Shown here in pieces: positions 1 through 64,000 of a stretch of DNA of 64,000 nucleotides. The stretch's first letter is position 1, and every line of letters begins with the position of its first letter. The translations under genes were made by a program, and so were the position numbers. Source of the DNA: an uncultured bacterium (lineage in GTDB: Bacteria > Patescibacteriota > Minisyncoccia > SW-4-49-11); NCBI GenBank assembly GCA_937864235.1, contig CALMJI010000018.1, forward strand, positions 73,955-137,954. The letters are read 5' to 3'. Below the pieces are notes generated by a model. The model worked only from the letters and a program-made list of their open reading frames with translations. It had not been told where the DNA came from and did no database searches.

Positions 1-26
1 TAATAAGTGGAATTTAGTATAACTAT

Positions 27-1412
27 ATGAAGAAATGGTATAATACAATCAAAGAAATTGCCGGACCATTAGTAGTAGTGGAAAAGGTACCTCAAGTAGC
101 CTTTGAGGAAATTGTCGAAATTAGAGATTCCAAAGGTAATATCAGGAAAGGAAGAGTACTAGAAGCTGGAAAAGATACCGCAGTAGTGCAGTTATTCACC
201 AGCACCGACGGACTAGATGTAGAGTCTGCTGAAATAGCTTTCTTGGGAGAAACCTTAAAATTCGGGGTGTCAGATAGTATGTTAGGACGAGTCTTCACCG
301 GAGCTGGGAAAGTCAAAGACGGAGGACCCGAGATTATAGCTGAGAAATATCTAGATATCAATGGCTCCCCTATTAATCCAGGAATGCGACAATTCCCAAG
401 CGAATTTATCCAAACTGGAATCTCTACCATAGATGGACTCAATGCCCTAGTAAGAGGACAAAAACTTCCAATTTTCTCAGGATCTGGATTACCACATTCC
501 GAAATAGCCACCCAAATTGCCGAACAAGCTCAAGTGGTAGCCCTACAAAATGGTACAGATTTAGTACAAGCTGAAGAACCTTTTGTAGTAATCTTTGCCG
601 CTATGGGAGTGACTTTTGAGGAAGCACAATTCTTCATAGATTCTTTTGAAAAAACAGGAGCTATGGAGCGAGCAGCTTTGTTTATCAATACCGCAAGCGA
701 CCCAATTGTAGAGAGAATTACTCTGCCGCGATTGGCACTTACCTTAGGAGAATATCTAGCCTTTGAGAAAAATATGCATGTACTTGTCATCCTAACCGAT
801 ATGACAAACTATGCCGATGCCCTAAGAGAAGTATCAGCCTCTCGAAAAGAAATTCCAGGACGACGAGGATATCCGGGGTATCTATATACCGACCTCGCAA
901 CTCTTTATGAAAGAGCCGGGATAGTCAAAGGTTCCACAGGTTCCCTGACCCAAATTCCTATCCTGACAATGCCAGATGATGACAAACAACATCCAATCCC
1001 AGATTTAACCGGATACATCACCGAGGGACAAATTATGGTCAATCGAGAATTACATAATCAAGGAATATACCCACCGATACAACCAATCGGATCCTTATCA
1101 CGAATTGGAGTTAATAAAAAATACAGCCGAGAAGATTTATCCGCCGTCAAAGAGCAAATGGCTTCCTCCTATGCCAAAGGTATAGAAATCAAAGAATTAG
1201 CCCTAATTCTGGGAGAATCAGCCCTATCCGAGACAGATAAAGCATATATCAAGTTCGCTGAAGCCTTTGAAAATAGATATATAAGACAAGGAAGACGAGA
1301 AAACCGTACAATTCTAGATACACTAGATTTATCTTGGGACTTATTATCAATCCTACCGAAAAAAGAACTCAAGAAAATCAAGCCCGAGTTTATAGATAAA
1401 TACTCCAAATAA
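27..1412 (+). CDS. atpB: V/A-type ATP synthase subunit B
   Basis: 461 aa ORF with conserved V-ATPase B blocks ([47 protein letters not shown]). Confidence 0.9.
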
Positions 1413-1414
1413 GT

Positions 1415-2029
1415 ATGCCCGCCGTCAAACCGACCAGACAAGAAGCCCTCAAACTCAAAAAGAAGATTAAAACCGCTTCTCGCGGACATAGTTTGCTCAC
1501 TGACAAAAGAGATGGACTAATCCAAGAATTTCTAGCCATTATCCAAGAAGTAATCAAATTAAGAGGAGAATTAACCCCCAAAATTGTAGAAGCCATACAA
1601 TTATTTGAATTCGCTCAAACCAAAATCTCCACCGAAGCTATCCAAGAGCTAATACATCTCTCCCAAGCCAAAACTTATCTAGAATTACAAAAAAAATCTA
1701 TTATGGGAGTCACTATCCCACATATAATCACCCATTTACAGGGAGACCCTTTTCAATATGGAACATTAGGCACCCCCAAAGATTTAGACCACGCCCTCTT
1801 AACCTTACAAAATATACTACCACTATTAGTCAAATTAGCAGAGATAGAATTCACCGCCAGACTACTAGCCGAGGAAATAGAAGCCACCAGACGACGAGTC
1901 AATGCACTAGAATATGTCATTATTCCCGAGATGAAAACCAATCTCAAATCCATCCAAAATGCCCTAGACGAACTCACCCGCCAAGAAAAAGTCACAATTA
2001 TGAAGGTGAAAGAAATTTTGGGGCTGTAA
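1415..2029 (+). CDS. atpD: V/A-type ATP synthase subunit D
   Basis: 204 aa ORF starting 3 nt after the B-subunit stop; N-terminus MPAVKPTRQEALKLKKKIKTASRGHSLL is typical of V-type D subunits. Confidence 0.8.
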   Translation: MPAVKPTRQEALKLKKKIKTASRGHSLLTDKRDGLIQEFLAIIQEVIKLRGELTPKIVEAIQLFEFAQTKISTEAIQELIHLSQAKTYLELQKKSIMGVTIPHIITHLQGDPFQYGTLGTPKDLDHALLTLQNILPLLVKLAEIEFTARLLAEEIEATRRRVNALEYVIIPEMKTNLKSIQNALDELTRQEKVTIMKVKEILGL

Positions 2030-2043
2030 TTAAGTATACTTAC

Positions 2044-3129
2044 TCAGCTCTGACTATTGCTTGAATATTTTTCTTTTACAGACTCCCAGAGTCTTTTTGC
2101 AAATTCTAATTTTTGCTCATCTGGAGCATTTTTGATAAATGGCATTCTTTTACCTAAGTAGTTATATTTATTTAAATTATATAGGAAGTAATTTATAAAT
2201 TGCTCTTCGGTTGGATTATCGGGGTGTTCTTTGAAAAACTTACCTATGAATGATCTATCATTTTCGTCTTTCTCCTCTTCAATATGTCTTAGTTCTTCCA
2301 TTCTATCTCTAAAACTATTCAGTAATGCATTCTCTCCATAAATACTAGCTGCAATTTCATTCACTGCTGGGATCAAATCTTTATTTTCTGCAATTCTAGA
2401 AGTCGTGAATTCTTTATTCCCATTCAAAGCAGATGCTAAATTACCCAAATATACTCTACCCCTACCTTCTTGTGCTGGCATTACTACAAAATGATCAAAG
2501 ACCGTATTAGTCCCATCCAAAAAGTCCGACTCTCTCAGAGTGTATTCTTGTATTTTACACTCAGCCATTGTATTAATATCCTTATAACCTTCCAAAGCTT
2601 GTTTTGGGAAAGTAAAATAAAGGTTATTATTGGCATCAAAATAAACTAAAGTATCCCCTGCTTGCTCTATAATTAAGAAAGTATGTCCAGGAGCCTGGAT
2701 GGTAGTATGCTCAATATTATGACTTTGCAGATAAGTTGAAGCTATCAATGTCCTACCAGCACATTCTAAATGTCCCGACTCCATAATAGACCTAATCAGC
2801 ACACCATCTTGAGGTGCATCTGGATCAAGTTCCGCTGTATCAGCATTGCTTTGCAGAAGCTTAAATAGTTCATAAGGCAAATCCTGTACCTCCACTCCCT
2901 CAAGACTTTGCTCAATTTCCTGATATCTTGGTAAAGCTTTGGTAGACTCTATCAGTGTACCTTCAAAATCATCTAATTTAATCTCCTCACTAATTCCCAA
3001 ACTCTCTAAAACGACCTTATTAGCCTCCTCCATTTGCTCTGGAGTAACTTCCTGTTCTACACCTGAGCCCTCAGCCAATTCTTCAGCTTCCTCAACTTTC
3101 CTAAAATTACCTCCATTTTCAATACCCAT
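2044..3129 (-). CDS. hypothetical protein (possible Cys/His peptidase-like motif SGHLECAGRTL...GHTFLI)
   Basis: 361 aa intact ORF convergent with the ATPase genes; no family confidently recognised. Confidence 0.4.
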   Translation of the reverse strand: MGIENGGNFRKVEEAEELAEGSGVEQEVTPEQMEEANKVVLESLGISEEIKLDDFEGTLIESTKALPRYQEIEQSLEGVEVQDLPYELFKLLQSNADTAELDPDAPQDGVLIRSIMESGHLECAGRTLIASTYLQSHNIEHTTIQAPGHTFLIIEQAGDTLVYFDANNNLYFTFPKQALEGYKDINTMAECKIQEYTLRESDFLDGTNTVFDHFVVMPAQEGRGRVYLGNLASALNGNKEFTTSRIAENKDLIPAVNEIAASIYGENALLNSFRDRMEELRHIEEEKDENDRSFIGKFFKEHPDNPTEEQFINYFLYNLNKYNYLGKRMPFIKNAPDEQKLEFAKRLWESVKEKYSSNSQS

Positions 3130-3183
3130 ATTTTTTAGTTTACTATATTGATTATATCATACTCTGTGGGAGAATCTTAAGAT

Positions 3184-4032
3184 TTAGACTTTTTTATCCT
3201 GATTCAAATAATTTTTAGACTTTTGTAATTTTTTTGCATTCTTAGGAGAAATAATACTTTTTCCTGTTTGTTTCTCTAATGTTATTCTTGCTTGTTTAGC
3301 AACATTACCCCCTTCTTTTGCTACTTTTTTGTTTTCATTCAATCCTTTTGGCTTTTGTTCTTTTGAAATTTCGGCAGTAGAGGCTTCGGCTAACATATTC
3401 AAAACTAGCTCAAGATTAGTCATATTATCTCTTAGATTTTGTTTTTTGAGACCTTTAAAATTTTTATATTGCCTTACTGATTTATCTGCCCAGGCTTTTG
3501 TGATTTCATCTGTTAAAATTGCATATTCTAAACCTTCTTGAACCCCTCTTTCAGTCCATTCATCAGTTAACTCTTTTCTAATCTCAATACTTTTTAATCT
3601 TTGATTAATCCAATTTGGAGAATATCCTTTCTTGAGATAAGTTTTCATTGCTCTTTCAAAAGCAAGCTCTGGATCCTCAGTCTCCTCTATTCTCTCATAT
3701 CCAACCTTTGCTAACCAAAGTTTGAAAGGTTCAGCTTTTGGGGATGGAATTGATTGAATGAGTCTTAAAATATTTTCCGTATCTAGTACATCAGTAAGGT
3801 AGCTTTTACCATCAGACGATTTCATTTTCAGTTGTCCGATTTTTTCGGACAACTGACTTCCTTCTTCTGAAAGCTTTTTTTTAAGATCATTCCAATACTT
3901 TCTAGGTCTTTGAGTGTCTGTTAAAATCTCAATTACATCCACAACCGAAAAATACCAGAGTTCTTTCTCTCCATCCCAAGTTCTACGAACCTGCTTTTGA
4001 TTGAATATTATTATGGAACTATCTTTTTTCAT
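3184..4032 (-). CDS. DinD-like DNA-damage-inducible protein (Bro-N domain)
   Basis: N-terminal Bro-N-like block (RTWDGEKELWYFSVVDVIEILT); C-terminal block RQYKNFKGLKKQNLRDNMTNLELVLNMLAEASTAEI resembles the E. coli DinD C-terminus. Confidence 0.6.
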   Translation of the reverse strand: MKKDSSIIIFNQKQVRRTWDGEKELWYFSVVDVIEILTDTQRPRKYWNDLKKKLSEEGSQLSEKIGQLKMKSSDGKSYLTDVLDTENILRLIQSIPSPKAEPFKLWLAKVGYERIEETEDPELAFERAMKTYLKKGYSPNWINQRLKSIEIRKELTDEWTERGVQEGLEYAILTDEITKAWADKSVRQYKNFKGLKKQNLRDNMTNLELVLNMLAEASTAEISKEQKPKGLNENKKVAKEGGNVAKQARITLEKQTGKSIISPKNAKKLQKSKNYLNQDKKV

Positions 4033-4092
4033 AGTTTTTAGTTTATACTATATAAATATTATAACATACTACCTATTTTTACTCCCAAAAAT

Positions 4093-4563
4093 CTATTTTC
4101 CCAATCTTTTATTATATTTTTGTAGGCATAATTGATAACCTTCATCTATTAGCGGAAGTATTGTCTTTAATGTAGAGTTTGTTGGGTTAATAACACATAT
4201 CCATGACATCCAACCATATACTGGATGTGGAATAATTATGTTTTTTGATGTAAAATCATAATTCATATCTATTACCTTTCCTGCTTGTGGGCGATTTGGT
4301 ATACAGCCAAACAACTTAATAAATGTCTCCCTGCTTATGCCTAAATTCAATCTATAAAGATCTGGACTTATATTAAGATTAGATGATTTATCATTATCTC
4401 CATCTTTCTGCTTAAAAGTTAATAAATAGACTCCTTTTTTTAATTTATGTTCTGGATTATAAAATAAACCTATTTCTCCCCAATTTTTATTGACTACAAA
4501 ACCAGAATACTGATTGGTGATTATTTGTATAATTTCGTCTATTGTAAGTATCTTATCTTTCAT
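4093..4563 (-). CDS. hypothetical protein
   Basis: 156 aa intact ORF with no recognised motif. Confidence 0.35.
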   Translation of the reverse strand: MKDKILTIDEIIQIITNQYSGFVVNKNWGEIGLFYNPEHKLKKGVYLLTFKQKDGDNDKSSNLNISPDLYRLNLGISRETFIKLFGCIPNRPQAGKVIDMNYDFTSKNIIIPHPVYGWMSWICVINPTNSTLKTILPLIDEGYQLCLQKYNKRLGK

Positions 4564-4564
4564 C

Positions 4565-7276
4565 TTACTTCCCCTCCAATCTCGCTCGCCATTTGTAGAG
4601 TTCGGCTACAGCTATGACTACGACGATGGAGATAATTCCATAGTAAATAGAATCATATAGAGAGACTGGGGTGAATTGTAATATTCGCTGTAGGAACGGG
4701 AGGGTTATCATAGCTGCTAAGATTAGAGCTGAGGCAGCAACGGCTAGATTTATTATCTTATTAGAGAAGAATCCGATGCTGAATAGAGATTCCTTTGGGG
4801 ATCTCATATTATAGGTGTTCGCTAATTGCATCAGGGATAAACAGAGGAAAAACATTGTTCTTGCCTGCTCAATTCCATTACCCAAATAGGCTAAGAAAAT
4901 CCAGAAGCCTAAAGCGGTCATAGTCAAGGTCATCAAGATAATATATGGATATGTATTAGGTGATACTACTTTCATATTAGCGGGGAGTGGTTTTTCTAAC
5001 AGAATTCCTTGATGACTTCGCTCGGTGGCAAGAGCAATATCTGAAATTCCATTGGTGACTAAATTTAGACACAACACCTGTATTGCCAAAAGTGGTAGCG
5101 GTAGCCCCAGGCTAAGTGTCAACATAAATAATAAAATCTCAGCAATACTAGTAGTAATGAGGAAAATACTAGTCTGTTGTACATTACGGAATATTACTCT
5201 CCCCTCTTCTAGAGCCGAGATAATACTGACAAAATTATCATCAGTGAGTACAATATCACTGGCTTCCCTTGCAACATCGGTGCCTCTGATGCCCATAGCT
5301 ATGCCTATATCGGCTTTTTTGAGGGCTGGGGCATCATTTACCCCATCTCCAGTCATAGCCACGATATGCTTGTGTTTTTGTAAAATACTAGCTACTCTGA
5401 GCTTACTTCTTGGGCTAAGCCTAGCTATCACAGAAATATTTTTTAATTTTTTATATAATTCTTTATCAGATAAAGCTTGGATTTCATCATCAGTCAAAGC
5501 TTCTCCTGTCTCGTCTATCAAATCAATAGATTTGGCAATCGCAAGAGCAGTATCTTTATGGTCTCCTGTCGCCATAATTACTCTGACTCCAGCTTTTTTG
5601 GCCTGTGCAATAGCCTCTGCTACTTCAGCTCTGGGAGGATCTATAATCCCAACTATACCTATAAAGACTAAATTTTGCACTTGCTCAGCTTGAATAGATT
5701 TTAGACCAGCCTGCTCATCCCTATAAGCAAGAGCTATGACTCGCATAGCTTGTTTTGAGAAATCTATTATTTGCTGATTAACCTCTTTTATATGCTCAGC
5801 AGTTAAGTCTACTATATTACCTTTTTTATCTAAAATTTTATTACTTAATTTGAGTAAAGTCTCACTAGCTCCTATCACCATCAACTGATGTAAATCCTGA
5901 TCCTGATTATATACATAGCTGGCTCGGAATTTATTCTCCGAGCGAAATGGTAAATCTGCTAATCTATGCCATTCATTGTCTAATACATCTTTATTTAGAT
6001 TAGCTTTTAGAGATAAGACAGACAATGCTACCTCTGTCGGGTCTCCGATACTTTTAGTGCTAGACTGACCATTATCCAAAACTTCTTCGTACAATTGACC
6101 ATTATGAGCTAACCCAGCAATATGTAATAATTTAGCAATAGAAGGACAGTCTAAGGGGAGAATTTCATTATTATTTTGTTTGAATTCACCTTGTTTCTCT
6201 AGCCCCCTACCAGTGACATCTACTATAGGCTCATCTAGTACATACAATTTTTGTACTGTCATATTATTCTCAGTCAAAGTCCCAGTTTTATCTGTAATAA
6301 TCGTATCCATCACGGCTAGAGATTCTGTAACAGGCAGAGATCTAATAATTGCTTTTTTATCACTCATTCTCTTAGCCCCTATGGCTAACACCACTACCAA
6401 AACTACTGGTAAACTCTCAGGTATTCCACCTACCAGAGCAGATAAAGTAAATCCTATCATCTCATCTAGAGGTAAATTCCTAAACCAAAACCCAATCACA
6501 AACAAGATTGCCGCCGAACTAAAAGCAAAAATTGCCAACTGACGAGCCAAAGTAGCAGTCTGGGTATGAAAATGAGTTTCCTCCAGTGGTACTTTTTGGA
6601 TGTCATCAGCAATAGAGCCAATTTGAGTATTCATACCAGTAGCTACTACAACAGCTTTTGCCCAACCAGTAGCCACTAAAGTACCCATCCAAACTAAATT
6701 ACTTCTATCCCCAATCCCAACTTCTTCTGTAATAATATCTATAGATTTAGAAGAAGGTTGAGACTCCCCTGTCAAAGCCGCCTCTATAGTCTGTAATTCT
6801 ACAGACTCAATCAGCCTAGCATCAGCTGGGACTTTATCTCCCTCCTCTAGAACAATAATATCTCCCGGCACCAAATCTTTAGCATTATGCTCTTCTAGAT
6901 GCCCATCCCGATACACTTTAGTCTTGACTAGAATTTTCTGAGCCAAAGCAGATACAGCCCGTTCAGCTCTATATTCCTGAGAGAACCCAATAATAGAATT
7001 AATTACCACTATTACAATAATAATCCAAAAATCAACCCAATGATTAAATACAGCCGACAGTATAGCCGACAATAATAAAACATAAACCAAGCCATTATGA
7101 AATTGTTTTAAGAATAGCCAAATTGGAGATTCTACTTGCTTTTCTGACAGTATATTCTCTCCAAACTTTACTCTCCTAGTTATAGCTTCCTTGGAAGTGA
7201 TTCCAGTAAAATTAGAGTTCATATCAGCTAAAGATTCCTCAACGGATAGCTGATAATAGTTTTTGAATTTTTGCAT
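4565..7276 (-). CDS. P-type cation-transporting ATPase (Ca2+/Mg2+ type, E1-E2)
   Basis: 903 aa; DKTGTLT phosphorylation motif (ITDKTGTLTEN), TGDGVNDAPALKKADIGIAMG hinge motif and about 10 TM helices. Confidence 0.9.
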   Translation of the reverse strand: MQKFKNYYQLSVEESLADMNSNFTGITSKEAITRRVKFGENILSEKQVESPIWLFLKQFHNGLVYVLLLSAILSAVFNHWVDFWIIIVIVVINSIIGFSQEYRAERAVSALAQKILVKTKVYRDGHLEEHNAKDLVPGDIIVLEEGDKVPADARLIESVELQTIEAALTGESQPSSKSIDIITEEVGIGDRSNLVWMGTLVATGWAKAVVVATGMNTQIGSIADDIQKVPLEETHFHTQTATLARQLAIFAFSSAAILFVIGFWFRNLPLDEMIGFTLSALVGGIPESLPVVLVVVLAIGAKRMSDKKAIIRSLPVTESLAVMDTIITDKTGTLTENNMTVQKLYVLDEPIVDVTGRGLEKQGEFKQNNNEILPLDCPSIAKLLHIAGLAHNGQLYEEVLDNGQSSTKSIGDPTEVALSVLSLKANLNKDVLDNEWHRLADLPFRSENKFRASYVYNQDQDLHQLMVIGASETLLKLSNKILDKKGNIVDLTAEHIKEVNQQIIDFSKQAMRVIALAYRDEQAGLKSIQAEQVQNLVFIGIVGIIDPPRAEVAEAIAQAKKAGVRVIMATGDHKDTALAIAKSIDLIDETGEALTDDEIQALSDKELYKKLKNISVIARLSPRSKLRVASILQKHKHIVAMTGDGVNDAPALKKADIGIAMGIRGTDVAREASDIVLTDDNFVSIISALEEGRVIFRNVQQTSIFLITTSIAEILLFMLTLSLGLPLPLLAIQVLCLNLVTNGISDIALATERSHQGILLEKPLPANMKVVSPNTYPYIILMTLTMTALGFWIFLAYLGNGIEQARTMFFLCLSLMQLANTYNMRSPKESLFSIGFFSNKIINLAVAASALILAAMITLPFLQRILQFTPVSLYDSIYYGIISIVVVIAVAELYKWRARLEGK

Positions 7277-7323
7277 ATTTTGGATATTAATTTATTTATA
7301 TAGTTATTATATCATAATTAATA

Positions 7324-8937
7324 TCAGTTTACATATTTATCTATAGGGGGGTGTTTGGGTAATTTAATTTCAAATAAAGCACCTTTATCTATTCCTGAGT
7401 TTTTAAATTTTAATGTCCCATGATGCAGCTCAACAATAGTTTTAGAAATAAACAAACCAAAGCCTGATCCATTAGGATTACGGTCATCTACTCCACCAGC
7501 TCTAAAGCCTGGATGGAAAATTTTATCTTTTACTCTTACATCAACCCCATTACCATTATCCCTAAACCTAATTCTTAATCTATCACCTTCATCAATCAAA
7601 GTAATCCAAACTTTGTTTTTGCCATAATAGATTGCATTAGATAATAGATTCTGAAACACACTTTTCATTCTAACATTATCTATATTAGCCAAAAAGCTTT
7701 CTCCTATAGTCTTCATAATAACTTTTGTGTTGAAATGATCCAAAATATGTTTATTATCTTGAATTAGATAGTTTAACTCTTCTCTAATATCAATATTTGG
7801 TCTAGTAACAACCCCAAATCTATTAGCTCTAATTGCATTCAAAGATAACACATCATTTACCAACTCTACTAATCTCTGAGTATTAATATATACTTTTACT
7901 ATATCGTTCTTGGTATACTCATTCATTTTATATTTACCTTGCCACTGTTCTAGAATTAGAGACAAAAATCCATTCAAAGAAGTAAGTGGAGTTCTAAGTT
8001 GATGAGAAGTCATTCTTAAGAATAAATCTTTTGACTCTATAGTCTCTAATAGTTTTTTATTAGAAATATCTAATTCTTTTTCTCTTTGAATCCCAGCCAA
8101 CAATTCTTTAAATAAATTATAAGCCAAAATAACGAAAATTATAAAGAATATAACACTAACTGCAAACTCATAAAAACTATTAGAAAGAAAAATATAGATA
8201 AATAAGATAATACCCATAATTCCGAGTAAAATTTCTGACAGAATCATCTTAATATTAAAGAGATGATGTTTGAAAATTGCGTAGGTGGTGAAGATTCCCA
8301 CAAATACCATACCCAGAGGACCAAATTTAGACAAATCAGAAGAGCCAAATATAAGAGGATAAATTAAGTTAGTAAATAACCCTATCCAAAAACTTAAAGA
8401 AATACCTATTACAAAAAATCTTAACTGTAATTTTTCTATTTTCTTTCTAGTAGTAAAAAATCTTTGTAGTATACGAATATAAGCATTTAAAAATAGAGAT
8501 AAATATGCAATTCCATATAATAAATAAAAATTACCATATTCAAATTTATATTGATTAATACCTATTACCACAACATCTTTCACAATAGCTGGAGTAAAAA
8601 TGAATATATAACCCAATATTAATATAATAAACCAGTATATTATAGGATTCCAAATTTTTTTCCTCAAATATACTCTTTCAAATAAAACTAATCCTGTAAC
8701 TGTTATTATGGCACCCCAAAAAGCTATTCTAATCAAGTACAAAGTATTGAGACCCAATATATTTGAGACAATATATACTCCTTCTTCATTATATATTAAA
8801 TTTAAAGACAACCCCCAAATAACTGCCCCTATAAGTGTAATCCCAAATAATTTACCTTTTGCTTTACTAGCTAAGACCAAAATAAACAAAGCTAGTATAA
8901 TTGTTATAACAGCTGTACTCAGTATTGTATACGACAT
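7324..8937 (-). CDS. sensor histidine kinase with N-terminal multi-TM (7TM-like) sensor region
   Basis: H-box HQLRTPLTSLNGF, N-box NLLSNAIYYG, G-boxes DNGNGV and GSGFGLFISK; about 270 aa hydrophobic N-terminus; no response regulator adjacent. Confidence 0.8.
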   Translation of the reverse strand: MSYTILSTAVITIILALFILVLASKAKGKLFGITLIGAVIWGLSLNLIYNEEGVYIVSNILGLNTLYLIRIAFWGAIITVTGLVLFERVYLRKKIWNPIIYWFIILILGYIFIFTPAIVKDVVVIGINQYKFEYGNFYLLYGIAYLSLFLNAYIRILQRFFTTRKKIEKLQLRFFVIGISLSFWIGLFTNLIYPLIFGSSDLSKFGPLGMVFVGIFTTYAIFKHHLFNIKMILSEILLGIMGIILFIYIFLSNSFYEFAVSVIFFIIFVILAYNLFKELLAGIQREKELDISNKKLLETIESKDLFLRMTSHQLRTPLTSLNGFLSLILEQWQGKYKMNEYTKNDIVKVYINTQRLVELVNDVLSLNAIRANRFGVVTRPNIDIREELNYLIQDNKHILDHFNTKVIMKTIGESFLANIDNVRMKSVFQNLLSNAIYYGKNKVWITLIDEGDRLRIRFRDNGNGVDVRVKDKIFHPGFRAGGVDDRNPNGSGFGLFISKTIVELHHGTLKFKNSGIDKGALFEIKLPKHPPIDKYVN

Positions 8938-8973
8938 AATTTTTGTTTTTTATTATTTTTATAATAATTATAA

Positions 8974-9840
8974 CTATCTAATAAAAAATTTTATTAATTG
9001 GTTCACTTCTAATTCTAATGTACAAACTTCTATTTCCTCAGATCTTGCAAAATACCCTTTAATTTCTTCTCTAGCTTTATAGTTATGTGGAGTTAAAGGT
9101 AACATTGTAGGAGATGTGAATTTAATATTAAAAACTTTCTCAATATGATTTTTTAATTTAGGATGTTTCAACATTACCATTATAAACCTTTTTCTACTTT
9201 TTAACAAATACAGATATAACTTCAGTCCCAATAATACAGTAACCAAAGGGTTTTTAGTCTTTTTTGCTCTATAATCTGGATCATTAACCCATCTACCAAC
9301 ATCCACATACTCTGTTAATTCATCCTCTGCTATATCTAAGTTAAAATAATTTAAAGTAGACAACCTAGTTAATTTATTATAAAAAATAATCCTCAATGTC
9401 CCGACAACCTTTTTATCTTTTATAACAACTAAGTTTGTAGAAAACGGATCATAATCATCAACAAAGATATTGTGTTCTTTTGAATCATTAATATATCCAG
9501 TCTCCAAATAAACCTTATGCCGTAATTTGTAAACTTCTTCTAATAGATGTCCATCCGCTTTTTGAACTTTAAATCCTTGTAAATGTGCTATACAATCTAA
9601 AAACCTTACAGCAATTTCAATAAATAAAATTTCAATAGATCGTATAATCTCTCTATAATTTATCAAAAACACAGACCAAGTTAAACCTAGGATTATAGCA
9701 ATATTCGTCCATATTGTAGCATCCCAAATAAAAAACTGTCCCAATATCAGTATGATTATAATAAATATAATCGCATTCAATAAAATATTTCCTACCATAA
9801 TTAAATCAATTCTACCAAATTTTCCCGCACTATACCACAT
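8974..9840 (-). CDS. membrane-anchored GNAT-fold acyltransferase (N-acyl amino acid synthase / autoinducer-synthase-like, PF13444-like)
   Basis: About 90 aa TM N-terminus followed by LEEVYKLRHKVYLETGYIN...FVDDYDPFS...VVIKDKKVVGTLRIIF pattern recalled for N-acyl amino acid synthases. Confidence 0.4.
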   Translation of the reverse strand: MWYSAGKFGRIDLIMVGNILLNAIIFIIIILILGQFFIWDATIWTNIAIILGLTWSVFLINYREIIRSIEILFIEIAVRFLDCIAHLQGFKVQKADGHLLEEVYKLRHKVYLETGYINDSKEHNIFVDDYDPFSTNLVVIKDKKVVGTLRIIFYNKLTRLSTLNYFNLDIAEDELTEYVDVGRWVNDPDYRAKKTKNPLVTVLLGLKLYLYLLKSRKRFIMVMLKHPKLKNHIEKVFNIKFTSPTMLPLTPHNYKAREEIKGYFARSEEIEVCTLELEVNQLIKFFIR

Positions 9841-9876
9841 TTATAAATTTTTGTCAATATCTGTCAAACAAAAATA

Positions 9877-10578
9877 TCATCTCAAAATCACCGTCATAGA
9901 CTTAAGTTCTCGTCTTGAATACTCTGTCAAAGAGTATACTATGATAATCAAGCCCATCATTTCCATAAACTCCTCGATATGTGACAATTCTACATACCAA
10001 TCACTCAAGCCCTGCGTAGACAAAACAAAGCCACCTATAGCCTCTACACCTATAGCTCCAGTTACATAAGTAAGTGTTCCCAATATCAAATAAACTTTTG
10101 TATAAATAGGTATTCGCCAAATAAATCTGCTATATATAATAGAAATCAAAATAACTAAAGCCATAGCAGGGATAACCCAAGCCTGATAAAGCCATGGACT
10201 AATATCCCAATTATCACGAATTGGATCAATAGCTAATTCATGGAATCCAGCCACCTCATCCATAGCAATATAAATTCCCATCAAAGCAATACCGCGCCAA
10301 GCCCAAGATGACTTACCTTGAGACTTGACGGCTGATGCAATCAGAGCTGCATTCATAGCTAAATATAGGGCTATAACTCCCGTAAACCAAGTTGGAATAT
10401 TTGCCTCCTGATCCACACTAAAAGTACGACTAGGGTCTGACATAGAATTGTAAGACAAAGATGCTTTTTTCTCCAACAATTCATCTCCTTTTGGTGAGAC
10501 AAATGCACTAACAGATACTAATATAACGGCAATTATAGCCATCAGTAACACCACCAATCTTTGATTCCAATATATCAT
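9877..10578 (-). CDS. hypothetical integral membrane protein
   Basis: 233 aa, about 6 predicted TM helices. Confidence 0.45.
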   Translation of the reverse strand: MIYWNQRLVVLLMAIIAVILVSVSAFVSPKGDELLEKKASLSYNSMSDPSRTFSVDQEANIPTWFTGVIALYLAMNAALIASAVKSQGKSSWAWRGIALMGIYIAMDEVAGFHELAIDPIRDNWDISPWLYQAWVIPAMALVILISIIYSRFIWRIPIYTKVYLILGTLTYVTGAIGVEAIGGFVLSTQGLSDWYVELSHIEEFMEMMGLIIIVYSLTEYSRRELKSMTVILR

Positions 10579-10710
10579 TCTATTCTTATCAGTTCTGTCT
10601 CAAGTATTTAAAATCTATTGTACTATAAAATAATCTTTTTGAATAGAGAAAAGCAATAGATTAGTAGTGCTTAGATAAATGAGATTATATAGCAAATTGA
10701 TATAATGTTT

Positions 10711-10971
10711 GTCCTCCTTTGGAGGAGGTGGTACGGAGTACCGGAGGTGTATTGAGCTAAATTCCCCTCTTGAGGGGTGTATTTCTACTATATTTATATA
10801 GTAGAAATACGGGGTGGAATAAAATATGAAAAAAACAATCTACTCCCATACGACACAAATGTTATTTTCTACTGTCCTCCTCCATCACCTTACGGTGCCA
10901 CCTACCTCCTAAATAAATATAGGATGGACTTAAAGCTCCCCCCTGCCTACCGCAAGTAGGCAAGGGAGGAC
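10711..10971. repeat. GC-rich modular intergenic repeat (stem-loop modules CCTCCT-ttgg-AGGAGG, GGTAC-gga-GTACC, CCCCTC-tt-GAGGGG) enclosing a perfect 15-bp inverted repeat at 10779-10810
   Basis: GC-rich palindromic modules in an AT-rich intergenic region; the same modules recur at more than 15 loci in the window. Confidence 0.8.
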
Positions 10972-11052
10972 AATTTATTTATTTTTTTACAATACATCTC
11001 ATCTTTTTCAGGAAAAAACCCGACAAATAACTACTTAAAAGATATATACAAC

Positions 11053-12159
11053 TTATAACGATACCAAACACTTATCTAATGCCTCTATAATCACCTTTTT
11101 GTCCATATTAGCTCCAATAAAGACAATTTTTTGTTCCCCCTTGCTTTCTCCAGCTTTAGATTTACTCCAATATCCATACGGATCAAGGTTGATAATATTC
11201 CCCGCTTGAGACCATAACAAAGCTGTTGTAAGATCAGAGTTATCCCAAGCAAACCCTTTAGACCGCACCACTCCTTGCAATGTTCCATTTTGTAATAATT
11301 CCATCAACTTTTGTCTATCAAAAGGCTTTTTACTCTCATAGACAAAACTACTAATTCCATATTCCTCAGTCTCTGGAGTATGTTCTCCTCTCATTTCTTT
11401 GAGCCAACCTATATTTTGAGAGGCTTTATCAAAATCAAATAATCCCGTATTGAGAATTTTCTCAAGAGAAATATCCCCTTTGACAGCCTCAATAATACGA
11501 GCATCTGGATTGAGTTTAGCTACAATACCCCGAATAGTTCCCACAGTGTCTTTGGAAACCAAATCAACTTTAGACAATACAATTACATCAGCAAATTCAA
11601 TTTGATCCGTCAGAAGCCCCACAATAGTTCTGGTATCTTCTTCTCCCAGAGATTCATCCGTATCCTTCAGCTGATCCTCTGAGGCAAGATAATTCATAAA
11701 ATTAGCAGTATCCACAACCGTCACCATAGTGTCAAGACGAGCAAAATGAGACAGAATATCTCCCGATTCATCATCAAAAGTAAAGGTCTCAGCAATCGGC
11801 AATGGTTCAGAAATTCCCGTAGACTCAATCACCAGATAATCAAATTTATTCTCTAGAGCAAGTTTTTTGACCTCTATTAATAAATCCTCTCTTAGAGTAC
11901 AACAAATACATCCATTACTAAGCTCAACCAATTTTTCTTCTGTTTTACTCAGAGAAACATCATTATTCGCTATCAGCTCAGCATCAATATTCACCTCAGA
12001 CATATCATTTACAATCACCGCAACCTTAAGACCCTGCCTATTTTTAAGAATAGCATTAAGAATAGTGGTTTTTCCACTACCTAAGAATCCAGATAAAACT
12101 GTGACTGGTAAAAGTTTCTTTTGCTTATCTTGCATAATATTATCTAATTGACTTTTCAC
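11053..12159 (-). CDS. CobW/COG0523-family GTPase metallochaperone
   Basis: Walker A GFLGSGKTT, metal-binding GCICC motif and CobW C-terminal domain. Confidence 0.85.
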   Translation of the reverse strand: MKSQLDNIMQDKQKKLLPVTVLSGFLGSGKTTILNAILKNRQGLKVAVIVNDMSEVNIDAELIANNDVSLSKTEEKLVELSNGCICCTLREDLLIEVKKLALENKFDYLVIESTGISEPLPIAETFTFDDESGDILSHFARLDTMVTVVDTANFMNYLASEDQLKDTDESLGEEDTRTIVGLLTDQIEFADVIVLSKVDLVSKDTVGTIRGIVAKLNPDARIIEAVKGDISLEKILNTGLFDFDKASQNIGWLKEMRGEHTPETEEYGISSFVYESKKPFDRQKLMELLQNGTLQGVVRSKGFAWDNSDLTTALLWSQAGNIINLDPYGYWSKSKAGESKGEQKIVFIGANMDKKVIIEALDKCLVSL

Positions 12160-12193
12160 AGTATATCAAAAAATATATCTAAATGCAAATTAT

Positions 12194-12541
12194 TTGCAAT
12201 ATGATATAAAGAGTATACTTAATTATGCTATAATATTATTATCACCTAAATTTAATAATATGGCACATACAGATTCTAAAGACTTACAAGCCAAACTTGA
12301 GCCAACTCAATATAATATCGAGGTCGGAGCTTATTATCATCATTACAAAAATCCTCAAACTCATTATAAAGTACTCAATCTAGCCTTATCCGAATGGGAT
12401 GAAGAACCAGCAGTAGTGTACCAGAGTATGACAGATACCTTAATCTGGGTCAGAAGGATAAATGGTGAAAATGGTTGGAATACCCCCGTCACACTAGACA
12501 ATAGCCAAATTGTGAATAGATTTGAGAGGGTAGAGGGGTAA
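12194..12541 (+). CDS. DUF1653 domain protein
   Basis: GAYYHHYKNPQTHYKVLNLA...EPAVVYQSMTDTLIWVRRI matches the DUF1653 signature as recalled (GxYRHYKG...Y.V...A...E..VVY....W.RP). Confidence 0.55.
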   Translation: MQYDIKSILNYAIILLSPKFNNMAHTDSKDLQAKLEPTQYNIEVGAYYHHYKNPQTHYKVLNLALSEWDEEPAVVYQSMTDTLIWVRRINGENGWNTPVTLDNSQIVNRFERVEG

Positions 12542-12545
12542 GGGG

Positions 12546-13034
12546 TTATTTATTTTCTAATACAATGGTGTTAAAAATATAGTCACTAAGACTTCTACTA
12601 TTTTTACTCAACACAGTTACTCCTGAAATTATAATATATATTAAAAATAAGATAGGTCTTATAAAACATATAAATGTTAATAGGAATCTATAAGGCAACA
12701 ACCATTTATTAACCTCATTACCATTTTTATGTAGCACCTTTAAACCTAATAAATTTCTACCCAATGTATTTCCTGAAAATGAGTATGGGAAACCAGAGTA
12801 TATCAATATAGATGCAAATAAAGTATAATCAAATAATTTTGGAGTGTAACTTTCTTTTAATCCATTTTCAAATAAATCTAAAAACAAATTCTCTAGAAAT
12901 TTAATATCTGTAAACCTAACTAATAATGCCAGAAAAATTAGTAATATAGCAGTTAATACTAGTATGAAAAATATATCTAGTAATATAGCAATGGATCTTT
13001 TCCAAGCAGAGGCTAATTTATTATTCATATACAT
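12546..13034 (-). CDS. RDD-family membrane protein
   Basis: WKRSIAILLDIFFILVL and GRNLLGLKVL motifs; 3 TM helices. Confidence 0.5.
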   Translation of the reverse strand: MYMNNKLASAWKRSIAILLDIFFILVLTAILLIFLALLVRFTDIKFLENLFLDLFENGLKESYTPKLFDYTLFASILIYSGFPYSFSGNTLGRNLLGLKVLHKNGNEVNKWLLPYRFLLTFICFIRPILFLIYIIISGVTVLSKNSRSLSDYIFNTIVLENK

Positions 13035-13146
13035 TAAATTAATTATTATATTCTTATTCTACTATTTATGTTATAGTTTGTCTACGATGCATCTCATCTT
13101 ATTCACTATATTTTTCATCCTTTTCACTACATCTTTCAAGAAACCA

Positions 13147-13488
13147 TTATCTCTTTTTCCTCACCCCAAACCCAACTATATAGCAGGCGATAAAAATTGT
13201 AATACTATAAGTAAGTTGGCTAGAGGGAATTTGTACTTCCTTATCAATCAAATTATCTAATTGAGCCATCTCTAAATATAACATTTGTAAATAATACCAA
13301 TACAAGACTATAGCCACTAATACTAATATAATTTTATCTAGACTTTTTGCTTGCAAGGATATTTTAAAACCGATCAAGATTATAAAAGGTGCTATAAACT
13401 GACCAAACATAAATGGTAAAAAGTAGAATATTATTGCTATTACTAATATTATTGTGAGTTTTAGAAAGTTATTTTTGAGTATATTCAT
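13147..13488 (-). CDS. small hydrophobic membrane protein (hypothetical)
   Basis: 113 aa, 3 TM helices, very AT-rich. Confidence 0.35.
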   Translation of the reverse strand: MNILKNNFLKLTIILVIAIIFYFLPFMFGQFIAPFIILIGFKISLQAKSLDKIILVLVAIVLYWYYLQMLYLEMAQLDNLIDKEVQIPSSQLTYSITIFIACYIVGFGVRKKR

Positions 13489-13510
13489 TTACTAAGTATT
13501 TTTAATTTCT

Positions 13511-13816
13511 TCACTTATTCAAATCTCTTGCCTTACGAACAAGATATAATTGTCTTAACATCAGAATATAATTGAAAGTCGCCCAAATAAAATATTTTAT
13601 CCAATCAGATTCTCCTCCACTCAATCCATTATTATCTATATAAATAGCCTCAGCATAAGTGACAACTATTATACCTATAATCGAGACAAAAGATATTAAA
13701 CTAAACCAAATAAACTTTTTCCTATATCTAGATATATACATCAGCACGAATATAAACATAAATAATGGAATAATATAGATATAGAATAAAAATAAAGGGA
13801 CTATTAAATCATACAT
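13511..13816 (-). CDS. small hydrophobic membrane protein (hypothetical)
   Basis: 101 aa, 3 TM helices. Confidence 0.35.
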   Translation of the reverse strand: MYDLIVPLFLFYIYIIPLFMFIFVLMYISRYRKKFIWFSLISFVSIIGIIVVTYAEAIYIDNNGLSGGESDWIKYFIWATFNYILMLRQLYLVRKARDLNK

Positions 13817-13838
13817 ATCATAATTATATTACTTACAT

Positions 13839-14141
13839 TTATTTCTTCTTCATAATATACCATATCCGAAACAATCCAATATAACTTACTCCTGTTAAAA
13901 TCAAAACATACCATAAGCTAAATGGGTTTACAGACCTATTTAATTCATCAGCTATAATAGCTTGCAATATAACTATATAAATGATACTAATCTGATTAAT
14001 AATTAAATAGATACAATCACTTATTATCTTTTTATTTTTAAAACTATAAACCAAAGTCATACTTATACATATGGGTGGGAGTATGTATAAAAAGAAAATA
14101 TATATAATTGATATTAAGTCAAGGAAAATGTTGTATATCAT
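13839..14141 (-). CDS. small hydrophobic membrane protein (hypothetical)
   Basis: 100 aa, 3 TM helices. Confidence 0.35.
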   Translation of the reverse strand: MIYNIFLDLISIIYIFFLYILPPICISMTLVYSFKNKKIISDCIYLIINQISIIYIVILQAIIADELNRSVNPFSLWYVLILTGVSYIGLFRIWYIMKKK

Positions 14142-14150
14142 ATAACAAAT

Positions 14151-15080
14151 TTAAGGATTACATAATGCTGCTAAAGTTCTCAGATATCCCACATTAGGAC
14201 GAAATTCTTCCAGATTCCAATAATCCTTCAATGGAGCAATATCTATATGACATCTATACTGATTAAACATACTATTGTATCTTGATCCTGACCATCTTCT
14301 TCCTGACTTAGTATGTACTTCTAAAAACCCTCCTGAAAGATTATCCCCACCCCAAGCTCGAGCACATGATGTAGGTAAAATACTTAATGACTCTTCAGCT
14401 CCTCTACGAATCCATCCTGACCAAGCAACATATTGCGAACAATATACTGGATCTGCTAAAATAGGATATACTGCATTGGTAGTGTCTATATGTTGAATTA
14501 AGGTATTTCCATTCAAAGCATACCAAGTTTTTATATCATTCCCTTTAGCATCCTTAGCCCATGGTGGTAATATCCCTGATTCTATTTTACCTTTATCGTT
14601 AATAATATCTACTCCTCCTTGTGTATTTATTTTTAAGTTATAACCTTTAGCTATCTCTATTGGAAAATTATATACTTTTGGAGCTTCATTATTCTTAATA
14701 TTAATTACTTGTCTGATTCCACCTTCTATTCCCTGTACCACAACATCTACCTTGTCGGAACTATAAATAACTTGTCCTTCGGTTGTAGATATTGTTGCTT
14801 TTCCTATATCTGCTATTCCTATTGATACTGTACCCTTTTGGATATTTTTTACTTGTATCTTTTTCTTATTTTGATCTATAATTACCCCTATATCTCCTTT
14901 CCAGTATTCTGACTTTTGATTCAGCTTCTCTACTCTAAGTCTACTTGGATCTTGTTTCTCAATTCTTTGTATAGTTTTTATATTTTCTGAATCTTTTTCA
15001 TTCCCATAAGCTAAAACTGGAAATTGACTAATCAATACCATTATTACCACCATCTGTATAAGTCCTTGTTTTAAATTCAT
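14151..15080 (-). CDS. secreted protein with Cys-containing C-terminal domain (DUF2599-like?)
   Basis: Signal peptide MNLKQGLIQMVVIMVLISQFPVLAYG; C-terminal block CSQYVAWSGW...CARAWGG...YRCHIDIAPLKDYWNLEEFRP. Confidence 0.5.
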   Translation of the reverse strand: MNLKQGLIQMVVIMVLISQFPVLAYGNEKDSENIKTIQRIEKQDPSRLRVEKLNQKSEYWKGDIGVIIDQNKKKIQVKNIQKGTVSIGIADIGKATISTTEGQVIYSSDKVDVVVQGIEGGIRQVINIKNNEAPKVYNFPIEIAKGYNLKINTQGGVDIINDKGKIESGILPPWAKDAKGNDIKTWYALNGNTLIQHIDTTNAVYPILADPVYCSQYVAWSGWIRRGAEESLSILPTSCARAWGGDNLSGGFLEVHTKSGRRWSGSRYNSMFNQYRCHIDIAPLKDYWNLEEFRPNVGYLRTLAALCNP

Positions 15081-15137
15081 AGATATAATTTAGATATATA
15101 CTTTAATTCTATATTATTTGTCAGTTATTGTCAAACA

Positions 15138-15908
15138 TTAACTCCTCAACCCCACTCCTCGACGGAGTAAGACTATATCAGTAATGGATAAGACTAATAC
15201 TAACATTACCAACATAACTACCGAAACCTGAATTGAGACATCTGAGACTCCAAAAAATCCATATCTAAAACCATTTACCATATATAAAATTGGGTTTGCC
15301 TTGGATATATTTTGCCAGAATTCTGGGAGTGCATTGACCGAATAAAATACTCCCCCAAGATAAGTCAGCGGGGTCAAGACAAAGGTTGGCACAATTGCTG
15401 TATGATCAAATTTCTTCGCAAAGATTGCATTCAATAACCCACCTAAAGAGAAAACTGTAGCCGTCAAAATAGAAAATAACAACACCGCCCAAATATTCAT
15501 AACTTCTAATTTGGTAAAGGCTAAAGCTACGATTAAGACCAAAACTCCTACTCCTAAACCTCTAATTATCCCCCCTACTACATAGCCCCAGACAATCACC
15601 CAATTCGGAGTGGGTGAAACTAATAATTCTTCTATGCTTTTGCCAAACTTAGCCCCAAAAAATGATCCCACCACATTCATAAAAGAGTTCGTAATAATTG
15701 CCATCATCACCAGTCCCGGGACTATGAATTGCATATAACTAATCCCCTCAATATCTCTAATCTGAGAGCCTACAAAAGAACCAAAAATCAAAAAATACAA
15801 ACTAGTAGTAATCACTGAAGGGAGCAAAGTCTGTGGCCAAATTCTAATAATTCGAATTAGCTCTTTATGAATAATTGTATATAGTGGTGTAAAAACTGGT
15901 GCTTTCAT
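15138..15908 (-). CDS. ABC-2 type transporter permease
   Basis: 256 aa, 6 TM helices, start abuts the upstream ATPase gene stop. Confidence 0.75.
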   Translation of the reverse strand: MKAPVFTPLYTIIHKELIRIIRIWPQTLLPSVITTSLYFLIFGSFVGSQIRDIEGISYMQFIVPGLVMMAIITNSFMNVVGSFFGAKFGKSIEELLVSPTPNWVIVWGYVVGGIIRGLGVGVLVLIVALAFTKLEVMNIWAVLLFSILTATVFSLGGLLNAIFAKKFDHTAIVPTFVLTPLTYLGGVFYSVNALPEFWQNISKANPILYMVNGFRYGFFGVSDVSIQVSVVMLVMLVLVLSITDIVLLRRGVGLRS

Positions 15909-15909
15909 A

Positions 15910-16815
15910 TTATTGTGAAACTTTATTGATAAATACTTCTTCTAACCTGTTCGTCTTATTCCTAATTCCTGTCACTCGCAATCCCTTGCTATGAAGTTCA
16001 TTGGTAATAGTATATAAATCCTCGCCCTGTAATAAATCTGTCTCTAGCCTCCCCTCTTCTATAACTCTGTATCTCTCTGGCAAATTCTTAACAGCTCCTA
16101 CCACATCTAGAACCAAAGTATCTTTTTTTAGCTCCGACAAAAGCTCTTTGACCGTACCAACTTCTAAGATATTACCCTTATTAATAATTCCCACTCTATC
16201 ACATAAATTCTCCGCCTCCTCCAGATAATGAGTAGTCAGGATAATAGTGACACCTTCCTGATTTAGTTCTCTTACAAATTCCCACATCTCTCGCCTCAAG
16301 TCCACATCCACTCCAGCAGAGGGCTCATCCAGTATAAGAATCTCGGGTTTATGAATTAGAGCACGGACAATCATCAGTCGCCTTTTCATACCTCCGGATA
16401 GCTTCATCGAGACAGTATCTCTTTTATCCCATAGCCCCAATCGCTTCAGTAAAATTTCAGCTCTTTCTTTAGCCTCTCCTGCCGGCATACCATAAAACCC
16501 TGCCTGCTGAATAACAATATCCTCCACCTTCTCAAACCAGTTAAAATTAAACTCTTGTGGTACCACCCCAAGATAAGTCTTGGCCTCTGAAGGGAATTTT
16601 TCAAAATCTAAACCATTAATTACAATATCACCTGAAGTTTTATTGGCAAGAGTTGTCAGCACATTGATAAGAGTAGACTTCCCCGCCCCATTAGGACCTA
16701 AAAGTCCAAAAATCTCCCCCTTATAAATAGTTAAATCTACTCCATTTAGAGCCTTAACTGCACCGTCCTTATAGGTTTTATATAAATTTTTAATCTCCAG
16801 AGCAACATCAGACAT
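15910..16815 (-). CDS. ABC transporter ATP-binding protein
   Basis: Walker A GPNGAGKST, signature LSGGMKRRL, Walker B ILILDEP. Confidence 0.9.
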   Translation of the reverse strand: MSDVALEIKNLYKTYKDGAVKALNGVDLTIYKGEIFGLLGPNGAGKSTLINVLTTLANKTSGDIVINGLDFEKFPSEAKTYLGVVPQEFNFNWFEKVEDIVIQQAGFYGMPAGEAKERAEILLKRLGLWDKRDTVSMKLSGGMKRRLMIVRALIHKPEILILDEPSAGVDVDLRREMWEFVRELNQEGVTIILTTHYLEEAENLCDRVGIINKGNILEVGTVKELLSELKKDTLVLDVVGAVKNLPERYRVIEEGRLETDLLQGEDLYTITNELHSKGLRVTGIRNKTNRLEEVFINKVSQ

Positions 16816-16881
16816 AAATATAATTTTATAATTTATATTTTTATATTATACCACAAAAACATATCAAAAACAATCTATGGT

Positions 16882-17628
16882 TTGACACTAAATATTGACA
16901 ACATGCTTATCTTGTGGTATGAATTAACTTGCCCTTTCACAAGAGGAGGAGATTCAATGATTCTGAGAAGAGGGTCTATTTTGCAAGCATTGGAAAATAC
17001 ATTCCACTCCTTAGCTATAATCAATATTAATAGTAATCTAAGTGATGAAGAGTTGGATCACATAGTTGATATTTTATTAAGTCAAAATCCTAGACTTAGA
17101 AGAGACAAAAATATTTATCATTGTCTATTGATAGGAAATAAATATCTTATTTTACCTTTGATAGGACAACTTGATAGAATCTATTATATTGAATGGATTG
17201 GAGATGAATATTGCATGCTAACATACATTTCCCCTCATTGCATAGAAATACCTATAGCTAAGGTATCCAAGCAACCTAATAGTTTAGAGGTATCTCTGTA
17301 TGGGTATAAAATACTCTATATACCCCAGATAATACAACTGCAAAATTATATTAGCCTATTCAAATTACTAAGAATAGATGCTAATGAATTTGATATGATA
17401 TGTAGCGTGAATACACATAACATAGATAATGAATATACAGAAGGCTGCTACCACTTTATGGATCATAATATCGGTAGCCCTGGATTACATTACTTTATAC
17501 CTCAAGTAAAGGTCCATGTGTTAGATGGACATGATGTAATGTTCAATAATTATTACGCTAACTTTAGTATATCAATAATACAGCTCCCCGATCAAATAGA
17601 AGAACTTGAAAACTATTTAACTCACTGA
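16882..17628 (+). CDS. hypothetical protein (Cys-containing, very AT-rich)
   Basis: 248 aa intact ORF with no recognisable family. Confidence 0.35.
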   Translation: MTLNIDNMLILWYELTCPFTRGGDSMILRRGSILQALENTFHSLAIININSNLSDEELDHIVDILLSQNPRLRRDKNIYHCLLIGNKYLILPLIGQLDRIYYIEWIGDEYCMLTYISPHCIEIPIAKVSKQPNSLEVSLYGYKILYIPQIIQLQNYISLFKLLRIDANEFDMICSVNTHNIDNEYTEGCYHFMDHNIGSPGLHYFIPQVKVHVLDGHDVMFNNYYANFSISIIQLPDQIEELENYLTH

Positions 17629-17662
17629 TCTCCTAAAGCCCAACCAGAACCTTCTGAGTGGG
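17629..17662 (+). terminator. putative rho-independent terminator
   Basis: AGCCCA...TGGGCT stem followed by TTTTTATTTT. Confidence 0.4.
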
Positions 17663-17733
17663 CTTTTTATTTTGTATTCAAGATATTAGATTATATGCTA
17701 TAATCAAAATATCCAATTGTTCTTTTACAAAAA

Positions 17734-18443
17734 TGAATGAATTTGAAATTGTTAATTTTTTTTCTCTTTGTGTTATTGACATATCTAAACTAAGGGGTAT
17801 AAATTTAAGAGATTTCTTAGAACTTGGGGACACTCCCGAGTACTATCTCATAATTAGCCCTCGTCATCTGTCTACAGAGTATCTACTCTTTAATTTACCT
17901 GAAAATTATAGAGTTCAGGCTGTATGTGGTAAGTTTTACATAGCCTCTCATATTGGAAGTGAAGATTACTATATCCCAGAAGCTGGGTATGCTTTAGTAA
18001 ATGTCACAAGCAAGGTGTCTGGGATAATTCTAAATATACGAGACATAAGAGTACTATATATTAATCTGGAAGGATGTGATTTTTCAGAAAGACAAACTGT
18101 ATATAGTGTGATTGATAAAATGCATATACCTCAATACAAAATACATCTTGTTTGCCTACAGTCTAGTGATATTAAAAGTTTAAGTTTAAAAAATTGGAGA
18201 TATCATCCTCTTGATAGCAAAGAATACTGCTTAAATTATCCAATCATCTTGCATTTTTTAGTTAATAATAATACTAGAATGTTTAAGACTGATACAAGTA
18301 TATTCACTCGAGATTGTATCACTCAAGATGGGAATGTAGGAATGACAATTTATATTCCATATATACCTAAAGGGTTGTTAGATTATCTTAAAAGGTGTTT
18401 AGAATTAAAGAACTCGTCCAATAACTCCTATAACCCCCCTTAA
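17734..18443 (+). CDS. hypothetical protein
   Basis: ORF frame 17658-18443; 17658 lies inside the terminator, so the start is more likely Met at 17734 (MNEFEIV). Confidence 0.3.
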
Positions 18444-18457
18444 GTCGTACGATTAAT

Positions 18458-19216
18458 TCATACGGCTTTTTTCTTTTCTAATAATTTCTTTTTCTTCACT
18501 TGCCTCTGATAATACCGAATAATTCTAAGGCGATAAAAAATCCCAAGAGTATCTATAAAAGTATCCCTTACAGTTTTATAATTTATACCACTGGAGGTAA
18601 GGTTTATGTACAATCTCACAGGCACTTCCAAAATCGGATAACCATAATAACGAGCCAGTACCAACATCTCAATATCAAAAGCATATCTTTTGACCAACAT
18701 CTGATCCATAATAAATGTAATTTTATCTCGCTCAAAACCTTTCAGCCCAACCTGAGTATCCTTAACTCCCAAACCGAATAAACCAAAGGTTATTAACTGC
18801 CCAATAGAACTAATTATTTTTCTGAAAAATGGATATTTTATAACTGATCCCCTAGCTCGTTTGGAGCCTATAACAATTGGGCATTCGGTAATCTGTAAGG
18901 TTGCAATCACCAAAGAAATATTCTCAACCGGGAAATCAAGTCCTGCATCATAGAAAATTACATATTCGCCCTTAGCAAAAGAAAGCCCATATTTCAGAGC
19001 CCACCCTTTCCCCTGATTAGGAGTAGAGAGATTAACTGAGGTCAATTCAGATTCATAAGGATAAGCCGCATCAAAAGTCTCCTGACACCCGTCAATAGCA
19101 ATAATAATCTCAATATTATATGGCTGTTGAATCGCATAAGCCTCGAGAGCTTGAATTGTCCTGGCAATATTATCCTTCTCTTTATAAGCAGGCACAACAA
19201 TACTAATATCCACCAT
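18458..19216 (-). CDS. family 2 glycosyltransferase (dolichol-phosphate sugar synthase-like)
   Basis: ISIVVPAYKEKDNI...IIIAIDGCQE GT2 N-terminal signature. Confidence 0.8.
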   Translation of the reverse strand: MVDISIVVPAYKEKDNIARTIQALEAYAIQQPYNIEIIIAIDGCQETFDAAYPYESELTSVNLSTPNQGKGWALKYGLSFAKGEYVIFYDAGLDFPVENISLVIATLQITECPIVIGSKRARGSVIKYPFFRKIISSIGQLITFGLFGLGVKDTQVGLKGFERDKITFIMDQMLVKRYAFDIEMLVLARYYGYPILEVPVRLYINLTSSGINYKTVRDTFIDTLGIFYRLRIIRYYQRQVKKKKLLEKKKAV

Positions 19217-19279
19217 AAAATAGCTTTATTTATAAACTTAAATTTATAATATCATAAAAATAATATTTTGGCTAAATTT

Positions 19280-19480
19280 TTGTCTCCTTTATTTTGTCTC
19301 CCTCCATATTTCGTAGGGGCGACCTTTCAGTCGCCTGTGTTTTTTCTAAAATTCCCCTATTGAGGGCTTTAAGTCCCTCCTATATTTATTTAGGAGGGGG
19401 TGGCACGGAGTGCCGGGGGTGGACTGTATTTGTATTTCTGTCCTCCCTTGGGGGAGGTGCCCGCAGGGCGGAGGAGGACA
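19280..19480. repeat. GC-rich modular intergenic repeat (modules GGCGAC-loop-GTCGCC, CCCCT-a-ttGAGGG, GGCAC-gga-GTGCC, CCTCCC-ttgg-GGGAGG)
   Basis: Same module family as the other loci. Confidence 0.8.
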
Positions 19481-19485
19481 TTCCA

Positions 19486-19854
19486 TTACAATCTATCCCT
19501 CACTATATCTTCAAGAATTATCATAACTCCATTTATAGACTTTAGAACTTCTTCATCAGTAAATCTAATTACCATAAAACCTAAATTCTCTAAATATTTT
19601 TGTCTAATAATGTCATTATCATAAATCTCTGGATGATTATGACTTTCTCCATCTACTTCTATAATTATTTTTAATTCTAGACATACAAAATCTACAATAT
19701 ATCTACCAACCGGTCTTTGTCTTCTAAAAATAACACCTAGTTTTTTACTCTTTAGACCATATTTCCATAAACAAGCTTCAGCTTTGGTCATAGAAGATCT
19801 TAATTTGTAAGCAACTGGTTTTAATCTTTTATTATAACTATTATTTTCTTTCAT
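19486..19854 (-). CDS. DUF559 endonuclease-domain protein (Vsr-like fold)
   Basis: RYIVDFVCLELKIIIEVDGESH...KYLENLGFMVIRF DUF559 signature. Confidence 0.8.
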   Translation of the reverse strand: MKENNSYNKRLKPVAYKLRSSMTKAEACLWKYGLKSKKLGVIFRRQRPVGRYIVDFVCLELKIIIEVDGESHNHPEIYDNDIIRQKYLENLGFMVIRFTDEEVLKSINGVMIILEDIVRDRL

Positions 19855-19907
19855 ATCGAGGGGTATATAATATATCTATATACTTTAGTACTGTCCTCCT
19901 CCGTCAC

Positions 19908-22283
19908 CTACCTCCTCACAACAAATTTCCCAATATTCCAAAGCCCCGCCCCAACTGCAGCACCAAACAATCCATAAAAAATCCAATCAGCTACCAGCAC
20001 AGCCCAAGGTTTATGATAACCAAACTCACATTCCGAATTAGCAGGTAAAATAGAGGCTTGGATTAGCCCATCTTTCTCTGAATTAGACTCCACTATCTTG
20101 TCCCCATTACAAGTCCACTGGAATTGAGGTGAATAAATCTCCGCTACTCGAACTTTTTGCTTCTCAGCTCCAGTCTTCACAATAGGATTATAAGAAAATT
20201 CCTGAGTAATCCCCTCTCCTGAGATATAAGCCTTCACATCTTTTACTTCATAAATACTATACCCCTCTACAGTAGAAGTAATTCTATTCAAACCATCTCT
20301 TTTTTGTAATAAATAGCAACTAATAAGATTCTTGTCATTTTCTAATCTATCTTCGCAATAATCATCATAACCACTAAATACAATATATTTAACATTATAA
20401 TCTCTCAAAATTTTAGTCCAATCTTGAGCTGAATAATTCATCAAAACTTTATCAAATTCATTAAAATACCTCTGCCCTTCCGACATCACCCGAGTATGAT
20501 TCCAAGAGCCATCATCATCACGAGTCAAATCTAGAATCCTATATTCCATATTCGGATTTAGCTCATCTAGAATTTTTTTAGCTCGCTCTACCCCTTCCAT
20601 ATGATAATCCATCGACGGAATAGTACGAAAAGTATACATCTGCCCCGCCTGATACCTAACCGAGATCAGTACCAGAATCAAAGCCACAGCCCCAGCAAAG
20701 GCCGAACTCAATTTCCAAGCTCTAGACTTAAATTCATTCGCACTATAATACCAAATCACCCCTCCCAACACACTCACTCCCAGAGCAAATATCATCATAA
20801 ATCTACCTGGGGTTCTAAGTCCCCAAAAATAAGGAAAATACTCATTCAAAACTCTATACAACCAAGAATTGCTATAACCAAGAGCCAGATACCCAGCCAA
20901 TCCAGAGCCAAGCCAAAGAGCTAAAATATATTTATTCCTCTTCAACCAGAAAATCCCTCCCACAGCTAAAGAAACCCAAAACAGCCAAATCAGACGATTA
21001 TCCAAAGGCACCGACCGCAAATCATAACCAATTTCCTCAGATACAATCCCCTCTTTATTCTGTAAATAAAATAATTCCTCAAAAGTCGGAGAATAGTAAT
21101 CCTTCACAAAAGGCACAATTCTCTCTTCAGTCTGAGAGTCATCTAGAATTCCATCAGCCTGACGATAACCAAAGAAAGTAGGGACCAAAACATGCAAGCC
21201 CATCAGCCCCACCACCATCCAAACCGCTCCAAACAAAATCCCCCTGCGTAACAATTCCCTCTTGGATTCAATATTCACCAAAGCCATCCCAAGCATAATC
21301 ACCAGAAGTGGCAAAACATTAGTAAATACCAAAGTAATCCCTGACACCAAAGTTGCAAAAGCTACCAAAACCCCCAAGACAATAATTCTAAGAACATTCT
21401 CCCACCATTTCACTTCATTCCTATGAAGAATTCGCAGCCAAGCCAAGACAATCCAAGGGAGAAGACTATAAGCCACCCCGAACTCTATCACCCCACTCAA
21501 AACCGACAAAAAGAAAGGGTTTAGAGCATAGACTAAAGCCACCAAAATCTGCCCAGATATACCAGCAATTCTATTTTCTAATTTTGGCATAATAGCCCTA
21601 TACAAAACAATAGCCCCAATACCTGCAATAACAATACTATTGAATTGATGAATTTTAATCCCTAAGTACAAATCCCCAGCAATCCAACTCAAAAACTCTG
21701 TATCCAAAACCGCCCAATTACTAGTCAAGATATTCCAAGCCCGCCCAAACTGATAAAACCAACCCGAGCTAAACTGCTCCCAGACATCCGACAAAACCAC
21801 CATACCCCCCATATCCAAAAAGCTATTATGAGGAATCTCAGACTTTACAAAATACCTACCAGAAACCAATACTAAACCAGCTAAACCAAATCCAGCAATC
21901 CACATCCAATCTTTAATTTTAGACACCCATCTCACAACCCAAGACATAATCCCATCCAAAAAATTCTCCAACCAAGGCCAAGACAATTTATGATTACTCC
22001 AGATTTCACTAAAGACCATAATACACAACAGATAATACACATTCACCGCAAAAGCCTCAGCCAACTCGTCCAATTTTAGAGACAAAGCAATTGGAGTCAA
22101 AGTCAAAAGCCCCAAAGCCACATACCCAGCCGGACGATTATCTATCCGAAACAAAATCACCCCAGCCACATAAGCCCATAGTAAAGCCCCCCACACCTCA
22201 CCAAAAGACCAAAATAACAAAACAAATACCACCCCAACCACAGCAAGCCTCAACCAATCTAACCCCGAAATCTTAGATTTCAT
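19908..22283 (-). CDS. large polytopic membrane protein (YfhO/PMT-like putative glycosyltransferase or polymerase)
   Basis: 791 aa, more than 12 TM helices in the N-terminal 520 aa plus a soluble C-terminal domain; 3' end overlaps a short GC repeat module. Confidence 0.45.
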   Translation of the reverse strand: MKSKISGLDWLRLAVVGVVFVLLFWSFGEVWGALLWAYVAGVILFRIDNRPAGYVALGLLTLTPIALSLKLDELAEAFAVNVYYLLCIMVFSEIWSNHKLSWPWLENFLDGIMSWVVRWVSKIKDWMWIAGFGLAGLVLVSGRYFVKSEIPHNSFLDMGGMVVLSDVWEQFSSGWFYQFGRAWNILTSNWAVLDTEFLSWIAGDLYLGIKIHQFNSIVIAGIGAIVLYRAIMPKLENRIAGISGQILVALVYALNPFFLSVLSGVIEFGVAYSLLPWIVLAWLRILHRNEVKWWENVLRIIVLGVLVAFATLVSGITLVFTNVLPLLVIMLGMALVNIESKRELLRRGILFGAVWMVVGLMGLHVLVPTFFGYRQADGILDDSQTEERIVPFVKDYYSPTFEELFYLQNKEGIVSEEIGYDLRSVPLDNRLIWLFWVSLAVGGIFWLKRNKYILALWLGSGLAGYLALGYSNSWLYRVLNEYFPYFWGLRTPGRFMMIFALGVSVLGGVIWYYSANEFKSRAWKLSSAFAGAVALILVLISVRYQAGQMYTFRTIPSMDYHMEGVERAKKILDELNPNMEYRILDLTRDDDGSWNHTRVMSEGQRYFNEFDKVLMNYSAQDWTKILRDYNVKYIVFSGYDDYCEDRLENDKNLISCYLLQKRDGLNRITSTVEGYSIYEVKDVKAYISGEGITQEFSYNPIVKTGAEKQKVRVAEIYSPQFQWTCNGDKIVESNSEKDGLIQASILPANSECEFGYHKPWAVLVADWIFYGLFGAAVGAGLWNIGKFVVRR

Positions 22284-22414
22284 AACTTATACCATAAATT
22301 TTAATATTCTAATTATATCACAAACACCACACTATTCTCAATTCAAAAATATATATATCACCTATATTTTGATTTTACAAAATCATAATATTATGATATC
22401 ATCAATCCGTCATT

Positions 22415-23239
22415 TTGCACATTAATAAAATGTTATTCAAAATAGTGTCTCATTCAGTAGTCCAAATTCTAGAGTTTTACCTAAAATGCTCTTGGCTTGA
22501 ACCTACACCATATTCACGACAAGCAATTTATAAAGAAGCAGAAGCTTTTAAAAAGCTAAAACAATGCTCCCCATTTGCAATCCCATGGAATATGGAAATA
22601 AAGTTAGGACCATATATTTGTATCCTAACCCGAAATGCTGGGACTTCATTAGCCACTCTATTAGATTCATCACAAAGTGAAGAATATATCCACTATCTAG
22701 CAGATTTTCTAAGCAACCTAGAAAATTGGATTATAAGTACAAGCTATGAAGTGTCTATAGAATCTTTAACCATAAATCCTTGGTTAAAAACTAAAGAAAA
22801 AATAATATCTCTACTCAATGAAGGAGATAATCATCACTCATTACATCAAGTAAAAACAAACCTACAGACTCCCCCAACAGCAAGAGTATTTGAAGAACAC
22901 GGAGACCTAAACCTAGAGAACATTATGTTCAAGCAAGGCAAAATAACACTCATTGACCCTAGATTTGGAGTATACCCAATAGCATTTCCTTATCTCAAAA
23001 TGTTATATATGTGGACATTACTACATAGCGGGGCAGACTGCTCACACTTAGTCGTACAAAAGATATTAGAATCTATACAAAAGATGGGATTGTCCGAAGA
23101 GATAAAAGTTCTACTACCCACAACCCTACTCAGGATAAAATATCCTCAAATGATGGAGCCCAAATTCCATCATCTACTCAACCCTACAAAATCAGATGAA
23201 GTCATAGCAATATTAGACTTTATTTGGAGTAATCTATAA
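22415..23239 (+). CDS. phosphotransferase (APH/choline-kinase-like kinase fold)
   Basis: Catalytic loop HGDLNLENIM and IDPRFG metal-binding motif. Confidence 0.5.
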   Translation: MHINKMLFKIVSHSVVQILEFYLKCSWLEPTPYSRQAIYKEAEAFKKLKQCSPFAIPWNMEIKLGPYICILTRNAGTSLATLLDSSQSEEYIHYLADFLSNLENWIISTSYEVSIESLTINPWLKTKEKIISLLNEGDNHHSLHQVKTNLQTPPTARVFEEHGDLNLENIMFKQGKITLIDPRFGVYPIAFPYLKMLYMWTLLHSGADCSHLVVQKILESIQKMGLSEEIKVLLPTTLLRIKYPQMMEPKFHHLLNPTKSDEVIAILDFIWSNL

Positions 23240-23240
23240 A

Positions 23241-23267
23241 AGGAAGAAATTTTCTTCCTTTTTTTCT
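23241..23267 (+). terminator. rho-independent terminator
   Basis: AGGAAGA...TCTTCCT hairpin followed by a T7 run, directly after the stop codon. Confidence 0.6.
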
Positions 23268-23307
23268 TTTTATATGATAATCTACAGATAATATTTATAC
23301 ACTATAT

Positions 23308-23949
23308 ATGAATCAATATAATCTCAGAATTTTATTCATCAGGCATGCAGAAAGCCAAGCCAATACCACCCCAGATATAATAGTAGGCAGACAAGCAGAA
23401 TCCCCACTAACAGAATTAGGAGAACAACAAGCACAATTACTAAGACATAGATTAGAAGAAATCTCTGATCCATATATATACACCTCAAATCTAATCAGAT
23501 CTCAAGCCACCACGACACTAGCCATAGCCCCAGATTTGCATCACAAAATCAAAATAATACCTCAGCTACAAGAATTCACCAATGGAGACTGGGATGGGAA
23601 ATCTCGTAAAGAAATCTACACCCCCCAACAATTAAACCAAATCAATACAGCAGGATACCTATTCATACCACCAAATGGAGAATCCCAAAGAATGGTACAA
23701 AGAAGAGCCTCTAATTGGCTAGAAGATGAAATACTATACAATCCAGAATTCCAAGGAACCCAAGAAAAAACAATTTTAATCTTTTCACATGGACTAGTAA
23801 TCAAAAGCCTACTCCACTATATATTAGGATTCTCAGATAGATATATATATCGTTTTAAATTAGTCAATACTGGAATATGTGAATTCAAATACACAGAAGA
23901 AGGCTGGTTCCCTATAGCTATCAATGATACAAAACATCTAGTAAAATAA
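23308..23949 (+). CDS. histidine phosphatase family protein (phosphoglycerate-mutase-like)
   Basis: RHAESQAN catalytic RHG-type motif at the N-terminus. Confidence 0.75.
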   Translation: MNQYNLRILFIRHAESQANTTPDIIVGRQAESPLTELGEQQAQLLRHRLEEISDPYIYTSNLIRSQATTTLAIAPDLHHKIKIIPQLQEFTNGDWDGKSRKEIYTPQQLNQINTAGYLFIPPNGESQRMVQRRASNWLEDEILYNPEFQGTQEKTILIFSHGLVIKSLLHYILGFSDRYIYRFKLVNTGICEFKYTEEGWFPIAINDTKHLVK

Positions 23950-24009
23950 TCCACCTCCCCACAAAATATGCTATAATAAACACATACCAATTAATCCTAA
24001 ATTAATATT

Positions 24010-24327
24010 ATGCTACTCACAACCACATCCCAAATCTCAGGAAAAGAAATCACAGAGTATAAAGGAATAGTCAACGGCGAAGTCATCCTAGGAGCCAACG
24101 TCTTCCGAGACATTATGGCCTCAATCAGAGACTTCATCGGAGGGAGGTCAGCCGCCTATGAAGAAGTACTCAAAAAAGCCAAAGAAGAAGCCTTTCAAGA
24201 AATACAACAAGAAGCCAAAAAACTCGGAGCCAATGCCATAATCGGAATCGATATAGACTATGAAATGATCGGAACCGGAATGCTCATGGTAGCCGTCAGC
24301 GGAACCGCCGTCGTAACCAAAGAGTAA
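24010..24327 (+). CDS. YbjQ/UPF0145 family protein
   Basis: 105 aa; [11 protein letters not shown]...[13 protein letters not shown] signature. Confidence 0.8.
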
Positions 24328-24338
24328 TCTCAACTGAT

Positions 24339-24611
24339 AAATTCCCCTCTCGAGAGATAGCAGGCTTTGCCTGACGGGGTGGAGTATTTCTGTACTTCAC
24401 CTTTCTGTCTCCCTTTGGAGGGAGTACCCGTAATAGACTGAAAGTCTGGGAAAGGGGTCGGGAAAACGGCAGTTTTCCCGTGGAGGAAGGCTGGGAAACC
24501 GTGAGGTTTCACAAGAGCAAATCTCATTTGCGACGGGGGAGGGTGGATAAAACACAAACTAAAACTCTATCCACCTCCGGCACTCTGTGCCACCTCCTCC
24601 AAAGGAGGACA
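24339..24611. repeat. GC-rich modular intergenic repeat (includes GCAAATctcATTTGC hairpin module)
   Basis: Shares modules with 25248-25492, 37190-37300 (inverted) and 60200-60290. Confidence 0.8.
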
Positions 24612-24736
24612 ATTACTATCCAATTTACTGTTATTAGTCTAGTAATGTATATAATCCCTTTTGTCGACGATTACCTCATCTCGCACATAAACTTGACAAA
24701 ATATTAAGTTTAAGTTAATATTGAGATACAAATTGC

Positions 24737-24780
24737 CACTCGGCACGACCCTTATTAGGAATATTTCCCGATAAGGGGTT
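24737..24780 (+). terminator. rho-independent terminator (plus-strand orientation) abutting the 3' end of the mazF-like gene
   Basis: CCCTTAT...ATAAGGGG hairpin followed by TTATTTTTTTAT. Confidence 0.45.
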
Positions 24781-25186
24781 ATTTTTTTATAAATATATCT
24801 AAAAAGGCCTGCTTCACTATATCAAAATCCTGAGGAGACATAATACCTTTTCTATAATGTAATCGTTTAGCATCTAAAACTCTCATCTGAGATATTAATG
24901 CTGAATATTGCTTCCCTTTATATATGAACGGAATATAAAATTGATTATTTGGTTTTATTTTAGTACTGGTTGGAATAGCAAAAAATAGTTTTTGATTAAA
25001 TTTGTGCAACACAATAACTGGTCTATGGAAATTAGAATTTCTTCCACTCATTTCAAAACCCACATTCTCACCTAAATAACTCATCCAAATTTCTCTTTCT
25101 CTAAAAGCTGGCAATTTAGCAGATGATATATCTATTTTCTCTTTTAATCCAATCCACTCCTGAAATCTTTTTATAAACTTTTGCAT
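24779..25186 (-). CDS. MazF/PemK-family endoribonuclease toxin-like protein (copy 1)
   Basis: REIWMSYLGENVGFEMSGRNSNFHRPVIVL...AIPTSTKIK...ISQMRVLDAKRL matches the MazF/Kid/EndoA fold signature. Confidence 0.65.
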   Translation of the reverse strand: MQKFIKRFQEWIGLKEKIDISSAKLPAFREREIWMSYLGENVGFEMSGRNSNFHRPVIVLHKFNQKLFFAIPTSTKIKPNNQFYIPFIYKGKQYSALISQMRVLDAKRLHYRKGIMSPQDFDIVKQAFLDIFIKK

Positions 25187-25250
25187 ATTATATTTTTGAT
25201 TATTATTTACCTAGTATATACCCAAAACTTTATTAAAGCAAAAGTTTCTG
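25187..25250 (-). promoter_or_regulatory. conserved promoter/5' leader module (TTGCTT-17-TATACT ... TATAAT-ATG) shared by three toxin genes
   Basis: About 60 nt nearly identical at 25187-25250, 25983-26045 and 28833-28895, continuing into the first codons ATGCAAAAgTTT. Confidence 0.55.
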
Positions 25251-25492
25251 TCCACACCCACCGCTATGCGGCCCACTCGCCGGCGAGGGACAGTTTTTTG
25301 GGGGGCTCGGCGGTAACTTTGTCCTCCCTTCGGAGGGAGTACCCGTAGGGTGAGGGTGGATGGGCTATTTTTGTCCTCCCTTGGGGGAGGTGGCCGTCAG
25401 GCCGGAGGAGGACAGGAGCAAATCTCATTTGCGACGACGGAGTGAGGACTTGCTCACTGCCCTTTTACGATAAAAGGCATACCCAAGATAGT
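25248..25492. repeat. GC-rich modular intergenic repeat
   Basis: Modules CTCCCT-tcgg-AGGGAG, GCAAATctcATTTGC and CCTTTTAcgaTAAAAGG-catacccaagatag. Confidence 0.8.
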
Positions 25493-25583
25493 AAATCTAA
25501 ACTTGACAATCAATACTATATATTGTAATATAGTTACATATTTGGGATTGTCCCACGTACCTCTCCTCGGAGAGGACTATTTT

Positions 25584-25982
25584 TTATCTATAGAGATTAG
25601 AAAATCCCTTTTTTATATCAAAAAAGTCCTTATTATCTAAATCACCCATATAGGTTGTTAGTCTTCTAAAATCTATTGTCCTTGCTTGAGCTAAATTTAC
25701 AACTTGGGCTCTGCCCCGATGAGTAAATGAAACATACCAAGAGCCCTCTTTTATTTTTGTAGAACAAGGTAAGACCATAAACTGATATCTACTTAGTTTT
25801 TTCAAAATTACAACTGGTCTAGTAAAACTATCGTTTTTACCACTAACCTCAGTACCTATGTTTTCTCCCACACTACACCACCAAATCTGCCCCTCCTTAG
25901 TAAAGGGAGGTTTGCTATTAGATTGATCTAATTTAGGCTTTATAGCTAACCACTCCTGAAATCTTTTTATAAACTTTTGCAT
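25584..25982 (-). CDS. MazF/PemK-family endoribonuclease toxin-like protein (copy 2, paralog)
   Basis: Identical first 11 aa (MQKFIKRFQEW) to copy 1; GQIWWCSVGENIGTEVSGKNDSFTRPVVIL...LPCSTKIK...AQARTIDFRRL. Confidence 0.65.
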   Translation of the reverse strand: MQKFIKRFQEWLAIKPKLDQSNSKPPFTKEGQIWWCSVGENIGTEVSGKNDSFTRPVVILKKLSRYQFMVLPCSTKIKEGSWYVSFTHRGRAQVVNLAQARTIDFRRLTTYMGDLDNKDFFDIKKGFSNLYR

Positions 25983-26045
25983 ATTATATTTTTGATTCTT
26001 ATCTATCTAGTATATCCTAAATATTTTAGTAAAGCAAAAGCTTCT
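25983..26045 (-). promoter_or_regulatory. conserved promoter/5' leader module (copy 2)
   Basis: See 25187-25250. Confidence 0.55.
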
Positions 26046-26192
26046 GTCCTTCGCCCTTTTGTCCCCCTTCGGAGGGGGTGCCTGCAAGGTGGGGGTGGCT
26101 TGTATTCTGACCCTCACTGCCCTTCTGTCCCTCGCTTTTTAATCCGCCTTGGGAGGAAGCGAGGGTGGCACGGAGTGCCGGGTGTGGACTGT
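26044..26192. repeat. GC-rich modular intergenic repeat
   Basis: CCCCCT-tcgg-AGGGGG, aatccgccttgggaggaagcgaggg and GGCAC-gga-GTGCC modules. Confidence 0.8.
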
Positions 26193-26220
26193 ATTTTTCT
26201 TTCCTATCTACAAACCTAAT

Positions 26221-27291
26221 TCACCCAATACTTTGAAAATAATTATTCACAGCAAATTCATATTGCTCTATGAATATCTTTTTGAAATAAGTAATATTAT
26301 TAGTCTCATAAAATAATATACTAGCCTTTTTATACTCAGCCTCAGATACCCCTCTATAAGACAATGGCGTATAATCATAAGCAATCAACATAGCATTAGA
26401 TACAAGTCTAGCAGTCCTTTTATTCCCATCCTCAAAACCCTGTATATATGACAATAAAATTAAGCTGAAAAACGCCTTCTCAAACACATTAGAAGTCCCA
26501 TTCACCAATTTTACCATAGACTTTATAGCCTCCTCAATATGAAACATATTATCTATTGGCCTATAATTAGTCCCCACAATACCAACTGGAGACTTTCTCA
26601 AATTATGAGTAATATTCAAATTTTTAACCAAAATCTGATGAGCTTTTTCAATAAAAGCCTGCTTCAAAACTTTAAAACTCTTTTTATGAGCTATCACAAA
26701 ATCAAAAGCCTCCTTATGATTAAGAATCATTTGAGTCTCCTCCTGACTTTTACCAACCGCACTTTGATGATTGACAATCAAAGACTCCGTATCCAAAAGA
26801 GAATAAGTGTTTCCCTCAATCTGAGAAGATTTCCAAGCAAACTCAATAATTATCCTTTCAAACTCCTTATGCTTAATCACCTCACTATCTATACCCTCCA
26901 GATTACTAACAAAAGTTTTATGCAAACTCTCCAAATAACTCATTTCCTCCTCCGTAAAAACTGAAGTCTCCGCCAAAAGTTTAAAAATATCAAAATTAAA
27001 TTTACTACTAACTATCCTCTCATCCTGAGGAATAGCAAAATACTTCTCCACATCTACAGGCCTCAAAATAGCATAGCTAGGAGACAAATGATACTCCACA
27101 CCGCGACCAGCACCAGTCTGTACCAAATACCCAAGATCACATAATAATTGCAAATCCCTGACAATAGTCACACGAGAAACCTCCTCAGCCAAAAACCCCA
27201 TTATATCCAAAACCGCCCCACTACCATGAGACTCAAAAAACTCCATAACTCTAAGCTGGCGAACATTAAGCACAATATTATCCTGCTTCAT
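26221..27291 (-). CDS. Fic/DOC family protein with N-terminal wHTH, inhibitory-helix-like SxxxEGN motif and degenerate Fic motif
   Basis: QGFEDGNKRTAR in place of canonical HPFx(D/E)GNGRxxR (His to Gln); SSQIEGNTYS upstream resembles the class II inhibitory motif. Confidence 0.65.
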   Translation of the reverse strand: MKQDNIVLNVRQLRVMEFFESHGSGAVLDIMGFLAEEVSRVTIVRDLQLLCDLGYLVQTGAGRGVEYHLSPSYAILRPVDVEKYFAIPQDERIVSSKFNFDIFKLLAETSVFTEEEMSYLESLHKTFVSNLEGIDSEVIKHKEFERIIIEFAWKSSQIEGNTYSLLDTESLIVNHQSAVGKSQEETQMILNHKEAFDFVIAHKKSFKVLKQAFIEKAHQILVKNLNITHNLRKSPVGIVGTNYRPIDNMFHIEEAIKSMVKLVNGTSNVFEKAFFSLILLSYIQGFEDGNKRTARLVSNAMLIAYDYTPLSYRGVSEAEYKKASILFYETNNITYFKKIFIEQYEFAVNNYFQSIG

Positions 27292-27374
27292 ATAAAATAA
27301 TTAAATCATTAATTCAATCTAATTGTATCATAAATGATACAATTAAGCAATTGCAGTGATATAATTAAATATCG

Positions 27375-27680
27375 TCATCTCCACCCTTCGTAGGGGCGAC
27401 CTCTCAGTCGCCTGTATTTTGTACTAAATTCCCCTCTCCTCCCAAGGCGGATTTCATTGAGGGGTGGACAGCTTCGCTGGACGGGGTGGAGTGTATTTTT
27501 GTCCCCCTTTGGAGGGGGTACCTGCAAGGTGGGGGTGGATTGTATTCTGCCCCTCACTGCCCTTTTGTCCCTCGTTTTTTAATCCGCCTTGGGAGGAGGC
27601 GAGGGTGGCACGGAGTGCCGGGTGTGGACTGAGCTTCCCTCCCCTTTTACGATAAAAGGCATACCCAAGATAGTAAATCT
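27375..27680. repeat. GC-rich modular intergenic repeat (largest mosaic copy)
   Basis: Contains nearly all modules seen elsewhere, including a nested insertion of the aatccgccttgggaggag module inside the CCCCTC...GAGGGG hairpin. Confidence 0.85.
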
Positions 27681-27810
27681 AATTTTGACAAAATCAAACA
27701 ATAGAGTTATTATTATTATATATTCGGCATTAGCCGCGACCCTCTTGAAATATAGAGGGGTTATAAATAGGTAGACTAAGAGATCCTGGGCTACCTATTT
27801 TATATTATAA

Positions 27811-27990
27811 CTACTTACCCTCTGATTTAGCTTGTTTTTCCTTCATCATCTGCTCATATTTTCTAAGCATACGATTCTGATCCTCTGAAGATTGTTCAAC
27901 AGCTTTATATACAGCTCTTCTTTGGTTCTCCTCACTAAATAGTTCCATTAGGTATTCTCTATTCCTTTGCTCTTCTTTTACCTTGTCCAT
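27811..27990 (-). CDS. small charged helical protein downstream of the zeta-like gene (possible antitoxin or partner)
   Basis: 59-aa ORF (MDKVKEEQRNREYLMELFSEENQRRAVYKAVEQ...) translated by me and absent from the supplied track; start lies 21 nt after the zeta-like stop; analogous to the small ORF at 37417-37623. Confidence 0.3.
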   Translation of the reverse strand: MDKVKEEQRNREYLMELFSEENQRRAVYKAVEQSSEDQNRMLRKYEQMMKEKQAKSEGK

Positions 27991-28010
27991 ACTTGTTATA
28001 TTAATTATAC

Positions 28011-28832
28011 CTATCTTATATCATCTATTAGATTTTGTAAAGTGTCAGGAGTATATACTTTGATCAACCCATCTGACTTACAACCCTCTAAATAACTCTC
28101 CACATTTTGAATATTATATTCATATTTTTTAATTTTATTATCATCTGACTTTATTACAATATTGACATTCACTCTGTCTTCAAAATCTTCTTTAACTCTA
28201 ATAATATTTTGTTGGGATTGAAAAAACTGATCTATAAACTTATCTTTTAGAATGTTCCTCCCTTCTGTATATTCTCTAGCTACCGTAAATCTCCAAGCTA
28301 CAATAGGATCAAGATAAAGATAATATATATTTATAATTCTATTCTGTTTCAAAGACTTAGTAATTAACTTTTTCATAGTAGAGTAATTACTAAAAGTTCC
28401 ATCATGCAAAAAAGAAATATCATTTTTAAAACAATAATCTCTAATAATATCCAAGCCCTTGTTCGCAGCCTTCTGCACCACCTCAGCATTTCCCTTAATA
28501 TTATTATCCAAATCCGTCACACTATATTGAGGGATAAAAGTTCTAATCTCATCCACATCAATATGAATAAAAGGCATCTTCACATTAGAAGCAATCCCAT
28601 CTGAATTGAAGTCAATATTCAATTTTCCTTCAAAAATAGCCGGAATATATCTCCTCACAAATTCAGTTTTACCAGCTCCGGGGGAGCCAGCCATAAATAA
28701 AGAAATTCCACCCCCTATAGCCAAAGGATTATATCTTTTTACAAAATGATTTATCAGAGAATCTTTATTATCTAACACAAAGTCCAAAGCCTCTTGCTCC
28801 AACTCTAATTTTCTTTGACTAAAATTTTGCAT
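28011..28832 (-). CDS. zeta-toxin-like P-loop kinase (PF06414-like)
   Basis: Walker A FMAGSPGAGKTE, about 270 aa, zeta/PezT-like layout. Confidence 0.65.
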   Translation of the reverse strand: MQNFSQRKLELEQEALDFVLDNKDSLINHFVKRYNPLAIGGGISLFMAGSPGAGKTEFVRRYIPAIFEGKLNIDFNSDGIASNVKMPFIHIDVDEIRTFIPQYSVTDLDNNIKGNAEVVQKAANKGLDIIRDYCFKNDISFLHDGTFSNYSTMKKLITKSLKQNRIINIYYLYLDPIVAWRFTVAREYTEGRNILKDKFIDQFFQSQQNIIRVKEDFEDRVNVNIVIKSDDNKIKKYEYNIQNVESYLEGCKSDGLIKVYTPDTLQNLIDDIR

Positions 28833-28895
28833 ATTATATTTTTGATTCTTATCTATCTAGTATATCCTAAATATTTTAGTAAAGCAAAAACTCCT
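28833..28895 (-). promoter_or_regulatory. conserved promoter/5' leader module (copy 3, on the zeta-like gene)
   Basis: See 25187-25250. Confidence 0.55.
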
Positions 28896-29150
28896 GTCCT
28901 AAAATTCCCCTCTTTTGGCAATCCGCCTACCTACGGCAGGTAAACCTTGGGAGGAGAGGGGTGGACAGCTTCGCTGGACGGGGTGGAGTATTTTATACTT
29001 TTCTCTTGCCCTTCTGTCCCCCTTTGCCTGCCTGCGGTAGGCAGGGAGGGGGTGCCTGCAAGGTGGGGGTGGATGTTCTCTTTCTGTTCCCCAGTGGACT
29101 ACCCCTTCCCTCCCCTTTTACGATAAAAAGAATACCCAAGATAGCCATTG
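28893..29150. repeat. GC-rich modular intergenic repeat
   Basis: Modules shared with 27375-27680. Confidence 0.8.
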
Positions 29151-29153
29151 AAA

Positions 29154-30806
29154 TTATTTTATATCCTTAAAATAATTTATAGTCTTTTGCAAACGATTTA
29201 ATCTTTCTTTTTTTTCATCATCTAATGTATCAAGATCAATATCTTTAATCTGACTCTGTATATCTTTATAAAAATTATCATCCAACTTGTAAATTTGTTT
29301 TAATAAGACTATAGTGTTATTTATTTCTATTTTATCAATTTTATTTTCATATTCTCTATTTTCTTCTGGACTTCCATTATCTACATTACTAATAATCCCC
29401 CAAAATACTTGTTTTTTCAAATACTCCTTCACATTATCTTTTACTACTCTTTTAAACCATATCAATTCCAAAACTCTTATAAATAAAATTGGGTTAATAT
29501 CTGGGACAAAAGCATTAATTAGAATATTTACTTTTCTAATATCTTTAAATTCTAATTTTTTATATGAATTATAAAATACCTTTTCTTTCCAAGTCTCATA
29601 TATATATTCTAACATTATATTAAGCCAATAATATGTGATTTTATTATCTTCTTCTGATTGTAAATTAGATAAATTAATTTGCCACTTTATATCTGACTTA
29701 ATCCAGTGATAGTTTAAGACATCCTTTGCAATAAACTCATCCTTTGAACTCAATATCTCTGTAATTACTCTTTGTCCAAAATATTTGAAAAATTCCAAGT
29801 ATTCCTTATTCTCTCCTTTGAGCTGAACAACTTTGTCTTTATGTCCCTGAATATGTCTATCCAAAGACTCAAAAAAATCTATTGTAGCAGAGACTGGATG
29901 TGGATCTTGTAGAGACTTCTGTAAAATTTTGATCAGAATCTCCTCAGAAATCCTATATATCTCATATAATTCAATACTTTTACTTGCATTATCTTCATTT
30001 TCAGCAGACTCTTGATATTGATACCAAAAACTATAACTGTATTCAAATAGTTTGGTGATAAATTTTTTATTTTGATACTTAAAATTAATCTTGGCAATAT
30101 TATGATAGATAATATTTAATAGTTTATAAATACTTTGATATTCATTTGTTTTAATATATTTATTTACTTGACCTAATATTAGTTCCATAAAGCTTTTCTC
30201 TTCTTCAAAATTCCAGTCTGCAAAACCTTCACCATCACTTTGATATGACTGTTTTTCTATGTTTGCTTTATCATTTGGAATTGCATTAAAGATGTCATTA
30301 ATATTATCTATAAATGATTTATCTTCTTTTTTTATAATATCAAGCCAGTACTTTGTTTTATTAGTGCTATTAATATATTTGCCAGATTCATCTATAGAAT
30401 ATACTAAAAAAACATTAGCCCCAACCCATAAAATCAAACCAATAAGTTTTAAGTAAATATAATCAATATCTACTAATATTACTGAAATTATTGTAATAAC
30501 AATAATACAAATATTTGATCTTACATTAAAGATTTCTGAGAAGATAACTCTTAACTCAATATTGAAACTGGGTTTTTCTTTTTTACTCAATATTGACTCT
30601 ATAATTGAGATAGCGATTGGTATATATAAGCTATAAAGTAGCATTGTCCCTCCTTGTAATAATTGTGATATGTTATTCATTTTATCATTTATCATTAAAG
30701 TAAATATATATCCTCCAATCCACCAAAGAATACAAATAAATATAATTACAATATTAACAATATATATATACTTCTTAGTTGCTCTATCTTGATCTCTATA
30801 GTTCAT
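29154..30806 (-). CDS. hypothetical membrane-anchored protein (last gene of the glycan operon)
   Basis: 550 aa, about 4 N-terminal TM helices then a helical soluble region; extremely AT-rich. Confidence 0.4.
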   Translation of the reverse strand: MNYRDQDRATKKYIYIVNIVIIFICILWWIGGYIFTLMINDKMNNISQLLQGGTMLLYSLYIPIAISIIESILSKKEKPSFNIELRVIFSEIFNVRSNICIIVITIISVILVDIDYIYLKLIGLILWVGANVFLVYSIDESGKYINSTNKTKYWLDIIKKEDKSFIDNINDIFNAIPNDKANIEKQSYQSDGEGFADWNFEEEKSFMELILGQVNKYIKTNEYQSIYKLLNIIYHNIAKINFKYQNKKFITKLFEYSYSFWYQYQESAENEDNASKSIELYEIYRISEEILIKILQKSLQDPHPVSATIDFFESLDRHIQGHKDKVVQLKGENKEYLEFFKYFGQRVITEILSSKDEFIAKDVLNYHWIKSDIKWQINLSNLQSEEDNKITYYWLNIMLEYIYETWKEKVFYNSYKKLEFKDIRKVNILINAFVPDINPILFIRVLELIWFKRVVKDNVKEYLKKQVFWGIISNVDNGSPEENREYENKIDKIEINNTIVLLKQIYKLDDNFYKDIQSQIKDIDLDTLDDEKKERLNRLQKTINYFKDIK

Positions 30807-30825
30807 CTAAATATTCTTCATAACA

Positions 30826-33105
30826 TCAGAATTTTTTTATAGCAGCCCTCATTTTTTTACGGCTCAAGTTATAGCCAATATATCCAAGGCTTAACACCAA
30901 AGTAGTGCCAGAAATTGTATATAGTATATTATTGTATCTAATAGGTTCAAATACTAAATCTAGTTCTAAATTAATACTTCCATCTTGATTAAGAGTATAT
31001 CCTTGATTATTCTTTATAATATCTTCATAGTTAATATAAAAACTATTTGCATAATCAAATTTTTTTGTGTTTTTAAAGATATTATAATCTATATCCTTAT
31101 TAGATAATCTCCACATTTTATGATATATGTCTAAGAAATTAAGATATGAATCAGATTTTAAATTTTCTATATAAATTTTATAATGTCCTTCATTAATTCT
31201 TTCATATGTAATATTATCATTATATTCTCTACTCAATTCATTCAAACTATCACTAAGATGAATTTTATTATAAGAATAGTCTTTATTGATATTATATAAT
31301 GAGTATCTACCAAAATCTCTAACCTTATCACCTAATAATTTATCTTTTATCTCTTGCTGTACCGCATACAAGTCTCCTGATGATCTGTAGCTATAAACAT
31401 AACTATCTTTAATTTCAGTAGGTAAGTCATTATAAACAATAATATAATTTACATTCATCTTAGCAAAAAAATTCAATAAATGTTCATAATCTTTATTTAA
31501 TATTTTATCTCCAATATTTTCACCCTGTGATAAAAATCCTAATATCCCAGTAAAATCAGTTTTATTAGACACAACCTTAAGTGGCGACACCCCAAAATAA
31601 AACCCATTTTTATTACTCACATCCTGAATGAATACATAATTAGCTTTATTTAATGGATACCATAAATACTTACCATTATTATCCTCATTGTCTTTTATAA
31701 AATTAGCCAAATCTATAAAATCGCTATTAAGTTCATTTACTTTTGGATATATATTTTGTGTTGTCCATATAGGTAGATTAAAGTAATCACCTCTGAAAAA
31801 AGGTATAGAATTTAATAGTATGACTAGAATAAATATAAAATAAAGTATATTTTTATAAAAAATTTTTAGATCAGCTATTATATATAATGATATAGCAAAT
31901 AAAAATGCATATATAAATGCCATTGATATAGCAAATTTATCATACATATTTCTAAAGAGTGTAAATAGAGGGATTTTTTCACTCAAGAATATAAATATAT
32001 TTATACCCTCTTTCCCAATATTAGCCGTATATAAATATAGTATTATTAAAAATATTAATAAAGAATAAATATATATAGTATGTTTTTTTATTTTTGCTCT
32101 AAAAAATATTATAGGGGCTAAGATTATTATTAAATAGATATAATTAAAGTTAAAAAACTTTAGATGCCATCCCTCATAGATTGATAATGTGTTCCAAGAA
32201 AAATCTTTTTGTATAGAATAATGTGGCAAATTTAATAATGGATATAATACATTATTATTTTTTGAAACCGATATTATTGTATTTTTATTTGCTTCTATAA
32301 ATTCCTGAGAAGTTAGAGAATTAACTATATCATTATCTTTAATATCATTATTTCTAGAGTTTAGTAGATGATATATCCAATATATATTTAACAATAATAA
32401 TATTATTATGAATATGAATAGGTGCTTGAGAAATATTTTATAATCTTTTTTAATTAAATATATAATTACTGGTAAAGATGTAATTGTTAAAGCCAAAGCC
32501 CATGGCACAGACAATATCAAAGTACTAAATATACTTAGTATTATTGTACTAAGTAAGGTATAAATATATTTGTTTTCAAGAACTCCTTTAGAAAATATAT
32601 ATAAAACTATAGGGAATATTGATATAAAATATATTGCGAATAATTGATTACCCCAACCCGATATAAAAGTAAATGTAGAAAATATATACATTAATGAGGA
32701 TATAGACTTAATGTATATGTTTTTTATATTAGTTGTTTTAATAAATATCCCAAGTAATAAGTACATGCCTAAAAAACCAAAAGCTAGGTTTAGCGACAAC
32801 ATTAAATACTGTATATTTACAGCTCCAAAAGATATAGTTTTAATAATATATATTAAAAATGAAAAAGATAGTATGTAGGATTGGGGGAAATAAAATCCTA
32901 AGCCACCTATATTATTTTCAGATATAATTGATGTAGTAAAGTTTTTAAAATATTCATACGGATACATATAATATAATCTTCCATCATCACCCCCAACAAA
33001 GTAGTCTTTTCCCCAAAATAAAATAGGTATTAATATTAAACATAAAAATACAAAAGTAATAGAAAAAACTTCTATCTTAGCTATTTTTTTGCTATCACCA
33101 AACAT
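30826..33105 (-). CDS. large polytopic membrane protein (putative polysaccharide polymerase / membrane glycosyltransferase)
   Basis: 759 aa, more than 12 TM helices, embedded in the glycosyltransferase operon. Confidence 0.45.
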   Translation of the reverse strand: MFGDSKKIAKIEVFSITFVFLCLILIPILFWGKDYFVGGDDGRLYYMYPYEYFKNFTTSIISENNIGGLGFYFPQSYILSFSFLIYIIKTISFGAVNIQYLMLSLNLAFGFLGMYLLLGIFIKTTNIKNIYIKSISSLMYIFSTFTFISGWGNQLFAIYFISIFPIVLYIFSKGVLENKYIYTLLSTIILSIFSTLILSVPWALALTITSLPVIIYLIKKDYKIFLKHLFIFIIILLLLNIYWIYHLLNSRNNDIKDNDIVNSLTSQEFIEANKNTIISVSKNNNVLYPLLNLPHYSIQKDFSWNTLSIYEGWHLKFFNFNYIYLIIILAPIIFFRAKIKKHTIYIYSLLIFLIILYLYTANIGKEGINIFIFLSEKIPLFTLFRNMYDKFAISMAFIYAFLFAISLYIIADLKIFYKNILYFIFILVILLNSIPFFRGDYFNLPIWTTQNIYPKVNELNSDFIDLANFIKDNEDNNGKYLWYPLNKANYVFIQDVSNKNGFYFGVSPLKVVSNKTDFTGILGFLSQGENIGDKILNKDYEHLLNFFAKMNVNYIIVYNDLPTEIKDSYVYSYRSSGDLYAVQQEIKDKLLGDKVRDFGRYSLYNINKDYSYNKIHLSDSLNELSREYNDNITYERINEGHYKIYIENLKSDSYLNFLDIYHKMWRLSNKDIDYNIFKNTKKFDYANSFYINYEDIIKNNQGYTLNQDGSINLELDLVFEPIRYNNILYTISGTTLVLSLGYIGYNLSRKKMRAAIKKF

Positions 33106-33734
33106 GTAGATATAAGATTTTTAAATGGTAAAAATAACGGAATTCTAAAATTTAAATTCTTATTTATTCTCCATAAATATGGAAGATATGTCATGGGATA
33201 TAGTTTTACATCTGAGAATCTATTATTCTTAAATATCCTCTCCCAATTTAAAGGATGTAATACAGATACATGAGTATCATCCGCTAAAATATTTTTTTTA
33301 TATGGATATGGAGTTGTCCCTATAAAGAAAGACTCCTGTTTTTCATCTAGTAAATTATATATATTTTTAACTGCCAAAGAAGGGTTCTCTAAATGCTCTA
33401 AAACTTCAAAAGCAAATATATATTTATATCTATTTTTTGTATTTAAATCTTCAATTCTACTATTTTTAAAAACATTTGTTTTAAAAAATAAATTAGATTC
33501 ATTGACTACTTCTTTATCTACTTCAATACCTTCATATTGATTTGGTTTGTCTAAAATATTATACCACCCTCCAAAACCAGAGCCTATTTCTAAAATATTT
33601 TTACTTTTATCTATATTTAGATTATTATTTATAAATCTATATTGTGCAGACATCCATTTACAATAATCATCAATATCTTTCTGTGTAAAAGTATATTTAT
33701 AATGTTTTTTAAAATAACCCTTATAATTTTCCAT
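33081..33734 (-). CDS. class I SAM-dependent methyltransferase
   Basis: Motif I ILEIGSGFGGW and post-I acidic residue. Confidence 0.7.
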   Translation of the reverse strand: MENYKGYFKKHYKYTFTQKDIDDYCKWMSAQYRFINNNLNIDKSKNILEIGSGFGGWYNILDKPNQYEGIEVDKEVVNESNLFFKTNVFKNSRIEDLNTKNRYKYIFAFEVLEHLENPSLAVKNIYNLLDEKQESFFIGTTPYPYKKNILADDTHVSVLHPLNWERIFKNNRFSDVKLYPMTYLPYLWRINKNLNFRIPLFLPFKNLISTCLVIAKK

Positions 33735-33736
33735 AA

Positions 33737-34774
33737 TTAATTAATATCTTTATAATCACCTAATTTCCCGTTTAGTAATTTTATGTAATAATCTAGATTT
33801 GGCTCTCTTAAAAGGTATTTGTTAATTTTTTTATCAGATAGTTTTCTATTTGCTTGTATTTCTAATCTTTTTTTAATATTCTTATTTATATGTAAAATAT
33901 TCCACCAAACAGCCTTATATAGGGCTAAAAAATGCTTATTTTTTCCCTTTACCAACCAAAACAAAGATAATCCTATCATTATAATAAGATGAATAAACAA
34001 TACATAAAATAAATAAAAACCACTAAAATTTTTTATAAATGACATTATTTTATTTTTAAAATTATGAAACTGAATTACATGGTTATTAAATTTTGAAGAA
34101 GTACCCTTTTCTGCATGATAGCATGTTGAGACAGGATAATACCAACACTCATATCCACTAATCCACATTCTGTGATTTAAGTCGGTTTCTTCGTAATATG
34201 CCCAGAAATCATCATCAAAAGCTCCTATTTCATCTAAAACAGATTTTCTCATAAACACTGAAGCTGCTTTAGTGGAAAACACCTTGTATGTCTGATTATA
34301 TTTTTCTAAGTCAGCTGATTTATTAGATCCATAATGATATAATAAAGTAGAGTTAGACCAAAAACTACCAGCTGAATCAATTTTATTATCCTCATTCATA
34401 AGCTGAATTTTTGTTTGTATTGTAGCAATTTTATCAGACTTTTCAAAAAACTTAATGGTTTTTTCTATAATATCTTTCTCTACCCAAGTATCATTATTTA
34501 GTAAATATAAATATTCACCTTTGGCTTCTTTTATACCGATATTATTTCCGCCTGCAAAACCAGAATTTTCTTTATGTTTTATAATTTTAATTCTTTTGTC
34601 TTTATAATTTGTTTCTAAAAAATCTATACTATCGTCACTAGAGTTATTATCTACAAAGATAATTTCAAAGTTTTTGTATGTTTGATTTAATAAAGAATCG
34701 AAACATTTCTTTAGCCACTTCTGACCGTTGAAATTAACTATTATCACCGATACTAATGGGTCTGCTTTACTCAC
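33737..34774 (-). CDS. family 2 glycosyltransferase
   Basis: VSVIIVNFNGQKWLKKCFDSLLNQTY...DNNSSDDS GT2 signature. Confidence 0.8.
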   Translation of the reverse strand: MSKADPLVSVIIVNFNGQKWLKKCFDSLLNQTYKNFEIIFVDNNSSDDSIDFLETNYKDKRIKIIKHKENSGFAGGNNIGIKEAKGEYLYLLNNDTWVEKDIIEKTIKFFEKSDKIATIQTKIQLMNEDNKIDSAGSFWSNSTLLYHYGSNKSADLEKYNQTYKVFSTKAASVFMRKSVLDEIGAFDDDFWAYYEETDLNHRMWISGYECWYYPVSTCYHAEKGTSSKFNNHVIQFHNFKNKIMSFIKNFSGFYLFYVLFIHLIIMIGLSLFWLVKGKNKHFLALYKAVWWNILHINKNIKKRLEIQANRKLSDKKINKYLLREPNLDYYIKLLNGKLGDYKDIN

Positions 34775-34783
34775 AAAAATGTT

Positions 34784-35884
34784 TTAATTAATAATTTTTA
34801 TAAAATCTTTATAACTTTGTTCAAAAGTTATAGTTTTACTAAATTTATGACCTTCTTGTCTTAGTTTAGCATATAATTTTTGATCTGAGAATAGTTTGGT
34901 TATGTTTTGGGCTAGATTTGCTGGAGTGTTGGTGCTACAGACTAATCCTGTCTGATTATGGATGACTGAGTCTCTGAGACCGTCTACATCATAGACTATG
35001 GCTGGGGTGCCTTGTGAATTGGCTTCCGTGACTATAAGTCCCCATCCTTCTTTGACTGAGGTGACTAGGATTATATGGGATTGTTGCATTAATTCTATTT
35101 TCTTTTGTTTGGAGACTTTGCCTAGATATTGTATGTCTTTTTTGTATTCGGATTTTTGTATTTCTTGTAAAAATTCTTGTCCATAGGGATCATTGCTATC
35201 TCCTGCTATTAACAGTTCTAGATTTGGTATGGATTGTTTGGCTAGATTATAGGCTTGGAGTATGTCTTTGGTTCTTTTCATGGCTCGTATTGAACCTAGG
35301 CTTAGTATTGTGGGGTTGGGGTATTTGGTGATTGTGTCTAAGTTGTCTACTGGTTCTATTTCTATTCCTTCGCTGATTATTTGGATATCTTTGAATCCTA
35401 ATTTTTGTAATTCTTGCTTGGTGCTATTGGAGATGGTGATGACTTTTATATCATTTAGTAGTCTTAGGTAAATTGGTTCTATGATATACCCGATCCAGTT
35501 CAATGGGAAAAACATCTGATAAAACCATATTTCTCGACAGAGTTGATGGATGAATAGGATGTTTTTTTCTTTTACATAAAATTTAGCAAAAAATGGGACA
35601 GTGTTGATTTCATCTATTACTAAATCTGCCCAGCCTTTGAGATGTTTCTGATAATATTGGTAGGCCTGCCAATATACTGTCCATCTCCCGCCTACTCGGA
35701 TTATTTCATAGCCGTCTATAACTTCTCTTGCTTCTGCCCCTGTGTAACCTCCTACTATTAGTTTGACTTGGTGCCCGTCTTGTACTAGTCTTTTGGCTAA
35801 TTCTTCATTGACTATTTCAGCTCCTCCTGTGAGAGGATTTTTTTTATCTTTCCATGTGAGCCAGAGAATCTTTTTCTTTTTCAT
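34784..35884 (-). CDS. family 4 (GT-B) glycosyltransferase
   Basis: EGWGLIVTEANSQGTPAIV E-X7-E-like motif. Confidence 0.8.
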   Translation of the reverse strand: MKKKKILWLTWKDKKNPLTGGAEIVNEELAKRLVQDGHQVKLIVGGYTGAEAREVIDGYEIIRVGGRWTVYWQAYQYYQKHLKGWADLVIDEINTVPFFAKFYVKEKNILFIHQLCREIWFYQMFFPLNWIGYIIEPIYLRLLNDIKVITISNSTKQELQKLGFKDIQIISEGIEIEPVDNLDTITKYPNPTILSLGSIRAMKRTKDILQAYNLAKQSIPNLELLIAGDSNDPYGQEFLQEIQKSEYKKDIQYLGKVSKQKKIELMQQSHIILVTSVKEGWGLIVTEANSQGTPAIVYDVDGLRDSVIHNQTGLVCSTNTPANLAQNITKLFSDQKLYAKLRQEGHKFSKTITFEQSYKDFIKIIN

Positions 35885-35892
35885 AAATTTAT

Positions 35893-36816
35893 CTATCCTC
35901 TACTCTTAAAGTATTCTACAGTTTGGAGTAGGCCTTGTTGTAGATTGGTTTGGGGTTGCCAGTTGATAGCTTGGTGGATTTTGTCGTATGAGAGGCAACT
36001 ATGTTGTTGTTCTCCTAGTTTGGCTTCTCTATTTTGTCTGGTGATGGTGGTACTGGTGAGTTGATGTAGGATATCAAAGATTTGGTTGATATTGGTTTGG
36101 GTGGCGGTGGCTATATTGTAGCTTCCTGAGAGGTCGCCTAGTATGGCTTGGATATTGGCTTCTACTACGTCTTGTACGTATACAAAGTCTCGGGTGTTGT
36201 TGCCGTCTCCGTTTATATAGCATTGTTGGTTTTGGAGCATTTTGCTGATGAATAGGGCGATGACTCCGGCTTCTCCTTGGGTGTTTTGTCTTGGGCCGTA
36301 GACATTGGAGTATCTAAGGGCGGTGTAATCTATATTATAGATAGTTTTGTAGTAGTGGGCGTATTTTTCCATTACTAATTTGGCTATGCCATAGGGTGAG
36401 ATAGGGTCGGTGGGATGTGTCTCTGGGGTTGGGAGCATGTCTGTGTCTCCGTATATGGCTCCACCTGAGGAGGCGAAGACTACTTTTTTGACTCCGTTTT
36501 TGTGGGCGGCTTCGAATAGGTTGATGGTGCCGATTATGTTGACTTGCGCGTCGTATTGTGGGTCTTGAACTGATTTTCTGACGTCTAGTTGGGCTGCTTG
36601 ATGGCAGATGACTTCGATTTGATGTTGTTGTATTATTTTGTTGACTTGTTCTGCATTGGTGATGTCTTCTTGATAAAAGACTGCTTGGGGGTTGATAAGA
36701 TCTGTCTGTCCTGTGACTAGGTTATCTATGATGATGACTTGATGTCCCTTGGCGATGAGTTGGTCTACTATATGTGAGCCGATGAATCCTGCTCCTCCTG
36801 TGACTAGTATGTTCAT
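35893..36816 (-). CDS. NAD-dependent epimerase/dehydratase (UDP-sugar 4-epimerase-like)
   Basis: TGGAGFIGSH Rossmann motif and YxxxK catalytic pair (SPYGIAK). Confidence 0.85.
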   Translation of the reverse strand: MNILVTGGAGFIGSHIVDQLIAKGHQVIIIDNLVTGQTDLINPQAVFYQEDITNAEQVNKIIQQHQIEVICHQAAQLDVRKSVQDPQYDAQVNIIGTINLFEAAHKNGVKKVVFASSGGAIYGDTDMLPTPETHPTDPISPYGIAKLVMEKYAHYYKTIYNIDYTALRYSNVYGPRQNTQGEAGVIALFISKMLQNQQCYINGDGNNTRDFVYVQDVVEANIQAILGDLSGSYNIATATQTNINQIFDILHQLTSTTITRQNREAKLGEQQHSCLSYDKIHQAINWQPQTNLQQGLLQTVEYFKSRG

Positions 36817-36917
36817 ATATTTTTAGGGTTATTGTTTTATTATAGCATGGGTTGGGGTGTGTGTGAATTATAAATGGTGAATTATGAGTTTGTAGGGGCT
36901 AAAATGCAAAAGCAAAA

Positions 36918-37390
36918 CTCAATCCACCCCGTCCAGCGTAGCTGTCCACCCCTCGAGAGGGGAATTAGCTCAGTCCTACTCCGGCCTATCGGCCACCTCC
37001 CCCGAGGGAGGACAAGAGGGCAAGTTGCAAAGTACATCCACCCTCCCCCTTCGGGGACTCCCTCCTAAGGGAGACAGAAGCTCTGAAGGCCAGAAATCCA
37101 ATATTCAAAATACACTCCACCCCGTCCAGCATAGCTGTCCACCCCTCAAGAGGGGAATTTAGCTCAGGCTGCAAAATACGGTCCTCCTCCGCCGTCGCAA
37201 ATGGGATTTGCTCCTGTGAAACCTCTCGGTTTCCCAACCTTCCTCAACGGGAAAACTTCTGTTTTCCCAACCCCTTTCCCAGACTTTCAGTCTACTTCGT
37301 GCCACCTCCCCCAAGGGAGGACAAGAGGGCAAGTTGCAAAGTATCAAATACAGGCGACTGAGAGGTCGCCCCTACGAGATGGGAGGGTAG
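36918..37390. repeat. GC-rich modular intergenic repeat (about 470 bp, two tandem composite copies)
   Basis: Module set similar to 38420-38645; contains an inverted copy of the GCAAAT..ATTTGC / gtttcccaaccttcctc module seen at 24430-24540. Confidence 0.8.
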
Positions 37391-37416
37391 AAATTTTATA
37401 ATTAAAGCTTATTATA

Positions 37417-37623
37417 TTAAATAGTTTTTTTCTTAATTTTTGCCCATTTTTTCATATTGTCTTGTTGTTCTTTATTTGCAAATTCAGATACTTTTTGTAA
37501 CCAATAAAGTCGCTCTTCTAGCGGAGCTTTATTCATTATATAATCAATAGTTGGTCGTTTTTCTCGACTCTTAAAATTCAGTGATTTAGTTATATTCTTA
37601 TAAATATCTAATACTTTTTTCAT
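37417..37623 (-). CDS. small helical protein overlapping (4 nt) the 3' end of the zeta-like gene
   Basis: 68 aa; translationally coupled; weak resemblance to the 59-aa ORF at 27811-27990. Confidence 0.35.
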   Translation of the reverse strand: MKKVLDIYKNITKSLNFKSREKRPTIDYIMNKAPLEERLYWLQKVSEFANKEQQDNMKKWAKIKKKTI

Positions 37624-38324
37624 AATAATTGTTCTAATTCTTCTTTATTATATACTTTTTGTAATGCTTCATCAAGTTGTTTTATATTTGTAATTGGAAT
37701 AAGGTTAAGATTTTCAGTGGATTTTATATCTACTCGATTGAATAGTAATATTTCTACTTCTTCATTAGAAAAAGTTTCTCTTATACTTCTTACTGTTTGA
37801 TATGCTCCAATATATTTTTGGATAAAAGTTTCTTTGAGAATACGGCGACCTTCTTCTTTTTCTCTATTTTGAGTATATTGCCAAGCATATTCGGGTTGCA
37901 GGTAAATATAAATAACAGTGACTTTTCTTTGCCTTCTGAGTGATCTTATGATATTTTCTTTAGCTCTATGTTTATCTGAGAATGTGCCATCTAGGATAAA
38001 GGAGATATTTTGGTCTAAAAGCCTATCATGAATATAACTTACAAGTTTACTCATAGCTTTTTGGAAGAGATGAGAGTTATTACCTTCATATCCTGGCAAT
38101 ATAGATCGGTATAAATCTCCATCCAGATGTAAAATATTGCCATCTAATAATTCCACTACTCCCCTAGCCCATTCGGTCTTACCTGCACCGGGAGAACCTG
38201 CCATAAAAATTGAAAGTGGCACATCTACTGAAGTATAATCTAGGAGTAAATCTTTAGTGATATTTTGTTTGTGTTTGCGGATATAGTTAATAGCTTCTTG
38301 ACTAATATCTTTTTCTTTAGCCAT
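37620..38324 (-). CDS. zeta-toxin-like P-loop kinase (second paralog)
   Basis: Walker A FMAGSPGAGKTE; 234 aa. Confidence 0.65.
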   Translation of the reverse strand: MAKEKDISQEAINYIRKHKQNITKDLLLDYTSVDVPLSIFMAGSPGAGKTEWARGVVELLDGNILHLDGDLYRSILPGYEGNNSHLFQKAMSKLVSYIHDRLLDQNISFILDGTFSDKHRAKENIIRSLRRQRKVTVIYIYLQPEYAWQYTQNREKEEGRRILKETFIQKYIGAYQTVRSIRETFSNEEVEILLFNRVDIKSTENLNLIPITNIKQLDEALQKVYNKEELEQLL

Positions 38325-38419
38325 AAAATTTTGTTTATAGTTTAGTGTATGGATTTATTGTAGCATGGTTTGGGGGAAATTGGGAATTGGTGGGTTTGTA
38401 GGAGCAAAAATACAAAGAC

Positions 38420-38645
38420 AAAACTCAATCCACCCCGTCAGTCAAACCTACCACCCCTCGAGAGGGGAATTTAGCTCAAGTCCTCCTCCGTCACCTACGG
38501 TGACACCTCCCCCAAGGGAGGACAGAAAATAGAAGTCCAGAAACACATCCACCCTCCCCCTTCGGGGACTCCCTACAAAGGGAGACAAAAGCTCAGTCCA
38601 CACCCGTCGACTTCCTCGCTACCCTCGCCAGCGAGGGACAGAAAA
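38420..38645. repeat. GC-rich modular intergenic repeat
   Basis: Shares more than 100 nt with 36918-37140. Confidence 0.8.
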
Positions 38646-38659
38646 CATTCACAAATTAA

Positions 38660-38692
38660 AAAGGAGGTCTGTCTAACCTCCTTTGATTGTAG
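38660..38692 (-). terminator. rho-independent terminator for the 38697-38987 gene
   Basis: AGGAGGT...ACCTCCT hairpin followed by a T-run on the minus strand. Confidence 0.5.
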
Positions 38693-38696
38693 CTTT

Positions 38697-38987
38697 TTAT
38701 GTGACTGTGATTGGCACTCCGAGGTGTTGAAATATTTGTTCAATGGTCCAATTTTCTGGAATTTCTTTATACTCTTCTGAGACTAATTCTGTATGCTCAA
38801 TTCTTGGGGTAAGTATGTCTTTACCAAATACTGTGTATGTCTCATTAGATGACACGCATTTACAATGATACTCTTGGTCTGGTTTAGGGTGTCGACTATC
38901 AGCTTCAAATCTAACCCATATATGACTATATCCTACTACAATGCAGGCATGTATTTTATACAAAAAGCTATAAACAGGGATAATCAT
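38697..38987 (-). CDS. hypothetical protein
   Basis: 96 aa ORF with its own terminator. Confidence 0.3.
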   Translation of the reverse strand: MIIPVYSFLYKIHACIVVGYSHIWVRFEADSRHPKPDQEYHCKCVSSNETYTVFGKDILTPRIEHTELVSEEYKEIPENWTIEQIFQHLGVPITVT

Positions 38988-39051
38988 TGGCTACAATTCC
39001 CTACCTTGGGTAGGGGCGAATATGGACAATATTATTGTACAATGATATTAT

Positions 39052-39342
39052 ATGAATGTCCAATTACTCTTCTTTTTCATTATGTGCTATTATGCCATCG
39101 TCAGAGAAGAAGTAAAAGAATTGTATAATTTCGAGTGCCAACTTTGCTATACAGTTTTTGAACGTAGAAAATTACAAATACACCATATTTTAAGAAAATG
39201 TGACGGTGGTACTAATCACCACCACAACCTTATACCATTTTGTTCTGATTGCCATATCCAGGTTCATAGTGATGGGATTACACACAATAGCCGAGGTACT
39301 AGAATTATGCATCTTGCATCAAATGCTTATCTAAGGGCTTAA
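39052..39342 (+). CDS. stand-alone HNH endonuclease
   Basis: CQLCYTVF...HHILRKCDGGTNHHHNLIPFCSDCH HNH/zinc-finger signature. Confidence 0.65.
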   Translation: MNVQLLFFFIMCYYAIVREEVKELYNFECQLCYTVFERRKLQIHHILRKCDGGTNHHHNLIPFCSDCHIQVHSDGITHNSRGTRIMHLASNAYLRA

Positions 39343-39359
39343 CAAGTCCTTTTTTTATT

Positions 39360-40534
39360 TTACCAACTACCTCCACCGCCTCCGCGACCAAAGCCACCTC
39401 CGCCTCCAATACCAGTTCCAAAGAATCCTCCGCCACTATTATTAGAGTCATATGAACTACTATTCAATTTAGTCATAGAATGCCCAGTACTATAAATAAT
39501 ATCACTATAAAACCAAGAGGATGAAAATGTATGATCATATTTAGCTGTACTTTCGAACCAATCTGGGTTATCTACAACTATTCCTTCAAAGGCTTTTTCC
39601 CATACTTTTGTATGTCCTAGAGCTATAGCATATGGCAGAATTTCAAAGAATAGATAATTTTTACCTTGGAAATCTAATCGATGTTTTTCTGCTACTACTA
39701 TATATTCTTCTAATCCTAATATATATGCAATCATTTCATCTCCAGCTTGTGTTCTTTTTGGTTTCAGTCTATTTAATATGATTGATGTTATTACTATTAT
39801 TAAACTAGCTATTGCACTTATAGAATATCCTGATATATAAATTATAAGCACCCCAAAACCACCTAGTAGAGGGATTAGATTTAGAAGTACTTTGATTACA
39901 GTAGGTATTTTGATGTAATATTGTGCGACTTCTTCTAAATATATAGCTTGGTATATTTCATTGAATTGATTGCTTTTAGGTAATATAGAATATATTATTG
40001 CAATTATTACTAAAAAAATGAGCTCAATTTGAAATATATAGCCTAGAATTATTAGAATTGCTACCAATATTAGGATATTTATTGTTGCTTGTTGTCTATC
40101 TTTTCTGGATATAAGGGCTCTTGTTTCTAAAAATAGTCTATTATTGGTCATTAAATAATATCTAAAAAGACTTTCTATCAAAAATGCCTCTCCCATATAA
40201 TTAACTCCTCTGGCTTTTTCTTTATCTACCATATCAAAGGTATATTTGGATTGTTGCCAAAATTTCTTATCAAAGTTTTGTTTAATTTTGATAATACCTT
40301 GTCTGGCCAAGGATATCATAAGGGCTGAAATCAGTCTTGGGTGTGGTCTTTGGTATCTTAAATACCCCACTCCTGCTGGGCTTAGGTTTGCCGGAGGAGT
40401 ATATTGGACTATACTTTCGTATTTTATACTTTTATTCCTATACTTTGAGAGTCAAAACCTACAATTCTCTCGGCTAAAGCTATATTGGGTGCTAATAATA
40501 TTGCTAAAGTTATTAGTATGGATTTTAGTTTCAT
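39360..40534 (-). pseudogene. DUF2207-like membrane protein gene remnant: signal-peptide fragment (40427-40534) plus C-terminal TM/Gly-tail portion (39360-40370) in different frames
   Basis: C-terminal Gly-rich tail GGGFFGTGIGGGGGFGRGGGGGSW typical of DUF2207 as recalled; a 35-codon signal-peptide ORF (MKLKSILITLAILLAPNIALAERIVGFDSQ...) ends in a stop 57 nt upstream and out of frame. Confidence 0.35.
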
Positions 40535-40544
40535 ATTTTTATAT

Positions 40545-41273
40545 CTATAAATAATCTAATATCCTATCGTAATCTAGGAATTTGAAGGTTTTGAAGATAA
40601 AGCGACCGAGGACTTCGAGGCTATTGGTGATGAACAGTATTCCGATTAGGACTAGGAATATCCCACTGATTATACGGATGATTGGGGTTAGATTTTCGAT
40701 TTTTTGTAATAACTGTCTGCCTTGCGCTAGTAGTATAGCGGTAATTAAAAATGGGATGGCAAGTCCTATAGAGAATATAAACATCAATATAGCTCCGTCT
40801 GCTACTGTTCCTTTGTTGATGAGGAAGGTTAGAATTGTTCCTAATATTGGTCCTACACAGGGTGTCCAGCCAATTCCGAGTAGAGCTCCGAGTAAAACTG
40901 AGCTTTGTGGTGTCCCGGCTTTAAGTCCTTTGATCCTTGGGTTCCAAGTGGTTTGGAAAATTTTATGTTTGAATATTCCTATCATCTCGAGCCCCCAGAT
41001 TAAGATTAGTGCTCCTGCGATACGACTGATTAGTAATCTCGTGTCTGGATTGAATAAGTTAGACAAACTACTAGCAAATACTCCTAAAATTACGAATATC
41101 CCCATAAATCCTAGTACAAACAGTGCCCCATTTCGTATAGTTTGCAATCTAGTTAATTTACCATCTCCTGTAATAAACCCAATATAAGCAGGGATTAAAG
41201 GAAAGGTACAGGGGGCTAAAAATGTTAGCACCCCTGCTACTAAACTCCCGACCAAAAGAGATGTACTGAGCAT
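40545..41273 (-). CDS. ccdA: cytochrome c-type biogenesis / thiol-disulfide transporter CcdA (DsbD-like)
   Basis: Two conserved Cys in TM1 (LAPCTFPLIP) and TM4 (GWTPCVGPIL); 6 TM helices. Confidence 0.85.
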   Translation of the reverse strand: MLSTSLLVGSLVAGVLTFLAPCTFPLIPAYIGFITGDGKLTRLQTIRNGALFVLGFMGIFVILGVFASSLSNLFNPDTRLLISRIAGALILIWGLEMIGIFKHKIFQTTWNPRIKGLKAGTPQSSVLLGALLGIGWTPCVGPILGTILTFLINKGTVADGAILMFIFSIGLAIPFLITAILLAQGRQLLQKIENLTPIIRIISGIFLVLIGILFITNSLEVLGRFIFKTFKFLDYDRILDYL

Positions 41274-41279
41274 ATTAAT

Positions 41280-42458
41280 TTATTTTTTTCTATATTCTAT
41301 AACTAGAGCTCCAAAAGCTATATAGGTTAGAGTTAGTCCTGTAACTACTCCGATAATTGGGATGAATTTCAATAGATACATTATGATATATATTCCTAAA
41401 GCTACTAGGAAGATTTGTACTTTACCTTGTTTGAGGTCATATTTGTGATTCAACCAATTGGAGATGATTAAACTGGTTATGGATTGAGAGAAGAATACCA
41501 TAGATAGGTAGGCAAAGGTCACAAATAAAGCTACTGGGATTCCAATTATGCTTACAAATAATAATACTATGATTGAAATTGGAAGGAAGAATAGTAGTAT
41601 TCCGTAGAAAAAGGCTTGTCTGAAATCTTTTCCACTTTGTATGTTTTTGACTGCTCTAGATATAAATTTACCTGATAACCATGCTACTAAAAGAATTACT
41701 AAAGCGGCTGAGAATATTCTAAAGACCAGCATTCCTGAGAACATATTGTTCATTATGTCTTGTCTTGTGGTTCTTGGTTGCAATAGTTCTGGGTCAAAAT
41801 TAGCACTTACCCCTTCTTCTAGATTAGGTTTGAGATCTAATTCTTTTGTGTGACCGTAATTAACTGTGTTTCCAAATTTGGCTGATTCTGTTATATTAAC
41901 ACTTTGCTCAGCTACAAATTCTGTTTTACCTGCTAATATTCCCTCTAGGCTAAAATCTGCTGTTCTAATTTTGGTATCTCCTAAAACTGTTCCAGTAATG
42001 TTACTGTCTACACTAGCAATTTTGATATTACCACTAACTGTACCATCTAATTGGAACTTGGAAACAAACGCGATTATATCTCCTGAGATTGTAACATCTT
42101 TGTCTATGATTAAAGTATCTGCAAAGACTATAACATCTCCTTTGACATTGGCTTTGATGATTACAGAATTTCCTGCCAATCTAACATCATCTCCAATTTC
42201 TTGGTTGATAGTGATTTTATCTCCAGCAATAATGGCATCTTGAGTTATGGATGAATCTATGTCTACAACACCTCCAGCAATTATAGCATCCCCTTCTATT
42301 CCTTCTTGGACTCTGACTGTTTGCCCAGCTAAGTAGGCATCTCCTTCTACTTTTTCTCTGATATCCACCGAATCTCCAGCATCTAGCATCAGTGCTGAGA
42401 CTGATTGTATATTCAACACAAAGGCTAGAGCTATAAGTATTGAAAGATATTTTTTCAT
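41280..42458 (-). CDS. secreted/membrane-anchored protein with bactofilin-like (polymer-forming cytoskeletal) beta-helical repeats
   Basis: Signal peptide; repeated G-D-x-x-I-x-G motifs (GDAYLAGQTVRV, GDAIIAGGVVDI, GDKITINQEIGD and others); C-terminal TM helices. Confidence 0.5.
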   Translation of the reverse strand: MKKYLSILIALAFVLNIQSVSALMLDAGDSVDIREKVEGDAYLAGQTVRVQEGIEGDAIIAGGVVDIDSSITQDAIIAGDKITINQEIGDDVRLAGNSVIIKANVKGDVIVFADTLIIDKDVTISGDIIAFVSKFQLDGTVSGNIKIASVDSNITGTVLGDTKIRTADFSLEGILAGKTEFVAEQSVNITESAKFGNTVNYGHTKELDLKPNLEEGVSANFDPELLQPRTTRQDIMNNMFSGMLVFRIFSAALVILLVAWLSGKFISRAVKNIQSGKDFRQAFFYGILLFFLPISIIVLLFVSIIGIPVALFVTFAYLSMVFFSQSITSLIISNWLNHKYDLKQGKVQIFLVALGIYIIMYLLKFIPIIGVVTGLTLTYIAFGALVIEYRKK

Positions 42459-42558
42459 AGATTAAATATATAGCTTATACATAATAATTATATATGTTAT
42501 TGTACAAATTTGTCAAACTATGATATAATTAAATCATAATTAAAAATAATATACAAAT

Positions 42559-43284
42559 ATGATTGAAATCAAAGGTGTATCCAAAAAATTCAAAGATAAA
42601 ACTATTATTCATAGTTTGGATTTGTCTATCAAAAAAGGTGAATTTTATGCCCTAATTGGTCCTAATGGAGCTGGTAAGAGCACTTTGATCAAATTATTAT
42701 CTGGATTGTTACAGCCTACTAAGGGAGAAATTCTTTTGGATGGGATTAATATTGTAGAAAACCCAAAAGAGGCTAAGGCTTTGATTGGATATATTCCTGA
42801 CGAGCCGACTGTGTGGGATGGAATGACTGGATTTGAATTTATGAACTTTGTGGGTGCATTGTATAATATCCCTGCTAATGAAAGAGAAAAAGATATCAAA
42901 AAACTATTGAAAATTTATAATATAACAGGCACAGAGCATCAATTATATCAGGATTATTCTCGTGGAGTGAGGCAAAAATATTCTATTCTAGCAGCTCTAT
43001 TACATAATCCTAGTATATTATTGATTGACGAGCCTATTGTTGGTCTTGATCCTATTAGTATTGATATTACTAAAAATATTCTGGATGAATTTGTAAAGGA
43101 TGGTGGGACGGTCTTGATGGTGACTCATACTTTATTTGTAGCTCAAGAATTAGCAACTAGAATTGGTCTGTTTGAAAAGGGTAAAATAAAGATTGAAGGT
43201 ACTTATAAGGAGTTGGTAGATAAAGCTCATTTACCTGCTAAGACCTCTCTAGATGATGTTTATAAAAATTATTTAGCTAAATAA
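42559..43284 (+). CDS. ABC transporter ATP-binding protein
   Basis: Walker A GPNGAGKST, signature YSRGVRQK, Walker B LLIDEP. Confidence 0.85.
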   Translation: MIEIKGVSKKFKDKTIIHSLDLSIKKGEFYALIGPNGAGKSTLIKLLSGLLQPTKGEILLDGINIVENPKEAKALIGYIPDEPTVWDGMTGFEFMNFVGALYNIPANEREKDIKKLLKIYNITGTEHQLYQDYSRGVRQKYSILAALLHNPSILLIDEPIVGLDPISIDITKNILDEFVKDGGTVLMVTHTLFVAQELATRIGLFEKGKIKIEGTYKELVDKAHLPAKTSLDDVYKNYLAK

Positions 43285-43289
43285 ATACT

Positions 43290-44966
43290 ATGTCAGAATC
43301 ATTTGGATTATTATTGTCTTATCCTGGACAAGTTATCAAAAGGTACTTGGCTCGTGAAAAATTTACTCGTATCTTTGCTATTTTTATATTATTACTGATT
43401 ATTCTATTTATAGGGGTTTCAATTTATGTTACCACAATTGAAGGACTAAACTTTATTAGTAGAGATATTGAATTGAGAGATGCTTTATACTTTTATATAG
43501 CGCAACTGTTTTATTTACTTGTTTTTGTATTAAGTTTTGGGAATAGCATTCTAGTAATTGCTGCCTCTTTTGCTCGTAAATCTCATCAGTGGATTATGGC
43601 TACACCGTCCTTCTCTATTATGGCTTTTGTGAATTTATTCCAATTGTTAGCTTCTAGTCTGTGGATTTTTCTTGCTGTTATTATTCCTGTCTTAATGGGA
43701 ATTGCTCAATTTATGGGAGTGGATGGATTACAATTGTTTTTGAGTTTTGTATTGACTACAGCTTTGATTATTGTTGAGAGTATTTGTGGGGTTCTGGCTT
43801 ATATGCTTAGTGTTTATCTGTTGAGATATTTATCTACATTAATTGGTCGAAATATTGTTTCTCAGTCTCTGGCTATTATTTTGCTTGTAATTAGCTCAGT
43901 TCTGATGATTGCTTTATTCTGGAGAATTGCTATTCCTCAAGATTTTGTAAAATTCTTTGATGGTAATTATATTGTCCAAATGCAAACTATGAAGGAGCAG
44001 TTAATTTATCTACCTACTTTTGGTATAGCTCAAGTTTTACATGATTTATTGTTCTGCTCCAATATATTTGGTACTACTTATACTATAATCTTTACTGGTT
44101 TAACTTTGGGGTTATTGATAACTGTATATGTTTTATTAGATAAAAGTTATCTGGTAATGTGGCAATTATTACAGGAGGGTAATTATATAGCTGGACAGGA
44201 TAATAAGAGAATCAATACCTATAAATCCTATAATTTCCCAGCTATCAATGCAGTTCATAATATTATTGATAAAGAATTATTGTTAATCTGGAGAGATAAA
44301 AAAAATCTACTTTGGTTTGTAATTGTAATTGGATTATGGTTAGCTCAGACTGCGGTTAGCTGGAGAGTTACTGCTAATGCTAACAATTATGGTGATGGCT
44401 ATATCTTTCCTGACTTTGTATATGCTTTGATTCTAGCTATTGGGCTATACTTTATTAGTGCCCTGTCTCTGAGATTTGTATTTCCTACCTTTAGTGCAGA
44501 GAGAAAAGTAGCTTGGATTCTAGGAGTTGCTCCAATTTCTCCTTGGAATATTGCAGTTGGTAAATTATTGATTTATACAGGAATATTTTTATTCTTAGGT
44601 AGTCCGATTTTGATTGCTAATTTTGTGATATTAGGTTTTGGATTCTTCCCTGCTCTATTGTATTGGATTGTATTTAGCTTATCTGTAATTCTAATAGTAT
44701 TGCTCGCTATCTATTTGTCTATTGCCTATCCTAATAGATTTTCTAGTGACCCTGAAACTTTATCCACTACCCTACCTGGATTAGCCTTTACTAGCTTGGC
44801 CTTGGGTGGAACAATTATTATTGCTAATATTATGTATTTGGTTCTGTCTAATGTAGATTTGGTAGTACTTCTAATATTATTGATTACTGTTCTAAATTTG
44901 TTGCTTACAAGTTTGACATATAATGCTAGTGAGAAATTTGAATATGCTGGTGAAATTATTGCCTAA
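43290..44966 (+). CDS. large ABC-exporter-like permease (polytopic membrane protein)
   Basis: 558 aa, more than 10 TM helices, immediately downstream of the ATPase. Confidence 0.5.
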   Translation: MSESFGLLLSYPGQVIKRYLAREKFTRIFAIFILLLIILFIGVSIYVTTIEGLNFISRDIELRDALYFYIAQLFYLLVFVLSFGNSILVIAASFARKSHQWIMATPSFSIMAFVNLFQLLASSLWIFLAVIIPVLMGIAQFMGVDGLQLFLSFVLTTALIIVESICGVLAYMLSVYLLRYLSTLIGRNIVSQSLAIILLVISSVLMIALFWRIAIPQDFVKFFDGNYIVQMQTMKEQLIYLPTFGIAQVLHDLLFCSNIFGTTYTIIFTGLTLGLLITVYVLLDKSYLVMWQLLQEGNYIAGQDNKRINTYKSYNFPAINAVHNIIDKELLLIWRDKKNLLWFVIVIGLWLAQTAVSWRVTANANNYGDGYIFPDFVYALILAIGLYFISALSLRFVFPTFSAERKVAWILGVAPISPWNIAVGKLLIYTGIFLFLGSPILIANFVILGFGFFPALLYWIVFSLSVILIVLLAIYLSIAYPNRFSSDPETLSTTLPGLAFTSLALGGTIIIANIMYLVLSNVDLVVLLILLITVLNLLLTSLTYNASEKFEYAGEIIA

Positions 44967-44971
44967 TTAAA

Positions 44972-45982
44972 TTGCTTATGAAATTATTAGCCTTTGAAAT
45001 AGATGCTGCTGAAAAAGTATATTTACAAGAAAATTTAACTGTTGATTTACACCAGGAATACTATGAAGATACTCTATCAATCGAGGCTTTAGATAATAAA
45101 CAAGATACTACTCATTTGGTGGTATTTGTATACTCTAGGGTAAATACTGAGGTGTTAGATAAATTGCCTAACTTAAAGGCCATATTTACTATGTCTACTG
45201 GTTATGACCATATTGATATAGAAGATTGTAAAGCTCGTGGAATTACTGTGCATTCCGTCCCCTTTTATGGGGAAAATACCGTAGCGGAGCATACTTTTGC
45301 TTTGATTCTAGCTCTTTCTAGACAATTGATAGAGTCAATTGAGAGGACTAAGACCTTTGATTTTAATCCAGCTGGACTAGAGGGTTTTGATTTGAGAGGT
45401 AAGACTTTGGGAATTATCGGTATGGGTAGAATTGGGAGCTTTGTAGCTAAAATGGCTAAAGGTTTTGATATGAAAATTCTAGCTTATGATGCTTTTGTAA
45501 AAGATGAATTGGCTCGAGAGATTGGATTTGAATATGTTAGTTTAGAGGATTTATTAGCAAAATCAGATATTGTAACTTTGCATACTGCCTATAGACCTGA
45601 GACTCATCATATTATTAATCGCGAGTCTATCCAATTAATGAAAAAGGGGGCTTATATTATTAATACTGCTCGTGGTGGCCTGATTGAGACTTCTGCCTTG
45701 ATAATGGCTTTAGAAGAAGGGATTTTAGCAGGAGCTGGATTGGATGTATTGGAGGAAGAGTGTTTTATAAAAGAAGAAAAAGAATTACTATCTCAGGCTT
45801 TTTTGAAGACTTGTGATTTACAAACAGTGGTACAAGATCATCTTTTAATTCAAGACAAGCGAGTAATTGTGACTCCACATAATGCTTTTAATTCAAGAGA
45901 GGCTATCTTGAGAATACTTGAGACTACCATAGATAATATACAAACTCAGATTAAGGGTGAGATGTTGAATTTGGTGAAGTAG
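44972..45982 (+). CDS. D-isomer-specific 2-hydroxyacid dehydrogenase (D-lactate/phosphoglycerate DH family)
   Basis: NAD-binding GIIGMGRIGS; catalytic Arg/Glu/His context (TARGGLIE...VTPHNA). Confidence 0.85.
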   Translation: MLMKLLAFEIDAAEKVYLQENLTVDLHQEYYEDTLSIEALDNKQDTTHLVVFVYSRVNTEVLDKLPNLKAIFTMSTGYDHIDIEDCKARGITVHSVPFYGENTVAEHTFALILALSRQLIESIERTKTFDFNPAGLEGFDLRGKTLGIIGMGRIGSFVAKMAKGFDMKILAYDAFVKDELAREIGFEYVSLEDLLAKSDIVTLHTAYRPETHHIINRESIQLMKKGAYIINTARGGLIETSALIMALEEGILAGAGLDVLEEECFIKEEKELLSQAFLKTCDLQTVVQDHLLIQDKRVIVTPHNAFNSREAILRILETTIDNIQTQIKGEMLNLVK

Positions 45983-45989
45983 GGACAAA

Positions 45990-46100
45990 AATACTGTCCT
46001 ACCTTGGGGGAGGACAGAAATAAACTGCCCCTCGCTTTGTAATCCGCCTTGTGAGGAGGCGAGGGTGGACCACGTCAGTGGGTGGGTGTGGACAGTTTTG
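45990..46100. repeat. GC-rich modular intergenic repeat
   Basis: CCTACC-ttgg-GGGAGG and aatccgccttgtgaggaggcgaggg modules. Confidence 0.75.
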
Positions 46101-46179
46101 GACTATGTACTAATAATAACTTTTACATCTAAAAAGAGAGATAATATCCCTCTTTTTATCTGGACTTTAGAATATAAGA

Positions 46180-46611
46180 TTAGCTCTTATTTAGGCTGAT
46201 TACCTTCTTGCTAGAGTCTGACTTTTGCTGTACTCTGATGGTTATCTCTCCATCTTTATAGTCAGCTGTCACTGAATCTTCATCTATATCTCCGGGCAAT
46301 TGGACTGATCGGCTAAAAGATTCTTTGGAAATAGATTTGAAGTAATAATGTCTATCTTTATCCTCTTTTTCCTCTTCGGATGAGACTTTACCTTCTATGG
46401 TCAAGACTCTATTATCTAAAGTGATTTCTAAATTTTCTTCCTTGAATCCTGGAGCTTGTAGTCTAACGACTAGCTCAGACCCATCTTGATACATTTCCAT
46501 ATCATTGATAGATCTTGTAAGGCTCGGAAAGGATGTCTCGAATATTTCATCGAATAGCCTACTTGGGCTTAATTCAAAAGTATTTAATGTTGGTAGATTG
46601 CGAATCCTCAT
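46180..46611 (-). CDS. Hsp20/alpha-crystallin small heat-shock protein
   Basis: ACD domain blocks (ELVVRLQAPGFKEENLEI...VLTIEGK). Confidence 0.85.
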   Translation of the reverse strand: MRIRNLPTLNTFELSPSRLFDEIFETSFPSLTRSINDMEMYQDGSELVVRLQAPGFKEENLEITLDNRVLTIEGKVSSEEEKEDKDRHYYFKSISKESFSRSVQLPGDIDEDSVTADYKDGEITIRVQQKSDSSKKVISLNKS

Positions 46612-46692
46612 ATATGTATAACTTAATATTACTAATATGTGATGTACATCTGTCTGGAGGGGACCCTCCTTATTAATATTATAACTCTAATT

Positions 46693-46719
46693 TTAGCAGT
46701 GTCAAGATGTGGCTGCTAA
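46693..46719. promoter_or_regulatory. CIRCE-like inverted repeat (putative HrcA operator) upstream of hsp20
   Basis: TTAGCAGTG-N9-GGCTGCTAA versus CIRCE consensus TTAGCACTC-N9-GAGTGCTAA; about 80 nt upstream of the hsp20 start. Confidence 0.35.
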
Positions 46720-47271
46720 TTACTTCACCGTGATTTCACTTAAGATTTTTGCCCATTTGAGGTCTAAAAAGTGTCCGCTATTAGGTGTAGTGATTAGCTC
46801 GGCTTGCAAATCTGTAGCTATATTCTGAGCTTGAATATATGGAATATTGGAATCATCCTCGGAGCCGATGACTTTAATCTTCCCTTTTATCTTGGATTTG
46901 ACCTGATTAATATCTACCAAATGCTCAAAAAAGTTAGCATAATTGCCATTGCGGAAACTGGCGTTGGCAAGGGTATTATCAAAAGGGGCTATAAGTACTA
47001 TATTTTGTACTGTCTGTCTAGTTTGCTCCAAGAATAACAAAACGGCTCTAGTACCCAGACTATGTCCAACTAAAATTACTGAATTCTTTGCCCCTGACAC
47101 TGCTTGCTCTATAATTGGATACCATTCTCTAAAAACTGGATATTTACCTCCAGGCAAATTAAGGGTTATCACCTCGCTACCAGATTCTATAATATATTTA
47201 CGGAAGTCTGGATGCCACATACTCTCACTATTATGATTATATCCTGGGATATCTATAATAGTATAGGCCAT
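46720..47271 (-). CDS. alpha/beta-hydrolase (RBBP9/YdeN-like serine hydrolase)
   Basis: GHSLG nucleophile elbow; 183 aa. Confidence 0.7.
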   Translation of the reverse strand: MAYTIIDIPGYNHNSESMWHPDFRKYIIESGSEVITLNLPGGKYPVFREWYPIIEQAVSGAKNSVILVGHSLGTRAVLLFLEQTRQTVQNIVLIAPFDNTLANASFRNGNYANFFEHLVDINQVKSKIKGKIKVIGSEDDSNIPYIQAQNIATDLQAELITTPNSGHFLDLKWAKILSEITVK

Positions 47272-47272
47272 A

Positions 47273-47479
47273 TTATTTTTTGAAGTAATTGATAATTAAC
47301 TGCAAACAACCAACGATTCCAATCACTACCCCTAATCCCATCAAAATTGGGAATATAATCTGTGCTGCAAAATTAGCAATGAATGAGAATAAAAATAATC
47401 CAAGACCACCCCAAATTAGTAACTGTGGCTTAGACTTTAAATTTTTACTATTATTGCCTCCTATAATTCTAATTTCCAT
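47273..47479 (-). CDS. small membrane protein (hypothetical)
   Basis: 68 aa with 2 TM helices, abutting the upstream gene. Confidence 0.3.
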   Translation of the reverse strand: MEIRIIGGNNSKNLKSKPQLLIWGGLGLFLFSFIANFAAQIIFPILMGLGVVIGIVGCLQLIINYFKK

Positions 47480-47624
47480 ATTTAAAAAAATATTCTACTT
47501 AACATTTATATTATATCATATTTGCACAAAACAAAAACTCCCTCGAGGGGAGTCTTTGTAAAAATTTATAAAAGAGCTTGTGTATTATATAAATTTTAGG
47601 GTTTTGTGTCAAGGGAATAATATC

Positions 47625-48272
47625 CTACTCCTTTACCACTTTAGCGGAGATGATTTTGACATCTTCTACGGGTCTATCTTGTACACCAGTTTGGACAGTA
47701 GAGATGGTCTCAGCGATGTCTAGTCCTCCGATCACTTTACCGGCATTAGTGTGTGCTCCGTCTAGCCAAGGTGTGGATGCAGTGGTGACGATGAAGAATT
47801 GGGATCCATTGGTATCTGGTCCTGAATTAGCCATAGCAAAACTTCCTTTAACTAGTGGCTCGTCATTGATTTCATCATCAAACTTTTCTCCGGCATCTCC
47901 AGTTCCATATAAAGCAGATTTACTTGGGTCTTTGGTATTAGGGTCTCCTCCTTGTATCATAAAATCTTTGATCACTCTATGGAATAAGGTATTGTCATAG
48001 ACTCCTTCTTTGGTGTATTTGATAATTTTGCTGGCTGTGTTGGGTGAGAGGTCGCTGAATAATTCTACGGTGATTTTACCTTTGCTAGTGTTGAATTCTA
48101 TAATTGGTCGCTCTTTCATAATGTCTTCATTTAATTTGGTAATTTGTTGAGTTTGCTCGAGACTAGCCTTGATAGCTTCATTGCCTTTTTCACTAAAGTC
48201 TTTATTGATAAAAACTGTTATCCCAAGTACTAAAAAGGTTATCCCTAAGGCAAAATATCCGAATTGTTTCAT
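47625..48272 (-). CDS. peptidyl-prolyl cis-trans isomerase, cyclophilin type (membrane-anchored/secreted)
   Basis: FHRVIKDFMIQGGDP cyclophilin signature; N-terminal TM/signal. Confidence 0.9.
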   Translation of the reverse strand: MKQFGYFALGITFLVLGITVFINKDFSEKGNEAIKASLEQTQQITKLNEDIMKERPIIEFNTSKGKITVELFSDLSPNTASKIIKYTKEGVYDNTLFHRVIKDFMIQGGDPNTKDPSKSALYGTGDAGEKFDDEINDEPLVKGSFAMANSGPDTNGSQFFIVTTASTPWLDGAHTNAGKVIGGLDIAETISTVQTGVQDRPVEDVKIISAKVVKE

Positions 48273-48369
48273 ATCTGTATTCTCTTATTGATATATTATA
48301 TTTTGTATTTTTATTATAGCATAGAAAGAAAAATTTTTGAATGGGTTGTATGGTGTTTTTAAATTTCCC

Positions 48370-48750
48370 TGTCCTCCTCCGTCACTTTACGGTGCCACCT
48401 CCCCCAAGGGAGGACAGTAATTTTGTCCCTCGCCGGCGAGGGTGGCACGGAGCGCCGGGTGTGGACTTGTCTTTGATAGGTATTTTTTATCCACCCTCCC
48501 ACTACGGGTACGCCCTCCCTGCCTACCGCAGGCAGGCAAAAGGAGACAAAAAGCAGAGTTCAGGCGACTGAAAGGTCGCCCCTACGAGGACAGAATATAC
48601 TATTTAACTCTATCCACCTCCGGCCTAAAGGCAACCTCCTCCTAAGGAGGACACGATCTCCAATGCAGGACAATCCACCCCGTCAATAAAAGATTTCCAC
48701 CCCTCAATGAAATCCGCCTTGGGCGGAGAGGGGAATTTTAATATAGCCCC
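48370..48750. repeat. GC-rich modular intergenic repeat
   Basis: Modules shared with 19280-19480 and 10872-10971 (ctgcctaccgcaggcaggc, GGCAC-gga-GCGCC). Confidence 0.8.
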
Positions 48751-48755
48751 CACCT

Positions 48756-49424
48756 CTACACTTTCAAATAGTCTAGGTGGGCGGTATCATTGTATGTGAT
48801 TAGTTTCCAACCGGTATATGGATATTCTGGATGATAATGTAGCACTACTATTCCTGTATTTTCTAGCCAATATTGTTCTTGTAATCTCTTATAAATATCT
48901 GGAGTTAATGCATCACCTAAAATCACTTTTATAATTAAAGCATTTAAGAAAAATTGATGCGTGACTACTCCTAAAACTGGCTCTGGCTTTAATTTTAAGA
49001 ATTCTATGGCTTGCTCTGCTCTTGCTAACATACTATCATAACTATCTCCGTCTTCAATCTGGGTATTAGGCTCAAAAAGACTATTGACCCAATTCTTTTC
49101 TATTTCTAATATTCTTGGTTCTTGTCTAATTTGTCCTATGATTGAACTGGGCTTTTGTTTTTCTATAAATAAATCTGAATATTCTATATCTAAATTTGTG
49201 ATTGAACTTATTATTTTAGATGTTTCTTTCGCTCTAGTCAGGGTGCTAGATATGAGATATGATAATTGTAAATACTTGATTCTCTCAGCTAATTTAATAG
49301 CCTGTGATTTACCTACTTCTGTTAAATACTGCTCTCTTACATGAATATTTTTATTTTTGTTAATATTCTCATCACTCTGAGCATGACGAAAAAAATATAT
49401 TGTTTTTTGTGGTTTTGTATACAT
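48756..49424 (-). CDS. histidine phosphatase family protein (second paralog)
   Basis: RHAQSDEN motif; C-terminus NDTAHL shared with the 23308-23949 product. Confidence 0.7.
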   Translation of the reverse strand: MYTKPQKTIYFFRHAQSDENINKNKNIHVREQYLTEVGKSQAIKLAERIKYLQLSYLISSTLTRAKETSKIISSITNLDIEYSDLFIEKQKPSSIIGQIRQEPRILEIEKNWVNSLFEPNTQIEDGDSYDSMLARAEQAIEFLKLKPEPVLGVVTHQFFLNALIIKVILGDALTPDIYKRLQEQYWLENTGIVVLHYHPEYPYTGWKLITYNDTAHLDYLKV

Positions 49425-49471
49425 AATTAAGTTAAGTAAAGAGATATTTTATTATAAAAGAAAGTAGTTTG

Positions 49472-49544
49472 TGGACCGTACTGGGATCGAACCAGCGACC
49501 TCTTCCATGCCATGGAAGCGCGCTACCAACTGCGCCAACGGCCC
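49472..49544 (-). tRNA. tRNA-Ala (anticodon GGC)
   Basis: Hand-folded cloverleaf: acceptor GGGCCGT/ACGGTCC with the G3:U70 Ala identity pair, D-arm GCGC-AGTTGGTA-GCGC, anticodon loop AT-GGC-AT, T-arm GCTGG-TTCGATC-CCAGT; CCA not encoded. Confidence 0.8.
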
Positions 49545-49655
49545 TTTAATATTTGTATTATATCAGTATATATTATATCTGGCAATATGTATTGAGTTTG
49601 AATCTTGGCTGTATTTGTATTATAATATATATACTTATTCATTAATTTTACAATT

Positions 49656-50009
49656 ATGTCTAATAAATCTTTATTCGGGTCTATATTAGTTGGAATTGGA
49701 ATTGTGTGGTTACTTGATAGTTTTGGAGTAATTGATGCTCCTAGTTTTGGGCAGTGGTTGCCGATTATTTTGATAGCTTTTGGTGTATGGAGATTTCTGT
49801 CATCTCAGTTTAAAGCTATTGTGGAAGCTATAATCTGGATTGGATCTGGAGTAACTATTGGATTATTGCAATTAGACATCATTACTGTTAGACAACTTTT
49901 TAGAGCCTTTTGGCCTGTAATTGTGATTCTGATTGGTTTATGGGTTTTGAGTTCTGGCAATAAAAAGAGTATTGAAAAAGAAGGAGAGAAAGAGGAGAAA
50001 AAGAGTTAA
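49656..50009 (+). CDS. small membrane protein (LiaF/DUF5668-like TM region?)
   Basis: 117 aa, 4 TM helices, WPVIVILIGLWVL motif; located just upstream of the heliorhodopsin gene. Confidence 0.45.
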   Translation: MSNKSLFGSILVGIGIVWLLDSFGVIDAPSFGQWLPIILIAFGVWRFLSSQFKAIVEAIIWIGSGVTIGLLQLDIITVRQLFRAFWPVIVILIGLWVLSSGNKKSIEKEGEKEEKKS

Positions 50010-50121
50010 AATCAAAAGAGTAGTCCTCATCAGGAGGAAAACAAAATAAACTATTGCTTACTTTTTAAGTATCCTCCCAAGTAGCATTAAAAAGCAAGGG
50101 TCAACATATTCCTAAAACTCA

Positions 50122-50150
50122 TTGACATTTTACAACTTTTGTTTCATAAT
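50122..50150 (+). promoter_or_regulatory. sigma70-like promoter of the heliorhodopsin gene
   Basis: TTGACA-17 nt-CATAAT located 30 nt upstream of the ATG. Confidence 0.5.
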
Positions 50151-50180
50151 ATAAGAGGTTATTAAATAAATATTAAATAT

Positions 50181-51011
50181 ATGATTGGTTTCCGTGCACA
50201 CAATGGTTTTGCCCGCCTTAAAATGTATAATGGTATTATGGGTGCCTTGCACTTCTTTCAAGCTGGTTTGATGCTATATGTATCTAAAGAAGCTTTATTC
50301 CCTGTAACGACTAATTACCTTGACTTTGATTCTGCTACTCGTAGTGCAGCTCCTGTTACAGAGAAGTTTTTTGATATAAATCTTGGTCCAGCAGTAGCTT
50401 TGTTTTTGTTATTATCTGCTATTGCCCACTTTATTACAATATTACCGAATGTTTATCCTTGGTATATCAAGAATCTTAAAAATCATATCAATGTCATCCG
50501 ATGGTATGAATATGCTCTATCTTCTTCTGTGATGATTGTACTTATTTCTATTTTAGTAGGAATTTATGACTTCTCTACTCTATTATTGTTATTTGGAATC
50601 AATGCTAGCATGAACTTGTTTGGGCTAATAATGGAGCAGATTAATCAGGATCGTAAAGATGTTAATTGGCTTCCTTACATCTTTGGATGTATTGCTGGGA
50701 TTATACCTTGGATTGTAATTTTCCTACATTTCCAAGGAGCTATTTCATCCGCTGAGGTGGAAGTTCCTACTTTTGTCTACTTTATTGTATTCTCTCTATT
50801 CGCGGTATTCAATGTATTTGCACTTAATATGTTCTTACAGTATAAGAAAATTGGTCCTTGGAAATCTTATGTATTCGGAGAAAAATTCTATATTTTCTTA
50901 TCCCTATTTGCTAAGTCTCTCTTAGCTTGGCAAGTGTGGTCAGGGACTCTAAGAGGTACTGAGAATGAAGTATCTGCTATTATCTCTAATATATTTAGTA
51001 TATTTTCATAA
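50181..51011 (+). CDS. heliorhodopsin (7TM retinal protein, inverted topology)
   Basis: Blocks as I recall them from heliorhodopsin 48C12: RLKMYNGIMGALHFFQ (N-terminal), IRWYEYALSSSVMIVLI, FGINASMNLFG, FGCIAGIIPW, and retinal-Lys block LFAKSLLAWQVWSGTL in TM7. Confidence 0.75.
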   Translation: MIGFRAHNGFARLKMYNGIMGALHFFQAGLMLYVSKEALFPVTTNYLDFDSATRSAAPVTEKFFDINLGPAVALFLLLSAIAHFITILPNVYPWYIKNLKNHINVIRWYEYALSSSVMIVLISILVGIYDFSTLLLLFGINASMNLFGLIMEQINQDRKDVNWLPYIFGCIAGIIPWIVIFLHFQGAISSAEVEVPTFVYFIVFSLFAVFNVFALNMFLQYKKIGPWKSYVFGEKFYIFLSLFAKSLLAWQVWSGTLRGTENEVSAIISNIFSIFS

Positions 51012-51036
51012 AATATTTAGTATAATACTCTAGCAA

Positions 51037-51066
51037 ACAAAAAACCCGGTATGAGCCGGGTTTTTT
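51037..51066. terminator. bidirectional rho-independent terminator between convergent genes
   Basis: AAAAAACCCGGtatgaGCCGGGTTTTTTG hairpin flanked by A- and T-runs. Confidence 0.7.
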
Positions 51067-51078
51067 GTTATCGAGGAC

Positions 51079-51330
51079 TTATTCTCGAGGCTTAGCAGGT
51101 TGGATAGAGATTTCTCTTTCTAAAAGAGATGCTCCATCTAACTGTTGTATTGCTCTTTCAGCTTCCTCTTCAGTGGCAAATTCTACAAATCCATAACCTT
51201 TGCTACGATTTTGCTCTTTGTCAAAGATGATTTTTGCTGAAACTACAGTTCCAACAGTCTCAAAAAGAGATTGTAAGTCCTGATTAGTTGCTTTGTACGC
51301 AATATTTCGTACAAATAAATTCTTGTTCAT
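51079..51330 (-). CDS. RRM-type RNA-binding protein
   Basis: RNP2 LFVRNI and RNP1 KGYGFVEF motifs. Confidence 0.85.
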   Translation of the reverse strand: MNKNLFVRNIAYKATNQDLQSLFETVGTVVSAKIIFDKEQNRSKGYGFVEFATEEEAERAIQQLDGASLLEREISIQPAKPRE

Positions 51331-51460
51331 AATTTACGATTTTGAAGAAAGATTGCTCTTTCTTACTAACGGTTACCCTCCTGTCGACCTGCCTAAGCCA
51401 AGGATTAAATGTATTATATCATATTTTTATATCTTTGTATAATACTTATCCACAATTATT

Positions 51461-53065
51461 TTAATTTGAATTACAACTAGTAGCCCATAATCCTTTTTTA
51501 TTTACTTTAGCCTCTTGTTCTAAAGCTTTATAATTAGCTTGGCTCTGATAAGAGGCACCATTATATGTATATTCCTTAGCAAAACCTTCTTTTAATAGAT
51601 ATTCTTGCAAAGATCTCCCATCTTCTAAATACACATATCTTAGGAGTCTATTATAGTCATCTCTATCTTCTTTGAGAGGATCTTTGACTAAAGAGACTCG
51701 ATTACTAGCGATTAGATTTTTTAGAGCCTTATATGCCTCTACCCCATAACAATAGTTGGGGCTGATAAAACTATCCAGTTCTGGAGCATCTATGCCCAAT
51801 AATTTCACCCCTTCAATTTTACCATTGATATTAACTACTATATCATCTCCATCATTGACCGTTATGACATTATATTTATCATTGGATATATCGCTAATTA
51901 CATTTCCTGTGGGGTATTGATTGAATTCATTCACTCTGAGAGGAATAATATCTGACCATTTATATCCGAGACTTAGAAATATATTGGGACTCCCAATTGG
52001 CTTTTTATAATCATTGGCAATTAAATATACTCCTCCATTGTAAGAAACTACTGTTCCGTCTTGAAACAATTTATTGGCTCCAACTGGGTATTGTTGTAAT
52101 ACATTGGCAGGGATTTTTATAATTTCATCCCACCTATAGTTTAATTTTTCAAATATAAATGGGCTGGGTATATATCTAAGTACGCCTGTTGTGTCTACTA
52201 CATAAGTAGCTGAGCTTCCTGTGGGTGAGATTAAAACTCTAGAACGATAATTTTTTATTTCCGATATGGGTTGACCTTCTGGAATTATAGATAGCTCATA
52301 ATCTGTAGCTCTTCTAATTTGCCCCCACTTAAAACCATAACTCTCAAACACGGCCGGTGAGGTAATTGGTAATCGTTGATTTTTTTGCATCAGGAATACT
52401 CCTGTCGCACTAGATATTAGCAAGCCGTCAGGATAATATTCATCACTCCCTCGAGGGTAAGAATCTATGATTACTTGTGAAACTGGAATTAAATACTCCC
52501 ATCTATACCTTGAGTCAAAAATTAATGGAGATGGAATATATCTTCTTAAACCTGATTCCAACTTATATACAGCTCCTCCGGGCGCTAATAATAAACTTCC
52601 ATCTGGATAATTATCTTCTTCTCTTAAGCTATCTCCTTTTTGATGTAGGGATAATTCTGCATTGCTGACTGGGATAATATTATTCCATTTATATCCTTTA
52701 GATAAAAATGCTTGTGGGGATGTTATTGGTCTGACTCTAGCATTAGAGACTACATATACTGTTCCATTATTAGATAACAAAGATCCATCTCTAAATGTCA
52801 TAGGAGTTCCTAAGGCAATTGCATCTAATTCTACTGGCGATACTTCAATCAAATCTTGCCAACGGAATTGTGAAATTAGCATGTTGGGCGACTCTATAGG
52901 CCTTTTTGTGTTATTTTCTATATAATATACCTTTGGATTATTAACTGATTTTACTATAATTCCATTGGGATAATTTGGTATTTGTCTGGCTGATATATTA
53001 TTTGGCAAAATAAAATTTAGGGTTATAAAGGTAATGACTAGCAATACTTTATATTTAATTTGCAT
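51461..53065 (-). CDS. secreted thermonuclease (SNase-like) with six N-terminal ~58-aa repeats
   Basis: Signal peptide; C-terminal SNase blocks (VKLLGIDAPEL...RLLRYVYLEDGRSLQEYLLKEGFA); six tandem repeats of the pattern G.vY.v.n..rRpI.SP..F.s.gYkW..IipVs..el..yp.G. Confidence 0.7.
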   Translation of the reverse strand: MQIKYKVLLVITFITLNFILPNNISARQIPNYPNGIIVKSVNNPKVYYIENNTKRPIESPNMLISQFRWQDLIEVSPVELDAIALGTPMTFRDGSLLSNNGTVYVVSNARVRPITSPQAFLSKGYKWNNIIPVSNAELSLHQKGDSLREEDNYPDGSLLLAPGGAVYKLESGLRRYIPSPLIFDSRYRWEYLIPVSQVIIDSYPRGSDEYYPDGLLISSATGVFLMQKNQRLPITSPAVFESYGFKWGQIRRATDYELSIIPEGQPISEIKNYRSRVLISPTGSSATYVVDTTGVLRYIPSPFIFEKLNYRWDEIIKIPANVLQQYPVGANKLFQDGTVVSYNGGVYLIANDYKKPIGSPNIFLSLGYKWSDIIPLRVNEFNQYPTGNVISDISNDKYNVITVNDGDDIVVNINGKIEGVKLLGIDAPELDSFISPNYCYGVEAYKALKNLIASNRVSLVKDPLKEDRDDYNRLLRYVYLEDGRSLQEYLLKEGFAKEYTYNGASYQSQANYKALEQEAKVNKKGLWATSCNSN

Positions 53066-54010
53066 TTATCCTACTAATATATCTTGTAAGTTGGTAATAA
53101 GATCCAGTGCCTGTTCTCTTGGTCTCTGAAAAGCATTGCGCCCCATAATACTCCCAAAAGCTCCACCTTCACGAATGGCTCGCATTTCATAAGATAGATT
53201 TTCAGGATTAGCAAAGTCACCTCCAGAGTGAATAACTATTCTATGTCCATTGTAAGCAGTCTTCATTACTAATTTAATTCTTTCAGTAAGAGTTTGAGTT
53301 GGGACTTTGTCATAAATACCCATTTCCTGATTAGATACTATGCCATATCCATCTACTGGTAATTTCACCTTAATAATCTGAGCTCCTAAACTTACTCCGA
53401 GAGCTACTCCATAAGCTATCACGTCTACAGCTCGCTCTTGTCCTTTGATAAGCCCTGCTCCTCTTGGATAAACCCAAAGAATTGTAATAAGACCTGCCCT
53501 ACGAGCATCTGCGATCAATTCTTTAGCCTGTTGCTCCATTTCATTGCTATACAGAGACCCTGGATATAGAGTAAAACCTACAGCGGAGCATCCTAGTCTT
53601 ACAGCATCATCTACCCAAGAATGAATGGATGGTTTTGGATTCTCATTATCTGGGATCATCAGAGTATGGGAATTGACCTTGAGAATAGTAGGTACATTAT
53701 GTTTAGCTAAAACTTCATAGGCTCGCTCTAGAGAACCAAGCGGTGCTGCATAAGCATTAAAACCACCATCTACAGCAAATTGAGCTTGCTCTAATGGGTC
53801 ATACATTACTGGATTTGGCTCAAAAGCCCGTCCAGGTCCATGCTCTAAAATTTGGTCTATTGGCAAAATCATTAGCTTACCGGTACCCCCTATTCGGCCA
53901 TAGTTCAAGATTTTAGCTAAATTTTCTTGTTGTTCTGGGGTATTAGTGTGTTTGTACCAAGATAAAATTTCTTCTACTCTTTCTTTGTGTTGAGGGTTTG
54001 TGGATGGCAT
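53066..54010 (-). CDS. fbaB: class I fructose-bisphosphate aldolase (FbaB/DhnA family)
   Basis: YGRIGGTGKLMILPIDQILEHGPGRAFEPNPVMYDP aligns with E. coli FbaB ([36 protein letters not shown]). Confidence 0.85.
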   Translation of the reverse strand: MPSTNPQHKERVEEILSWYKHTNTPEQQENLAKILNYGRIGGTGKLMILPIDQILEHGPGRAFEPNPVMYDPLEQAQFAVDGGFNAYAAPLGSLERAYEVLAKHNVPTILKVNSHTLMIPDNENPKPSIHSWVDDAVRLGCSAVGFTLYPGSLYSNEMEQQAKELIADARRAGLITILWVYPRGAGLIKGQERAVDVIAYGVALGVSLGAQIIKVKLPVDGYGIVSNQEMGIYDKVPTQTLTERIKLVMKTAYNGHRIVIHSGGDFANPENLSYEMRAIREGGAFGSIMGRNAFQRPREQALDLITNLQDILVG

Positions 54011-54022
54011 AGTTGTATGATT

Positions 54023-54709
54023 TTATATATGTTCTTTGGATATGATATTATTATCATTATCTAAATTATAAACCAAAATATCTCCAATAGCAAATTCAAC
54101 TCCTTCTATTTCGCTGTCACTGAGCCTATCAAAGTATTTTAGTATAGCTCTGAGAGTATTACCGTGTAGAGATAGTATAATATTTTCATTGTCCGCAAGA
54201 CAGCTCATAATATGCCCTTCTAGATAAGGTATAATTCGCTTATAAGCATCATCCAGACTCTCAGTGCGAGGCAATAATTCTCTTGGGATAGAGGAATACT
54301 TAGGGTCAAAAAAGGCATTCCTTGGATCATCCATTTCTAAAGCCGCTGGTCTAGTATAATACCCTCGACGATAACCATGTAATTGTTCCCAAGAAAGCTC
54401 ATCCAGAATATCTACTTTAGACTTACCTTGTAATTTGCCATAATGTCTTTCATTTAGCCTCCAGTCTCGAATAATTTGGATATTTTTTTGTCCTATTTCT
54501 TCTAGAATCAAATCTAATGTAAGGACGGCTCGCTTTAAAACAGAAGAGTAGGCTTTATTAAATTGAATGTTTTGGCTTTTTAATCTATGTCCCATCAAAC
54601 GAGCATCTTCTATACCTTTAGATGTCAAATCTACATCCGTCCAACCTGAAAATAAACTCTGCTTATTCCATAAACTCTCTCCGTGCCTTACTAGTACTAT
54701 CTTCTTCAT
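54023..54709 (-). CDS. gpmA: 2,3-bisphosphoglycerate-dependent phosphoglycerate mutase
   Basis: LVRHGESLWNKQSLFSGWTDVDLTSKG matches the GpmA N-terminus. Confidence 0.85.
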   Translation of the reverse strand: MKKIVLVRHGESLWNKQSLFSGWTDVDLTSKGIEDARLMGHRLKSQNIQFNKAYSSVLKRAVLTLDLILEEIGQKNIQIIRDWRLNERHYGKLQGKSKVDILDELSWEQLHGYRRGYYTRPAALEMDDPRNAFFDPKYSSIPRELLPRTESLDDAYKRIIPYLEGHIMSCLADNENIILSLHGNTLRAILKYFDRLSDSEIEGVEFAIGDILVYNLDNDNNIISKEHI

Positions 54710-55485
54710 TTATATAGATCTAATTCTAATACAACTGGACAATGATCAGAACCATAAACTTCCGGGAGTATATATGCATTTTTGACCTTATCTTTAAGAG
54801 ACTGACTTACAAAAAAGTAGTCTATTCTCCAACCCACATTCCTGTCTCTGGCTCTAGTCTTCATATCCCACCAAGTATATAACTCTCCCTCTTTAGTAAA
54901 CATTCTAAGAGTGTCGATAAAGCCATATTGCTGGGTCAATTTATCTAACCAAGCACGCTCTTCTGGCAGGAATCCTGAGACTTTCTGATTCTCTTTTGGG
55001 CGTGCTAAGTCAATCTCAGTATGGGCAGTATTGACATCGCCTGTGATGATAATATTTTTATGAGTATAGTCTATATTCTCTAAATATTGTAGTAAAGCTT
55101 CATAGAACTTAAGCTTATAATTAAGCCTCTCCTCCCCCGAGCCCCCATTAGGGAAATAAATATTGATCAAAATAAATTGTTCATAATCAGCGATTTGAAT
55201 TCTACCTTCTCTATCATAAATATCATCAATCTGAAAGCCATTTTGAATAGACTTTGGCTTAGTTTTAGAATAAATAGCTACACCACTATACCCCTTTCTA
55301 ACTCCCGATTCAAAGTAAGGATTATAGCCATCAATGCTCGTAATATCCGAAGACAGCTGTTCTATATGTGACTTCGTCTCCTGCATACACAATATATCTG
55401 GCTGATATTTTTCTAAAAAGGGATAAAATAACTCCTTACGATGCAAAGCCCGCAAGCCATTCACATTCCATGATATTAATTTCAT
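54706..55485 (-). CDS. xth: exodeoxyribonuclease III
   Basis: MKLISWNVNGLRA...QETK... ExoIII/AP-endonuclease family signature; 259 aa. Confidence 0.9.
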   Translation of the reverse strand: MKLISWNVNGLRALHRKELFYPFLEKYQPDILCMQETKSHIEQLSSDITSIDGYNPYFESGVRKGYSGVAIYSKTKPKSIQNGFQIDDIYDREGRIQIADYEQFILINIYFPNGGSGEERLNYKLKFYEALLQYLENIDYTHKNIIITGDVNTAHTEIDLARPKENQKVSGFLPEERAWLDKLTQQYGFIDTLRMFTKEGELYTWWDMKTRARDRNVGWRIDYFFVSQSLKDKVKNAYILPEVYGSDHCPVVLELDLYK

Positions 55486-55561
55486 AAACTTTCTGTAATT
55501 TATGTTTATATTATATCATAAAAATTAGAGATTTAGAATTGTGTTGGGTTATGAAGTTTTG

Positions 55562-55650
55562 TTCCTCGCCAATTTTTCCGTAGGGGCGACCTCTCAGTCG
55601 CCTGTGTTTTCGTAGAGGAGAGTGACTTCCCTCAACACACCCCAATTATT
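55562..55650. repeat. GC-rich repeat module (GGCGAC-ctctca-GTCGCC type)
   Basis: Same module as 27387-27410, 19313-19335, 37355-37378 and 56430-56455. Confidence 0.75.
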
Positions 55651-56338
55651 TTCGCTAATTACCCTTGACAAAATTAGGAAAATGTGGTATATACACCATA
55701 CCTTTCGCTTTGCGAAAATGCCTAAATTGGAAAGTTGGGTGATGGCAGGTATCCGCCGTCAATCCACTTGGTGGAAACACCAAGAAATCAGGCTCTTCTG
55801 GGAGCCTGACATTCATCTAGCTACCGTCAGGGTAGTAATCGATGAACTGAACCTGCTATGCCAAGCAATTGGCCTGCAGTTCAAACTGATCCCATTCGGA
55901 TCACACCAGAGTGCCATGATACAGCTCAAAGCTGTCACTCATGACAATCAAATTGACTATAATCGTTTTTTCGATATAGTCGTTGCCGAGGATTGGAGGA
56001 ATGAGAGTATCGGCGGGCGAGAGCACGGAGATATTTTCATAACTACCAAACACCTCCTTGATGACCCAGTGTCATTAGGATGTGCAAGTTACACAGATGG
56101 TTGTATTCTCTTTGCTCTCCATGGGCAAAGTCAACACAACCATACTCTCCTAAGGAGACTAGTTCGCCACGAGGCAACTCATCTTCTGGGACTTGGACTG
56201 CATTGTAATGAATTCCCTGTACAGGGATATCATTACAATGATAGGTGTAACATGCACTACCACCTTCCCTCTGGGGAAACTTGCCCCAAGTGCTTGGATT
56301 ACCTTCGAGCATTTTGGACACATCTAGGTAGATTATGA
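55622..56338 (+). CDS. putative zinc metallopeptidase (metzincin/archaemetzincin-like HExxHxxGxxxH plus C-terminal Cys cluster); compositionally GC-richer than neighbours
   Basis: VRHEATHLLGLGLHC ... CNM ... CPKC; the true start may be an internal Met (MWYIHH or MPKLESW) because the 5' end overlaps the repeat. Confidence 0.4.
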   Translation: MTSLNTPQLFSLITLDKIRKMWYIHHTFRFAKMPKLESWVMAGIRRQSTWWKHQEIRLFWEPDIHLATVRVVIDELNLLCQAIGLQFKLIPFGSHQSAMIQLKAVTHDNQIDYNRFFDIVVAEDWRNESIGGREHGDIFITTKHLLDDPVSLGCASYTDGCILFALHGQSQHNHTLLRRLVRHEATHLLGLGLHCNEFPVQGYHYNDRCNMHYHLPSGETCPKCLDYLRAFWTHLGRL

Positions 56339-56359
56339 TTCATCATCTACCCCCACCAA

Positions 56360-56393
56360 CCCCTCGTCTCCAGACGAGGGGTTTTTCTTTTTT
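56360..56393 (+). terminator. rho-independent terminator
   Basis: CCCCTCGTCTccaGACGAGGGG hairpin followed by TTTTTCTTTTTT. Confidence 0.75.
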
Positions 56394-56429
56394 ATAAAAT
56401 ATATTTTTTGTTTCAAAACACAAACACTA

Positions 56430-56562
56430 CGGGCGACTGAGAGGTCGCCCCTACGAAGCACAAAATACATCCACCCCCGCCTTTCAGGCTTCCCCCTCCG
56501 AAGGGGGACAAAAAATCAACCACTCCACTACAAAATAAATGTCGGCGAGGTCGCCGACTCTA
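56430..56562. repeat. GC-rich modular intergenic repeat
   Basis: gggcgactgagaggtcgccc and GTCGGCGAggTCGCCGAC hairpins. Confidence 0.75.
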
Positions 56563-56570
56563 CACAAGAT

Positions 56571-57860
56571 TTACTCCCTCTCCCCTAAATCCTCAAGTAA
56601 TAGAATTCCCTGCTCGCCTGTTTGCATATTTTTGACAAGTACTTCTCCGGCTTTTGCTTCATCAGAGCCAAAAAATATAGCTTCGGTATAATTTTTGCGG
56701 TTGGCGTATTGTAGAGCTTTTTTGAAACTGACAATTTCTGGATAGAGGTCAAAGGCTACTCCGTATTCATCTCTGAGCTCTATAATTGTCTGCATTGTCT
56801 GGGGTAAATTCTCTTCACTCAATATAAAAACTACCCTCTTTGGCTCTGAATAATTCATAGCCTTGAACCAATCCTCTTCTCGTAAAATTCCAAATAGTCT
56901 ACTAACTCCAATCGAGGCTCCAAATCCTGTAATCGGAGTATCTATATAATTCCCAACCAGATTATCATATCTACCTCCAGAGCAAACACTACCATAGGCT
57001 TCTAACCCTTCAAGATTGCTCTCGAATACTGTGCCAGTATAATAATCCTGTCCGCGGACTATAGATAAGTCTATTTTGTATTTTCTAATTTCAAATAATT
57101 CTAGGTATTGCACTAGTTCCTGTAATTCTTTTAAGCCGTCTAGATACAGCGGGTGTTGGCAATTTTGATCTTGTAATAGATTAAAGACTTCCTGAACCTC
57201 ACCCTTAGCACTGACAAAATTATATAAAGTATCTATAAATTTTTCCTCTATTTGCAAGTCTCGTAGAGCTTGTAGCCAATCTGTTTTGGATAATTTCTCA
57301 TATTTATCTATAATTCTCAGTACCCCAGCCTGATCTTGAATTTTATACTCTTCTAACAACCCCGACAAAATCTTACGATTACTAATTCTAAAAGTAATCT
57401 CTGGCAAGTCTAAAATAGTAAAAATATTCTGGATAATTGACAACATCTCAGCCTCAGCCAATCTACTATTATTGCCAAGTATATCTATATCTGCCTGATA
57501 TAGCTCGCGGTATCTACCTTTTTGAGGTTTCTCAGCCCGCCAAGACTTGCCTATCTGATAAATTTTAGCTGGCATAGCTATATCTCGATGATGCTCGGCT
57601 ATGTATCTTGCCATCGGTACAGTGAGGTCAAATCTAAGGCTAAGATCCCGACTACCTTTTTGGAAGCGATAGATCTCCTTATCCATCTCGCCACCGGCTT
57701 TGGCTAATAATACTTCTGAATATTGAATAGAAGCCGCCTCCAGCGGAGTAAATCCAGCGAATTCATACTCGTCTTGAATTGTTCTCAAGATATGGTTGAA
57801 TTTCACCTGTTCATCTAGGCTATATTCGATAAAACCAGAAGGTAGCTGGTGTTTTGGCAT
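56571..57860 (-). CDS. hisS: histidine--tRNA ligase
   Basis: Class II motif 2 (WRAEKPQKGRYRELYQADIDILG) and HisRS motif 3 (GGRYD); 429 aa with a C-terminal anticodon-binding domain. Confidence 0.85.
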   Translation of the reverse strand: MPKHQLPSGFIEYSLDEQVKFNHILRTIQDEYEFAGFTPLEAASIQYSEVLLAKAGGEMDKEIYRFQKGSRDLSLRFDLTVPMARYIAEHHRDIAMPAKIYQIGKSWRAEKPQKGRYRELYQADIDILGNNSRLAEAEMLSIIQNIFTILDLPEITFRISNRKILSGLLEEYKIQDQAGVLRIIDKYEKLSKTDWLQALRDLQIEEKFIDTLYNFVSAKGEVQEVFNLLQDQNCQHPLYLDGLKELQELVQYLELFEIRKYKIDLSIVRGQDYYTGTVFESNLEGLEAYGSVCSGGRYDNLVGNYIDTPITGFGASIGVSRLFGILREEDWFKAMNYSEPKRVVFILSEENLPQTMQTIIELRDEYGVAFDLYPEIVSFKKALQYANRKNYTEAIFFGSDEAKAGEVLVKNMQTGEQGILLLEDLGERE

Positions 57861-57872
57861 ATTGTATAATAA

Positions 57873-58325
57873 TTAAACTAAAGCTAGAATTTGACTAGCA
57901 TGCTTGAGTGGATTAACTTTCTCAAAATGTTGAATCAACTTCCCCTCTTCATCAATTAGGAAAGTGTCCCGTTGTATTCCCATATATTTTTTCCCAAACA
58001 TTGACTTTTCTTTCCAAACTCCATAGGCTTGGACGACAGTTTTCTCAGTATCAGCCAAGAGCGGAAAATTTAGATTATGCTTCTCGACAAATTTCTTATG
58101 AGATTTGACATCATCTACACTTACTCCTAACACTACAATTCCTTTAGCCTCGAGATCATTCATAGAATCTCTCATCCCCTCCGCCTGAACAGTACATCCA
58201 GGAGTCATATCCTTGGGGTAAAAGTACAAAACTACCTTTTTACCTCGGTATTGAGACAAAGTGTGACTCTTCTCATCTTGGTCTATTAGAGTAAAATCTG
58301 GGACTAATTCTCCTACCTGCAACAT
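57873..58325 (-). CDS. bcp: peroxiredoxin Bcp (thiol peroxidase)
   Basis: FYPKDMTPGCTVQA peroxidatic Cys motif. Confidence 0.85.
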   Translation of the reverse strand: MLQVGELVPDFTLIDQDEKSHTLSQYRGKKVVLYFYPKDMTPGCTVQAEGMRDSMNDLEAKGIVVLGVSVDDVKSHKKFVEKHNLNFPLLADTEKTVVQAYGVWKEKSMFGKKYMGIQRDTFLIDEEGKLIQHFEKVNPLKHASQILALV

Positions 58326-58375
58326 ATATGTATTGGTTAATTGTATATCTTGTATTATACCATATTTTTACTAAA

Positions 58376-58900
58376 TTAGCAATTCCTGAGCCTAGCTCTG
58401 TAATCAGAGTAATCTGGGCAATAGGTGGCGACTATATTCCAAAATCTCTTGGAATGATTCATCTCTACTAGATGAGCTAATTCGTGGATAATTACATAGT
58501 CCATCAGCTCGGGGTCTAGGAATATGAGTTTGTAGGAAAAATTTAGATTTCTCTTACTAGAACAACTACCCCAGCGAGTATTGGTATGTCTGATACTAAG
58601 CCGATTATAACTAAGCCCCATAATCTGAGCCCAATCTTGCACTCGAGCTGAGATAATTTTCCTGGCTTTTTCTTTATGCTGTTTATAATGCTCCTGAGTA
58701 TAGATATTATCTGGTATAGTAGCCAATTTCTCCTCAATCCAAGCTTGTTTTTGAACTATAAACTGCTTAGCCAAATATTCGGGGAAACGAGCCGGCATAG
58801 TCAAAGTCACTTGCCGATTCTGATCAATTCGGATACTTACCCTTTTGGCTTTAGATGATTTTTTGATTCTATACTGTAACATATAGAGATAGTATAGCAT
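58376..58900 (-). CDS. YgjP/DUF45-family metal-dependent hydrolase (M48-like HExxH)
   Basis: WGSCSSKRNLNFSYKLIFLDPELMDYVIIHELAHLVEMNHSKRFW; the ORF frame extends to 58963 into the GC repeat, so the start is placed at the internal Met at 58900 (or 58882). Confidence 0.7.
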   Translation of the reverse strand: MLYYLYMLQYRIKKSSKAKRVSIRIDQNRQVTLTMPARFPEYLAKQFIVQKQAWIEEKLATIPDNIYTQEHYKQHKEKARKIISARVQDWAQIMGLSYNRLSIRHTNTRWGSCSSKRNLNFSYKLIFLDPELMDYVIIHELAHLVEMNHSKRFWNIVATYCPDYSDYRARLRNC

Positions 58901-58937
58901 AAAATAATTTTGATTATATATTTTTTGTACTGTGATT

Positions 58938-59060
58938 CTGTCCTCCTTCGGAGGAGGTGGCACGGAGTGCCGGAGGTGGATAGAGTTTGAGTTTGTATTT
59001 TATCCACCCTCCCTCCTAAGGGGGACAAAAAGCAGAATAAAGGCGACTGAAATATCCCAC
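58938..59060. repeat. GC-rich modular intergenic repeat
   Basis: CCTCCT-tcgg-AGGAGG, GGCAC-gga-GTGCC and aggcgactgaaa modules. Confidence 0.75.
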
Positions 59061-59135
59061 TAAAAAATATTTGCTATAAAATAAATTTATGCTATACTCA
59101 AAATAAGTTAAGTATAAAAATATGGAATTAAATAA

Positions 59136-59651
59136 ATGGACTTTTTGGGGACTGTTACTGGTATATTGTTTTGTTTCTTTTTATTTATATTTATATACCT
59201 CTGGTGGATGGCGTGCCTTTTACTTATTCATCATAATAAGCATATTTTACTCTATAATTTTAGGAACTACATTAATAACAAATATTTCTATATCATATAT
59301 AAAAAAGACTTGAAGCTAAAAATATCATGGTTATTTTTAGCTATACTACTAATCGTACTTATAAGTCAAACTATTCTACTAATTAATAGTGTTGGAGACT
59401 GTGGGGATGGAGATGGATCGTATAGGTTTTATGAAAGATTAATCGGTACGAATGGTTCGGAATACTGTAATACAGGTAAAAAAGCAGCGCCTCCTTTAAA
59501 TTTTGGAATATTAAATAGCATAGGTCTTTATTCTAATTTTTTAGCATTAACTATACTTATTATTCAAGTTTACTATAGAGCTGTTATAATAATTATCAAA
59601 AGCATTCCTAATACTATTAATAATATACTAAATTATATTTTTAAGATCTAG
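59136..59651 (+). CDS. hypothetical small membrane/secreted Cys-containing protein
   Basis: ORF frame 59136-59651; a shorter product from TTG near 59293 (MKLKISWLFLAILLIVLISQ, signal-peptide-like) is possible. Confidence 0.3.
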   Translation: MDFLGTVTGILFCFFLFIFIYLWWMACLLLIHHNKHILLYNFRNYINNKYFYIIYKKDLKLKISWLFLAILLIVLISQTILLINSVGDCGDGDGSYRFYERLIGTNGSEYCNTGKKAAPPLNFGILNSIGLYSNFLALTILIIQVYYRAVIIIIKSIPNTINNILNYIFKI

Positions 59652-59738
59652 AGACTATATAGACACCCCATTCCCCAACATATATTGACTAAATTGATTT
59701 TATTATGTAAAATAAACAAGTACCTTAGAAAACTTAAT

Positions 59739-60141
59739 TCCGCGATAGCTCAGCGGTAGAGCAGTCGGCTGTGAATGCCTTCTTGAGTCGTCGTAAAATA
59801 ATTATATTTTTATGTCTGACAAAAGAAAATATTCTGATCGTGCTGAATATCTTTTTTAGAAATTCACTCCGATCTAGTCGCAGCCTCTTCTGGTAACAGA
59901 AGTTGAAACACGAGGTGAATTGCTGGAAGCCTAAGGTAGTAATACTAAGGCAATCAGCAGCCAAGTCTAGCAAAACTAGAAAGGTTCAGAGACTATCCCA
60001 AAAGGGAGTACATTGTAGCAATACAGTGGAAGCGCCTCGCTCCATCAAAACGATGGATGATGATATAGTCCACGCCTATTAGAAATATTAGGACAAGGTG
60101 TAACCGATTGGTCGTAGGTTCGAATCCTACTCGCGGAGCCA
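59739..60141 (+). tRNA. tRNA-Asn (anticodon GUU) interrupted by an intron in the anticodon loop (exons 59739-59772 and 60101-60141, CCA encoded)
   Basis: Exons fold as a cloverleaf: acceptor TCCGCGA/TCGCGGA (U1-A72, discriminator G73 as in E. coli tRNA-Asn), D-arm GCTC-AGCGGTA-GAGC, anticodon stem GTCGG/CCGAT, spliced loop CTGT|TAA giving anticodon GTT, variable loop TGGTC, T-arm GTAGG-TTCGAAT-CCTAC. Confidence 0.7.
59773..60100 (+). ncRNA. group I (IC3-like) self-splicing intron inside tRNA-Asn
   Basis: 5' exon ends in U and the intron ends in G; IGS GCAGCC (59879-59884) complements exon GGCUGU; P2 hairpin TCTTCTGgtaaCAGAAG; core blocks GTGAATTGCTGGAAGCCTAAGG and GGCAATCAGCAGCCAAGTC resemble Azoarcus/Tetrahymena P3-P4 and J6/7; CAGAGACTA (P7 5') paired with TAGTC (60066-60070); P8 TCCCaaaaGGGA; P9 hairpin before omega-G. 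Confidence 0.6.
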
Positions 60142-60153
60142 AAATATAAAAGG

Positions 60154-60174
60154 GGAGATTTTGTCTCCTTTTTT
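60154..60174 (+). terminator. rho-independent terminator after tRNA-Asn
   Basis: GGAGAttttGTCTCC hairpin followed by T6; near-identical copy at 63438-63461. Confidence 0.65.
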
Positions 60175-60194
60175 ATATTTCTTGTCTTTTGAGA

Positions 60195-60319
60195 GAGTAG
60201 GATGAGAACCTGGGGAAGGGGTCGGGAAACGAGAGTTTCCAGTGGCGGAGGTATTGGAACCGAGGGGTTCCAAGGAGTGAATCCCATTCACGACTGGTTT
60301 GCAATCCTACTCGCGGAGC
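60195..60319. repeat. GC-rich repeat module followed by a partial direct copy of the tRNA-Asn 3' end (60295-60319)
   Basis: GGTTTGCAATCCTACTCGCGGAGCA versus tRNA GGTTCGAATCCTACTCGCGGAGCCA. Confidence 0.7.
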
Positions 60320-60330
60320 AAAATCCCTTT

Positions 60331-60355
60331 AAACAGCTTATCTTAGCTGTTTTTT
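60331..60355 (+). terminator. rho-independent terminator
   Basis: AACAGCTtatcttAGCTGTT hairpin followed by T6. Confidence 0.7.
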
Positions 60356-60391
60356 GGTCTGTAATACTTATCTATATAAATATGACAATGA

Positions 60392-60453
60392 TTGACATAT
60401 TTAATTTTATATGCTAATGTTTTCTAGTCCTTGTTCTTTCACATCACAGGAGG
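60392..60453 (+). promoter_or_regulatory. sigma70-like promoter plus RBS of the radical SAM gene
   Basis: TTGACA (60392-60397), 17-nt spacer, TAATGT (60415-60420); AGGAGG at 60448-60453, 6 nt before the ATG. Confidence 0.55.
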
Positions 60454-60459
60454 CTTTCC

Positions 60460-61629
60460 ATGAAACTACTTCTTCGTAAAGAGTCCTTTGGAGGAACCCT
60501 CTTCGTACCCTCTAGTGGTAAAAGATTCTATCTTAACACAAAAGAGTACTCAGAGTTAACCTCTACTCACAAATTGCCACCTGATATTGAAAAATCTCTT
60601 GGATTGCAAAATCTGACTAATATCGACCTGATAGTTGTAGAACCTGATTTCTTGCCTATAGAGAACTTTAGCAGCCCAGACAAAGTATTTTTTGAACTTA
60701 CTCGCAGGTGTAATTTAACCTGTATTCAGTGTTTAAATGACTCAGGTTCAGAACTAAGTGATGAACTAAATCATTCCCAAAAGGTAAAGATTATTTCTGA
60801 CTTAGCACAGTCTGGAATACAAGAAGTTCGATTTACGGGTGGAGAACCTTTGGCTGACAAGTCTTGGTTTGAAATCGCCAAAGAGGCAAAAAAATACGGC
60901 TTAAGAGTATCTTTCGGATCAAATGGCACCCTGATAACTGAGCCTGTTGTAAAGCTGATGCAATCAATTGGAGTTAATTCAGTTATTACGAGCCTAGATG
61001 GTCTCAAAGACACACATGAAGCAATTAGAGGATATGCATCGTGGGAAAAAACTATTCTTGCTATTAGTCTTCTCAAAGAAGCAAACATAGAGGTAAGAGT
61101 TAACTTTGTACTAATGAGAGAAAATATTCATGAGGTTTATGACCTCTGTGAATTTATTCTGTCAAAAGGGGTTCCTGTTTTTCTCAGACGATTCATACCC
61201 AGCGGTAGAGGTTCAGGAAGTTTTCATCAAATACTCACTCAAAAAGAATATGATCTTTTGAACCAGTCTCTTAGCCCACTAATTCATCAGTTTGGAAGCC
61301 TAATTCAAGGCCACTATATCAACGAGTCTCCTGTACTATCTAGAATCCCTCTCCCATTTAAAAGAAAAAGCTGTAGTGCAGTGCACAGAGGAATGGTAGT
61401 ACTCCCAAATGGGAAGCTATCAAGCTGTGGTTTTCTTGCAGACCTAGGAGAAGGAGAGATTGGAGACCTTCAAAAGGAGTCCTTCCTTTCCATTTGGAGG
61501 CATCTAAATGAAACTCAATACGTTCATACATTTGAAAGTAGGGTAGGAAAGTTTAACCAATCAAATCCAGGACCAGCTAATGGATGCCTAGCTCTTGCCC
61601 ATGCATACACCAATAAAGGAGAAGGTTAA
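60460..61629 (+). CDS. radical SAM enzyme with N-terminal PqqD-like (RRE-like) extension and C-terminal Cys-containing auxiliary (twitch/SPASM-like) domain
   Basis: CxxxCxxC (RRCNLTCIQC) at about residue 83; N-terminal LLLRKESFGGTLFVPSSGKRFYLNTKEYSELT resembles PqqD/RRE strands; C-terminal Cys (KSCSAV, SSCGF, NGCLA); GGE-like FTGGEPL block. Confidence 0.75.
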   Translation: MKLLLRKESFGGTLFVPSSGKRFYLNTKEYSELTSTHKLPPDIEKSLGLQNLTNIDLIVVEPDFLPIENFSSPDKVFFELTRRCNLTCIQCLNDSGSELSDELNHSQKVKIISDLAQSGIQEVRFTGGEPLADKSWFEIAKEAKKYGLRVSFGSNGTLITEPVVKLMQSIGVNSVITSLDGLKDTHEAIRGYASWEKTILAISLLKEANIEVRVNFVLMRENIHEVYDLCEFILSKGVPVFLRRFIPSGRGSGSFHQILTQKEYDLLNQSLSPLIHQFGSLIQGHYINESPVLSRIPLPFKRKSCSAVHRGMVVLPNGKLSSCGFLADLGEGEIGDLQKESFLSIWRHLNETQYVHTFESRVGKFNQSNPGPANGCLALAHAYTNKGEG

Positions 61630-62156
61630 TGATCGTCTTAACAGGACTACATGGCTCAGGAAAAAGCCACCTCTGTTCTATTTTAAAATCAGAAGGGTGT
61701 TACATTGTTAATAAACGAGAAATTTTATCAAGGATGTTCCTAGATCAAGGTAAAGGATATTCATTCGATGATTGGATGAAGCATCAGTATACTACCCCTG
61801 GGAATGATGCAGCAAATATGATGTTACGGATATTGGATTACGTACCAAAAGATCAGTTGATTCAAAATATGCTTCTGGTCTTTGATGCAATTCACAACCT
61901 AGCAGAATGGGAAGTGATTTATACAAAGTATCCAAATAGCATCTTAGCCCTTGTAGCATCACCGTTAAATGTGAGAGCTAGTAGGAACTCTATTGAGGAT
62001 GAGATCCTCGATAAAAAAAGAGTACAGTACTGGCATGAGAGTTCTGTAGAAGGGAAATCAAGCTGCTTAATGTCACACGTAGAAGCTTGCTTTAATGGAA
62101 ACATATCAGACACAGTTCAAACACAAATAGTGCGAGAGTTTATATCAACCTTATAG
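61629..62156 (+). CDS. P-loop NTPase/kinase-like protein
   Basis: Walker A GLHGSGKS at the N-terminus; start overlaps the rSAM stop (ATGA), indicating translational coupling. Confidence 0.5.
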   Translation: MIVLTGLHGSGKSHLCSILKSEGCYIVNKREILSRMFLDQGKGYSFDDWMKHQYTTPGNDAANMMLRILDYVPKDQLIQNMLLVFDAIHNLAEWEVIYTKYPNSILALVASPLNVRASRNSIEDEILDKKRVQYWHESSVEGKSSCLMSHVEACFNGNISDTVQTQIVREFISTL

Positions 62157-62230
62157 TCTAGTCGCTCTATCTAATCAAGGAAGATGTAACAACATCTTCC
62201 TTTTCCATATCTATTATATATCTTTACTAT

Positions 62231-62932
62231 ATGAAAAAAGTTTTAGCAGTATTATCTCTAAATAATGACTATTCTGAAGCTATTAGCAAGCTAAATGCTG
62301 TGTCAGAAGAAATATTGTTTGAAATAACTTATATCGAGAACTTATCTCTATCTAAACTTAATAATATGCATTATTATGATGCTATTTATATTGTAAATAA
62401 TAATGATCTGACAAGACAATTCTTACCAATCCTAAACCATAAGACAAAATTTTTAATTAATAAGACTTATTGGTTTGAAAACTTTAGTAAGGTTACAGCT
62501 CAACAAAATTTAAAAATCAATAATATTTTAGCGCCTTCCATAATCTACCCTCTGCCAACAGACTATATAGAGGAATATTTTATTAAATCTATATCTCATA
62601 CAGTAGGAGTAATTCATCCAAAGGACGCTCAAAAGAATTTTAATAAATGTAATAAACTTCAATATTACCTAGAAGAACAAGTTATAACTGGGAAAGAAGA
62701 GAAGATATATGTTGTAAATAATGAATGCTCTCTCAACAATCTCCCATATAATGACTTTAGTAAAGATATCGAGAGAATATCTACGATATTAGGACTCAAT
62801 GTTTTTTCAGCAGATGTGTTTATTGATAATGATAGTATAAATATAGTTGATGTAAACCCTGCATCTTGTTTTTTTAAGGATGATTATGCAAGACATAAGT
62901 TTATAGATTACCTCAAGATTATGTTATACTAA
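62231..62932 (+). CDS. ATP-grasp-like protein (putative ligase)
   Basis: C-terminal block EKIYVVNNECS...LGLNVFSADVFIDNDSINIVDVNPAS resembles the ATP-grasp Mg/ATP-binding C-domain (xxEVNxxPG-like); low-complexity AT-rich. Confidence 0.35.
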   Translation: MKKVLAVLSLNNDYSEAISKLNAVSEEILFEITYIENLSLSKLNNMHYYDAIYIVNNNDLTRQFLPILNHKTKFLINKTYWFENFSKVTAQQNLKINNILAPSIIYPLPTDYIEEYFIKSISHTVGVIHPKDAQKNFNKCNKLQYYLEEQVITGKEEKIYVVNNECSLNNLPYNDFSKDIERISTILGLNVFSADVFIDNDSINIVDVNPASCFFKDDYARHKFIDYLKIMLY

Positions 62933-62965
62933 TGTTATGTATTTACAAATTTATAACCTACCCCC

Positions 62966-63370
62966 ATGCAAAAACTTAAATCTGGAGCAATTATACTCTC
63001 AAATGACTCTACTAAAATCCTTCTTGTCTATAGAGGTAAAGAAGCTGATTGGTCTTTTCCTAAAGGACATATTGAGGAAAATGAGATTCCAGTAGACGCT
63101 ATGAAAAGAGAAGTAAAGGAAGAAACTGGTTTAGAGGTGTCTACAGTAATCACAGAATTGACTCCTATAGAGTATATAGATAGCAAAAATATCCTATGCC
63201 GTACGCATTATTTTCTATGTACAGCTCATGAGGGAGAACTTATTACTGAAAAACCTGATGATAAATTAGAGTGGATAGAAATAAATTTAGTACACGATAC
63301 TCTATCTTATGACAATCTCAAAGAGTATTGGAAAGAGAATGTATTGCCTAATCTACCAAGAAAAGCTTAA
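62966..63370 (+). CDS. Nudix hydrolase
   Basis: Nudix box GHIEENEIPVDAMKREVKEETGL (Gx5Ex7REUxEExGU). Confidence 0.8.
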   Translation: MQKLKSGAIILSNDSTKILLVYRGKEADWSFPKGHIEENEIPVDAMKREVKEETGLEVSTVITELTPIEYIDSKNILCRTHYFLCTAHEGELITEKPDDKLEWIEINLVHDTLSYDNLKEYWKENVLPNLPRKA

Positions 63371-63397
63371 TTTTAGTTCTAAAGATCCCCACTCAAT

Positions 63398-63465
63398 AGT
63401 TCGAAACATATCCACGAGAGGGAGCAAAAATATAAAAGAGGAGATTTCTGTCTCCTTTTTTATAT
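63398..63465 (+). repeat. decayed direct repeat of the tRNA-Asn 3' end plus its terminator (putative attR-like island boundary); also a bidirectional terminator
   Basis: AGTTCGAAACATATCCACGAGAGGGAGCAAAAATATAAAAGAGGAGATTTCTGTCTCCTTTTTTATATTA versus 60118-60180 GGTTCGAATCCTACTCGCGGAGCCAAAATATAAAAGGGGAGATTTTGTCTCCTTTTTTATATTT. Confidence 0.5.
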
Positions 63466-63467
63466 TA

Positions 63468-64000
63468 TCATATATACTTCTGAGCCTCTCCCCATTCCTC
63501 CTCAGATAAATTTCCTTTAATCACAAGAGATTTAATATGAGATGATAGAAATTGTTTTGCTAGAGCTATAACTTCTTCATAAGATATTGCTCTTATATCC
63601 TTATAGAAATCTTCTAAGGTAATATGTATTCCATCATTATAAGGTAACTGTAACCCATAAAAAGATTGTATTTCATATATGCTACCATCTTGAGTTTTTG
63701 CATCACTGATATAAATAGTTTTATATCTTTCTATATCTTGTGGTGTTATCAGAGACGCCAGATTGTTAATAGAGTTATAGATAATTTGCAATGATTCTAT
63801 TAACTTTTCTTTTTCTATTTTATATTGAAATTGTATATCTATACTATTAGGATGTACAGTTGAATACGAATCAATCCAATATACTAAATTATTCTTAATA
63901 CGTAATTCTTGTAATAATACTGAGGTCCAAAAATTAGCTAAAGCTGTTCGTAAAATTGATAACGTAGTGCTTGTTCTAAGATTTATCGTATTGGGGATGG
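63468..64000 (-). CDS. partial gene (runs off the window end): C-terminal domain reminiscent of M16-family (insulinase-like) peptidase
   Basis: The 63468-63791 frame has ITLEDFYKDIRAISYEEVIALAKQFL, typical of M16 C-terminal domains; coding continues upstream in another frame or beyond the window. Confidence 0.25.
   Translation of the reverse strand, partial: IPNTINLRTSTTLSILRTALANFWTSVLLQELRIKNNLVYWIDSYSTVHPNSIDIQFQYKIEKEKLIESLQIIYNSINNLASLITPQDIERYKTIYISDAKTQDGSIYEIQSFYGLQLPYNDGIHITLEDFYKDIRAISYEEVIALAKQFLSSHIKSLVIKGNLSEEEWGEAQKYI

Follow-up and report, generated by a model that had tools for sequence, protein, structure and literature searches.

Toxin cassettes in a Paceibacterota genome share an exchanged 5' module and close with a conserved convergent gene whose predicted RNA is probably the antitoxin of a solo MazF family

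Here, we analyze a chromosomal toxin island in a 64-kb stretch of DNA (the window) from a member of the Paceibacterota (Patescibacteria/CPR). Three cassettes of the island carry a shared 5' module (Table 1): two encode a solo MazF-like protein, and the third encodes a zeta-toxin-like kinase together with a small ORF. The order of parts in such a cassette is 5' module, solo MazF-like gene, convergent sRNA gene, boundary hairpin and GC-rich mosaic repeat. By direct reading, Pfam annotation and a covariance-model search of the window, the HTH-Fic cassette contains neither the 5' module nor the sRNA. Among strains with an identical MazF2 protein, the content of the island varies; it is a hypervariable toxin island.

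Table 1. Positions of genes, 5' modules, sRNA genes and repeats in the window
Feature	Position	Strand	Description
sRNA gene, MazF1 cassette	24693..24786	+	Promoter TTGACA-17-TAATAT 24693-24721; RNA ~24728-24786; 24.3 bits, E 2e-5
MazF1	24779..25186	-	135 aa; solo PemK/MazF family; PF02452, 32.3 bits, E 1.2e-7
5' module copy A (MazF1)	25154..25253	-	~90% identity to copy B, -67 to +33
GC-rich mosaic repeat block	25228..25465		Between cassettes; direct reading, repeat search
Boundary element	25454..25509		Conserved, 56 nt; between sRNA promoter and GC block
sRNA gene, MazF2 cassette	25503..25583	+	Promoter TTGACA-17-TAATAT 25503-25531; RNA ~25537-25583; 41.9 bits, E 9e-12
MazF2	25584..25982	-	132 aa; solo PemK/MazF family; PF02452, 39.4 bits, E 7.6e-10
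5' module copy B (MazF2)	25950..26049	-	GGACAGAAG; TTGCTT-17-TATACT, A-rich leader, first 33 nt of ORF
HTH-Fic cassette	26221..27291	-	Between module-bearing cassettes; own promoter with palindrome
sRNA gene, 3' end of zeta/59-aa cassette	27685..27768	+	Promoter TTGACA-17-TATTAT 27685-27713; RNA ~27719-27768; 45.9 bits, E 3e-13
ORF downstream of zeta	27811..27990	-	59 aa
Zeta-toxin family kinase	28011..28832	-	273 aa; PF06414, 96.8 bits, E 1.5e-27
5' module copy C (zeta)	28812..28899	-	Identical to copy B over 65 nt (28825-28889)
Further GC-rich blocks, island	24330-24620, 26026-26212, 27384-27671, 28902-29125
GC-rich blocks outside island	36895-37388, 38424-38658, 48358-48757

The gene identities proposed in the initial annotation are confirmed by Pfam: the ORFs of 132 and 135 aa match PemK_toxin (curated cut-off of PF02452, 23.1 bits) and the ORF of 273 aa matches Zeta_toxin. 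The profile of the MazF clade matches the MazF/EndoA structures 4MDX (B. subtilis MazF), 1NE8 and 4MZM at E-values of about 1e-5. In an alignment of 21 clade members, R55 and P72 are invariant, P56 is nearly so (at least 90%), and most, not all, members have Ser or Thr two residues beyond P72; R55 falls at the RPV motif when aligned with B. subtilis MazF. We take the conserved RP Arg and the Ser/Thr beyond the conserved Pro to be the catalytic residues of MazF. Judged by both profile and motif, MazF1 and MazF2 belong to the PemK/MazF toxin family and, with the PF02452 and 4MDX matches and the invariant RP arginine, they resemble the toxins of type II mazEF/pemIK modules. Unlike in mazEF/pemIK, there is no upstream MazE/PemI-type gene, and the clade carries an extra N-terminal segment of ~25 aa (KRFxEW). 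As for zeta, an ORF of 51-62 aa is present downstream in every homologous locus examined and is, therefore, a candidate protein partner. The zeta protein shares with epsilon/zeta (PezAT) systems the Zeta_toxin kinase domain with a P-loop. However, despite this domain it is not assigned to these systems: no epsilon-type gene lies upstream of zeta, the small partner ORF is downstream and, in this genome, MazF-type flanks enclose the pair.

The initial annotation described three near-identical regions upstream of the toxin genes, with a promoter-like TTGCTT-17-TATACT arrangement. Both descriptions hold. On the minus strand, 25975-26039 (MazF2) and 28825-28889 (zeta) are identical at 65/65 nt, from TTTTGCTTT to ATGCAAAA, with a chance expectation of 0 matches, and the MazF1 copy is the ~90% identical third member. 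Within the window, the 22-mer ATCAAAAATATAATATGCAAAA has exactly three occurrences, at 25179-25200, 25975-25996 and 28825-28846. The homology tract of MazF1 and MazF2 spans about -67 (GGACAG..) to +33, with 89.7% identity over 97 nt; that of MazF2 and zeta is 93.3% identical over 89 nt and fades by about +21 of the zeta ORF. The promoter was seen by direct reading and is missing from the list of our promoter scan because TTGCTT fits TTGACA at only 3/6 positions. In copy B, the A-rich leader is ~25 nt long and lacks a Shine-Dalgarno sequence. MazF1 and MazF2 are only 41% identical overall, yet they share their first 11 residues (MQKFIKRFQEW, 33/33 nt), as had been pointed out, and zeta begins MQNF. 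With MazF proteins this divergent and zeta unrelated to them, the similarity does not reflect a simple tandem duplication. Proteins of the zeta family normally start with ME(L/F), and MQKF or MQNF is found only in this lineage; a zeta homologue of 67% identity begins MKEF and, therefore, the shared first codons may in part be a pre-existing chance resemblance and not captured sequence.

We regard it as highly improbable that the module is no more than a strong promoter generic to this genome, or a metagenome assembly artefact across repeats. AT-rich promoters of the TTGCTT..TATACT type are common, and 10 of the 12 pattern matches in a metagenome-wide scan were unrelated promoters. However, the 64 kb contain exactly three copies where 0 are expected, and in other samples the extended sequence is present only at MazF2 (L022) or zeta (L015), these being the two true copies in the metagenome collection. 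In the window and the metagenome collections together, the module is found solely before MazF-type starts or zeta. The same cassette arrangement recurs in independent assemblies from ENA (NODE_6, i.e., L001) and JGI (L003) and, therefore, is no assembly artefact. As far as these collections allow, both possibilities are refuted.

Comparisons between strains support the suggestion of the initial annotation that toxin cassettes exchange their 5' modules. First, zeta in L015 bears this module, whereas zeta in L005, L027 and L107 bears a different MazF-type promoter, which is the promoter of the MazF paralogue of L028. Second, the module of L007 is a patchwork of MazF1-type and MazF2-type variants. 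Third, the two module copies of L006 are identical, and copies within one genome are closer to each other than orthologous copies between strains are, the pattern that gene conversion leaves. We infer that the module has been patch-converted between copies by recombination. At the distant zeta loci L108 and L110, zeta has its own promoter and the sRNA covariance model gives no match.

Altogether, we consider it likely that the island consists of solo-MazF/antisense-RNA cassettes in which the 5' ends are homogenized by gene conversion and in one of which the zeta/small-ORF pair replaced the MazF ORF. The 5' module would then be the promoter, short leader and first codons of one lineage-specific cassette type, and the three toxin genes would share a near-identical promoter because they are located in the same recombining cassette type. 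MazF1 and MazF2 would be old paralogues with 5' ends held nearly identical by gene conversion. In the third cassette, the self-contained zeta/small-ORF pair would stand in place of a MazF ORF, flanked by a 5' module and an sRNA gene that are both of MazF type; this replacement would have occurred by recombination with one junction no farther than ~8-21 nt into the ORF and a second one in the repeat upstream, at the unit end GGACAGRAG. Recombination inside a cassette scaffold would explain how unrelated toxins come to have a shared promoter, and the island offers a concrete population-level case in which a defence/toxin island of a CPR bacterium undergoes concerted evolution and ORF replacement.

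An identical module could likewise be maintained by selection if its ~60 nt were a regulatory site at which a common repressor, activator or sRNA acts on all three toxin genes. The identity of the module, which is far above that of adjoining coding or repeat sequence, and the sequence CTAAA-ATA-TTTAG, a short and imperfect inverted repeat that two module copies have in their promoter spacer, are compatible with such a regulon, which we nevertheless find unlikely. The inverted repeat is not retained in the MazF1 copy, and no palindrome is conserved across the three copies; conservation of the 5' region does not extend to MazF homologues beyond this lineage; and zeta in sister strains uses another promoter. 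Moreover, the identity runs into coding sequence and is exchanged as patchwork, which is typical of conversion, complementarity between the cassette sRNAs and the 5' module is no greater than in shuffled controls, and no regulator gene is evident in the island by Pfam annotation and strain comparison. The common operator that had been offered as an alternative to swapping is, therefore, not supported; common transcription of the three toxins from their similar promoters would be a by-product of cassette history and not evidence for a dedicated operator.

The initial annotation also suggested that the module travels with a GC-rich repeat. A GC-rich block does lie upstream of each of the three module copies, and the homology tract begins at the repeat-unit end GGACAGRAG. 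The blocks are multi-hairpin mosaics and not single imperfect palindromes, and they are nested and dispersed, resembling selfish repeats. This raises the scenario of a mobile promoter in which module and repeat form a MITE-like unit that inserts upstream of genes. Such a unit is quite unlikely, as the blocks upstream of the three modules are unlike one another, having only the short unit end in common, and differ between strains too. Also, blocks without a module occur at 36.9, 38.4 and 48.4 kb and in both orientations, the module is confined to MazF-type starts and zeta, and the tract covers the first ORF codons, which an inserted upstream element would not supply. Thus, the adjacency stands, but the GC-rich blocks are generic mosaic intergenic repeats. 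The boundary element has another copy at 27636-27691 and a partial one at 29107-29162 (repeat search). Integron gene cassettes carry attC sites and lie near an integron integrase; the annotated genes surrounding the island include no recombinase.

Each of the three cassettes closes with a predicted convergent sRNA gene that has a near-consensus sigma-70 promoter and two covarying hairpins. In a promoter scan, these antisense promoters are the top three sigma-70-like sites of the 6.7-kb region. The predicted RNA is ~45-50 nt long with a terminator that abuts the stop codon: in the MazF2 cassette, two hairpins are followed by a U-run predicted to overlap the stop codon, and in the zeta cassette, an extra hairpin and U-run reach about 27805. 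The covariance model matches the window at the three cassette sites only, and the fold z-scores are -3.2 to -3.7. The conserved 3' half of the cassette was missed in the initial annotation and is the more informative feature. Across 66 loci, the promoter scores at least 10/12 in 53, and the -10 element ends exactly 11 nt ahead of hairpin A in 52. In alignments that were chosen by, or fitted to, the structure, 208/208 cells of hairpin A are paired (UA:35 vs CG:17, GC:38 vs CG:14) and, in the model-derived alignment, both helices are 95% paired, compensatory changes occur at 8/8 pairs, and the covariation score is reached by 0/500 shuffles. Tabulating hairpin A without a pairing requirement, which mitigates this selection, gave TA 46, CG 21, TG 4 and CA 1. 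In addition, 29 U-G wobbles in the helices are compatible with the antisense strand only, and the primary sequence of hairpin A and the CG linker is conserved across Patescibacteria. An Rfam 15 search of the window island, L002, 20 motif-bearing loci and a 151-nt stretch of L087 gave no relevant family match, including pemK and DUF3800-I to DUF3800-XI, at the gathering score or at E up to 10; the antisense sRNA gene is absent from Rfam 15.

The sRNA accompanies this solo MazF family across the phylum. Over 82 loci of the MazF clade (396 kb), the covariance model gives 79 matches, which sit at the MazF 3' end on the opposite strand according to coordinates read off the match table and not computed. 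In the related strains L107 and L005, there are many orphan sRNA copies not adjoining MazF and, therefore, the RNA is not restricted to MazF in this lineage. The partner-less RNase family itself comprises 452 loci in species-representative genomes, Patescibacteria-wide. In 36/71 loci, no same-strand ORF of 40 aa or more terminates within 60 nt upstream of MazF, 17/71 have an unrelated large ORF there, and the 18-19 small mechanical ORFs have no similarity to one another; in the MazF cassettes of the window, nothing but GC repeat lies upstream of the toxin gene. Thus, the clade has no conserved neighboring protein antitoxin and is not organized as a type II operon. We suggest, from genomic context and RNA conservation, that the sRNA is probably the missing antitoxin of this solo MazF toxin family, with both the toxicity of the clade and its neutralization by the sRNA being predicted. 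The sRNA would either bind the MazF protein (type III-like), as conservation of primary sequence in hairpin A and linker suggests, or form an antisense duplex at the 3' end of mazF (type I-like). In the zeta cassette, the sRNA copy may have a function of its own and need not be a relic. These findings give a conserved RNA partner to a MazF clade whose members are annotated as type II toxins in hundreds of genomes despite lacking an antitoxin gene, and the covariance model can improve annotation.

In the type I systems txpA/RatA and bsrG/SR4 of B. subtilis, convergent antisense RNAs overlap the 3' end of the toxin gene. The predicted layout at the MazF loci, with a convergent promoter, fixed spacing and terminator at the stop codon, is similar in that an sRNA gene with its own strong promoter faces the toxin gene, the predicted transcript would end at or over the 3' end of the toxin mRNA, and there is no protein antitoxin. 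However, the toxins of txpA/RatA and bsrG/SR4 are small membrane peptides and the RNAs are about 100-220 nt with little conserved sequence, whereas here the toxin is a soluble RNase-family protein of 132-135 aa and not the small hydrophobic peptide that is typical, if not universal, for type I, and the RNA of about 45-50 nt has a motif conserved across the phylum. The Campylobacter jejuni plasmid pVir encodes a type I system described as validated, cjrA (RNA antitoxin)/cjpT (Shen et al. 2016, as cited in PMC7826846 and PMC10470494). pVir also encodes a solo homologue of this MazF clade, a comparison made by plasmid in which the homologue is not equated with CjpT. By reading of the sequence, a convergent promoter-like site and hairpins lie just downstream of this homologue, and layouts are similar on Helicobacter and Nitratiruptor plasmids and in a Campylobacter prophage. 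The CPR covariance model gives no match at the Campylobacter loci and, therefore, the RNAs are not recognizably homologous.

In type III systems (ToxIN, CptIN and TenpIN), an endoribonuclease with a Kid/MazF-like fold is neutralized by a structured RNA. These antitoxins are tandem repeats upstream of the toxin gene on the same strand and are processed by the toxin. The proposed pair would be similar in that a MazF-like endoribonuclease is neutralized by a structured RNA instead of a protein. It differs in that the sRNA is single-copy, downstream and on the opposite strand, the sRNA unit not recurring ahead of the toxin genes (repeat search, direct reading), and in that the toxin matches PemK/MazF and not ToxN. 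If the RNA is the antitoxin, the MazF fold would be linked to RNA-based neutralization outside ToxIN-type systems. The RNA and protein also form a compact and testable pair from a group of organisms in which such study is otherwise difficult. More tentatively, and with appreciable doubt, a single convergent sRNA of ~45 nt binding the toxin might define a non-repetitive, type III-like class for this partner-less MazF family; the promoter and RNA scaffold might be an exchangeable slot in some lineages, here occupied by zeta; orphan sRNAs might be anti-addiction relics; and DUF3800-associated RNAs, which are otherwise unexplained, might follow the same logic if the sRNA is a protein-binding antitoxin, as the analogous convergent RNA beside DUF3800 genes in sister strains would suggest.

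The pemK motif of Weinberg and colleagues is reportedly a structured RNA detected through its association with a toxin-like gene. The sRNAs described here resemble the pemK motif and the DUF3800 RNA motifs of Rfam (Weinberg et al. 2017; PMC5737381) in that a structured RNA, in several cases with a terminator, is tied to a toxin-like gene, but they differ from both in matching no Rfam 15 family.

Here, we describe toxin cassettes consisting of a common 5' module, a toxin gene and a convergent sRNA gene, and identify a conserved candidate antisense sRNA, with its own predicted promoter, that is tied to a clade of MazF proteins. The cassette model and this sRNA, which has no match among the Rfam 15 families, are the main value of the analysis. 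Coordinates are listed in the table; L-numbers denote loci or contigs from related strains or from homologue genomes.

By Pfam, the window encodes two PemK/MazF proteins (MazF1 and MazF2, just 41% identical) and one zeta toxin, with an HTH-Fic protein between them; V/A-ATPase, HisRS and glycosyltransferase genes are also present, and the window is a CPR/Patescibacteria chromosome. The exact MazF2 protein was found on 21 contigs, and a 99%-identical one in 'Candidatus Paceibacterota bacterium P_PACE2'. The gene content around identical MazF2 is zeta, a 59-aa ORF, Fic, MazF2 and MazF1 in the window, L001 and L003; NYN, a 59-aa ORF, DUF3800 and MazF2 in L002 and L004, where zeta is reduced to its last 30 nt; zeta, a 56-aa ORF, MazF2 and YbjQ in L005 and L027; two tandem MazF cassettes in L006; and a frameshifted zeta, a 59-aa ORF and NYN in L015. 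Because these neighbors differ between contigs, the locus is a hypervariable toxin/defence island.

Among 21 aligned members of the MazF clade, the Arg (RP) motif of MazF and an invariant Pro are kept, and at the second position past this Pro most but not all members have Ser or Thr; the clade profile matches B. subtilis MazF structures. A genome-collection scan gave 452 clade loci, nearly all in Patescibacteria, of which 80 were retrieved for sRNA analysis. No conserved protein antitoxin was found upstream of clade MazF.

Several lines of evidence support the antisense sRNA. First, on the plus strand downstream of all three module-bearing units, TTGACA-17-TAATAT or TTGACA-17-TATTAT sites, predicted as the best three sigma-70-like sites of the 6.7-kb region, each lead into two hairpins and then a U-run extending to the stop codon, with fold z-scores of -3.2 to -3.7. 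Second, the same 3' layout lies downstream of MazF homologues of 45-60% identity in unrelated contexts. Because the stem of hairpin B varies in length, which makes this hairpin unalignable by MAFFT, a two-hairpin parser with shuffled controls and a model-derived alignment were used. Parser scores of at least 24 were obtained for 69 of 84 downstream regions versus 15 of 252 shuffles; the predicted antisense promoter matched at least 10/12 in 53 of 66 loci, and in 52/66 precisely 11 nt separated the end of its -10 element from hairpin A. Third, in hairpin A (YGGS/SCCR) all 208 of 208 cells are paired (UA:35 vs CG:17; GC:38 vs CG:14), and tabulation without a pairing requirement gave TA 46, CG 21, TG 4 and CA 1. 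Fourth, a covariance model (R1) gave 79 matches across 82 MazF loci (396 kb) and only three matches in the window. The hit-table coordinates, as read rather than computed, put the 79 matches on the strand opposite MazF, at its 3' end. In the R1-derived alignment, both helices are 95% paired, compensatory changes occur in 8/8 pairs, none of 500 shuffles reaches the observed score, and 29 U-G wobbles are compatible with the antisense strand alone. Rfam 15 returned nothing relevant for the island, L002, 20 loci and L087, whether the gathering score or a limit of E up to 10 was applied.

We infer that this sRNA is the MazF antitoxin. Type II identity is ruled out because a protein antitoxin is absent, and ToxIN-type type III identity by the lack of a repeat array and by the opposite strand of the RNA. 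Hairpin A and the CG linker are near-invariant across the phylum, which argues for recognition by a protein in a type III-like manner. Alternatively, the convergent overlap with mazF would permit type I-like antisense action, and the layout resembles that of type I loci with 3'-overlapping RNAs. Targeting of the 5' module by the sRNA was rejected, as duplex energies were no better than for shuffled controls.

C. jejuni pVir is reported to carry a type I system, cjrA/cjpT (Shen et al. 2016, as cited in PMC7826846 and PMC10470494). pVir (L112) encodes a solo clade homologue, WP_011117588.1, with, by reading and folding, a convergent promoter-like site and hairpins past the stop codon. Solo homologues with such a site are found throughout L112-L115 (Campylobacter, Helicobacter and Nitratiruptor plasmids; CJIE4 prophages), with two to three hairpins just past the stop codon as judged by reading and folding only. 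R1 gave no matches at the Campylobacter and Nitratiruptor loci. The MazF/sRNA layout may also resemble cjrA/cjpT, the MazF-like protein of pVir being a candidate for CjpT. The Nitratiruptor homologue also has a 62-aa RHH-like ORF downstream.

At the other end of the cassettes, the module copies before MazF2 and zeta are identical over 65/65 nt (chance expectation 0), and a third, diverged copy precedes MazF1; exactly three occurrences of the 22-mer ATCAAAAATATAATATGCAAAA are present in the 64 kb. The near-identity before all three toxin genes proposed in the initial annotation is thereby confirmed, as are the TTGCTT-17-TATACT arrangement, on direct reading, and the common start of the two MazF proteins, whose first 33 coding nt are identical. 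Alignment and BLAST put the upstream end of the tract at a GGACAGRAG motif around -67 and its downstream end at +33 between MazF1 and MazF2 (89.7% over 97 nt) and at about +21 between zeta and MazF2 (93.3% over 89 nt). The leader lacks a Shine-Dalgarno sequence. As an exact degenerate 33-mer, the module had 0 matches in species-representative genomes because it varies between strains. The module is rare: metagenome-wide, a looser 29-nt pattern matched 12 times, and only two of these matches are true copies, one preceding zeta in L015 and one preceding MazF2 in L022, the other ten being unrelated AT-rich promoters.

Such a module could be swapped among cassettes or act as a common operator. Swapping is supported by alternate zeta promoters and by mosaicism: orthologous zeta in L005, L027 and L107 has another promoter, ..TATGGTATAATACAAATATATTAATTACAACAAA-ATG, yet keeps ATGCAAAAGTTTAG, and this promoter is the one that precedes, in L028, a different MazF paralogue. 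In the L007 module, MazF2-type sequence is interrupted by a run of MazF1-type diagnostic bases (GTTTTGGGT), so that the module is mosaic. Moreover, copies are identical inside one genome (MazF2 and zeta in the window; both L006 copies) while orthologous copies differ between strains, a pattern of concerted evolution, probably by gene conversion. Thus, the tract common to these toxins is exchanged and mosaic. The operator reading, to which only a weak and unconserved inverted repeat could be assigned, was rejected as unsupported, and the idea that the module travels with the GC repeat likewise found no support. Recombination, either homologous or mediated by microhomology, at the repeat-unit end on the upstream side and in the first codons on the downstream side would homogenize the cassette 5' ends and would have put zeta into a MazF cassette.

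In the loci examined, zeta homologues are always followed directly by a 51-62-aa ORF (..LFSEENQRRAV.K..) without a Pfam match; the gene order of epsilon-zeta is the reverse. The distant zeta loci L108 and L110 have their own promoters and no R1 match. In the present lineage, the zeta pair has a MazF-type promoter on one side and an sRNA gene of MazF type on the other, and in two strain groups it sits between two different MazF-type promoter versions. Zeta starts with ME(L/F) outside the lineage, with MKEF in a 67% relative, and with MQKF/MQNF only in the lineage with MazF-type promoters; this places the junction within the first codons, perhaps with help from pre-existing microhomology. Within this island, related strains carry arrays of MazF-type sRNA genes that have no MazF neighbor; these would be the expected remains of decaying cassettes that lose the toxin first. 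A second, shorter zeta-toxin gene (PF06414, E 5e-36), followed by a small ORF, has GC-rich blocks on both sides and neither 5' module nor sRNA.

The GC-rich mosaic intergenic blocks (55-58% GC vs ~33% for the genome) are built from a unit of TCCAC(A/C)CC, a short hairpin, ACC, a CCCTC..GAGGG hairpin and GACAAAAG. Units are nested in each other in both orientations, BOX/REP-like, also in related genomes (L029), and have no Rfam match. A conserved 56-nt element with the hairpin CCTTTTA-TCG-TAAAAGG lies at the junction of the cassette 3' end with the next GC block, and is also found after a 550-aa ORF without sRNA.

Feature coordinates (window unless a locus is given)
Feature	Position	Strand
MazF2, 132 aa	25584..25982	-
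Zeta toxin, 273 aa	28011..28832	-
MazF1, 135 aa	24779..25186	-
Module before MazF2	25975-26039	-
Module before zeta	28825-28889	-
R1 matches	27719-27768, 25537-25583, 24728-24786	
ORF 3' of zeta	27811-27990	-
ORF 3' of zeta, other loci	L107 3843-4013; L108 3837-3992; L110 3835-4023	
Orphan sRNA arrays	L107 340-590, 866-907, 2491-2532, 4035-4355	
Orphan sRNA arrays	L005 1647-1757; L027 186-227, 1777-1887	
GC-rich blocks	24330-24620, 25228-25465, 26026-26212, 27384-27671, 28902-29125, 36895-37388, 38424-38658, 48358-48757	
Smaller GC-rich blocks	near 19.4, 46.0, 47.7, 56.4 kb	
56-nt element	25454-25509, 27636-27691, 29107-29162; diverged copy near 24640-24690	
Second zeta gene	37620-38324	-
Small ORF after second zeta	~37400-37620	-
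HTH-Fic protein	26221-27291	-
HTH-Fic promoter region	~27300-27350	
Second sRNA-like family	L002 8045-8115; L107 4177	+
Second sRNA-like family	L002 9600-9690; L047 ~4063; L107 4446	-
Second sRNA-like family	L107 ~482; remnant in L005	
pVir homologue	L112 30630-31034 and downstream	
Intron-split tRNA gene	59738-60140	+
Group I intron (Rfam)	59794-60092	
Partial tRNA 3'-end duplicate	~60296-60320	

In other CPR genomes (L023, L024), the MazF and sRNA unit lies inside or beside restriction-modification clusters (ApaLI-type, Eco57I/MmeI-type), a hint that it may function in defence islands. The promoter type is shared by a second sRNA-like family, whose members have a 5' ACAAGUAA, an outer stem that varies and shows compensatory changes, a conserved core GUGAGGCUCCGNANGGUUCCUCUA and a terminator, and match none of the Rfam DUF3800 motifs. 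In sister strains, this family is encoded convergently with a DUF3800 gene, suggesting the same toxin-plus-RNA logic for DUF3800, and adjoins an NYN gene. The HTH-Fic protein carries the motif QGFEDGNKRTAR, with Gln in place of the catalytic His; a perfect palindrome, TTGTATCAT-TT-ATGATACAA, lies within its promoter (TTGCTT-17-TACAAT) and is likely an autoregulatory operator. Finally, a group I intron (86.5 bits) occupies the anticodon loop of a tRNA gene that ARAGORN left uncalled, with the acceptor stem TCCGCGA..TCGCGGAGCCA and apparently encoding tRNA-Thr(UGU) once spliced; a partial duplicate of this tRNA's 3' end follows behind a GC-rich block.

Follow-up and report, generated by a model that had tools for sequence, protein, structure and literature searches.

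An intact heliorhodopsin gene of the TaHeR/48C12 branch

Within a 64-kb window (the whole stretch of DNA analysed here, 64,000 nucleotides), the open reading frame at 50181..51011 on the + strand encodes an intact heliorhodopsin (HeR) of 276 aa, a canonical member of the branch that includes TaHeR and 48C12. Profile matches, residue mapping, an AF2 model and dN/dS values all bear on this assignment. By analogy with characterised HeRs, we consider it fairly probable (roughly 0.6) that the protein is a photosensory or regulatory HeR that obtains its retinal from outside and acts on another protein, with no ion pumping.

A first-pass annotation of the region had proposed a heliorhodopsin on the strength of four sequence blocks. 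All four were found in the 276-aa ORF: RWYEYALSSSVMIVLI at residues 107-122, FGINASMNLFG at residues 138-148, FGCIAGIIPW at residues 168-177 and AKSLLAWQVWSGTL at residues 244-257. The same annotation had suggested an HMM search as a check on its proposal, and the search confirmed the identity of the protein. The ORF matched Pfam PF18761 over the full length of the profile (1-242 of 242; E=1.1e-95, 320 bits, cutoff 26.7) and likewise exceeded the cutoff of the NCBIfam equivalog NF038020 'heliorhodopsin HeR' (327.7 bits, cutoff 100) in a full-length match. The best matches among solved structures were TaHeR (6is6, E=1.8e-76) and 48C12 (6su3, E=1.6e-60).

In a residue-by-residue alignment with 48C12, H24, H83, E110, S241 and K245 of the HeR correspond to H23, H80, E107, S237 and K241, respectively, and all five are invariant across an alignment of 24 homologs with 53-96% identity. 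The Schiff-base lysine that had been assigned to TM7 at first pass is therefore K245, aligned with K241 of 48C12 and unchanged in every one of the 24 homologs; it sits in the SxxxK motif S241-L-F-A-K245. The counter-ion E110 aligns with E108 of TaHeR, the residue mutated to Asp in 7CLJ. Residues of the lateral fenestration are also present (Y166/C170/G173/F210/N211/A214). In 48C12, the fenestration set consists of F162, C166, G169, F206, N207 and A210 (bioRxiv 10.1101/2025.11.27.691015). The residues found here match the motif of 48C12 and TaHeR, with Tyr at the first position (Y166) as in TaHeR.

The AF2 model, built on the 24-homolog alignment (mean pLDDT 84.6), showed seven TM helices and a long beta-hairpin in the A-B loop (strands 39-50 and 55-67). 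Using Foldseek, we found that the model matched 6is6 with a target-normalised TM-score of 0.92 and an rmsd of 1.7 A; HeRs were retrieved at E values of 1e-23 to 1e-17 with TM-scores of 0.88-0.94, whereas type-1 rhodopsins were retrieved at E=1e-5 or weaker. Topology was read solely from the positive-inside rule applied to the AF2 helices. By this count, the N-terminus together with the B-C, D-E and F-G loops holds about 11-12 Lys/Arg residues, compared to 4 in the A-B, C-D and E-F loops plus the C-tail, a distribution compatible with a cytoplasmic N-terminus. The protein would be a seven-helix membrane protein of the TaHeR/48C12 type, probably in the inverted topology of the family with the N-terminus inside.

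Compared to the HeRs of known structure, the protein shows few peculiarities. TaHeR, from the Thermoplasmatales archaeon SG8-52-1 (PDB 6IS6 and 7U55; E108D, 7CLJ), has the same fold and 50-51% identity over the whole domain; the two proteins share the counter-ion Glu, the SxxxK motif, a Met after the Asn in TM6 (N216-M217 here) and Tyr at the first aromatic position of the fenestration (Y166 here). They differ in that TaHeR has an archaeal host whereas the host here belongs to the CPR, and in that the protein described here has an extra 18-residue tail, an E-F loop four to five residues longer and the D-E loop NQDRKDVN in place of NQTTQNTN. 48C12, the founding HeR, from a freshwater actinobacterial fosmid (PDB 6SU3, 6SU4 and 6UH3), is 44-46% identical. 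Its H23, H80, E107, S237 and K241 and its fenestration residues C166, G169, F206, N207 and A210 are conserved here, but Q213 is replaced by M217 and F162 by Tyr; its A-B loop is shorter by two residues, and it comes from a different host. The HeRs reported from CPR bacteria (PMC9166423, PMC8612252) are of the same family and the same SxxxK motif class, and their hosts are likewise small-genome freshwater CPR bacteria; in TM7, SLFAK occurs here versus the common SLVAK, SLIAK and SFVAK. The additional tail (residues 259-276) is specific to the clade and was predicted by AF2, at low confidence (pLDDT 59-69), to be helical. The distinctive features of this HeR are limited to three, namely the C-terminal tail, the SLFAK variant of TM7 and the host lineage. 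With all of its features canonical and with CPR HeRs already published, it is an ordinary addition to a known family.

Host lineage, selection and transcription signals

The identical HeR protein is encoded on at least 16 public contigs and is labelled 'hypothetical protein' in the public database. Among homologs at 80-97% identity, NCBI labels include 'Candidatus Parcubacteria bacterium', and one member of the 90% cluster of the HeR is labelled 'Candidatus Elulimicrobium humile', which is a freshwater species of Patescibacteria (bioRxiv 10.1101/826941). No rhodopsins are mentioned in the main text of the preprint on that species (bioRxiv 10.1101/826941). In the genome collection, the nearest HeR loci were those of Paceibacteria MAGs, including ZE-Oct18-75 (locus L015). 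This MAG is assigned to Patescibacteria; Paceibacteria; o__SW-4-49-11, and its assembly amounts to 0.79 Mb with 34.2% GC (Chiriac et al. 2022, PMC9166423 supplement). The GC content of the window ranges from about 23 to 41%. The host is a freshwater member of the Paceibacteria (CPR), placed in the order SW-4-49-11 close to 'Ca. Elulimicrobium humile'; judged by a relative, its genome would measure about 0.8-0.9 Mb. Both the relative's assembly and the GC content of the window agree with the low-GC, small-genome host supposed at first pass.

The annotation had also regarded the occurrence of a HeR in such a small-genome bacterium as of interest. The HeR is indeed present in a CPR genome of this kind, but its novelty is reduced by the CPR HeRs already published (PMC9166423) and by the ortholog in ZE-Oct18-75, which is 81% identical and lies in the same gene order. 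In the survey of Chiriac et al. 2022 (PMC9166423), 115 rhodopsin sequences were recovered from 86 of 1326 CPR genomes, and all but 17 of them were reverse-oriented and inferred to be HeRs; its main text places HeRs chiefly in Saccharimonadia, Dojkabacteria, ABY1 and a small number of further classes, without naming Paceibacteria as a carrier. Patescibacteria were included in the HeR context analysis of Bulzu et al. 2021 (PMC8612252) as well. Outside the clade, the nearest HeR that we found (62% identity) belongs to an unclassified bacterial bin (L016), and the nearest HeRs of other CPR bacteria (Saccharibacteria and Dojkabacteria) and of Chloroflexota are 55-56% identical.

Between the window and the second subclade, the HeR is 81% identical and the class I fructose-bisphosphate aldolase encoded in the same block is 78-80% identical; although its genome is among the smallest free-standing ones, the bacterium thus conserves its HeR as strongly as its glycolytic aldolase. 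In three comparisons the dN/dS of HeR was 0.07-0.13; the closest pair, whose divergence is low, gave 0.23. Judging from these substitution patterns, the HeR gene is clearly functional and under strong purifying selection. We found no support for the view that it is a decaying, functionless remnant, and the selection data effectively refute it. At all clade loci that were inspected the reading frame is uninterrupted, and over 30 additional homologs (75% identity or higher) are complete or almost so; dN/dS stays within 0.07-0.23, the catalytic and chromophore residues are all invariant, and both the promoter and the terminator are kept.

The promoter is of the sigma-70 type and lies at 50122..50150 on the + strand, with the -35 hexamer TTGACA (50122-50127), a 17-nt spacer and the -10 hexamer CATAAT (50145-50150), an 11/12 match. 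The near-consensus TTGACA-17-CATAAT element recognised at first pass is kept in orthologous loci: in six of them the -35 hexamer does not vary, and CATAAT or CATACT stands at -10. The promoter is kept even in loci with only 62 nt between the upstream gene and the start of HeR. Throughout the window, promoter matches of at least 11/12 numbered 15, compared to 4.0 +/- 1.9 in first-order Markov simulations (approximately 4-fold enrichment). Many of them are positioned just upstream of genes, so the organism appears to use sigma-70-like promoters. With the start of transcription placed according to the -10 hexamer, the HeR mRNA would carry a short AT-rich 5' leader (50157..50180, + strand). Among loci with HeR proteins 13-19% different from each other, the leader stretch TAAATAAATATTAAATATATG hardly changes. 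Near the HeR start codon, no Shine-Dalgarno motif was found.

Downstream of HeR, a bidirectional intrinsic terminator at 51036..51069 (both strands) is positioned between HeR (+) and a convergent RRM gene (-). Its hairpin has the sequence AAAAAACCCGG...CCGGGTTTTTT, with A and T runs flanking both sides. Folding gave -22.1 kcal/mol on the + strand (z about -6.2) and -22.0 kcal/mol on the - strand (z about -6.5), and in loci L013 and L014 the sequence of the stem is altered by compensatory changes that keep its complementarity. The strong fold on both strands and the covariation of the stem in relatives bear out the clean bidirectional terminator described at first pass. A simple terminator scan missed this hairpin, probably since its A/T runs are base-paired as part of the stem. 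As the positions of promoter and hairpin indicate, the interval 50122-51066, by which the first-pass annotation had delimited the locus, spans the -35 box to the terminator. Transcription of HeR would start from its own conserved sigma-70-type promoter, with read-through from the upstream gene possible, and would stop at the terminator common to HeR and the RRM gene.

Retinal supply and probable function

In the 64-kb window (about 7% of the genome), a Pfam scan of all ORFs of at least 200 aa and most ORFs of 100-200 aa revealed no gene for phytoene synthase/desaturase, lycopene cyclase, Blh or a carotenoid oxygenase; at this coverage of the genome, the negative result is weak evidence. To our knowledge, CPR bacteria such as the host are not known to make carotenoids. 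Considering this together with the conserved fenestration residues, we infer that retinal comes from outside; the bacterium is probably unable to make the chromophore of its HeR, which would be supplied from a host cell or the surrounding water. Rhodopsin-bearing Saccharibacteria also lack blh, and their rhodopsins take up external retinal quickly (Jaffe et al., PMC9296517). TaHeR is cited in the same paper (PMC9296517) as likewise taking up retinal, through the fenestration opening.

Once taken up, all-trans-retinal would form a protonated Schiff base with K245; E110 would be the counter-ion, and H24 and H83 would lie beside it. The HeR would then serve as a slow-cycling light sensor or regulator that tunes the activity of a second protein, for instance to guard the cell against light-driven oxidative stress. 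Analogy with the characterised HeRs of bacteria and archaea makes it most likely a sensor and not an ion pump; retinal binding, the photocycle and the lack of transport would carry over from homologs that are 45-50% identical, and the outside source of retinal and the signalling role are likewise deduced. A sensory or oxidative-stress role has been proposed for HeRs of monoderms and CPR bacteria (PMC8612252, PMC9166423). Within 10 kb of HeR there are genes for a peroxiredoxin (57873-58325), an HSP20 and a DsbD-like protein, which are weak support at best for an oxidative-stress role. A counter-view has been put forward in a 2025 preprint, according to which HeRs harvest light through a second carotenoid antenna.

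V/A-type ATPase subunit genes are located at 27-2029 of the window, so an ion gradient would be usable by the cell, and as a light-driven or light-gated ion transporter the HeR might build up or discharge the membrane potential of a cell whose respiratory capacity is very small. Such a function is very improbable, because the HeR groups with TaHeR (50% identity) and 48C12 (45% identity), two reference HeRs for which we know of no ion transport. Proton conduction by some viral HeRs is cited in PMC11109279 and PMC12873467, but the transporting viral subfamily is without the fenestration motif (2025 preprint), which the HeR of the window possesses.

The physiological role of HeRs is unsettled, and several unrelated partners have been reported. 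Partnerships with glutamine synthetase, photolyase or ABC transporters are documented for other bacterial HeRs (PMC11109279 and work cited there), and the HeR described here might regulate a protein of one of these classes encoded elsewhere in the genome. Lys/Arg-rich cytoplasmic loops have been tied to partner binding (PMC11109279), and those of the present HeR, as located by sequence and AF2 model, are rich in such residues (K97, K100, R107, R158, K159, K222, K223 and K228). ABC-transporter genes are found in the window at 42559-44966 and 15138-16815. However, they lie 5-35 kb from HeR in separate transcription units, no ABC gene adjoins HeR, and neither a glutamine synthetase nor a photolyase gene is present in the 64 kb. 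Next to HeR in this locus there is no gene of any published partner class (glutamine synthetase, photolyase, ABC exporter, SDR and others; PMC11109279). Regulation of a partner of these particular classes appears unlikely. The strong conservation of HeR in a very small genome, together with the probable inability to make its chromophore, makes the SW-4-49-11 lineage a compact system in which to search for HeR partners and to follow the exchange of retinal between CPR bacteria and their hosts.

The LiaF-like neighbour and the gene block around HeR

HeR is part of a block that is collinear in the clade and consists of genes for a Ser hydrolase, a PPIase, a histidine phosphatase, tRNA-Ala, the LiaF-like protein, HeR, the RRM protein, the aldolase, a phosphatase and an Exo_endo_phos protein. 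The RRM-type RNA-binding protein identified by Pfam (83 aa; 51079..51330, - strand, convergent with HeR) is the most conserved product of the block, with 95-96% identity. The tRNA-Ala(GGC) gene (49471..49544, - strand) is divergent from the LiaF-like gene.

The gene immediately upstream of HeR (49656..50009, + strand) encodes a protein of 117 aa that matched PF22570 LiaF-TM over residues 6-104 (E=4.2e-14, 53.6 bits, cutoff 27) and PF18917 (45.8 bits); there was no NCBIfam match. The protein has four hydrophobic segments and a Lys/Glu-rich tail that ends 13 residues past TM4, as expected for the 4-TM DUF5668/LiaF-like protein that had been described at this position at first pass. A promoter-like site, TTGAAT-17-TATAAT, precedes the gene at 49598-49626 (+ strand). 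In Bacillus subtilis, LiaF possesses a cytoplasmic C-terminal LiaF domain after its TM region. The neighbour of HeR has the LiaF-TM / LiaI-LiaF-like TM domain (PF22570, PF18917) in common with the Bacillus LiaFSR/LiaIH system, but the C-terminal LiaF domain is absent from the 117-aa protein (no further Pfam/NCBIfam match), and no liaS/liaR genes or PspA/LiaH homolog are found beside its gene. There is no kinase or response regulator gene within 6 kb, the nearest histidine kinase gene of the window (7324-8937) being 40 kb away; the genes around that of the 117-aa protein are those for tRNA-Ala, histidine phosphatase, HeR and the RRM protein. By its domain content, the neighbour is a stand-alone LiaF-TM/LiaI-like protein and not LiaF.

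This protein had been suggested as a possible partner of HeR. The two might form a two-protein light-signalling module that couples light to a membrane or envelope response, with the small membrane protein as transducer or anchor, comparable to Htr for sensory rhodopsins or LiaI/LiaF in envelope stress. Throughout the clade loci examined, the two genes are neighbours that share a strand and keep their order: the window, L001-L004, L005-L008, L010, L013-L015 and 9/9 metagenome loci (L096-L104). In the window, a simple terminator scan detected no terminator between them, and in relatives the gap is only 62 nt and is filled by the HeR promoter. The LiaF-like gene is intact and under purifying selection (dN/dS 0.10-0.35). 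Two loci of a sister lineage have neither HeR nor the LiaF-like gene at the corresponding site; these loci (n=2) were found via the flanking aldolase (66% identity), and since their gene order is rearranged, they permit no inference on joint gain or loss of the two genes. Cho et al. 2024 (PMC11109279) distinguish ten classes of HeR neighbours, and LiaF-TM is not one of them; no link between HeR and LiaF-TM was found in the papers searched, so such a link would be new.

However, the whole 10-kb block is collinear in the clade, and the adjacency of HeR and the LiaF-like gene is therefore of little independent weight. No LiaF-like ORF was found within 6 kb of 77 other HeR genes (from Chloroflexota, other CPR bacteria, Thermoplasmatota and others) or beside the nearest outgroup HeR (62% identity, L016/L093). 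HeR keeps its own conserved promoter; the LiaF-like gene and HeR are separated by 62 to 1410 nt, and the interval in L103 contains a gene for a 388-aa HopA1-like protein. The LiaF-like protein is also the fastest-evolving product of the block, with 47-49% identity versus 81% for HeR, and its distant LiaF-TM homologs (L105-L109) have no HeR nearby, with 3/5 of these contigs under 2.6 kb.

In a forward test, phmmer and an HMM made from 7 clade sequences were run against all ORFs of 92 HeR loci, and only the SW-4-49-11 clade was matched, which speaks against a general association between HeR and LiaF-TM; the best matches outside the clade (E>0.3) were unrelated ORFs, small and hydrophobic. In a reverse test, a metagenome scan with the LiaF-like alignment retrieved 9 loci of the clade, each followed downstream by HeR, and 5 distant, GC-rich loci that have no HeR; the scan reached clade and distant loci, with no intermediate relatives. 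A word-indexed homolog search, which is insensitive to the wider family, returned 26 proteins at 63% identity or above. All 26 apparently belong to the same clade, as each has both LiaF Pfam domains and the two NCBI locus tags among them adjoin HeR tags. What stands of the suggested partnership is the adjacency within one collinear clade; at the 77 other HeR loci and the nearest outgroup, the putative partner is absent. We regard the two-protein module as quite unlikely, and more doubtful still is the specific proposal that the LiaF-TM protein is the membrane transducer of HeR and that the pair was acquired and kept as a cassette next to tRNA-Ala. If true, the LiaF-TM transducer would be the first small-membrane-protein partner of a HeR, in a genome of about 0.9 Mb in which its downstream pathway might be followed.

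Clustering of neighbours across about 85 HeR loci showed that HeR neighbourhoods are highly variable, with no widely shared neighbour. The largest cluster outside the clade comprised proteins of about 300 aa from 6 loci and includes the adh_short protein encoded next to HeR in L011/L012. An adh_short protein (short-chain dehydrogenase) beside HeR fits a published neighbour class (PMC11109279).

Upstream of the LiaF-like gene, the GC-rich stretch 48341-48755 was considered as a regulatory RNA and rejected: it had no Rfam match, close relatives whose HeR is the same do not have it, and it is a member of a dispersed repeat family. About 20 GC-rich intergenic islands, built of shared short hairpin modules, are scattered through the AT-rich window, and their presence varies between near-identical relatives. 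Elsewhere in the window, a group I intron of 328 nt interrupts the tRNA-Thr(UGU) gene at 59739-60141.

Gene content around the heliorhodopsin genes

Two loci from another organism, L011 (6211-9275) and L012 (3642-6706), encode a heliorhodopsin of about 60% identity. At both, a short-chain dehydrogenase gene is followed directly by the heliorhodopsin gene, which adjoins genes of the carotenoid pathway: Caroten_synth (PF04240), a UbiA prenyltransferase gene and an amino-oxidase/CrtI-like gene. Some relatives therefore retain pigment genes beside heliorhodopsin, whereas the heliorhodopsin gene of the window lacks such neighbours.

Between the RRM gene and the class I fructose-bisphosphate aldolase gene, the window encodes a 534-aa protein (51461-53065, minus strand) whose C-terminal part is a staphylococcal-nuclease domain (PF00565); its long N-terminal region has no Pfam match. 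This gene is missing from the loci of relatives L005, L010, L014 and L015; L013, also from a relative, carries an additional ~1.6 kb at the same site, presumably the same gene. In one metagenome variant (L103), the LiaF-like gene and the heliorhodopsin gene are separated by an inserted gene (857-2023, plus strand), the 388-aa product of which weakly matches the HopA1 effector family (PF17914, 26 bits versus a cutoff of 22.7).

GC-rich islands and an intron-containing tRNA-Thr gene

About 20 intergenic islands with a GC content of at least 55% stand out in the window against the 34% GC of the genome. Examples lie at 19375-19495, 24407-24610, 25227-25473, 26023-26208, 27371-27677, 28890-29128, 36904-37390, 38421-38652, 45991-46112, 48358-48687 and 56414-56556. 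The islands are mosaics of common 17-47-nt GC-rich hairpin modules, and they matched no Rfam family. The island at 48341-48755, close to the heliorhodopsin locus, takes the form of a different mosaic in L006 and is missing from L005 and L013; L005 and L006 encode the same heliorhodopsin protein, yet differ in this island. The islands look like members of a repeat family that is either mobile or expanding.

At 59739-60141 (plus strand), the anticodon loop of a tRNA-Thr(UGU) gene contains a group I intron of 328 nt, which scores 86.5 bits against Rfam RF00028. The gene was not detected by ARAGORN with default settings but was reported as tRNA-Thr(tgt) i(33,328) with the intron option. Bacterial group I introns within tRNA genes are known from Leu, fMet, Arg and Ile tRNAs, which may make the tRNA-Thr host in this CPR bacterium noteworthy. 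Directly downstream is a GC-rich island of 136 nt (60186-60321) without an Rfam match; its last part (about 60304-60320) repeats the 3' end of the tRNA in degenerate form, AATCCTACTCGCGGAGC. This island could be an integration remnant at tRNA-Thr or another copy of the GC-rich repeat family.

Toxin-type genes, energetics and signalling

A cluster of toxin-type genes, interspersed with GC-rich islands, extends over 25584-38324. It encodes PemK/MazF (25584-25982), a Fic protein (26221-27291) and two Zeta-toxin-domain proteins (28011-28832 and 37620-38324). The stretch at 30-34 kb is very AT-rich (23% GC) and adjoins glycosyltransferase genes; its 759-aa and 550-aa proteins had no Pfam match. This region could represent a surface-glycan island that is variable or mobile.

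Genes for the B and D subunits of a V/A-type ATPase at the window start (27-2029, plus strand) and for a histidine kinase whose N-terminal part is a 7TM region (7324-8937, minus strand; HisKA_7TM, scoring under the Pfam cutoff) are both distant from the heliorhodopsin gene and are relevant to the energetics and signalling of this minimal cell.

Follow-up and report, generated by a model that had tools for sequence, protein, structure and literature searches.

A subgroup IA group I intron in the tRNA-Asn(GUU) gene of an uncultured patescibacterium, with the remnant of an HNH endonuclease gene in its P1 loop

The locus described here is best explained as the normal, chromosomally encoded tRNA-Asn(GUU) gene of a Paceibacteria-like, uncultured Patescibacterium, interrupted at 35/36 by a group I intron of subgroup IA carrying a decayed HNH gene in its P1 loop, a reading to which we assign a probability of about 0.93. 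It lies in a 64-kb window, by which we mean the whole stretch of DNA that was analysed. The class, the subgroup, the endonuclease and the splicing activity of such introns are already published, and the current understanding of them is unchanged; our additions are modest, namely the reading of the L1 insert as a deleted HNH gene and a three-state polymorphism at one syntenic locus. The tRNA gene and its flanks comprise the following features:

59685-59713, + strand: sigma-70-like promoter candidate, TTGACT-17 nt-TAAAAT (consensus scan, 10/12 matches)
59739-59772, + strand: tRNA-Asn(GUU) 5' exon, 34 nt, tRNA positions 1-35, last base U35 (ARAGORN on the spliced sequence; equal to the intron-less L126 orthologue)
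60101-60141, + strand: tRNA-Asn 3' exon, 41 nt, tRNA positions 36-76, CCA encoded (ARAGORN; L126 comparison)
60148-60172, + strand: intrinsic-terminator-like hairpin and T run, directly 3' of the tRNA (sequence)

When the 5' exon (TCCGCGATAGCTCAGCGGTAGAGCAGTCGGCTGT, 34 nt) and the 3' exon (TAACCGATTGGTCGTAGGTTCGAATCCTACTCGCGGAGCCA, 41 nt) are joined as CTGT/TAA, ARAGORN identifies the 75-nt product as tRNA-Asn(gtt) with U1-A72 and G73. Run plainly over the 64-kb window, the same program missed the split gene, reporting only a tRNA-Ala at 49471-49544, and it returned no second tRNA-Asn gene there. Among the annotated tRNAs of E. coli, the best partial matches to the spliced product were tRNA-Lys (85-86% identity), a comparison uninformative on Asn versus Thr. 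The element at 59685-59713, a match to consensus only, precedes the tRNA 5' end by ~25 nt and may act as its promoter. Downstream of the tRNA, an E-value scan of 59400-60500 assigned the GC-rich element to no Rfam family.

The 328 nt between the exons match the Rfam family Intron_gpI (RF00028) at 59794-60092 with 86.5 bits (E 1.1e-20; gathering score 50 bits) across the full model, 1-253, and this match, which came from a check that the preliminary description had proposed, is the sole one in the 64 kb. Folding of the precursor gave a z of -5.45 against shuffles, with P1, P2, P3, P4-P6, P7.1, P7.2 and P8 in the minimum free energy (MFE) structure. The intron and its elements are as follows:

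59773-60100, + strand: group I intron, 328 nt, subgroup IA architecture (Rfam RF00028; covariation; L122 comparison)
59769-59774, + strand: P1 5' strand, C32 U33 G34 U35 plus intron G1 A2, 5' splice site after 59772 (pairs with 59878-59883)
59878-59885, + strand: P1 3' strand and internal guide sequence (IGS), UCGCAG(CC) (sequence; GCAGC invariant in the alignment)
59887-59902, + strand: P2 hairpin, CUUCUG-GUAA-CAGAAG (covariation)
59911-59917, + strand: P3 5' strand, 7 bp, partner 60033-60039 (covariation)
59921-59959, + strand: P4 (59921-59926 with 59954-59959) around P5 and P5a, GUAA loop (Rfam, MFE, covariation)
59961-59984, + strand: P6/P6a hairpin (covariation)
59985-59995, + strand: J6/7 (UUCAGA) and P7 5' strand, GACUA (invariant in the alignment; in the search pattern, hence partly ascertainment)
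59996-60007, + strand: P7.1 hairpin, UCCC-AAAA-GGGA (covariation)
60011-60028, + strand: P7.2 hairpin, GCAA loop (covariation)
60033-60039, + strand: P3 3' strand (covariation)
60041-60057, + strand: P8 hairpin (MFE fold, Rfam alignment)
60066-60070, + strand: P7 3' strand, UAGUC, which crosses P3 and forms the core pseudoknot (invariant, though here too partly by ascertainment)
60075-60092, + strand: P9 hairpin, GAAA loop (covariation)
60100, + strand: omega-G, the final intron nucleotide, with the 3' splice site after it (TG/TAA invariant in 42/42; intron-less allele)

Within P1, G59880 forms the wobble with U35. In the window copy CC (59884-59885) is able to pair also with G30 and G31, extending the guide to GCAGCC; this extra pairing is limited to anticodon stems that start with GG, and the exact 6-nt IGS is absent from many homologues, the consistent pairing in the alignment being GCAG and the preceding base only. 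The elements listed in the preliminary description, i.e., an IGS GCAGCC (59880-59885), P2, P7 as GACUA/UAGUC, P8 and P9, were all recovered. For P10, the pairing of the 3' exon with the guide region, we found no convincing candidate.

To evaluate this fold, we aligned 42 sequences (41 short forms and the window; MAFFT) and scored the helices for covariation, with P7 scored as crossing P3. Standard pairs occupied 87% of the cells in the 42 sequences, compared with 31-47% in controls slid by 1-3 columns, and compensatory changes were present at 43 pairs; the covariation score of 0.42 (controls: <=0.12) was reached by none of 500 shuffles. The covarying helices were P1, P2, P3, P6a, P7.1, P7.2 and P9. 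Compensatory changes affected every pair of P2 (6/6; 95% of cells paired), P6a (5/5; 92% paired) and P7.2 (7/7; 83% paired), as well as 6 of 7 pairs in P9, 3 of 4 in P7.1 (96% paired) and 3 of 7 bp in P3 (96% paired). P8 was paired in 53% of cells with weak covariation, in a region where the MAFFT alignment is poor. P7 was invariant across the 42 sequences, which is partly ascertainment, the P7 sequence being in the search pattern. In P1, the pair that joins intron position +1 to the base just before GCAG covaries (GC 22, CG 8, AU 7), and U35•G is invariant in 42/42 sequences. A U before the intron and a G at its end had been pointed out beforehand, and the invariant U35•G, G60100 and the invariant TG/TAA all agree with this.

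P7.1 and P7.2, located between P7 and the 3' strand of P3, define subgroup IA in the classification of Michel and Westhof. Since both hairpins are present and covarying, the intron belongs to subgroup IA by its architecture and not to IC3. The insertion point, 35/36, likewise departs from the IC3 pattern (33/34, 34/35 or 36/37), and the likeness to the Azoarcus intron, and so to IC3, suggested in the preliminary description is not borne out.

We then examined how widely such introns occur by searching a single representative genome of each GTDB species for two core motifs spaced as in IA introns, which gave at least 120 loci, mostly in Patescibacteria/CPR MAGs. In BLAST comparisons with the window, the alignments of many loci extend through both tRNA exons, and the ribozyme core is 74-79% identical over ~240-270 nt to many family members. 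ARAGORN in intron mode recognised 94 of the 120 listed loci as interrupted tRNA genes (95 with L001, the window's own contig). Enumeration of junctions in which a U precedes the 5' site and the intron ends in G gave a tRNA-Asn(GUU) with the loop CTGTTAA and the intron at 35/36 in 75 of the 120 listed loci (76 with L001); at least 75 other species-representative genomes therefore carry an Asn(GUU) 35/36 intron of the IA type. Intron lengths were bimodal among the matches listed, 212-385 nt (48 loci, the window included) and 524-630 nt (28 loci). An HNH ORF was present in 28 of the 76 Asn introns, and remnants of one in 3 more, in what is a motif-biased sample (among the matches listed). Regarding the host, the window is part of contig NODE_6 (143.9 kb) in the ENA metagenome assembly ERZ3624462. 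The histidyl-tRNA synthetase (HisRS) encoded next to the tRNA gene is 80% identical to a protein named Candidatus Paceibacterota by NCBI (one named homologue), and 53 of the 75 homologous Asn loci bear Patescibacteria/CPR names (among the matches listed). Another 13 of the 75 are labelled "uncultured Gammaproteobacteria"; all of these come from one third-party assembly series, and the labels are given as deposited (among the matches listed).

Syntenic loci were retrieved through relatives of the neighbouring HisRS gene, with identities to the HisRS of the window of 93% (L122/L123), 78% (L126), and 83% and 72% (L124, L125, L128). In these close relatives the one tRNA-Asn locus occurs in three states: with an intron and a homing-endonuclease gene (HEG), with an intron and a deleted HEG, and with no intron. 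L122/L123 have this tRNA gene too, with an intron of 555 nt in which a 106-codon ORF is intact. Relative to the L122 intron, that of the window lacks 227 nt inside this ORF and is ~97% identical elsewhere. The core differences between the two are mostly in loops that stay GNRA or in the length of L8, and one falls at the weakly conserved first pair of P5. The features of the insert in the P1 loop (L1) are:

59775-59877, + strand: L1 insertion, 103 nt between the P1 strands, comprising HEG leader, first 15 codons, deletion scar and start of the last codons (alignment to long forms and L122; tblastn)
59812-59859, + strand: truncated HEG frame, 15 codons from ATG (MSDKRKYSDRAEYLF), then stop (translation; tblastn)
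59859-59906, + strand: C-terminal ~15 codons of what was the HEG frame (EIHSDLVAASSGNRS and stop), overlapping IGS and P2 (alignment; tblastn)

The truncated frame at 59812-59859 reads ATG TCT GAC AAA AGA AAA TAT TCT GAT CGT GCT GAA TAT CTT TTT TAG. Its residues 1-14 are 100% identical to the intact L122 protein (tblastn, E 4e-6), and the C-terminal remnant is 87% identical to L122 residues 92-106 (tblastn). Alignment with L122 places the deletion junction between 59852 and ~59859. The deleted 227 nt took the whole HNH motif, leaving the window without an intact CxxC...HH...CxxCH ORF. In each of the 28 long forms among the matches listed, the 5' splice site and the guide sequence are separated by an additional ~300 nt that encode a protein of ~100-120 aa with the motifs CxxCGY...FHH...CxxCH; the ORF begins ~30-40 nt after the intron start and continues across the guide sequence and P2. 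Against Pfam HNH the long-form ORF scored 19-20 bits, just below the gathering threshold of 21.4, and against PDB sequences it gave marginal matches only, while the L122 ORF matched the phage HNH endonuclease families (PHROG 2255, E 1e-27). Similar N- and C-terminal HEG remnants, of ~100 nt, are present in L030 and L067. Sequence comparison thus identifies the L1 insertion as the remnant of a recently deleted HNH homing-endonuclease gene, given its ~97% identity with both ends of the intact HNH gene in the nearest relative; the overlap of the 3' part of the HEG with the IGS and P2 accounts for the retention of that part. Of the ~105-nt P1-loop insertion noted in the preliminary description, the presence stands (103 nt), but it is not an odd structural extension; it is, by this comparison, a deleted HNH gene.

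Three other ways of reading the locus have to be weighed, of which one concerns the junction. In intron mode ARAGORN found the correct span and set the junction off by 2 nt, as Thr(tgt) i(33,328), and it gave Thr(UGU) at 33/34 for 55 homologous loci as well (among the matches listed); tFind also makes this call for many homologues. A tRNA-Thr(UGU) gene with its intron at 33/34 is consistent with the splice-site rules, in that after the 2-nt shift the 5' site still follows a U, the intron still ends in G, and the loop is one of 7 nt, CUUGUAA. The syntenic intron-less alleles, however, read CTGTTAA and match the Asn product, from which the Thr product differs: the tRNA-Asn(GUU) of L126 is identical at 75/75 positions to the predicted spliced product and those of L124, L125 and L128 at 73/75, the 2 differences being one compensatory anticodon-stem pair (G31-C39 to A31-U39). 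The first and last bases of the intron are unlike the adjoining exon bases, so the insertion point cannot slide, and since the intron-less alleles match the Asn product, the junction is 35/36 and the tRNA is Asn. In addition, the splice-site wobble of the guide falls on U35, while U33 makes a Watson-Crick pair with A, and U1-A72 with G73, typical of bacterial tRNA-Asn, counts against Thr. The spliced product of a homologue, when sequenced, also showed 35/36 (PMC13011429). The Thr(UGU) 33/34 reading is refuted by the syntenic intron-less alleles, and we give it practically no weight. In terms of sequence, the splice junction is thus placed after U35, fixed by U35•G, G60100 and the intron-less allele. 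The halves 328 nt apart that join at CTGT/TAA into tRNA-Asn(GUU), as first proposed for this locus, are upheld by ARAGORN on the spliced sequence and by the L126 allele, and the 35/36 junction proposed with them was right where ARAGORN was wrong.

The other two readings concern whether the intron still works and whether its insert does. The intron could be a dead relic in which splicing was disabled by the 227-nt deletion or by other changes, while another locus of the genome encodes a functional tRNA-Asn. The endonuclease gene has clearly decayed, and our tRNA-Asn census covers ~68 kb of a 144-kb contig, with the rest of the genome outside it, both of which would fit such a relic. Against this, the deletion affects only the P1 loop and does not reach the IGS and P2, the core helices are all intact, substitutions relative to L122 are mostly in loops with the GNRA tetraloops preserved, the exons are 100% identical to the intron-less orthologue, the gene is flanked by a promoter-like site and a terminator, and no second tRNA-Asn occurs within the 64 kb; we therefore regard a dead relic as highly unlikely. 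Alternatively, the L1 insertion could be a functional addition (a regulatory or structural extension, or a micro-ORF) and not neutral HEG wreckage. The insert is predicted to form two hairpins that leave P1 undisturbed, a 15-codon ORF with its ATG survives, and the ~100-nt remnants in two other genomes (L030, L067) could be taken in the same sense. Yet the insert is collinear and ~97% identical with the ends of the intact HNH gene of the nearest relative, the retention of its 3' part is accounted for by the overlap with the IGS and P2, and an L1 of only ~5-30 nt suffices in 38 of the 48 introns without a HEG (212-385 nt, the 48 including that of the window; among the matches listed), so that no such element is needed. 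We consider a functional insert extremely improbable. L1 varies from ~5 to ~350 nt in the family, and a remnant of this size is thus tolerated.

The preferred reading, an intron that works and an endonuclease gene that does not, suggests the following course of events. Transcription of the precursor would initiate from the promoter-like site (~59685) and end at the terminator (~60172), and the intron would fold into its P1-P9 core, where the guide (59878-59883) on C32-U35 would set U35•G at the cleavage site. Free guanosine would then attack after U35, G60100 would enter the G-binding site, and the exons would be ligated into the mature 75-nt tRNA-Asn. Splicing of the window copy in this manner is to be expected from its intact, covarying core and from the published assays of homologues, and the intron is almost certainly functional. 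The endonuclease, dead in the window copy, would presumably have spread the intron by cutting intron-less alleles, and we infer from this that the locus represents the "intron retained, endonuclease lost" stage of a homing cycle.

These observations matter in practice as well as for the biology of the intron. Where tRNA finders miss or mislabel the gene, a bin seems to be without tRNA-Asn or to have an extra tRNA-Thr, and such mislabelling distorts estimates of completeness and decoding for Patescibacteria. The locus offers a clean natural series of the homing-endonuclease life cycle in a reduced genome, one in which the overlap of the endonuclease ORF with the guide sequence and P2 constrains the routes by which the gene can decay. 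The three states in a Paceibacteria-like clade (HisRS 72-93%) could mean that the intron is actively cycling in present-day Patescibacteria, through invasion, HEG decay and loss or re-invasion, a proposal to which we give an even chance. If true, active cycling would contrast with the published survey, which inferred from the rarity of endonuclease genes that the intron is a mostly immobile, vertically kept relic (PMC13011429).

Patescibacterial group I introns at 35/36 of tRNA-Asn(GUU) were described by Nakagawa, Amikura, Omae and Suzuki (mSystems 2026, PMC13011429; bioRxiv 10.1101/2025.07.03.662931), who classed them as IA, reported that ARAGORN and tFind miss them or call Thr(UGU) at 33/34, found HNH endonucleases encoded in versions of >500 bp, and demonstrated precise in vitro self-splicing of homologues, with an omega-G to C mutant that blocks exon ligation. 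The window intron shares with theirs the tRNA, the anticodon, the 35/36 site, the IA subgroup and the Thr(UGU) 33/34 mis-call (PMC13011429), and its long-form relatives also carry the HNH gene. It differs in that the window genome is outside their 95 complete genomes, in that its copy with a deleted HEG falls between their short forms and their >500-bp HEG forms, and in that the three states at one syntenic locus are absent from that paper (PMC13011429). Williams (bioRxiv 2020, 10.1101/2020.01.27.920355) had earlier extended the intron-bearing tRNA types from 4 to 21, among them a type "Asn.4Ug" according to Nakagawa et al. (PMC13011429). That tFind survey resembles our case in listing interrupted tRNA genes outside the four classical hosts and in using the same U(-1)/omega-G logic, and it is a catalogue only. 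With these two papers, the preliminary description's view of tRNA-Asn as an undescribed host is outdated.

The classical IC3 introns, in Azoarcus tRNA-Ile(CAU), Anabaena/Nostoc tRNA-Leu(UAA), cyanobacterial tRNA-fMet and Agrobacterium tRNA-Arg(CCU), are likewise anticodon-loop group I introns that build P1 from anticodon-loop nucleotides with a U•G and conserve J6/7 and P7, but they sit at 33/34, 34/35 or 36/37 and are without P7.1/P7.2, whereas the window intron sits at 35/36 and has both. Closer in architecture are the phage IA introns (T4 td/nrdB, SPO1/SP82, Twort), which have the P7.1/P7.2 core and an endonuclease ORF looped from a peripheral helix; when the window intron was compared with a phage collection, only phage introns matched, at ~70-73% identity over the core. 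The phage introns encode HNH or GIY-YIG endonucleases and interrupt protein-coding genes, whereas the host of the window intron is a cellular tRNA gene, and in its intact relative the HNH ORF of ~106 aa, unlike those of the phage IA introns, is placed in L1 and extends into the IGS and P2.

Within 10 kb of the tRNA-Asn gene lie a heliorhodopsin-family gene and genes encoding one RRM_1 protein and one protein with a staphylococcal nuclease domain, and the synteny of all three is kept in relatives. The final 17 nt of the tRNA (AATCCTACTCGCGGAGC; window 60123-60139) recur as an identical copy at 60303-60319, 163 nt downstream. At two intron-less syntenic loci, L126 and L128, the unit of tRNA 3' end plus terminator is present 3-4 times inside a few kb, with copies in L128 reaching 3.8 kb from the tRNA. 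These repeated tRNA-Asn 3' ends look like att-type repeats, left behind by elements integrating there. Features of the window and of related loci are as follows:

Window 24446-24537 (+): diverged copy of the GC-rich repeat
Window 37194-37296 (-): diverged copy of the GC-rich repeat
Window about 50181-51011 (16850-17680 of L001, the window's own contig): heliorhodopsin-family gene (PF18761)
Window 60196-60296: GC-rich repeat of ~100 nt, within AT-rich intergenic DNA
Window 60331-60352: second terminator-like hairpin, after the 17-nt copy
L122 (closest relative) 7993-8082; L128 12080-12149: further diverged copies of the GC-rich repeat
L124 3551-3814; L125 2646-2909: GIY-YIG-domain ORF of 87 aa, ~75 nt from an intron-less tRNA-Asn gene
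L063 1009-1324 (Campbellbacteria MAG): candidate 35/36 intron in tRNA-Asp(GUC)
L015 7683-7995 (Falkowbacteria MAG); L049 4577-4891 (Buchananbacteria MAG): candidate 35/36 introns in tRNA-Tyr(GUA)

Two hairpins are conserved in the GC-rich repeat, GGGAAAAC...GUUUUCCC and GGGAAACC-GAGA-GGUUUC, with a few compensatory changes. A scan of window 59400-60500 matched no Rfam family to the repeat. In this lineage it may represent a small RNA or, alternatively, an element resembling REP sequences.

The 87-aa ORF of L124 and L125, a relative whose HisRS is 83% identical to that of the window, may be a free-standing homing-endonuclease-like gene adjoining the same tRNA-Asn target. Among the matches listed, the HNH ORF is disrupted by a stop or frameshift in 4 of the 28 long-form introns (L108, L016, L087, and L075); these broken ORFs are additional stages of endonuclease decay.

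At least 13 tRNA-Asn 35/36 intron loci, several with an HNH gene, stand under the record title "uncultured Gammaproteobacteria bacterium" (L030, L031, L041, L044, L067, L068, L073, L075, L078, L089, L099, L109, and L120). A single third-party MAG series is the source of these 13; either the labels are wrong, or this intron class reaches outside Patescibacteria.

Some introns in Pseudomonadota share the IA-type spacing of core motifs, and they split, at 36/37, tRNAs whose anticodon is CAU (Met or Ile2). Such loci among the matches listed are L005, L026, L065 (Vibrio paucivorans), L072, L081, L110 (Photobacterium), and L114; ARAGORN mis-calls these CAU-tRNA loci as Gln(ctg), Leu(cag), or Arg(ccg). 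The candidate tRNA-Asp(GUC) and tRNA-Tyr(GUA) hosts at 35/36 agree with other hosts in the list of Nakagawa et al. (PMC13011429), a survey of Patescibacterial tRNA introns.

Follow-up and report, generated by a model that had tools for sequence, protein, structure and literature searches.

The window analysed here is a stretch of 64,000 nucleotides from an uncultured bacterium (GCA_937864235.1 CALMJI010000018.1:73955-137954), a tiny-genome Paceibacterota/CPR organism. It contains a tRNA-Asn(GUU) gene followed by an array of short repeated segments, a 3.1-kb block of four intact enzyme genes and a convergent M16 peptidase gene (Pfam Peptidase_M16, L001 13009-14226) (Table 1). The tRNA gene is interrupted by a 328-nt group I intron that holds what a deletion has left of an HNH homing-endonuclease ORF; in the relative L017 the same intron carries the full HNH ORF. 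Introns of this kind have already been published (PMC13011429). The unspliced gene was missed by ARAGORN, while the spliced sequence is called as tRNA-Asn and is identical to the intron-less genes of relatives. The array begins at 60142, directly after exon 2 ends at 60141.

Table 1 Features of the tRNA-Asn locus, in coordinates of the whole window.
Feature	Position	Strand	Basis or remark
tRNA-Asn(GUU) exon 1	59739..59772	+	Spliced exons give canonical 75-nt tRNA-Asn
Group I intron, anticodon position 35/36	59773..60100	+	Rfam RF00028, 86.5 bits
tRNA-Asn exon 2, CCA encoded	60101..60141	+	Final 30 nt serve as left half of attachment site
Core GCGGAGC, copy 1, tRNA/terminator A junction	60133..60139	+	Nine-genome junction table
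Terminator A, 18-bp stem and T run	60142..60180	+	Sequence and repeat comparison
GC-rich structured element	60190..60319	+	Conserved in L012, L021, L020, L018, L003
Core GCGGAGC, copy 2, element/terminator B junction	60313..60319	+	Left boundary of cassette unit
Terminator B	60328..60357	+	After core in L021 and L018 too
Promoter-like TTGACA-17-TGnTAATGT and RBS AGGAGG	60392..60453	+	Read from sequence
Radical SAM protein, RRE-like N-terminus, C-terminal SPASM/twitch (predicted)	60460..61629	+	Pfam, AF2, Foldseek
P-loop (Walker A) nucleotide-kinase-like protein	61629..62156	+	Walker A GLHGSGKS; weak Pfam
ATP-grasp enzyme, small family without Pfam model (predicted)	62231..62932	+	Predicted fold
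Nudix hydrolase, Nudix box intact	62966..63370	+	Pfam NUDIX 5.3e-18
Conserved att-arm motif (CCACTCAATAGTTCGAAACATATCCAC...), ~37 nt, tRNA-like	63385..63420	+	Recurs in loci of relatives
Core copy 3, degenerate AGGGAGC	63419..63425	+	Right boundary of cassette unit
Terminator A', bidirectional, between Nudix and convergent M16	63426..63466	+	43/46 vs 60135-60179
M16 peptidase gene, 3' part, leaves window	63468..64000	-	Conserved right flank

The first gene of the block codes for a radical SAM (rSAM) protein with Pfam matches to Radical_SAM (1.8e-23) and SPASM (1.1e-4); all NCBIfam matches are far under the family cut-offs. Its AF2 model (pLDDT 93.5) is matched by Foldseek to SkfB (E = 7e-21) and SuiB (6.5e-18) over ~374-396 columns; MoaA, BlsE and DesII are further structural neighbours, and viperins are neighbours of its core. 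The invariant cysteines are C84/C88/C91, which form a CX3CX2C core, and C305/C323/C376. The N-terminal domain, predicted as a three-strand sheet with helices, is nearly invariant in the family (R6, E8, F10, G11, T13, G20, R22, Y24, E29) and, judging from the modelled structure, is probably an RRE-like peptide-recognition domain. The rSAM stop and the P-loop start overlap by base 61629, as had been described before, and in homologous loci the P-loop gene always comes after the rSAM gene. The P-loop protein matches AAA_18/AAA_33 below the Pfam cut-off and a UPF0200/AdkA-like PDB entry (E = 1.3e-4). For the third ORF no Pfam or NCBIfam match was obtained. Its AF2 model (pLDDT 89.3) resembles ArgX/LysX/RimK/Ddl/PsnB (Foldseek E = 3e-11 to 1e-9, TM up to 0.75, probability 1.0), inositol-phosphate kinases are also among its structural matches, and the invariant residues K119, E148, D195, D207 and N209 correspond to the conserved Lys / Glu / Asp...Asp-x-Asn nucleotide-Mg set. 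The predicted fold confirms the assignment of this ORF to the ATP-grasp superfamily, within which its own family is small (70 representatives among 1.84 billion proteins). In some relatives the Nudix hydrolase is fused to the ATP-grasp protein. The first-pass annotation, made from the sequence alone, had named the cargo as an rSAM(RRE)/P-loop/ATP-grasp/Nudix set, and this identification is borne out by Pfam for the rSAM and Nudix proteins, by the Walker A motif and by structure for the RRE-like domain and the ATP-grasp protein. It had also credited the block with its own strong promoter and RBS. The RBS (60448-60453) and the -35 box (60392-60397), separated by a 17-nt spacer from TAATGT with a preceding TG, are indeed present, but the -10 box is weak and a consensus scan gave no call. 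The four-enzyme module recurs in other Patescibacteria and in one Parachlamydiales and one Clostridia MAG.

A GC-rich structured element precedes the block and is 89-96% identical in five relatives, the L003 copy at 89%. Its 5' arm (60195-60211) is antisense to the tRNA T-arm/acceptor, its inner domain (~60210-60296) comprises three hairpins, one of them with four compensatory pairs, and its 3' end (60297-60319) copies the tRNA-Asn 3' end. Covariance-model matches to the element score 158-184 bits. A search of Rfam at E<=1 gave no credible match; the hit to the vertebrate lncRNA ST7-OT4_3 (E = 0.097, 20.8 bits vs a gathering score of 50) was rejected as chance, and the repeat relatives of the element gave nothing in Rfam at E<=0.1. 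The genome is rich in GC-rich mosaic repeats, of which the inner domain is one. The partial tRNA-end copy noticed earlier near 60295-60319 is real, 60303-60319 being an exact 17-nt copy of 60123-60139. Since it is the 3' end of an element that is also found without the cassette, it does not belong to the islet, and the extent of the islet, previously given as 60142-63465, is corrected to 60320-63425.

The outer repeat pair, 60135-60179 and 63421-63466, is identical at 43 of 46 positions with one indel, in line with the near-identity claimed for its terminator part, and no comparable match arose in shuffled sequence. It consists of the last 7 nt of tRNA-Asn and the terminator and includes GGAGC(C/A)A; the distal copy shares no more of the tRNA than its final 7-9 nt. 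The sequence in front of the distal copy had been taken for a decayed tRNA copy of about 65 percent identity. Local alignment of 63393-63420 with the tRNA leaves GTTCGAA alone in common (p ~0.07, not significant alone), but a conserved motif is present: its 20-mer TCAATAGTTCGRAACATATC is found again in L003, L016 and L018, each time immediately 5' of the GGAGC core, and the motif closes a serine-recombinase island in L016 as well as the cargo in L018, L003 and L010. The segment 63385-63420 is thus a conserved element-side att arm and not the result of random decay. About 20 junctions in nine genomes have the core GCGGAGC in common, and the halves on both sides of it are interchangeable, namely tRNA, GC-rich element or motif on the left and terminators A/B/B'/C/D or an island on the right. 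Terminator A is likewise found behind the core in L020, in L012 and, twice, in L010, and the similarity of the window to L021 and L018 stops at ~60357. Whenever terminator A, B or C occurs as a full copy in the 1.36 Mb of loci, it lies directly 3' of a GCGGAGC core, and terminator A was not found away from the core. This strict linkage, together with the empty or otherwise occupied sites of relatives and the integrase carried by sister elements (see below), argues against the view that nothing here is mobile and that an ordinary operon is bracketed by chance by two members of a common terminator or repeat family. The abundance of mosaic repeats in this genome, the element's inner domain among them, would suit such a view, as would the base composition of the cassette (36-40% GC in the rSAM and P-loop genes, ~27% in the ATP-grasp gene, 34% in the genome), in which neither an atypical value nor a sharp GC boundary was found. 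We regard it as largely refuted and very improbable.

The comparison with relatives that had been called for earlier revealed empty sites with both flanks kept. L012 and L011 retain HisRS-Bcp-YgjP-tRNA-Asn and the M16 gene and lack the cassette: in L012 the tRNA is followed by terminator C, the element and a terminator A that abuts M16, in L011 by ~120 nt and M16. Altogether, eight relatives (HisRS identity 68-95%) have no cassette at the tRNA-Asn locus. The same tRNA-Asn is occupied by other cargo in L016/L017, L015, L018, L020 and L021; in L018 the cargo is 1.45 kb of other genes with the motif at its end, and L021 shows the same element/terminator B junction as the window with a different gene behind it. 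In L010, two direct motif/core/terminator A sites bracket an NrtR-PnuC-NadR-like cassette. Among the relatives compared, the genes of the block were not found without the flanking repeats. The fairly distant L003 carries an rSAM cassette of 60% identity, and because this lies on the element side of a motif/core/terminator C-element arrangement, the junction reads as attR. These empty sites, and the unrelated cargo in the closest relatives, support the earlier proposal that site-specific recombination placed foreign cargo at the tRNA-Asn 3' end and that no integrase remains. The cassette could instead be ancestral, with relatives having lost it by deletion between core/terminator repeats, which would make the empty sites secondary. 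The 46-nt direct repeats could mediate such a deletion, and the fairly distant L003 also has its cassette beside the motif. However, the eight cassette-free relatives stand against ancestry, the L003 cassette differs in gene order and orientation and has a transposase beside it, and many independent losses and gains would be needed because unrelated cargo, bounded by the same att-arm motif, occupies the site in the closest relatives (HisRS 92-95%). We therefore consider an ancestral cassette improbable. An islet it is, as proposed, yet its four genes are intact and their arrangement is fixed in 13 contigs. To call the segment 60320-63425 a cassette unit without recombinase, set in an array, therefore fits better than to call it a decaying remnant.

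No recombinase homologue was detected by tblastn in the window with 10 kb on either side, in L001 or in L002, in agreement with the first-pass annotation, which had advised a search of neighbouring contigs for a tyrosine integrase. The recombinases found at the site are of another type. In L016/L017 a 6.8-kb island at the same tRNA-Asn carries a large serine recombinase (Resolvase, Recombinase and Zn_ribbon_recom domains; phrog_95 'integrase', 1.8e-76) that abuts the tRNA 3' end and is convergent with the tRNA. The island also encodes a C5 methylase and ends with motif/GCGGAGC/terminator B'. In the reconstructed L016 attP a dyad symmetry was seen by eye only. A second, divergent serine recombinase lies at tRNA-Asn in L015. 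In L097, tRNA-Glu is followed at once by a convergent serine recombinase, and an rSAM-P-loop-Nudix-methyltransferase-ATP-grasp set is found 4 kb away; a distal repeat was sought for the L097 island and not found, so this cassette is only a candidate member of it. Alternatively, a tyrosine recombinase with its gene elsewhere might have exchanged the unit in the window, or homologous recombination might have done so across the conserved flanks formed by tRNA, element, terminators and M16, with the serine recombinases being mere neighbours. A common core of 7 nt is what one would typically expect of the overlap region of a tyrosine recombinase, the 46-nt flanking identity is long enough for homology-driven exchange, and the left junction of the unit (element/terminator B) is without the island-type arm seen beside the tRNA in L016. 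Because this junction matches L021 and has no such arm, the window does not present a clean attL/attR pair; the degenerate state of its third core likewise speaks against the reading as a site-specific insertion. On the other hand, the sole recombinases seen at tRNA-Asn (three genomes) and tRNA-Glu (a fourth) are large serine enzymes, convergent with the tRNA and abutting its 3' end, no tyrosine recombinase was seen in any compared locus, and the L016 island and the window cassette end in the same motif. Exchange by a tyrosine enzyme or by homology is therefore unlikely in our view. That a serine recombinase, and not some other enzyme or exchange by homology, moved the unit in the window is our inference, as is the order in which things happened at the tRNA-Asn site.

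We propose that the tRNA-Asn 3' end serves this Paceibacterota lineage as a hot spot of site-specific recombination where small cassette units pile up, the four-gene block being one of them, and we consider this reading as a whole probable. Each junction would consist of a left half-site (the T-arm/acceptor of the tRNA, the element's tRNA-like 3' end or the tRNA-like 37-nt motif), the 7-nt core GCGGAGC and a right half beginning with an A-rich stretch and an intrinsic terminator. The window would then read tRNA/terminator A-element/terminator B-promoter-rSAM-P-loop-ATP-grasp-Nudix-motif/terminator A'-M16, in which the four genes, terminator B and the motif would be a single horizontally gained unit, on which a phage-type large serine recombinase of the kind carried by sister elements at the same tRNA would act in trans to move it.

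The cargo may be a conserved tailoring module, and a peptide or protein substrate is possible, although we suggest it only tentatively. The RRE-radical SAM enzyme would recognise and modify the substrate, the RimK/LysX-like ATP-grasp enzyme would form an ATP-dependent amide or ester bond, and the P-loop kinase and Nudix hydrolase would add or remove (pyro)phosphate or nucleotidyl groups. Near nine cassettes no conserved precursor-peptide ORF (15-110 aa) was found, and no cassette-linked protease or exporter was detected; the M16 peptidase is not cassette-linked because it also adjoins tRNA-Asn in the cassette-free L011 and L012. In L008, L095 and L096 the module has genes for UDP-glucose/GDP-mannose dehydrogenase and NAD-epimerase/dehydratase next to it, and these neighbours in several distant loci point to a nucleotide-sugar substrate instead of a peptide. 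The module would then act on a nucleotide or nucleotide sugar in surface-glycan or nucleoside-metabolite tailoring or in a viperin-like antiviral pathway. A Zeta-toxin-type kinase in L096, the nucleotide-kinase-like P-loop protein, PADLOC matches to pVip (1.9e-17) and Nudix PDC-S07 (1.9e-14), MoaA, BlsE and DesII among the rSAM neighbours and inositol-phosphate kinases among the ATP-grasp matches are consistent with this. Nevertheless, RRE-bearing RiPP maturases give the best structural matches over the full length, the N-terminal rSAM domain is nearly invariant across the family, the pVip matches are confined to the rSAM core and the sugar genes are missing from the window and most CPR loci; a nucleotide-type substrate is possible too, if not likely.

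Like the maturases SkfB, SuiB, CteB and PqqE, the rSAM protein combines an RRE-like domain, a CX3CX2C core and a C-terminal auxiliary-cluster domain according to its model, and the predicted fold of the ATP-grasp protein is closest to peptide/carrier-protein ligases such as RimK, LysX and PsnB. In contrast to RiPP clusters, no precursor peptide gene was found near the nine cassettes, and the rSAM protein has as obligate partners a P-loop kinase-like protein and a Nudix hydrolase, neither of which is, to our knowledge, known from RiPP clusters. The module resembles pVip in that a nucleotide-kinase-like gene follows at once upon the radical SAM gene (PADLOC pVip ~1e-17). An identification of the rSAM protein as a viperin was rejected, since the matches reach residues 76-234 only, the RRE-like and auxiliary-cluster domains lie outside them and RiPP maturases match better.

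With tRNA-linked islands and islets the unit shares its place immediately 3' of a tRNA, flanking direct repeats in which the tRNA 3' end is contained, and accessory cargo that is absent or replaced in related genomes. It differs from them in that it has no integrase, several units are stacked, the recombinases of the sister elements are large serine and not tyrosine enzymes, and the repeat comprises no more than the last 7-9 tRNA nt plus the downstream terminator. Integron cassette arrays likewise line up small units in order beside a single attachment site; each unit ends in a structured repeat, and order and content vary between relatives. Unlike integrons, the locus lacks both an IntI tyrosine recombinase and attC, promoter and terminator belong to the units themselves, and the chemistry is probably of the serine type. 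SCCmec, pseudo-SCC and Enterococcus cassette chromosome arrays at rlmH (orfX) are moved by Ccr large serine recombinases, and the pseudo-SCC elements there have no recombinase of their own. While the target here is a tRNA in a CPR bacterium, the units span 0.2-7 kb and every unit starts with an intrinsic terminator, the likeness to these arrays extends to several traits: large-serine-recombinase elements at the 3' end of a conserved gene with variable cargo, a recombinase of this class at the same site in L016/L017/L015 (assigned at Pfam and PHROG family level) but none in the window, a short common core, hybrid junctions sharing element-side arms, and tandem composites with recombinase-less units between short repeated integration-site sequences.

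The cassette of radical SAM (rSAM), P-loop, ATP-grasp and Nudix genes beside tRNA-Asn is very probably cargo that was acquired horizontally and sits in a recombination hot spot. The occurrence of islets at tRNA genes is a classical phenomenon, and an integration hot spot linked to a tRNA, as here, is a known kind of mechanism. The interpretation of the segment as an islet, put forward in the first-pass annotation, is supported with corrections to its extent and to the nature of its distal end, and serine recombinases are the probable agents of movement. The window has 34% GC and its host belongs to Candidatus Paceibacterota (CPR); contigs encoding an M16 peptidase 58-63% identical to that of the window carry Paceibacterota or Paceibacteria titles. 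The same locus was found, identical, on 13 public metagenome contigs.

The tRNA-Asn gene named in the first-pass annotation is real, but a group I intron of 328 nt (Rfam RF00028, 86.5 bits) interrupts it at anticodon position 35/36. ARAGORN missed the split gene and called the joined exons a canonical tRNA-Asn(GUU). Of the homing-endonuclease ORF in this intron only the truncated start (MSDKRKYSDRAEYL...) is left; in the related locus L017 this intron contains a complete HNH ORF, and it is missing from seven other relatives. Patescibacterial introns of this class, HNH genes included, were already reported in PMC13011429. A hydrophobic ORF of 171 amino acids without family match lies between YgjP and tRNA-Asn. 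Relatives do not have it at that position, so that the left flank of tRNA-Asn is variable too; L011 and L022 have a homologue on the far side of HisRS.

Coordinates of features in the window
Feature	Position	Remark
Hydrophobic ORF, 171 aa	59136-59651 (+)	between YgjP and tRNA-Asn
tRNA-Asn(GUU), exon 1	59739-59772	
Group I intron	59773-60100	
tRNA-Asn(GUU), exon 2	60101-60141	
Flanking repeats	60135-60179 / 63421-63466	43/46 identical, one indel
Exact 17-mer of the tRNA end	60123-60139 / 60303-60319	extendable to ~26 nt
Antisense copy of tRNA T-arm/acceptor	60195-60211	15/17
Structured element	60190-60319	3' end 60297-60319 copies the tRNA end
ORF, 71 aa	60202-60417	gene call in public contigs, not taken as gene
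Cassette unit, core to core	60320-63425	
Cassette-specific DNA	60358-63389	
ATP-grasp ORF	62231-62932	
tRNA-like motif	63385-63420	
Degenerate core AGGGAGC	63419-63425	
Copies of inner element domain	24446-24536 (+); 37192-37282 (-)	44-46 bits, E ~1e-9
GC islands	19381-19511, 24351-24611, 25231-25481, 26021-26211, 27371-27681, 28891-29131, 36891-37391, 38421-38671, 45991-46111, 48361-48691, 55561-55811, 56411-56621, 58941-59031	intergenic, >52% GC
Heliorhodopsin gene, 276 aa	50181-51011 (+)	PF18761

Related loci were fetched via the flanking genes, HisRS upstream and the M16 peptidase downstream, and all window features were mapped onto them. The comparison with related genomes that had been proposed as a check yielded two empty sites, L011 and L012, which keep both flanks without the cassette.

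Arrangements at tRNA-Asn in related loci, given in window orientation
Locus	HisRS identity	Arrangement
L011	68%	tRNA-Asn, ~120 nt, M16
L012	76%	tRNA-Asn, terminator C-element, terminator A-M16
L021	82%	tRNA, terminator C-element, terminator B, then different gene
L020	84%	tRNA, terminator A-element, terminator B', then reversed gene
L018	92%	tRNA, terminator C-element, terminator B'-1.45 kb other genes-motif, terminator B
L016 / L017	95% / 92%	tRNA, 6.8-kb island-motif, terminator B'
L015	95%	tRNA, terminator, then different serine recombinase

Similarity of the window to L021 and L018 stops just past terminator B at ~60357, and similarity to the motif of L016 and L003 begins at ~63385. These limits, together with the resident element, define the cassette unit and its specific DNA. 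Thus, the islet itself holds, whereas its earlier range of 60142-63465 does not, since it takes in the resident element. The flanking repeats and the second partial copy of the tRNA end were found as described. The stretch 63393-63420 to the left of the distal repeat, taken alone, has no significant similarity to the tRNA (p ~0.07). The far end of the L016 island reads ...TTCCAATCAATAGTTCGGAACATATCCACAAG GCGGAGC AAAGTC-terminator B', with the same motif as precedes GGAGC in the window. Because the same 37-nt motif ends both units, what had been called a decayed tRNA copy is a conserved, tRNA-like element-side att arm. The motif alignment holds seven copies from five genomes, and one copy in L010 is intermediate between the motif and a true tRNA end.

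The core GCGGAGC is present at every junction, in degenerate form at the distal end of the window cassette. Left halves are the tRNA, the 3' end of the element or the motif; right halves are terminators A, B, B', C and D or an island arm. Terminator copies were located with blastn-short in 1.36 Mb of fetched DNA, where the core stands immediately 5' of each full copy of terminator A (six independent copies), B (three) and C (five) and of three of the four B' copies. The terminators therefore belong to the recombination module and not to a free-standing generic family, by which the first-pass annotation had allowed that the similarity of the two ends might be explained.

The L016 island (L016:1-7045; L017 likewise) starts with a large serine recombinase of 491 amino acids, which is convergent with tRNA-Asn and abuts it. 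The enzyme has Resolvase, Recombinase and Zn_ribbon_recom domains and matches the phrog_95 "integrase" family with E=1.8e-76. A C5 cytosine DNA methylase and three ORFs without family match complete the island, which may be a restriction-modification or defence island. Further loci also speak for a cassette array at these junctions. In L010, two direct sites of motif, core and terminator A stand 2.7 kb apart and bracket an NrtR-PnuC-NadR-like NAD-salvage cassette (L010:2700-5650), which points to metabolic salvage operons being carried as units within the same array. Further motif copies lie past the M16 block in L012 (L012:2376-2450) and in the source genome ~4.2 kb beyond the window end (L001:17748-17790), so the array may extend further; the M16 block, with M16, small ORFs and a ricin-B-lectin protein, may be an older array unit. 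L003 carries a 60%-identical rSAM cassette and a DDE transposase on the element side of a motif, core, terminator C-element junction, which reads as a putative attR from insertion between tRNA-Asn and terminator C. In L097, from another patescibacterial genome, the gene directly after tRNA-Glu is that of a convergent serine recombinase, which shares 26% identity with the L016 enzyme, and the same rSAM-P-loop-Nudix-methyltransferase-ATP-grasp set is found 4 kb away; a search for a distal repeat of tRNA-Glu at this island found none. The left junction of the window cassette (element, terminator B) is of the "native" type, as in L021, and not an island-type attL. The unit is thus without a clean attL/attR pair, which reflects either loss or replacement of the part nearest the recombinase or a shuffling of units between equivalent sites.

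The element that separates tRNA-Asn from the cassette is GC-rich, ~135 nt long and 89-96% identical in L012, L021, L020, L018 and L003, whether a cassette follows or not. As L012 has it with a terminator but without a downstream gene, it does not serve as the cassette's leader. One of its hairpins shows four compensatory base-pair changes in L003, and its closing helix has two uncompensated mismatches in L020. Searches against Rfam at gathering and permissive thresholds gave no credible match, the only one being a chance match to the ST7-OT4_3 lncRNA (E=0.097), and an exact-pattern scan of viral contigs found no copy. A tRNA, a tmRNA-like RNA and a riboswitch leader were rejected as identities; the 5' acceptor partner is missing. 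The 71-aa ORF called in public contigs overlaps the structured element. The inner three-hairpin domain has two more copies in the window, detected with a covariance model and lacking the tRNA-like ends, in which hairpin 3 carries compensatory changes (GTGAAT/ATTCAC to GCAAAT/ATTTGC). Intergenic GC islands scattered through the 34%-GC genome share modules of 25-135 nt at 75-97% identity in both orientations and form a mosaic, hairpin-rich dispersed repeat family; these repeats have no match in Rfam.

All four genes of the cassette are intact, with the ATP-grasp assignment now resting on a structural model and the RRE on structural matches. The rSAM protein (389 aa) has a CX3CX2C motif (C84/C88/C91), a Radical_SAM domain, a weak SPASM match, invariant C305, C323 and C376 and a nearly invariant N-terminus, which in the AlphaFold model (pLDDT 93.5) forms a three-stranded sheet with helices. 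Its best structural matches in the PDB are the RRE-bearing RiPP maturases SkfB (E=7e-21, TM 0.69, 374 columns) and SuiB, followed by PqqE, CteB, MoaA, BlsE and anSME; its NCBIfam matches all fall far under the family cut-offs, and PADLOC pVip-like matches are confined to the rSAM core. The P-loop protein contains a Walker A motif and weakly resembles AdkA-like/UPF0200 kinases. The ATP-grasp ORF had no Pfam, NCBIfam or PDB-sequence match, and a word-indexed protein search returned the same species alone; it was identified by aligning co-located homologues and by structure prediction. The confident model (pLDDT 89.3) has an ATP-grasp fold with ArgX/LysX/RimK/Ddl/PsnB as its nearest structural neighbours (E=3e-11), the catalytic residues to be expected of such an enzyme do not vary, and the family is small, with 70 representatives in 1.84 billion proteins. 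The Nudix protein has an intact Nudix box, and its fusion to ATP-grasp in some relatives (L008:8072-9197; P0130, P0122 and other proteins of 326-411 aa) supports a direct functional link. The rSAM-P-loop-Nudix core with ATP-grasp nearby recurs in unrelated contexts in Patescibacteria, a Parachlamydiales MAG and a Clostridia MAG. Elsewhere in the window, a heliorhodopsin gene (precomputed Pfam match on an identical public contig) adjoins a gene for an RRM_1 RNA-binding protein.

Peptide or protein tailoring is a tentative role for the cassette. Across nine cassette loci no conserved precursor peptide was found, the sole matches being antisense shadows of coding genes, and in some distant loci the module is joined by genes for UDP-sugar dehydrogenase and epimerase. 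In view of both, we regard tailoring as possible but doubtful; action on a nucleotide or nucleotide-sugar, to which the sugar genes point, is only slightly less likely. The M16 peptidase was rejected as RiPP leader peptidase because it adjoins tRNA-Asn in cassette-free relatives too. A literature search for the combination of SPASM, Nudix and ATP-grasp found none, and a broader search nothing relevant.

A joint reading of these parts, improbable as a whole, is that serine recombinases would drive a cassette platform resembling an integron at tRNA-Asn in these Paceibacterota. Terminator-led right halves would double as reusable attachment half-sites, so that units would accrete and shuffle beside the tRNA. 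The structured element would then be a portable second attachment site or an accessory RNA or DNA, and the rSAM(RRE)-P-loop-ATP-grasp-Nudix module that it spreads would give these ultra-small bacteria a peptide-nucleotide or phospho-peptide of a kind not described before.

The locus provides a sequence-level example of accessory-gene swapping in CPR/Patescibacteria despite their minimal genomes, with a tRNA-Asn attachment site that has a 7-nt core and half-sites that can be recognised, sister elements that carry serine integrases, and cassettes without recombinase. The cargo at such sites ranges from an NAD-salvage operon and a possible restriction-modification system to the four-enzyme module, and the latter, with its RRE-radical SAM, P-loop, Nudix and ATP-grasp proteins, is a candidate through which to discover a pathway. 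The att sites, together with the L016-type integrase, could serve as genetic tools for a phylum without any. The closest likeness of the tRNA-Asn locus is found in the serine-recombinase cassette arrays of SCC and pseudo-SCC; it lies in an under-studied phylum and carries a conserved, uncharacterised cargo module.
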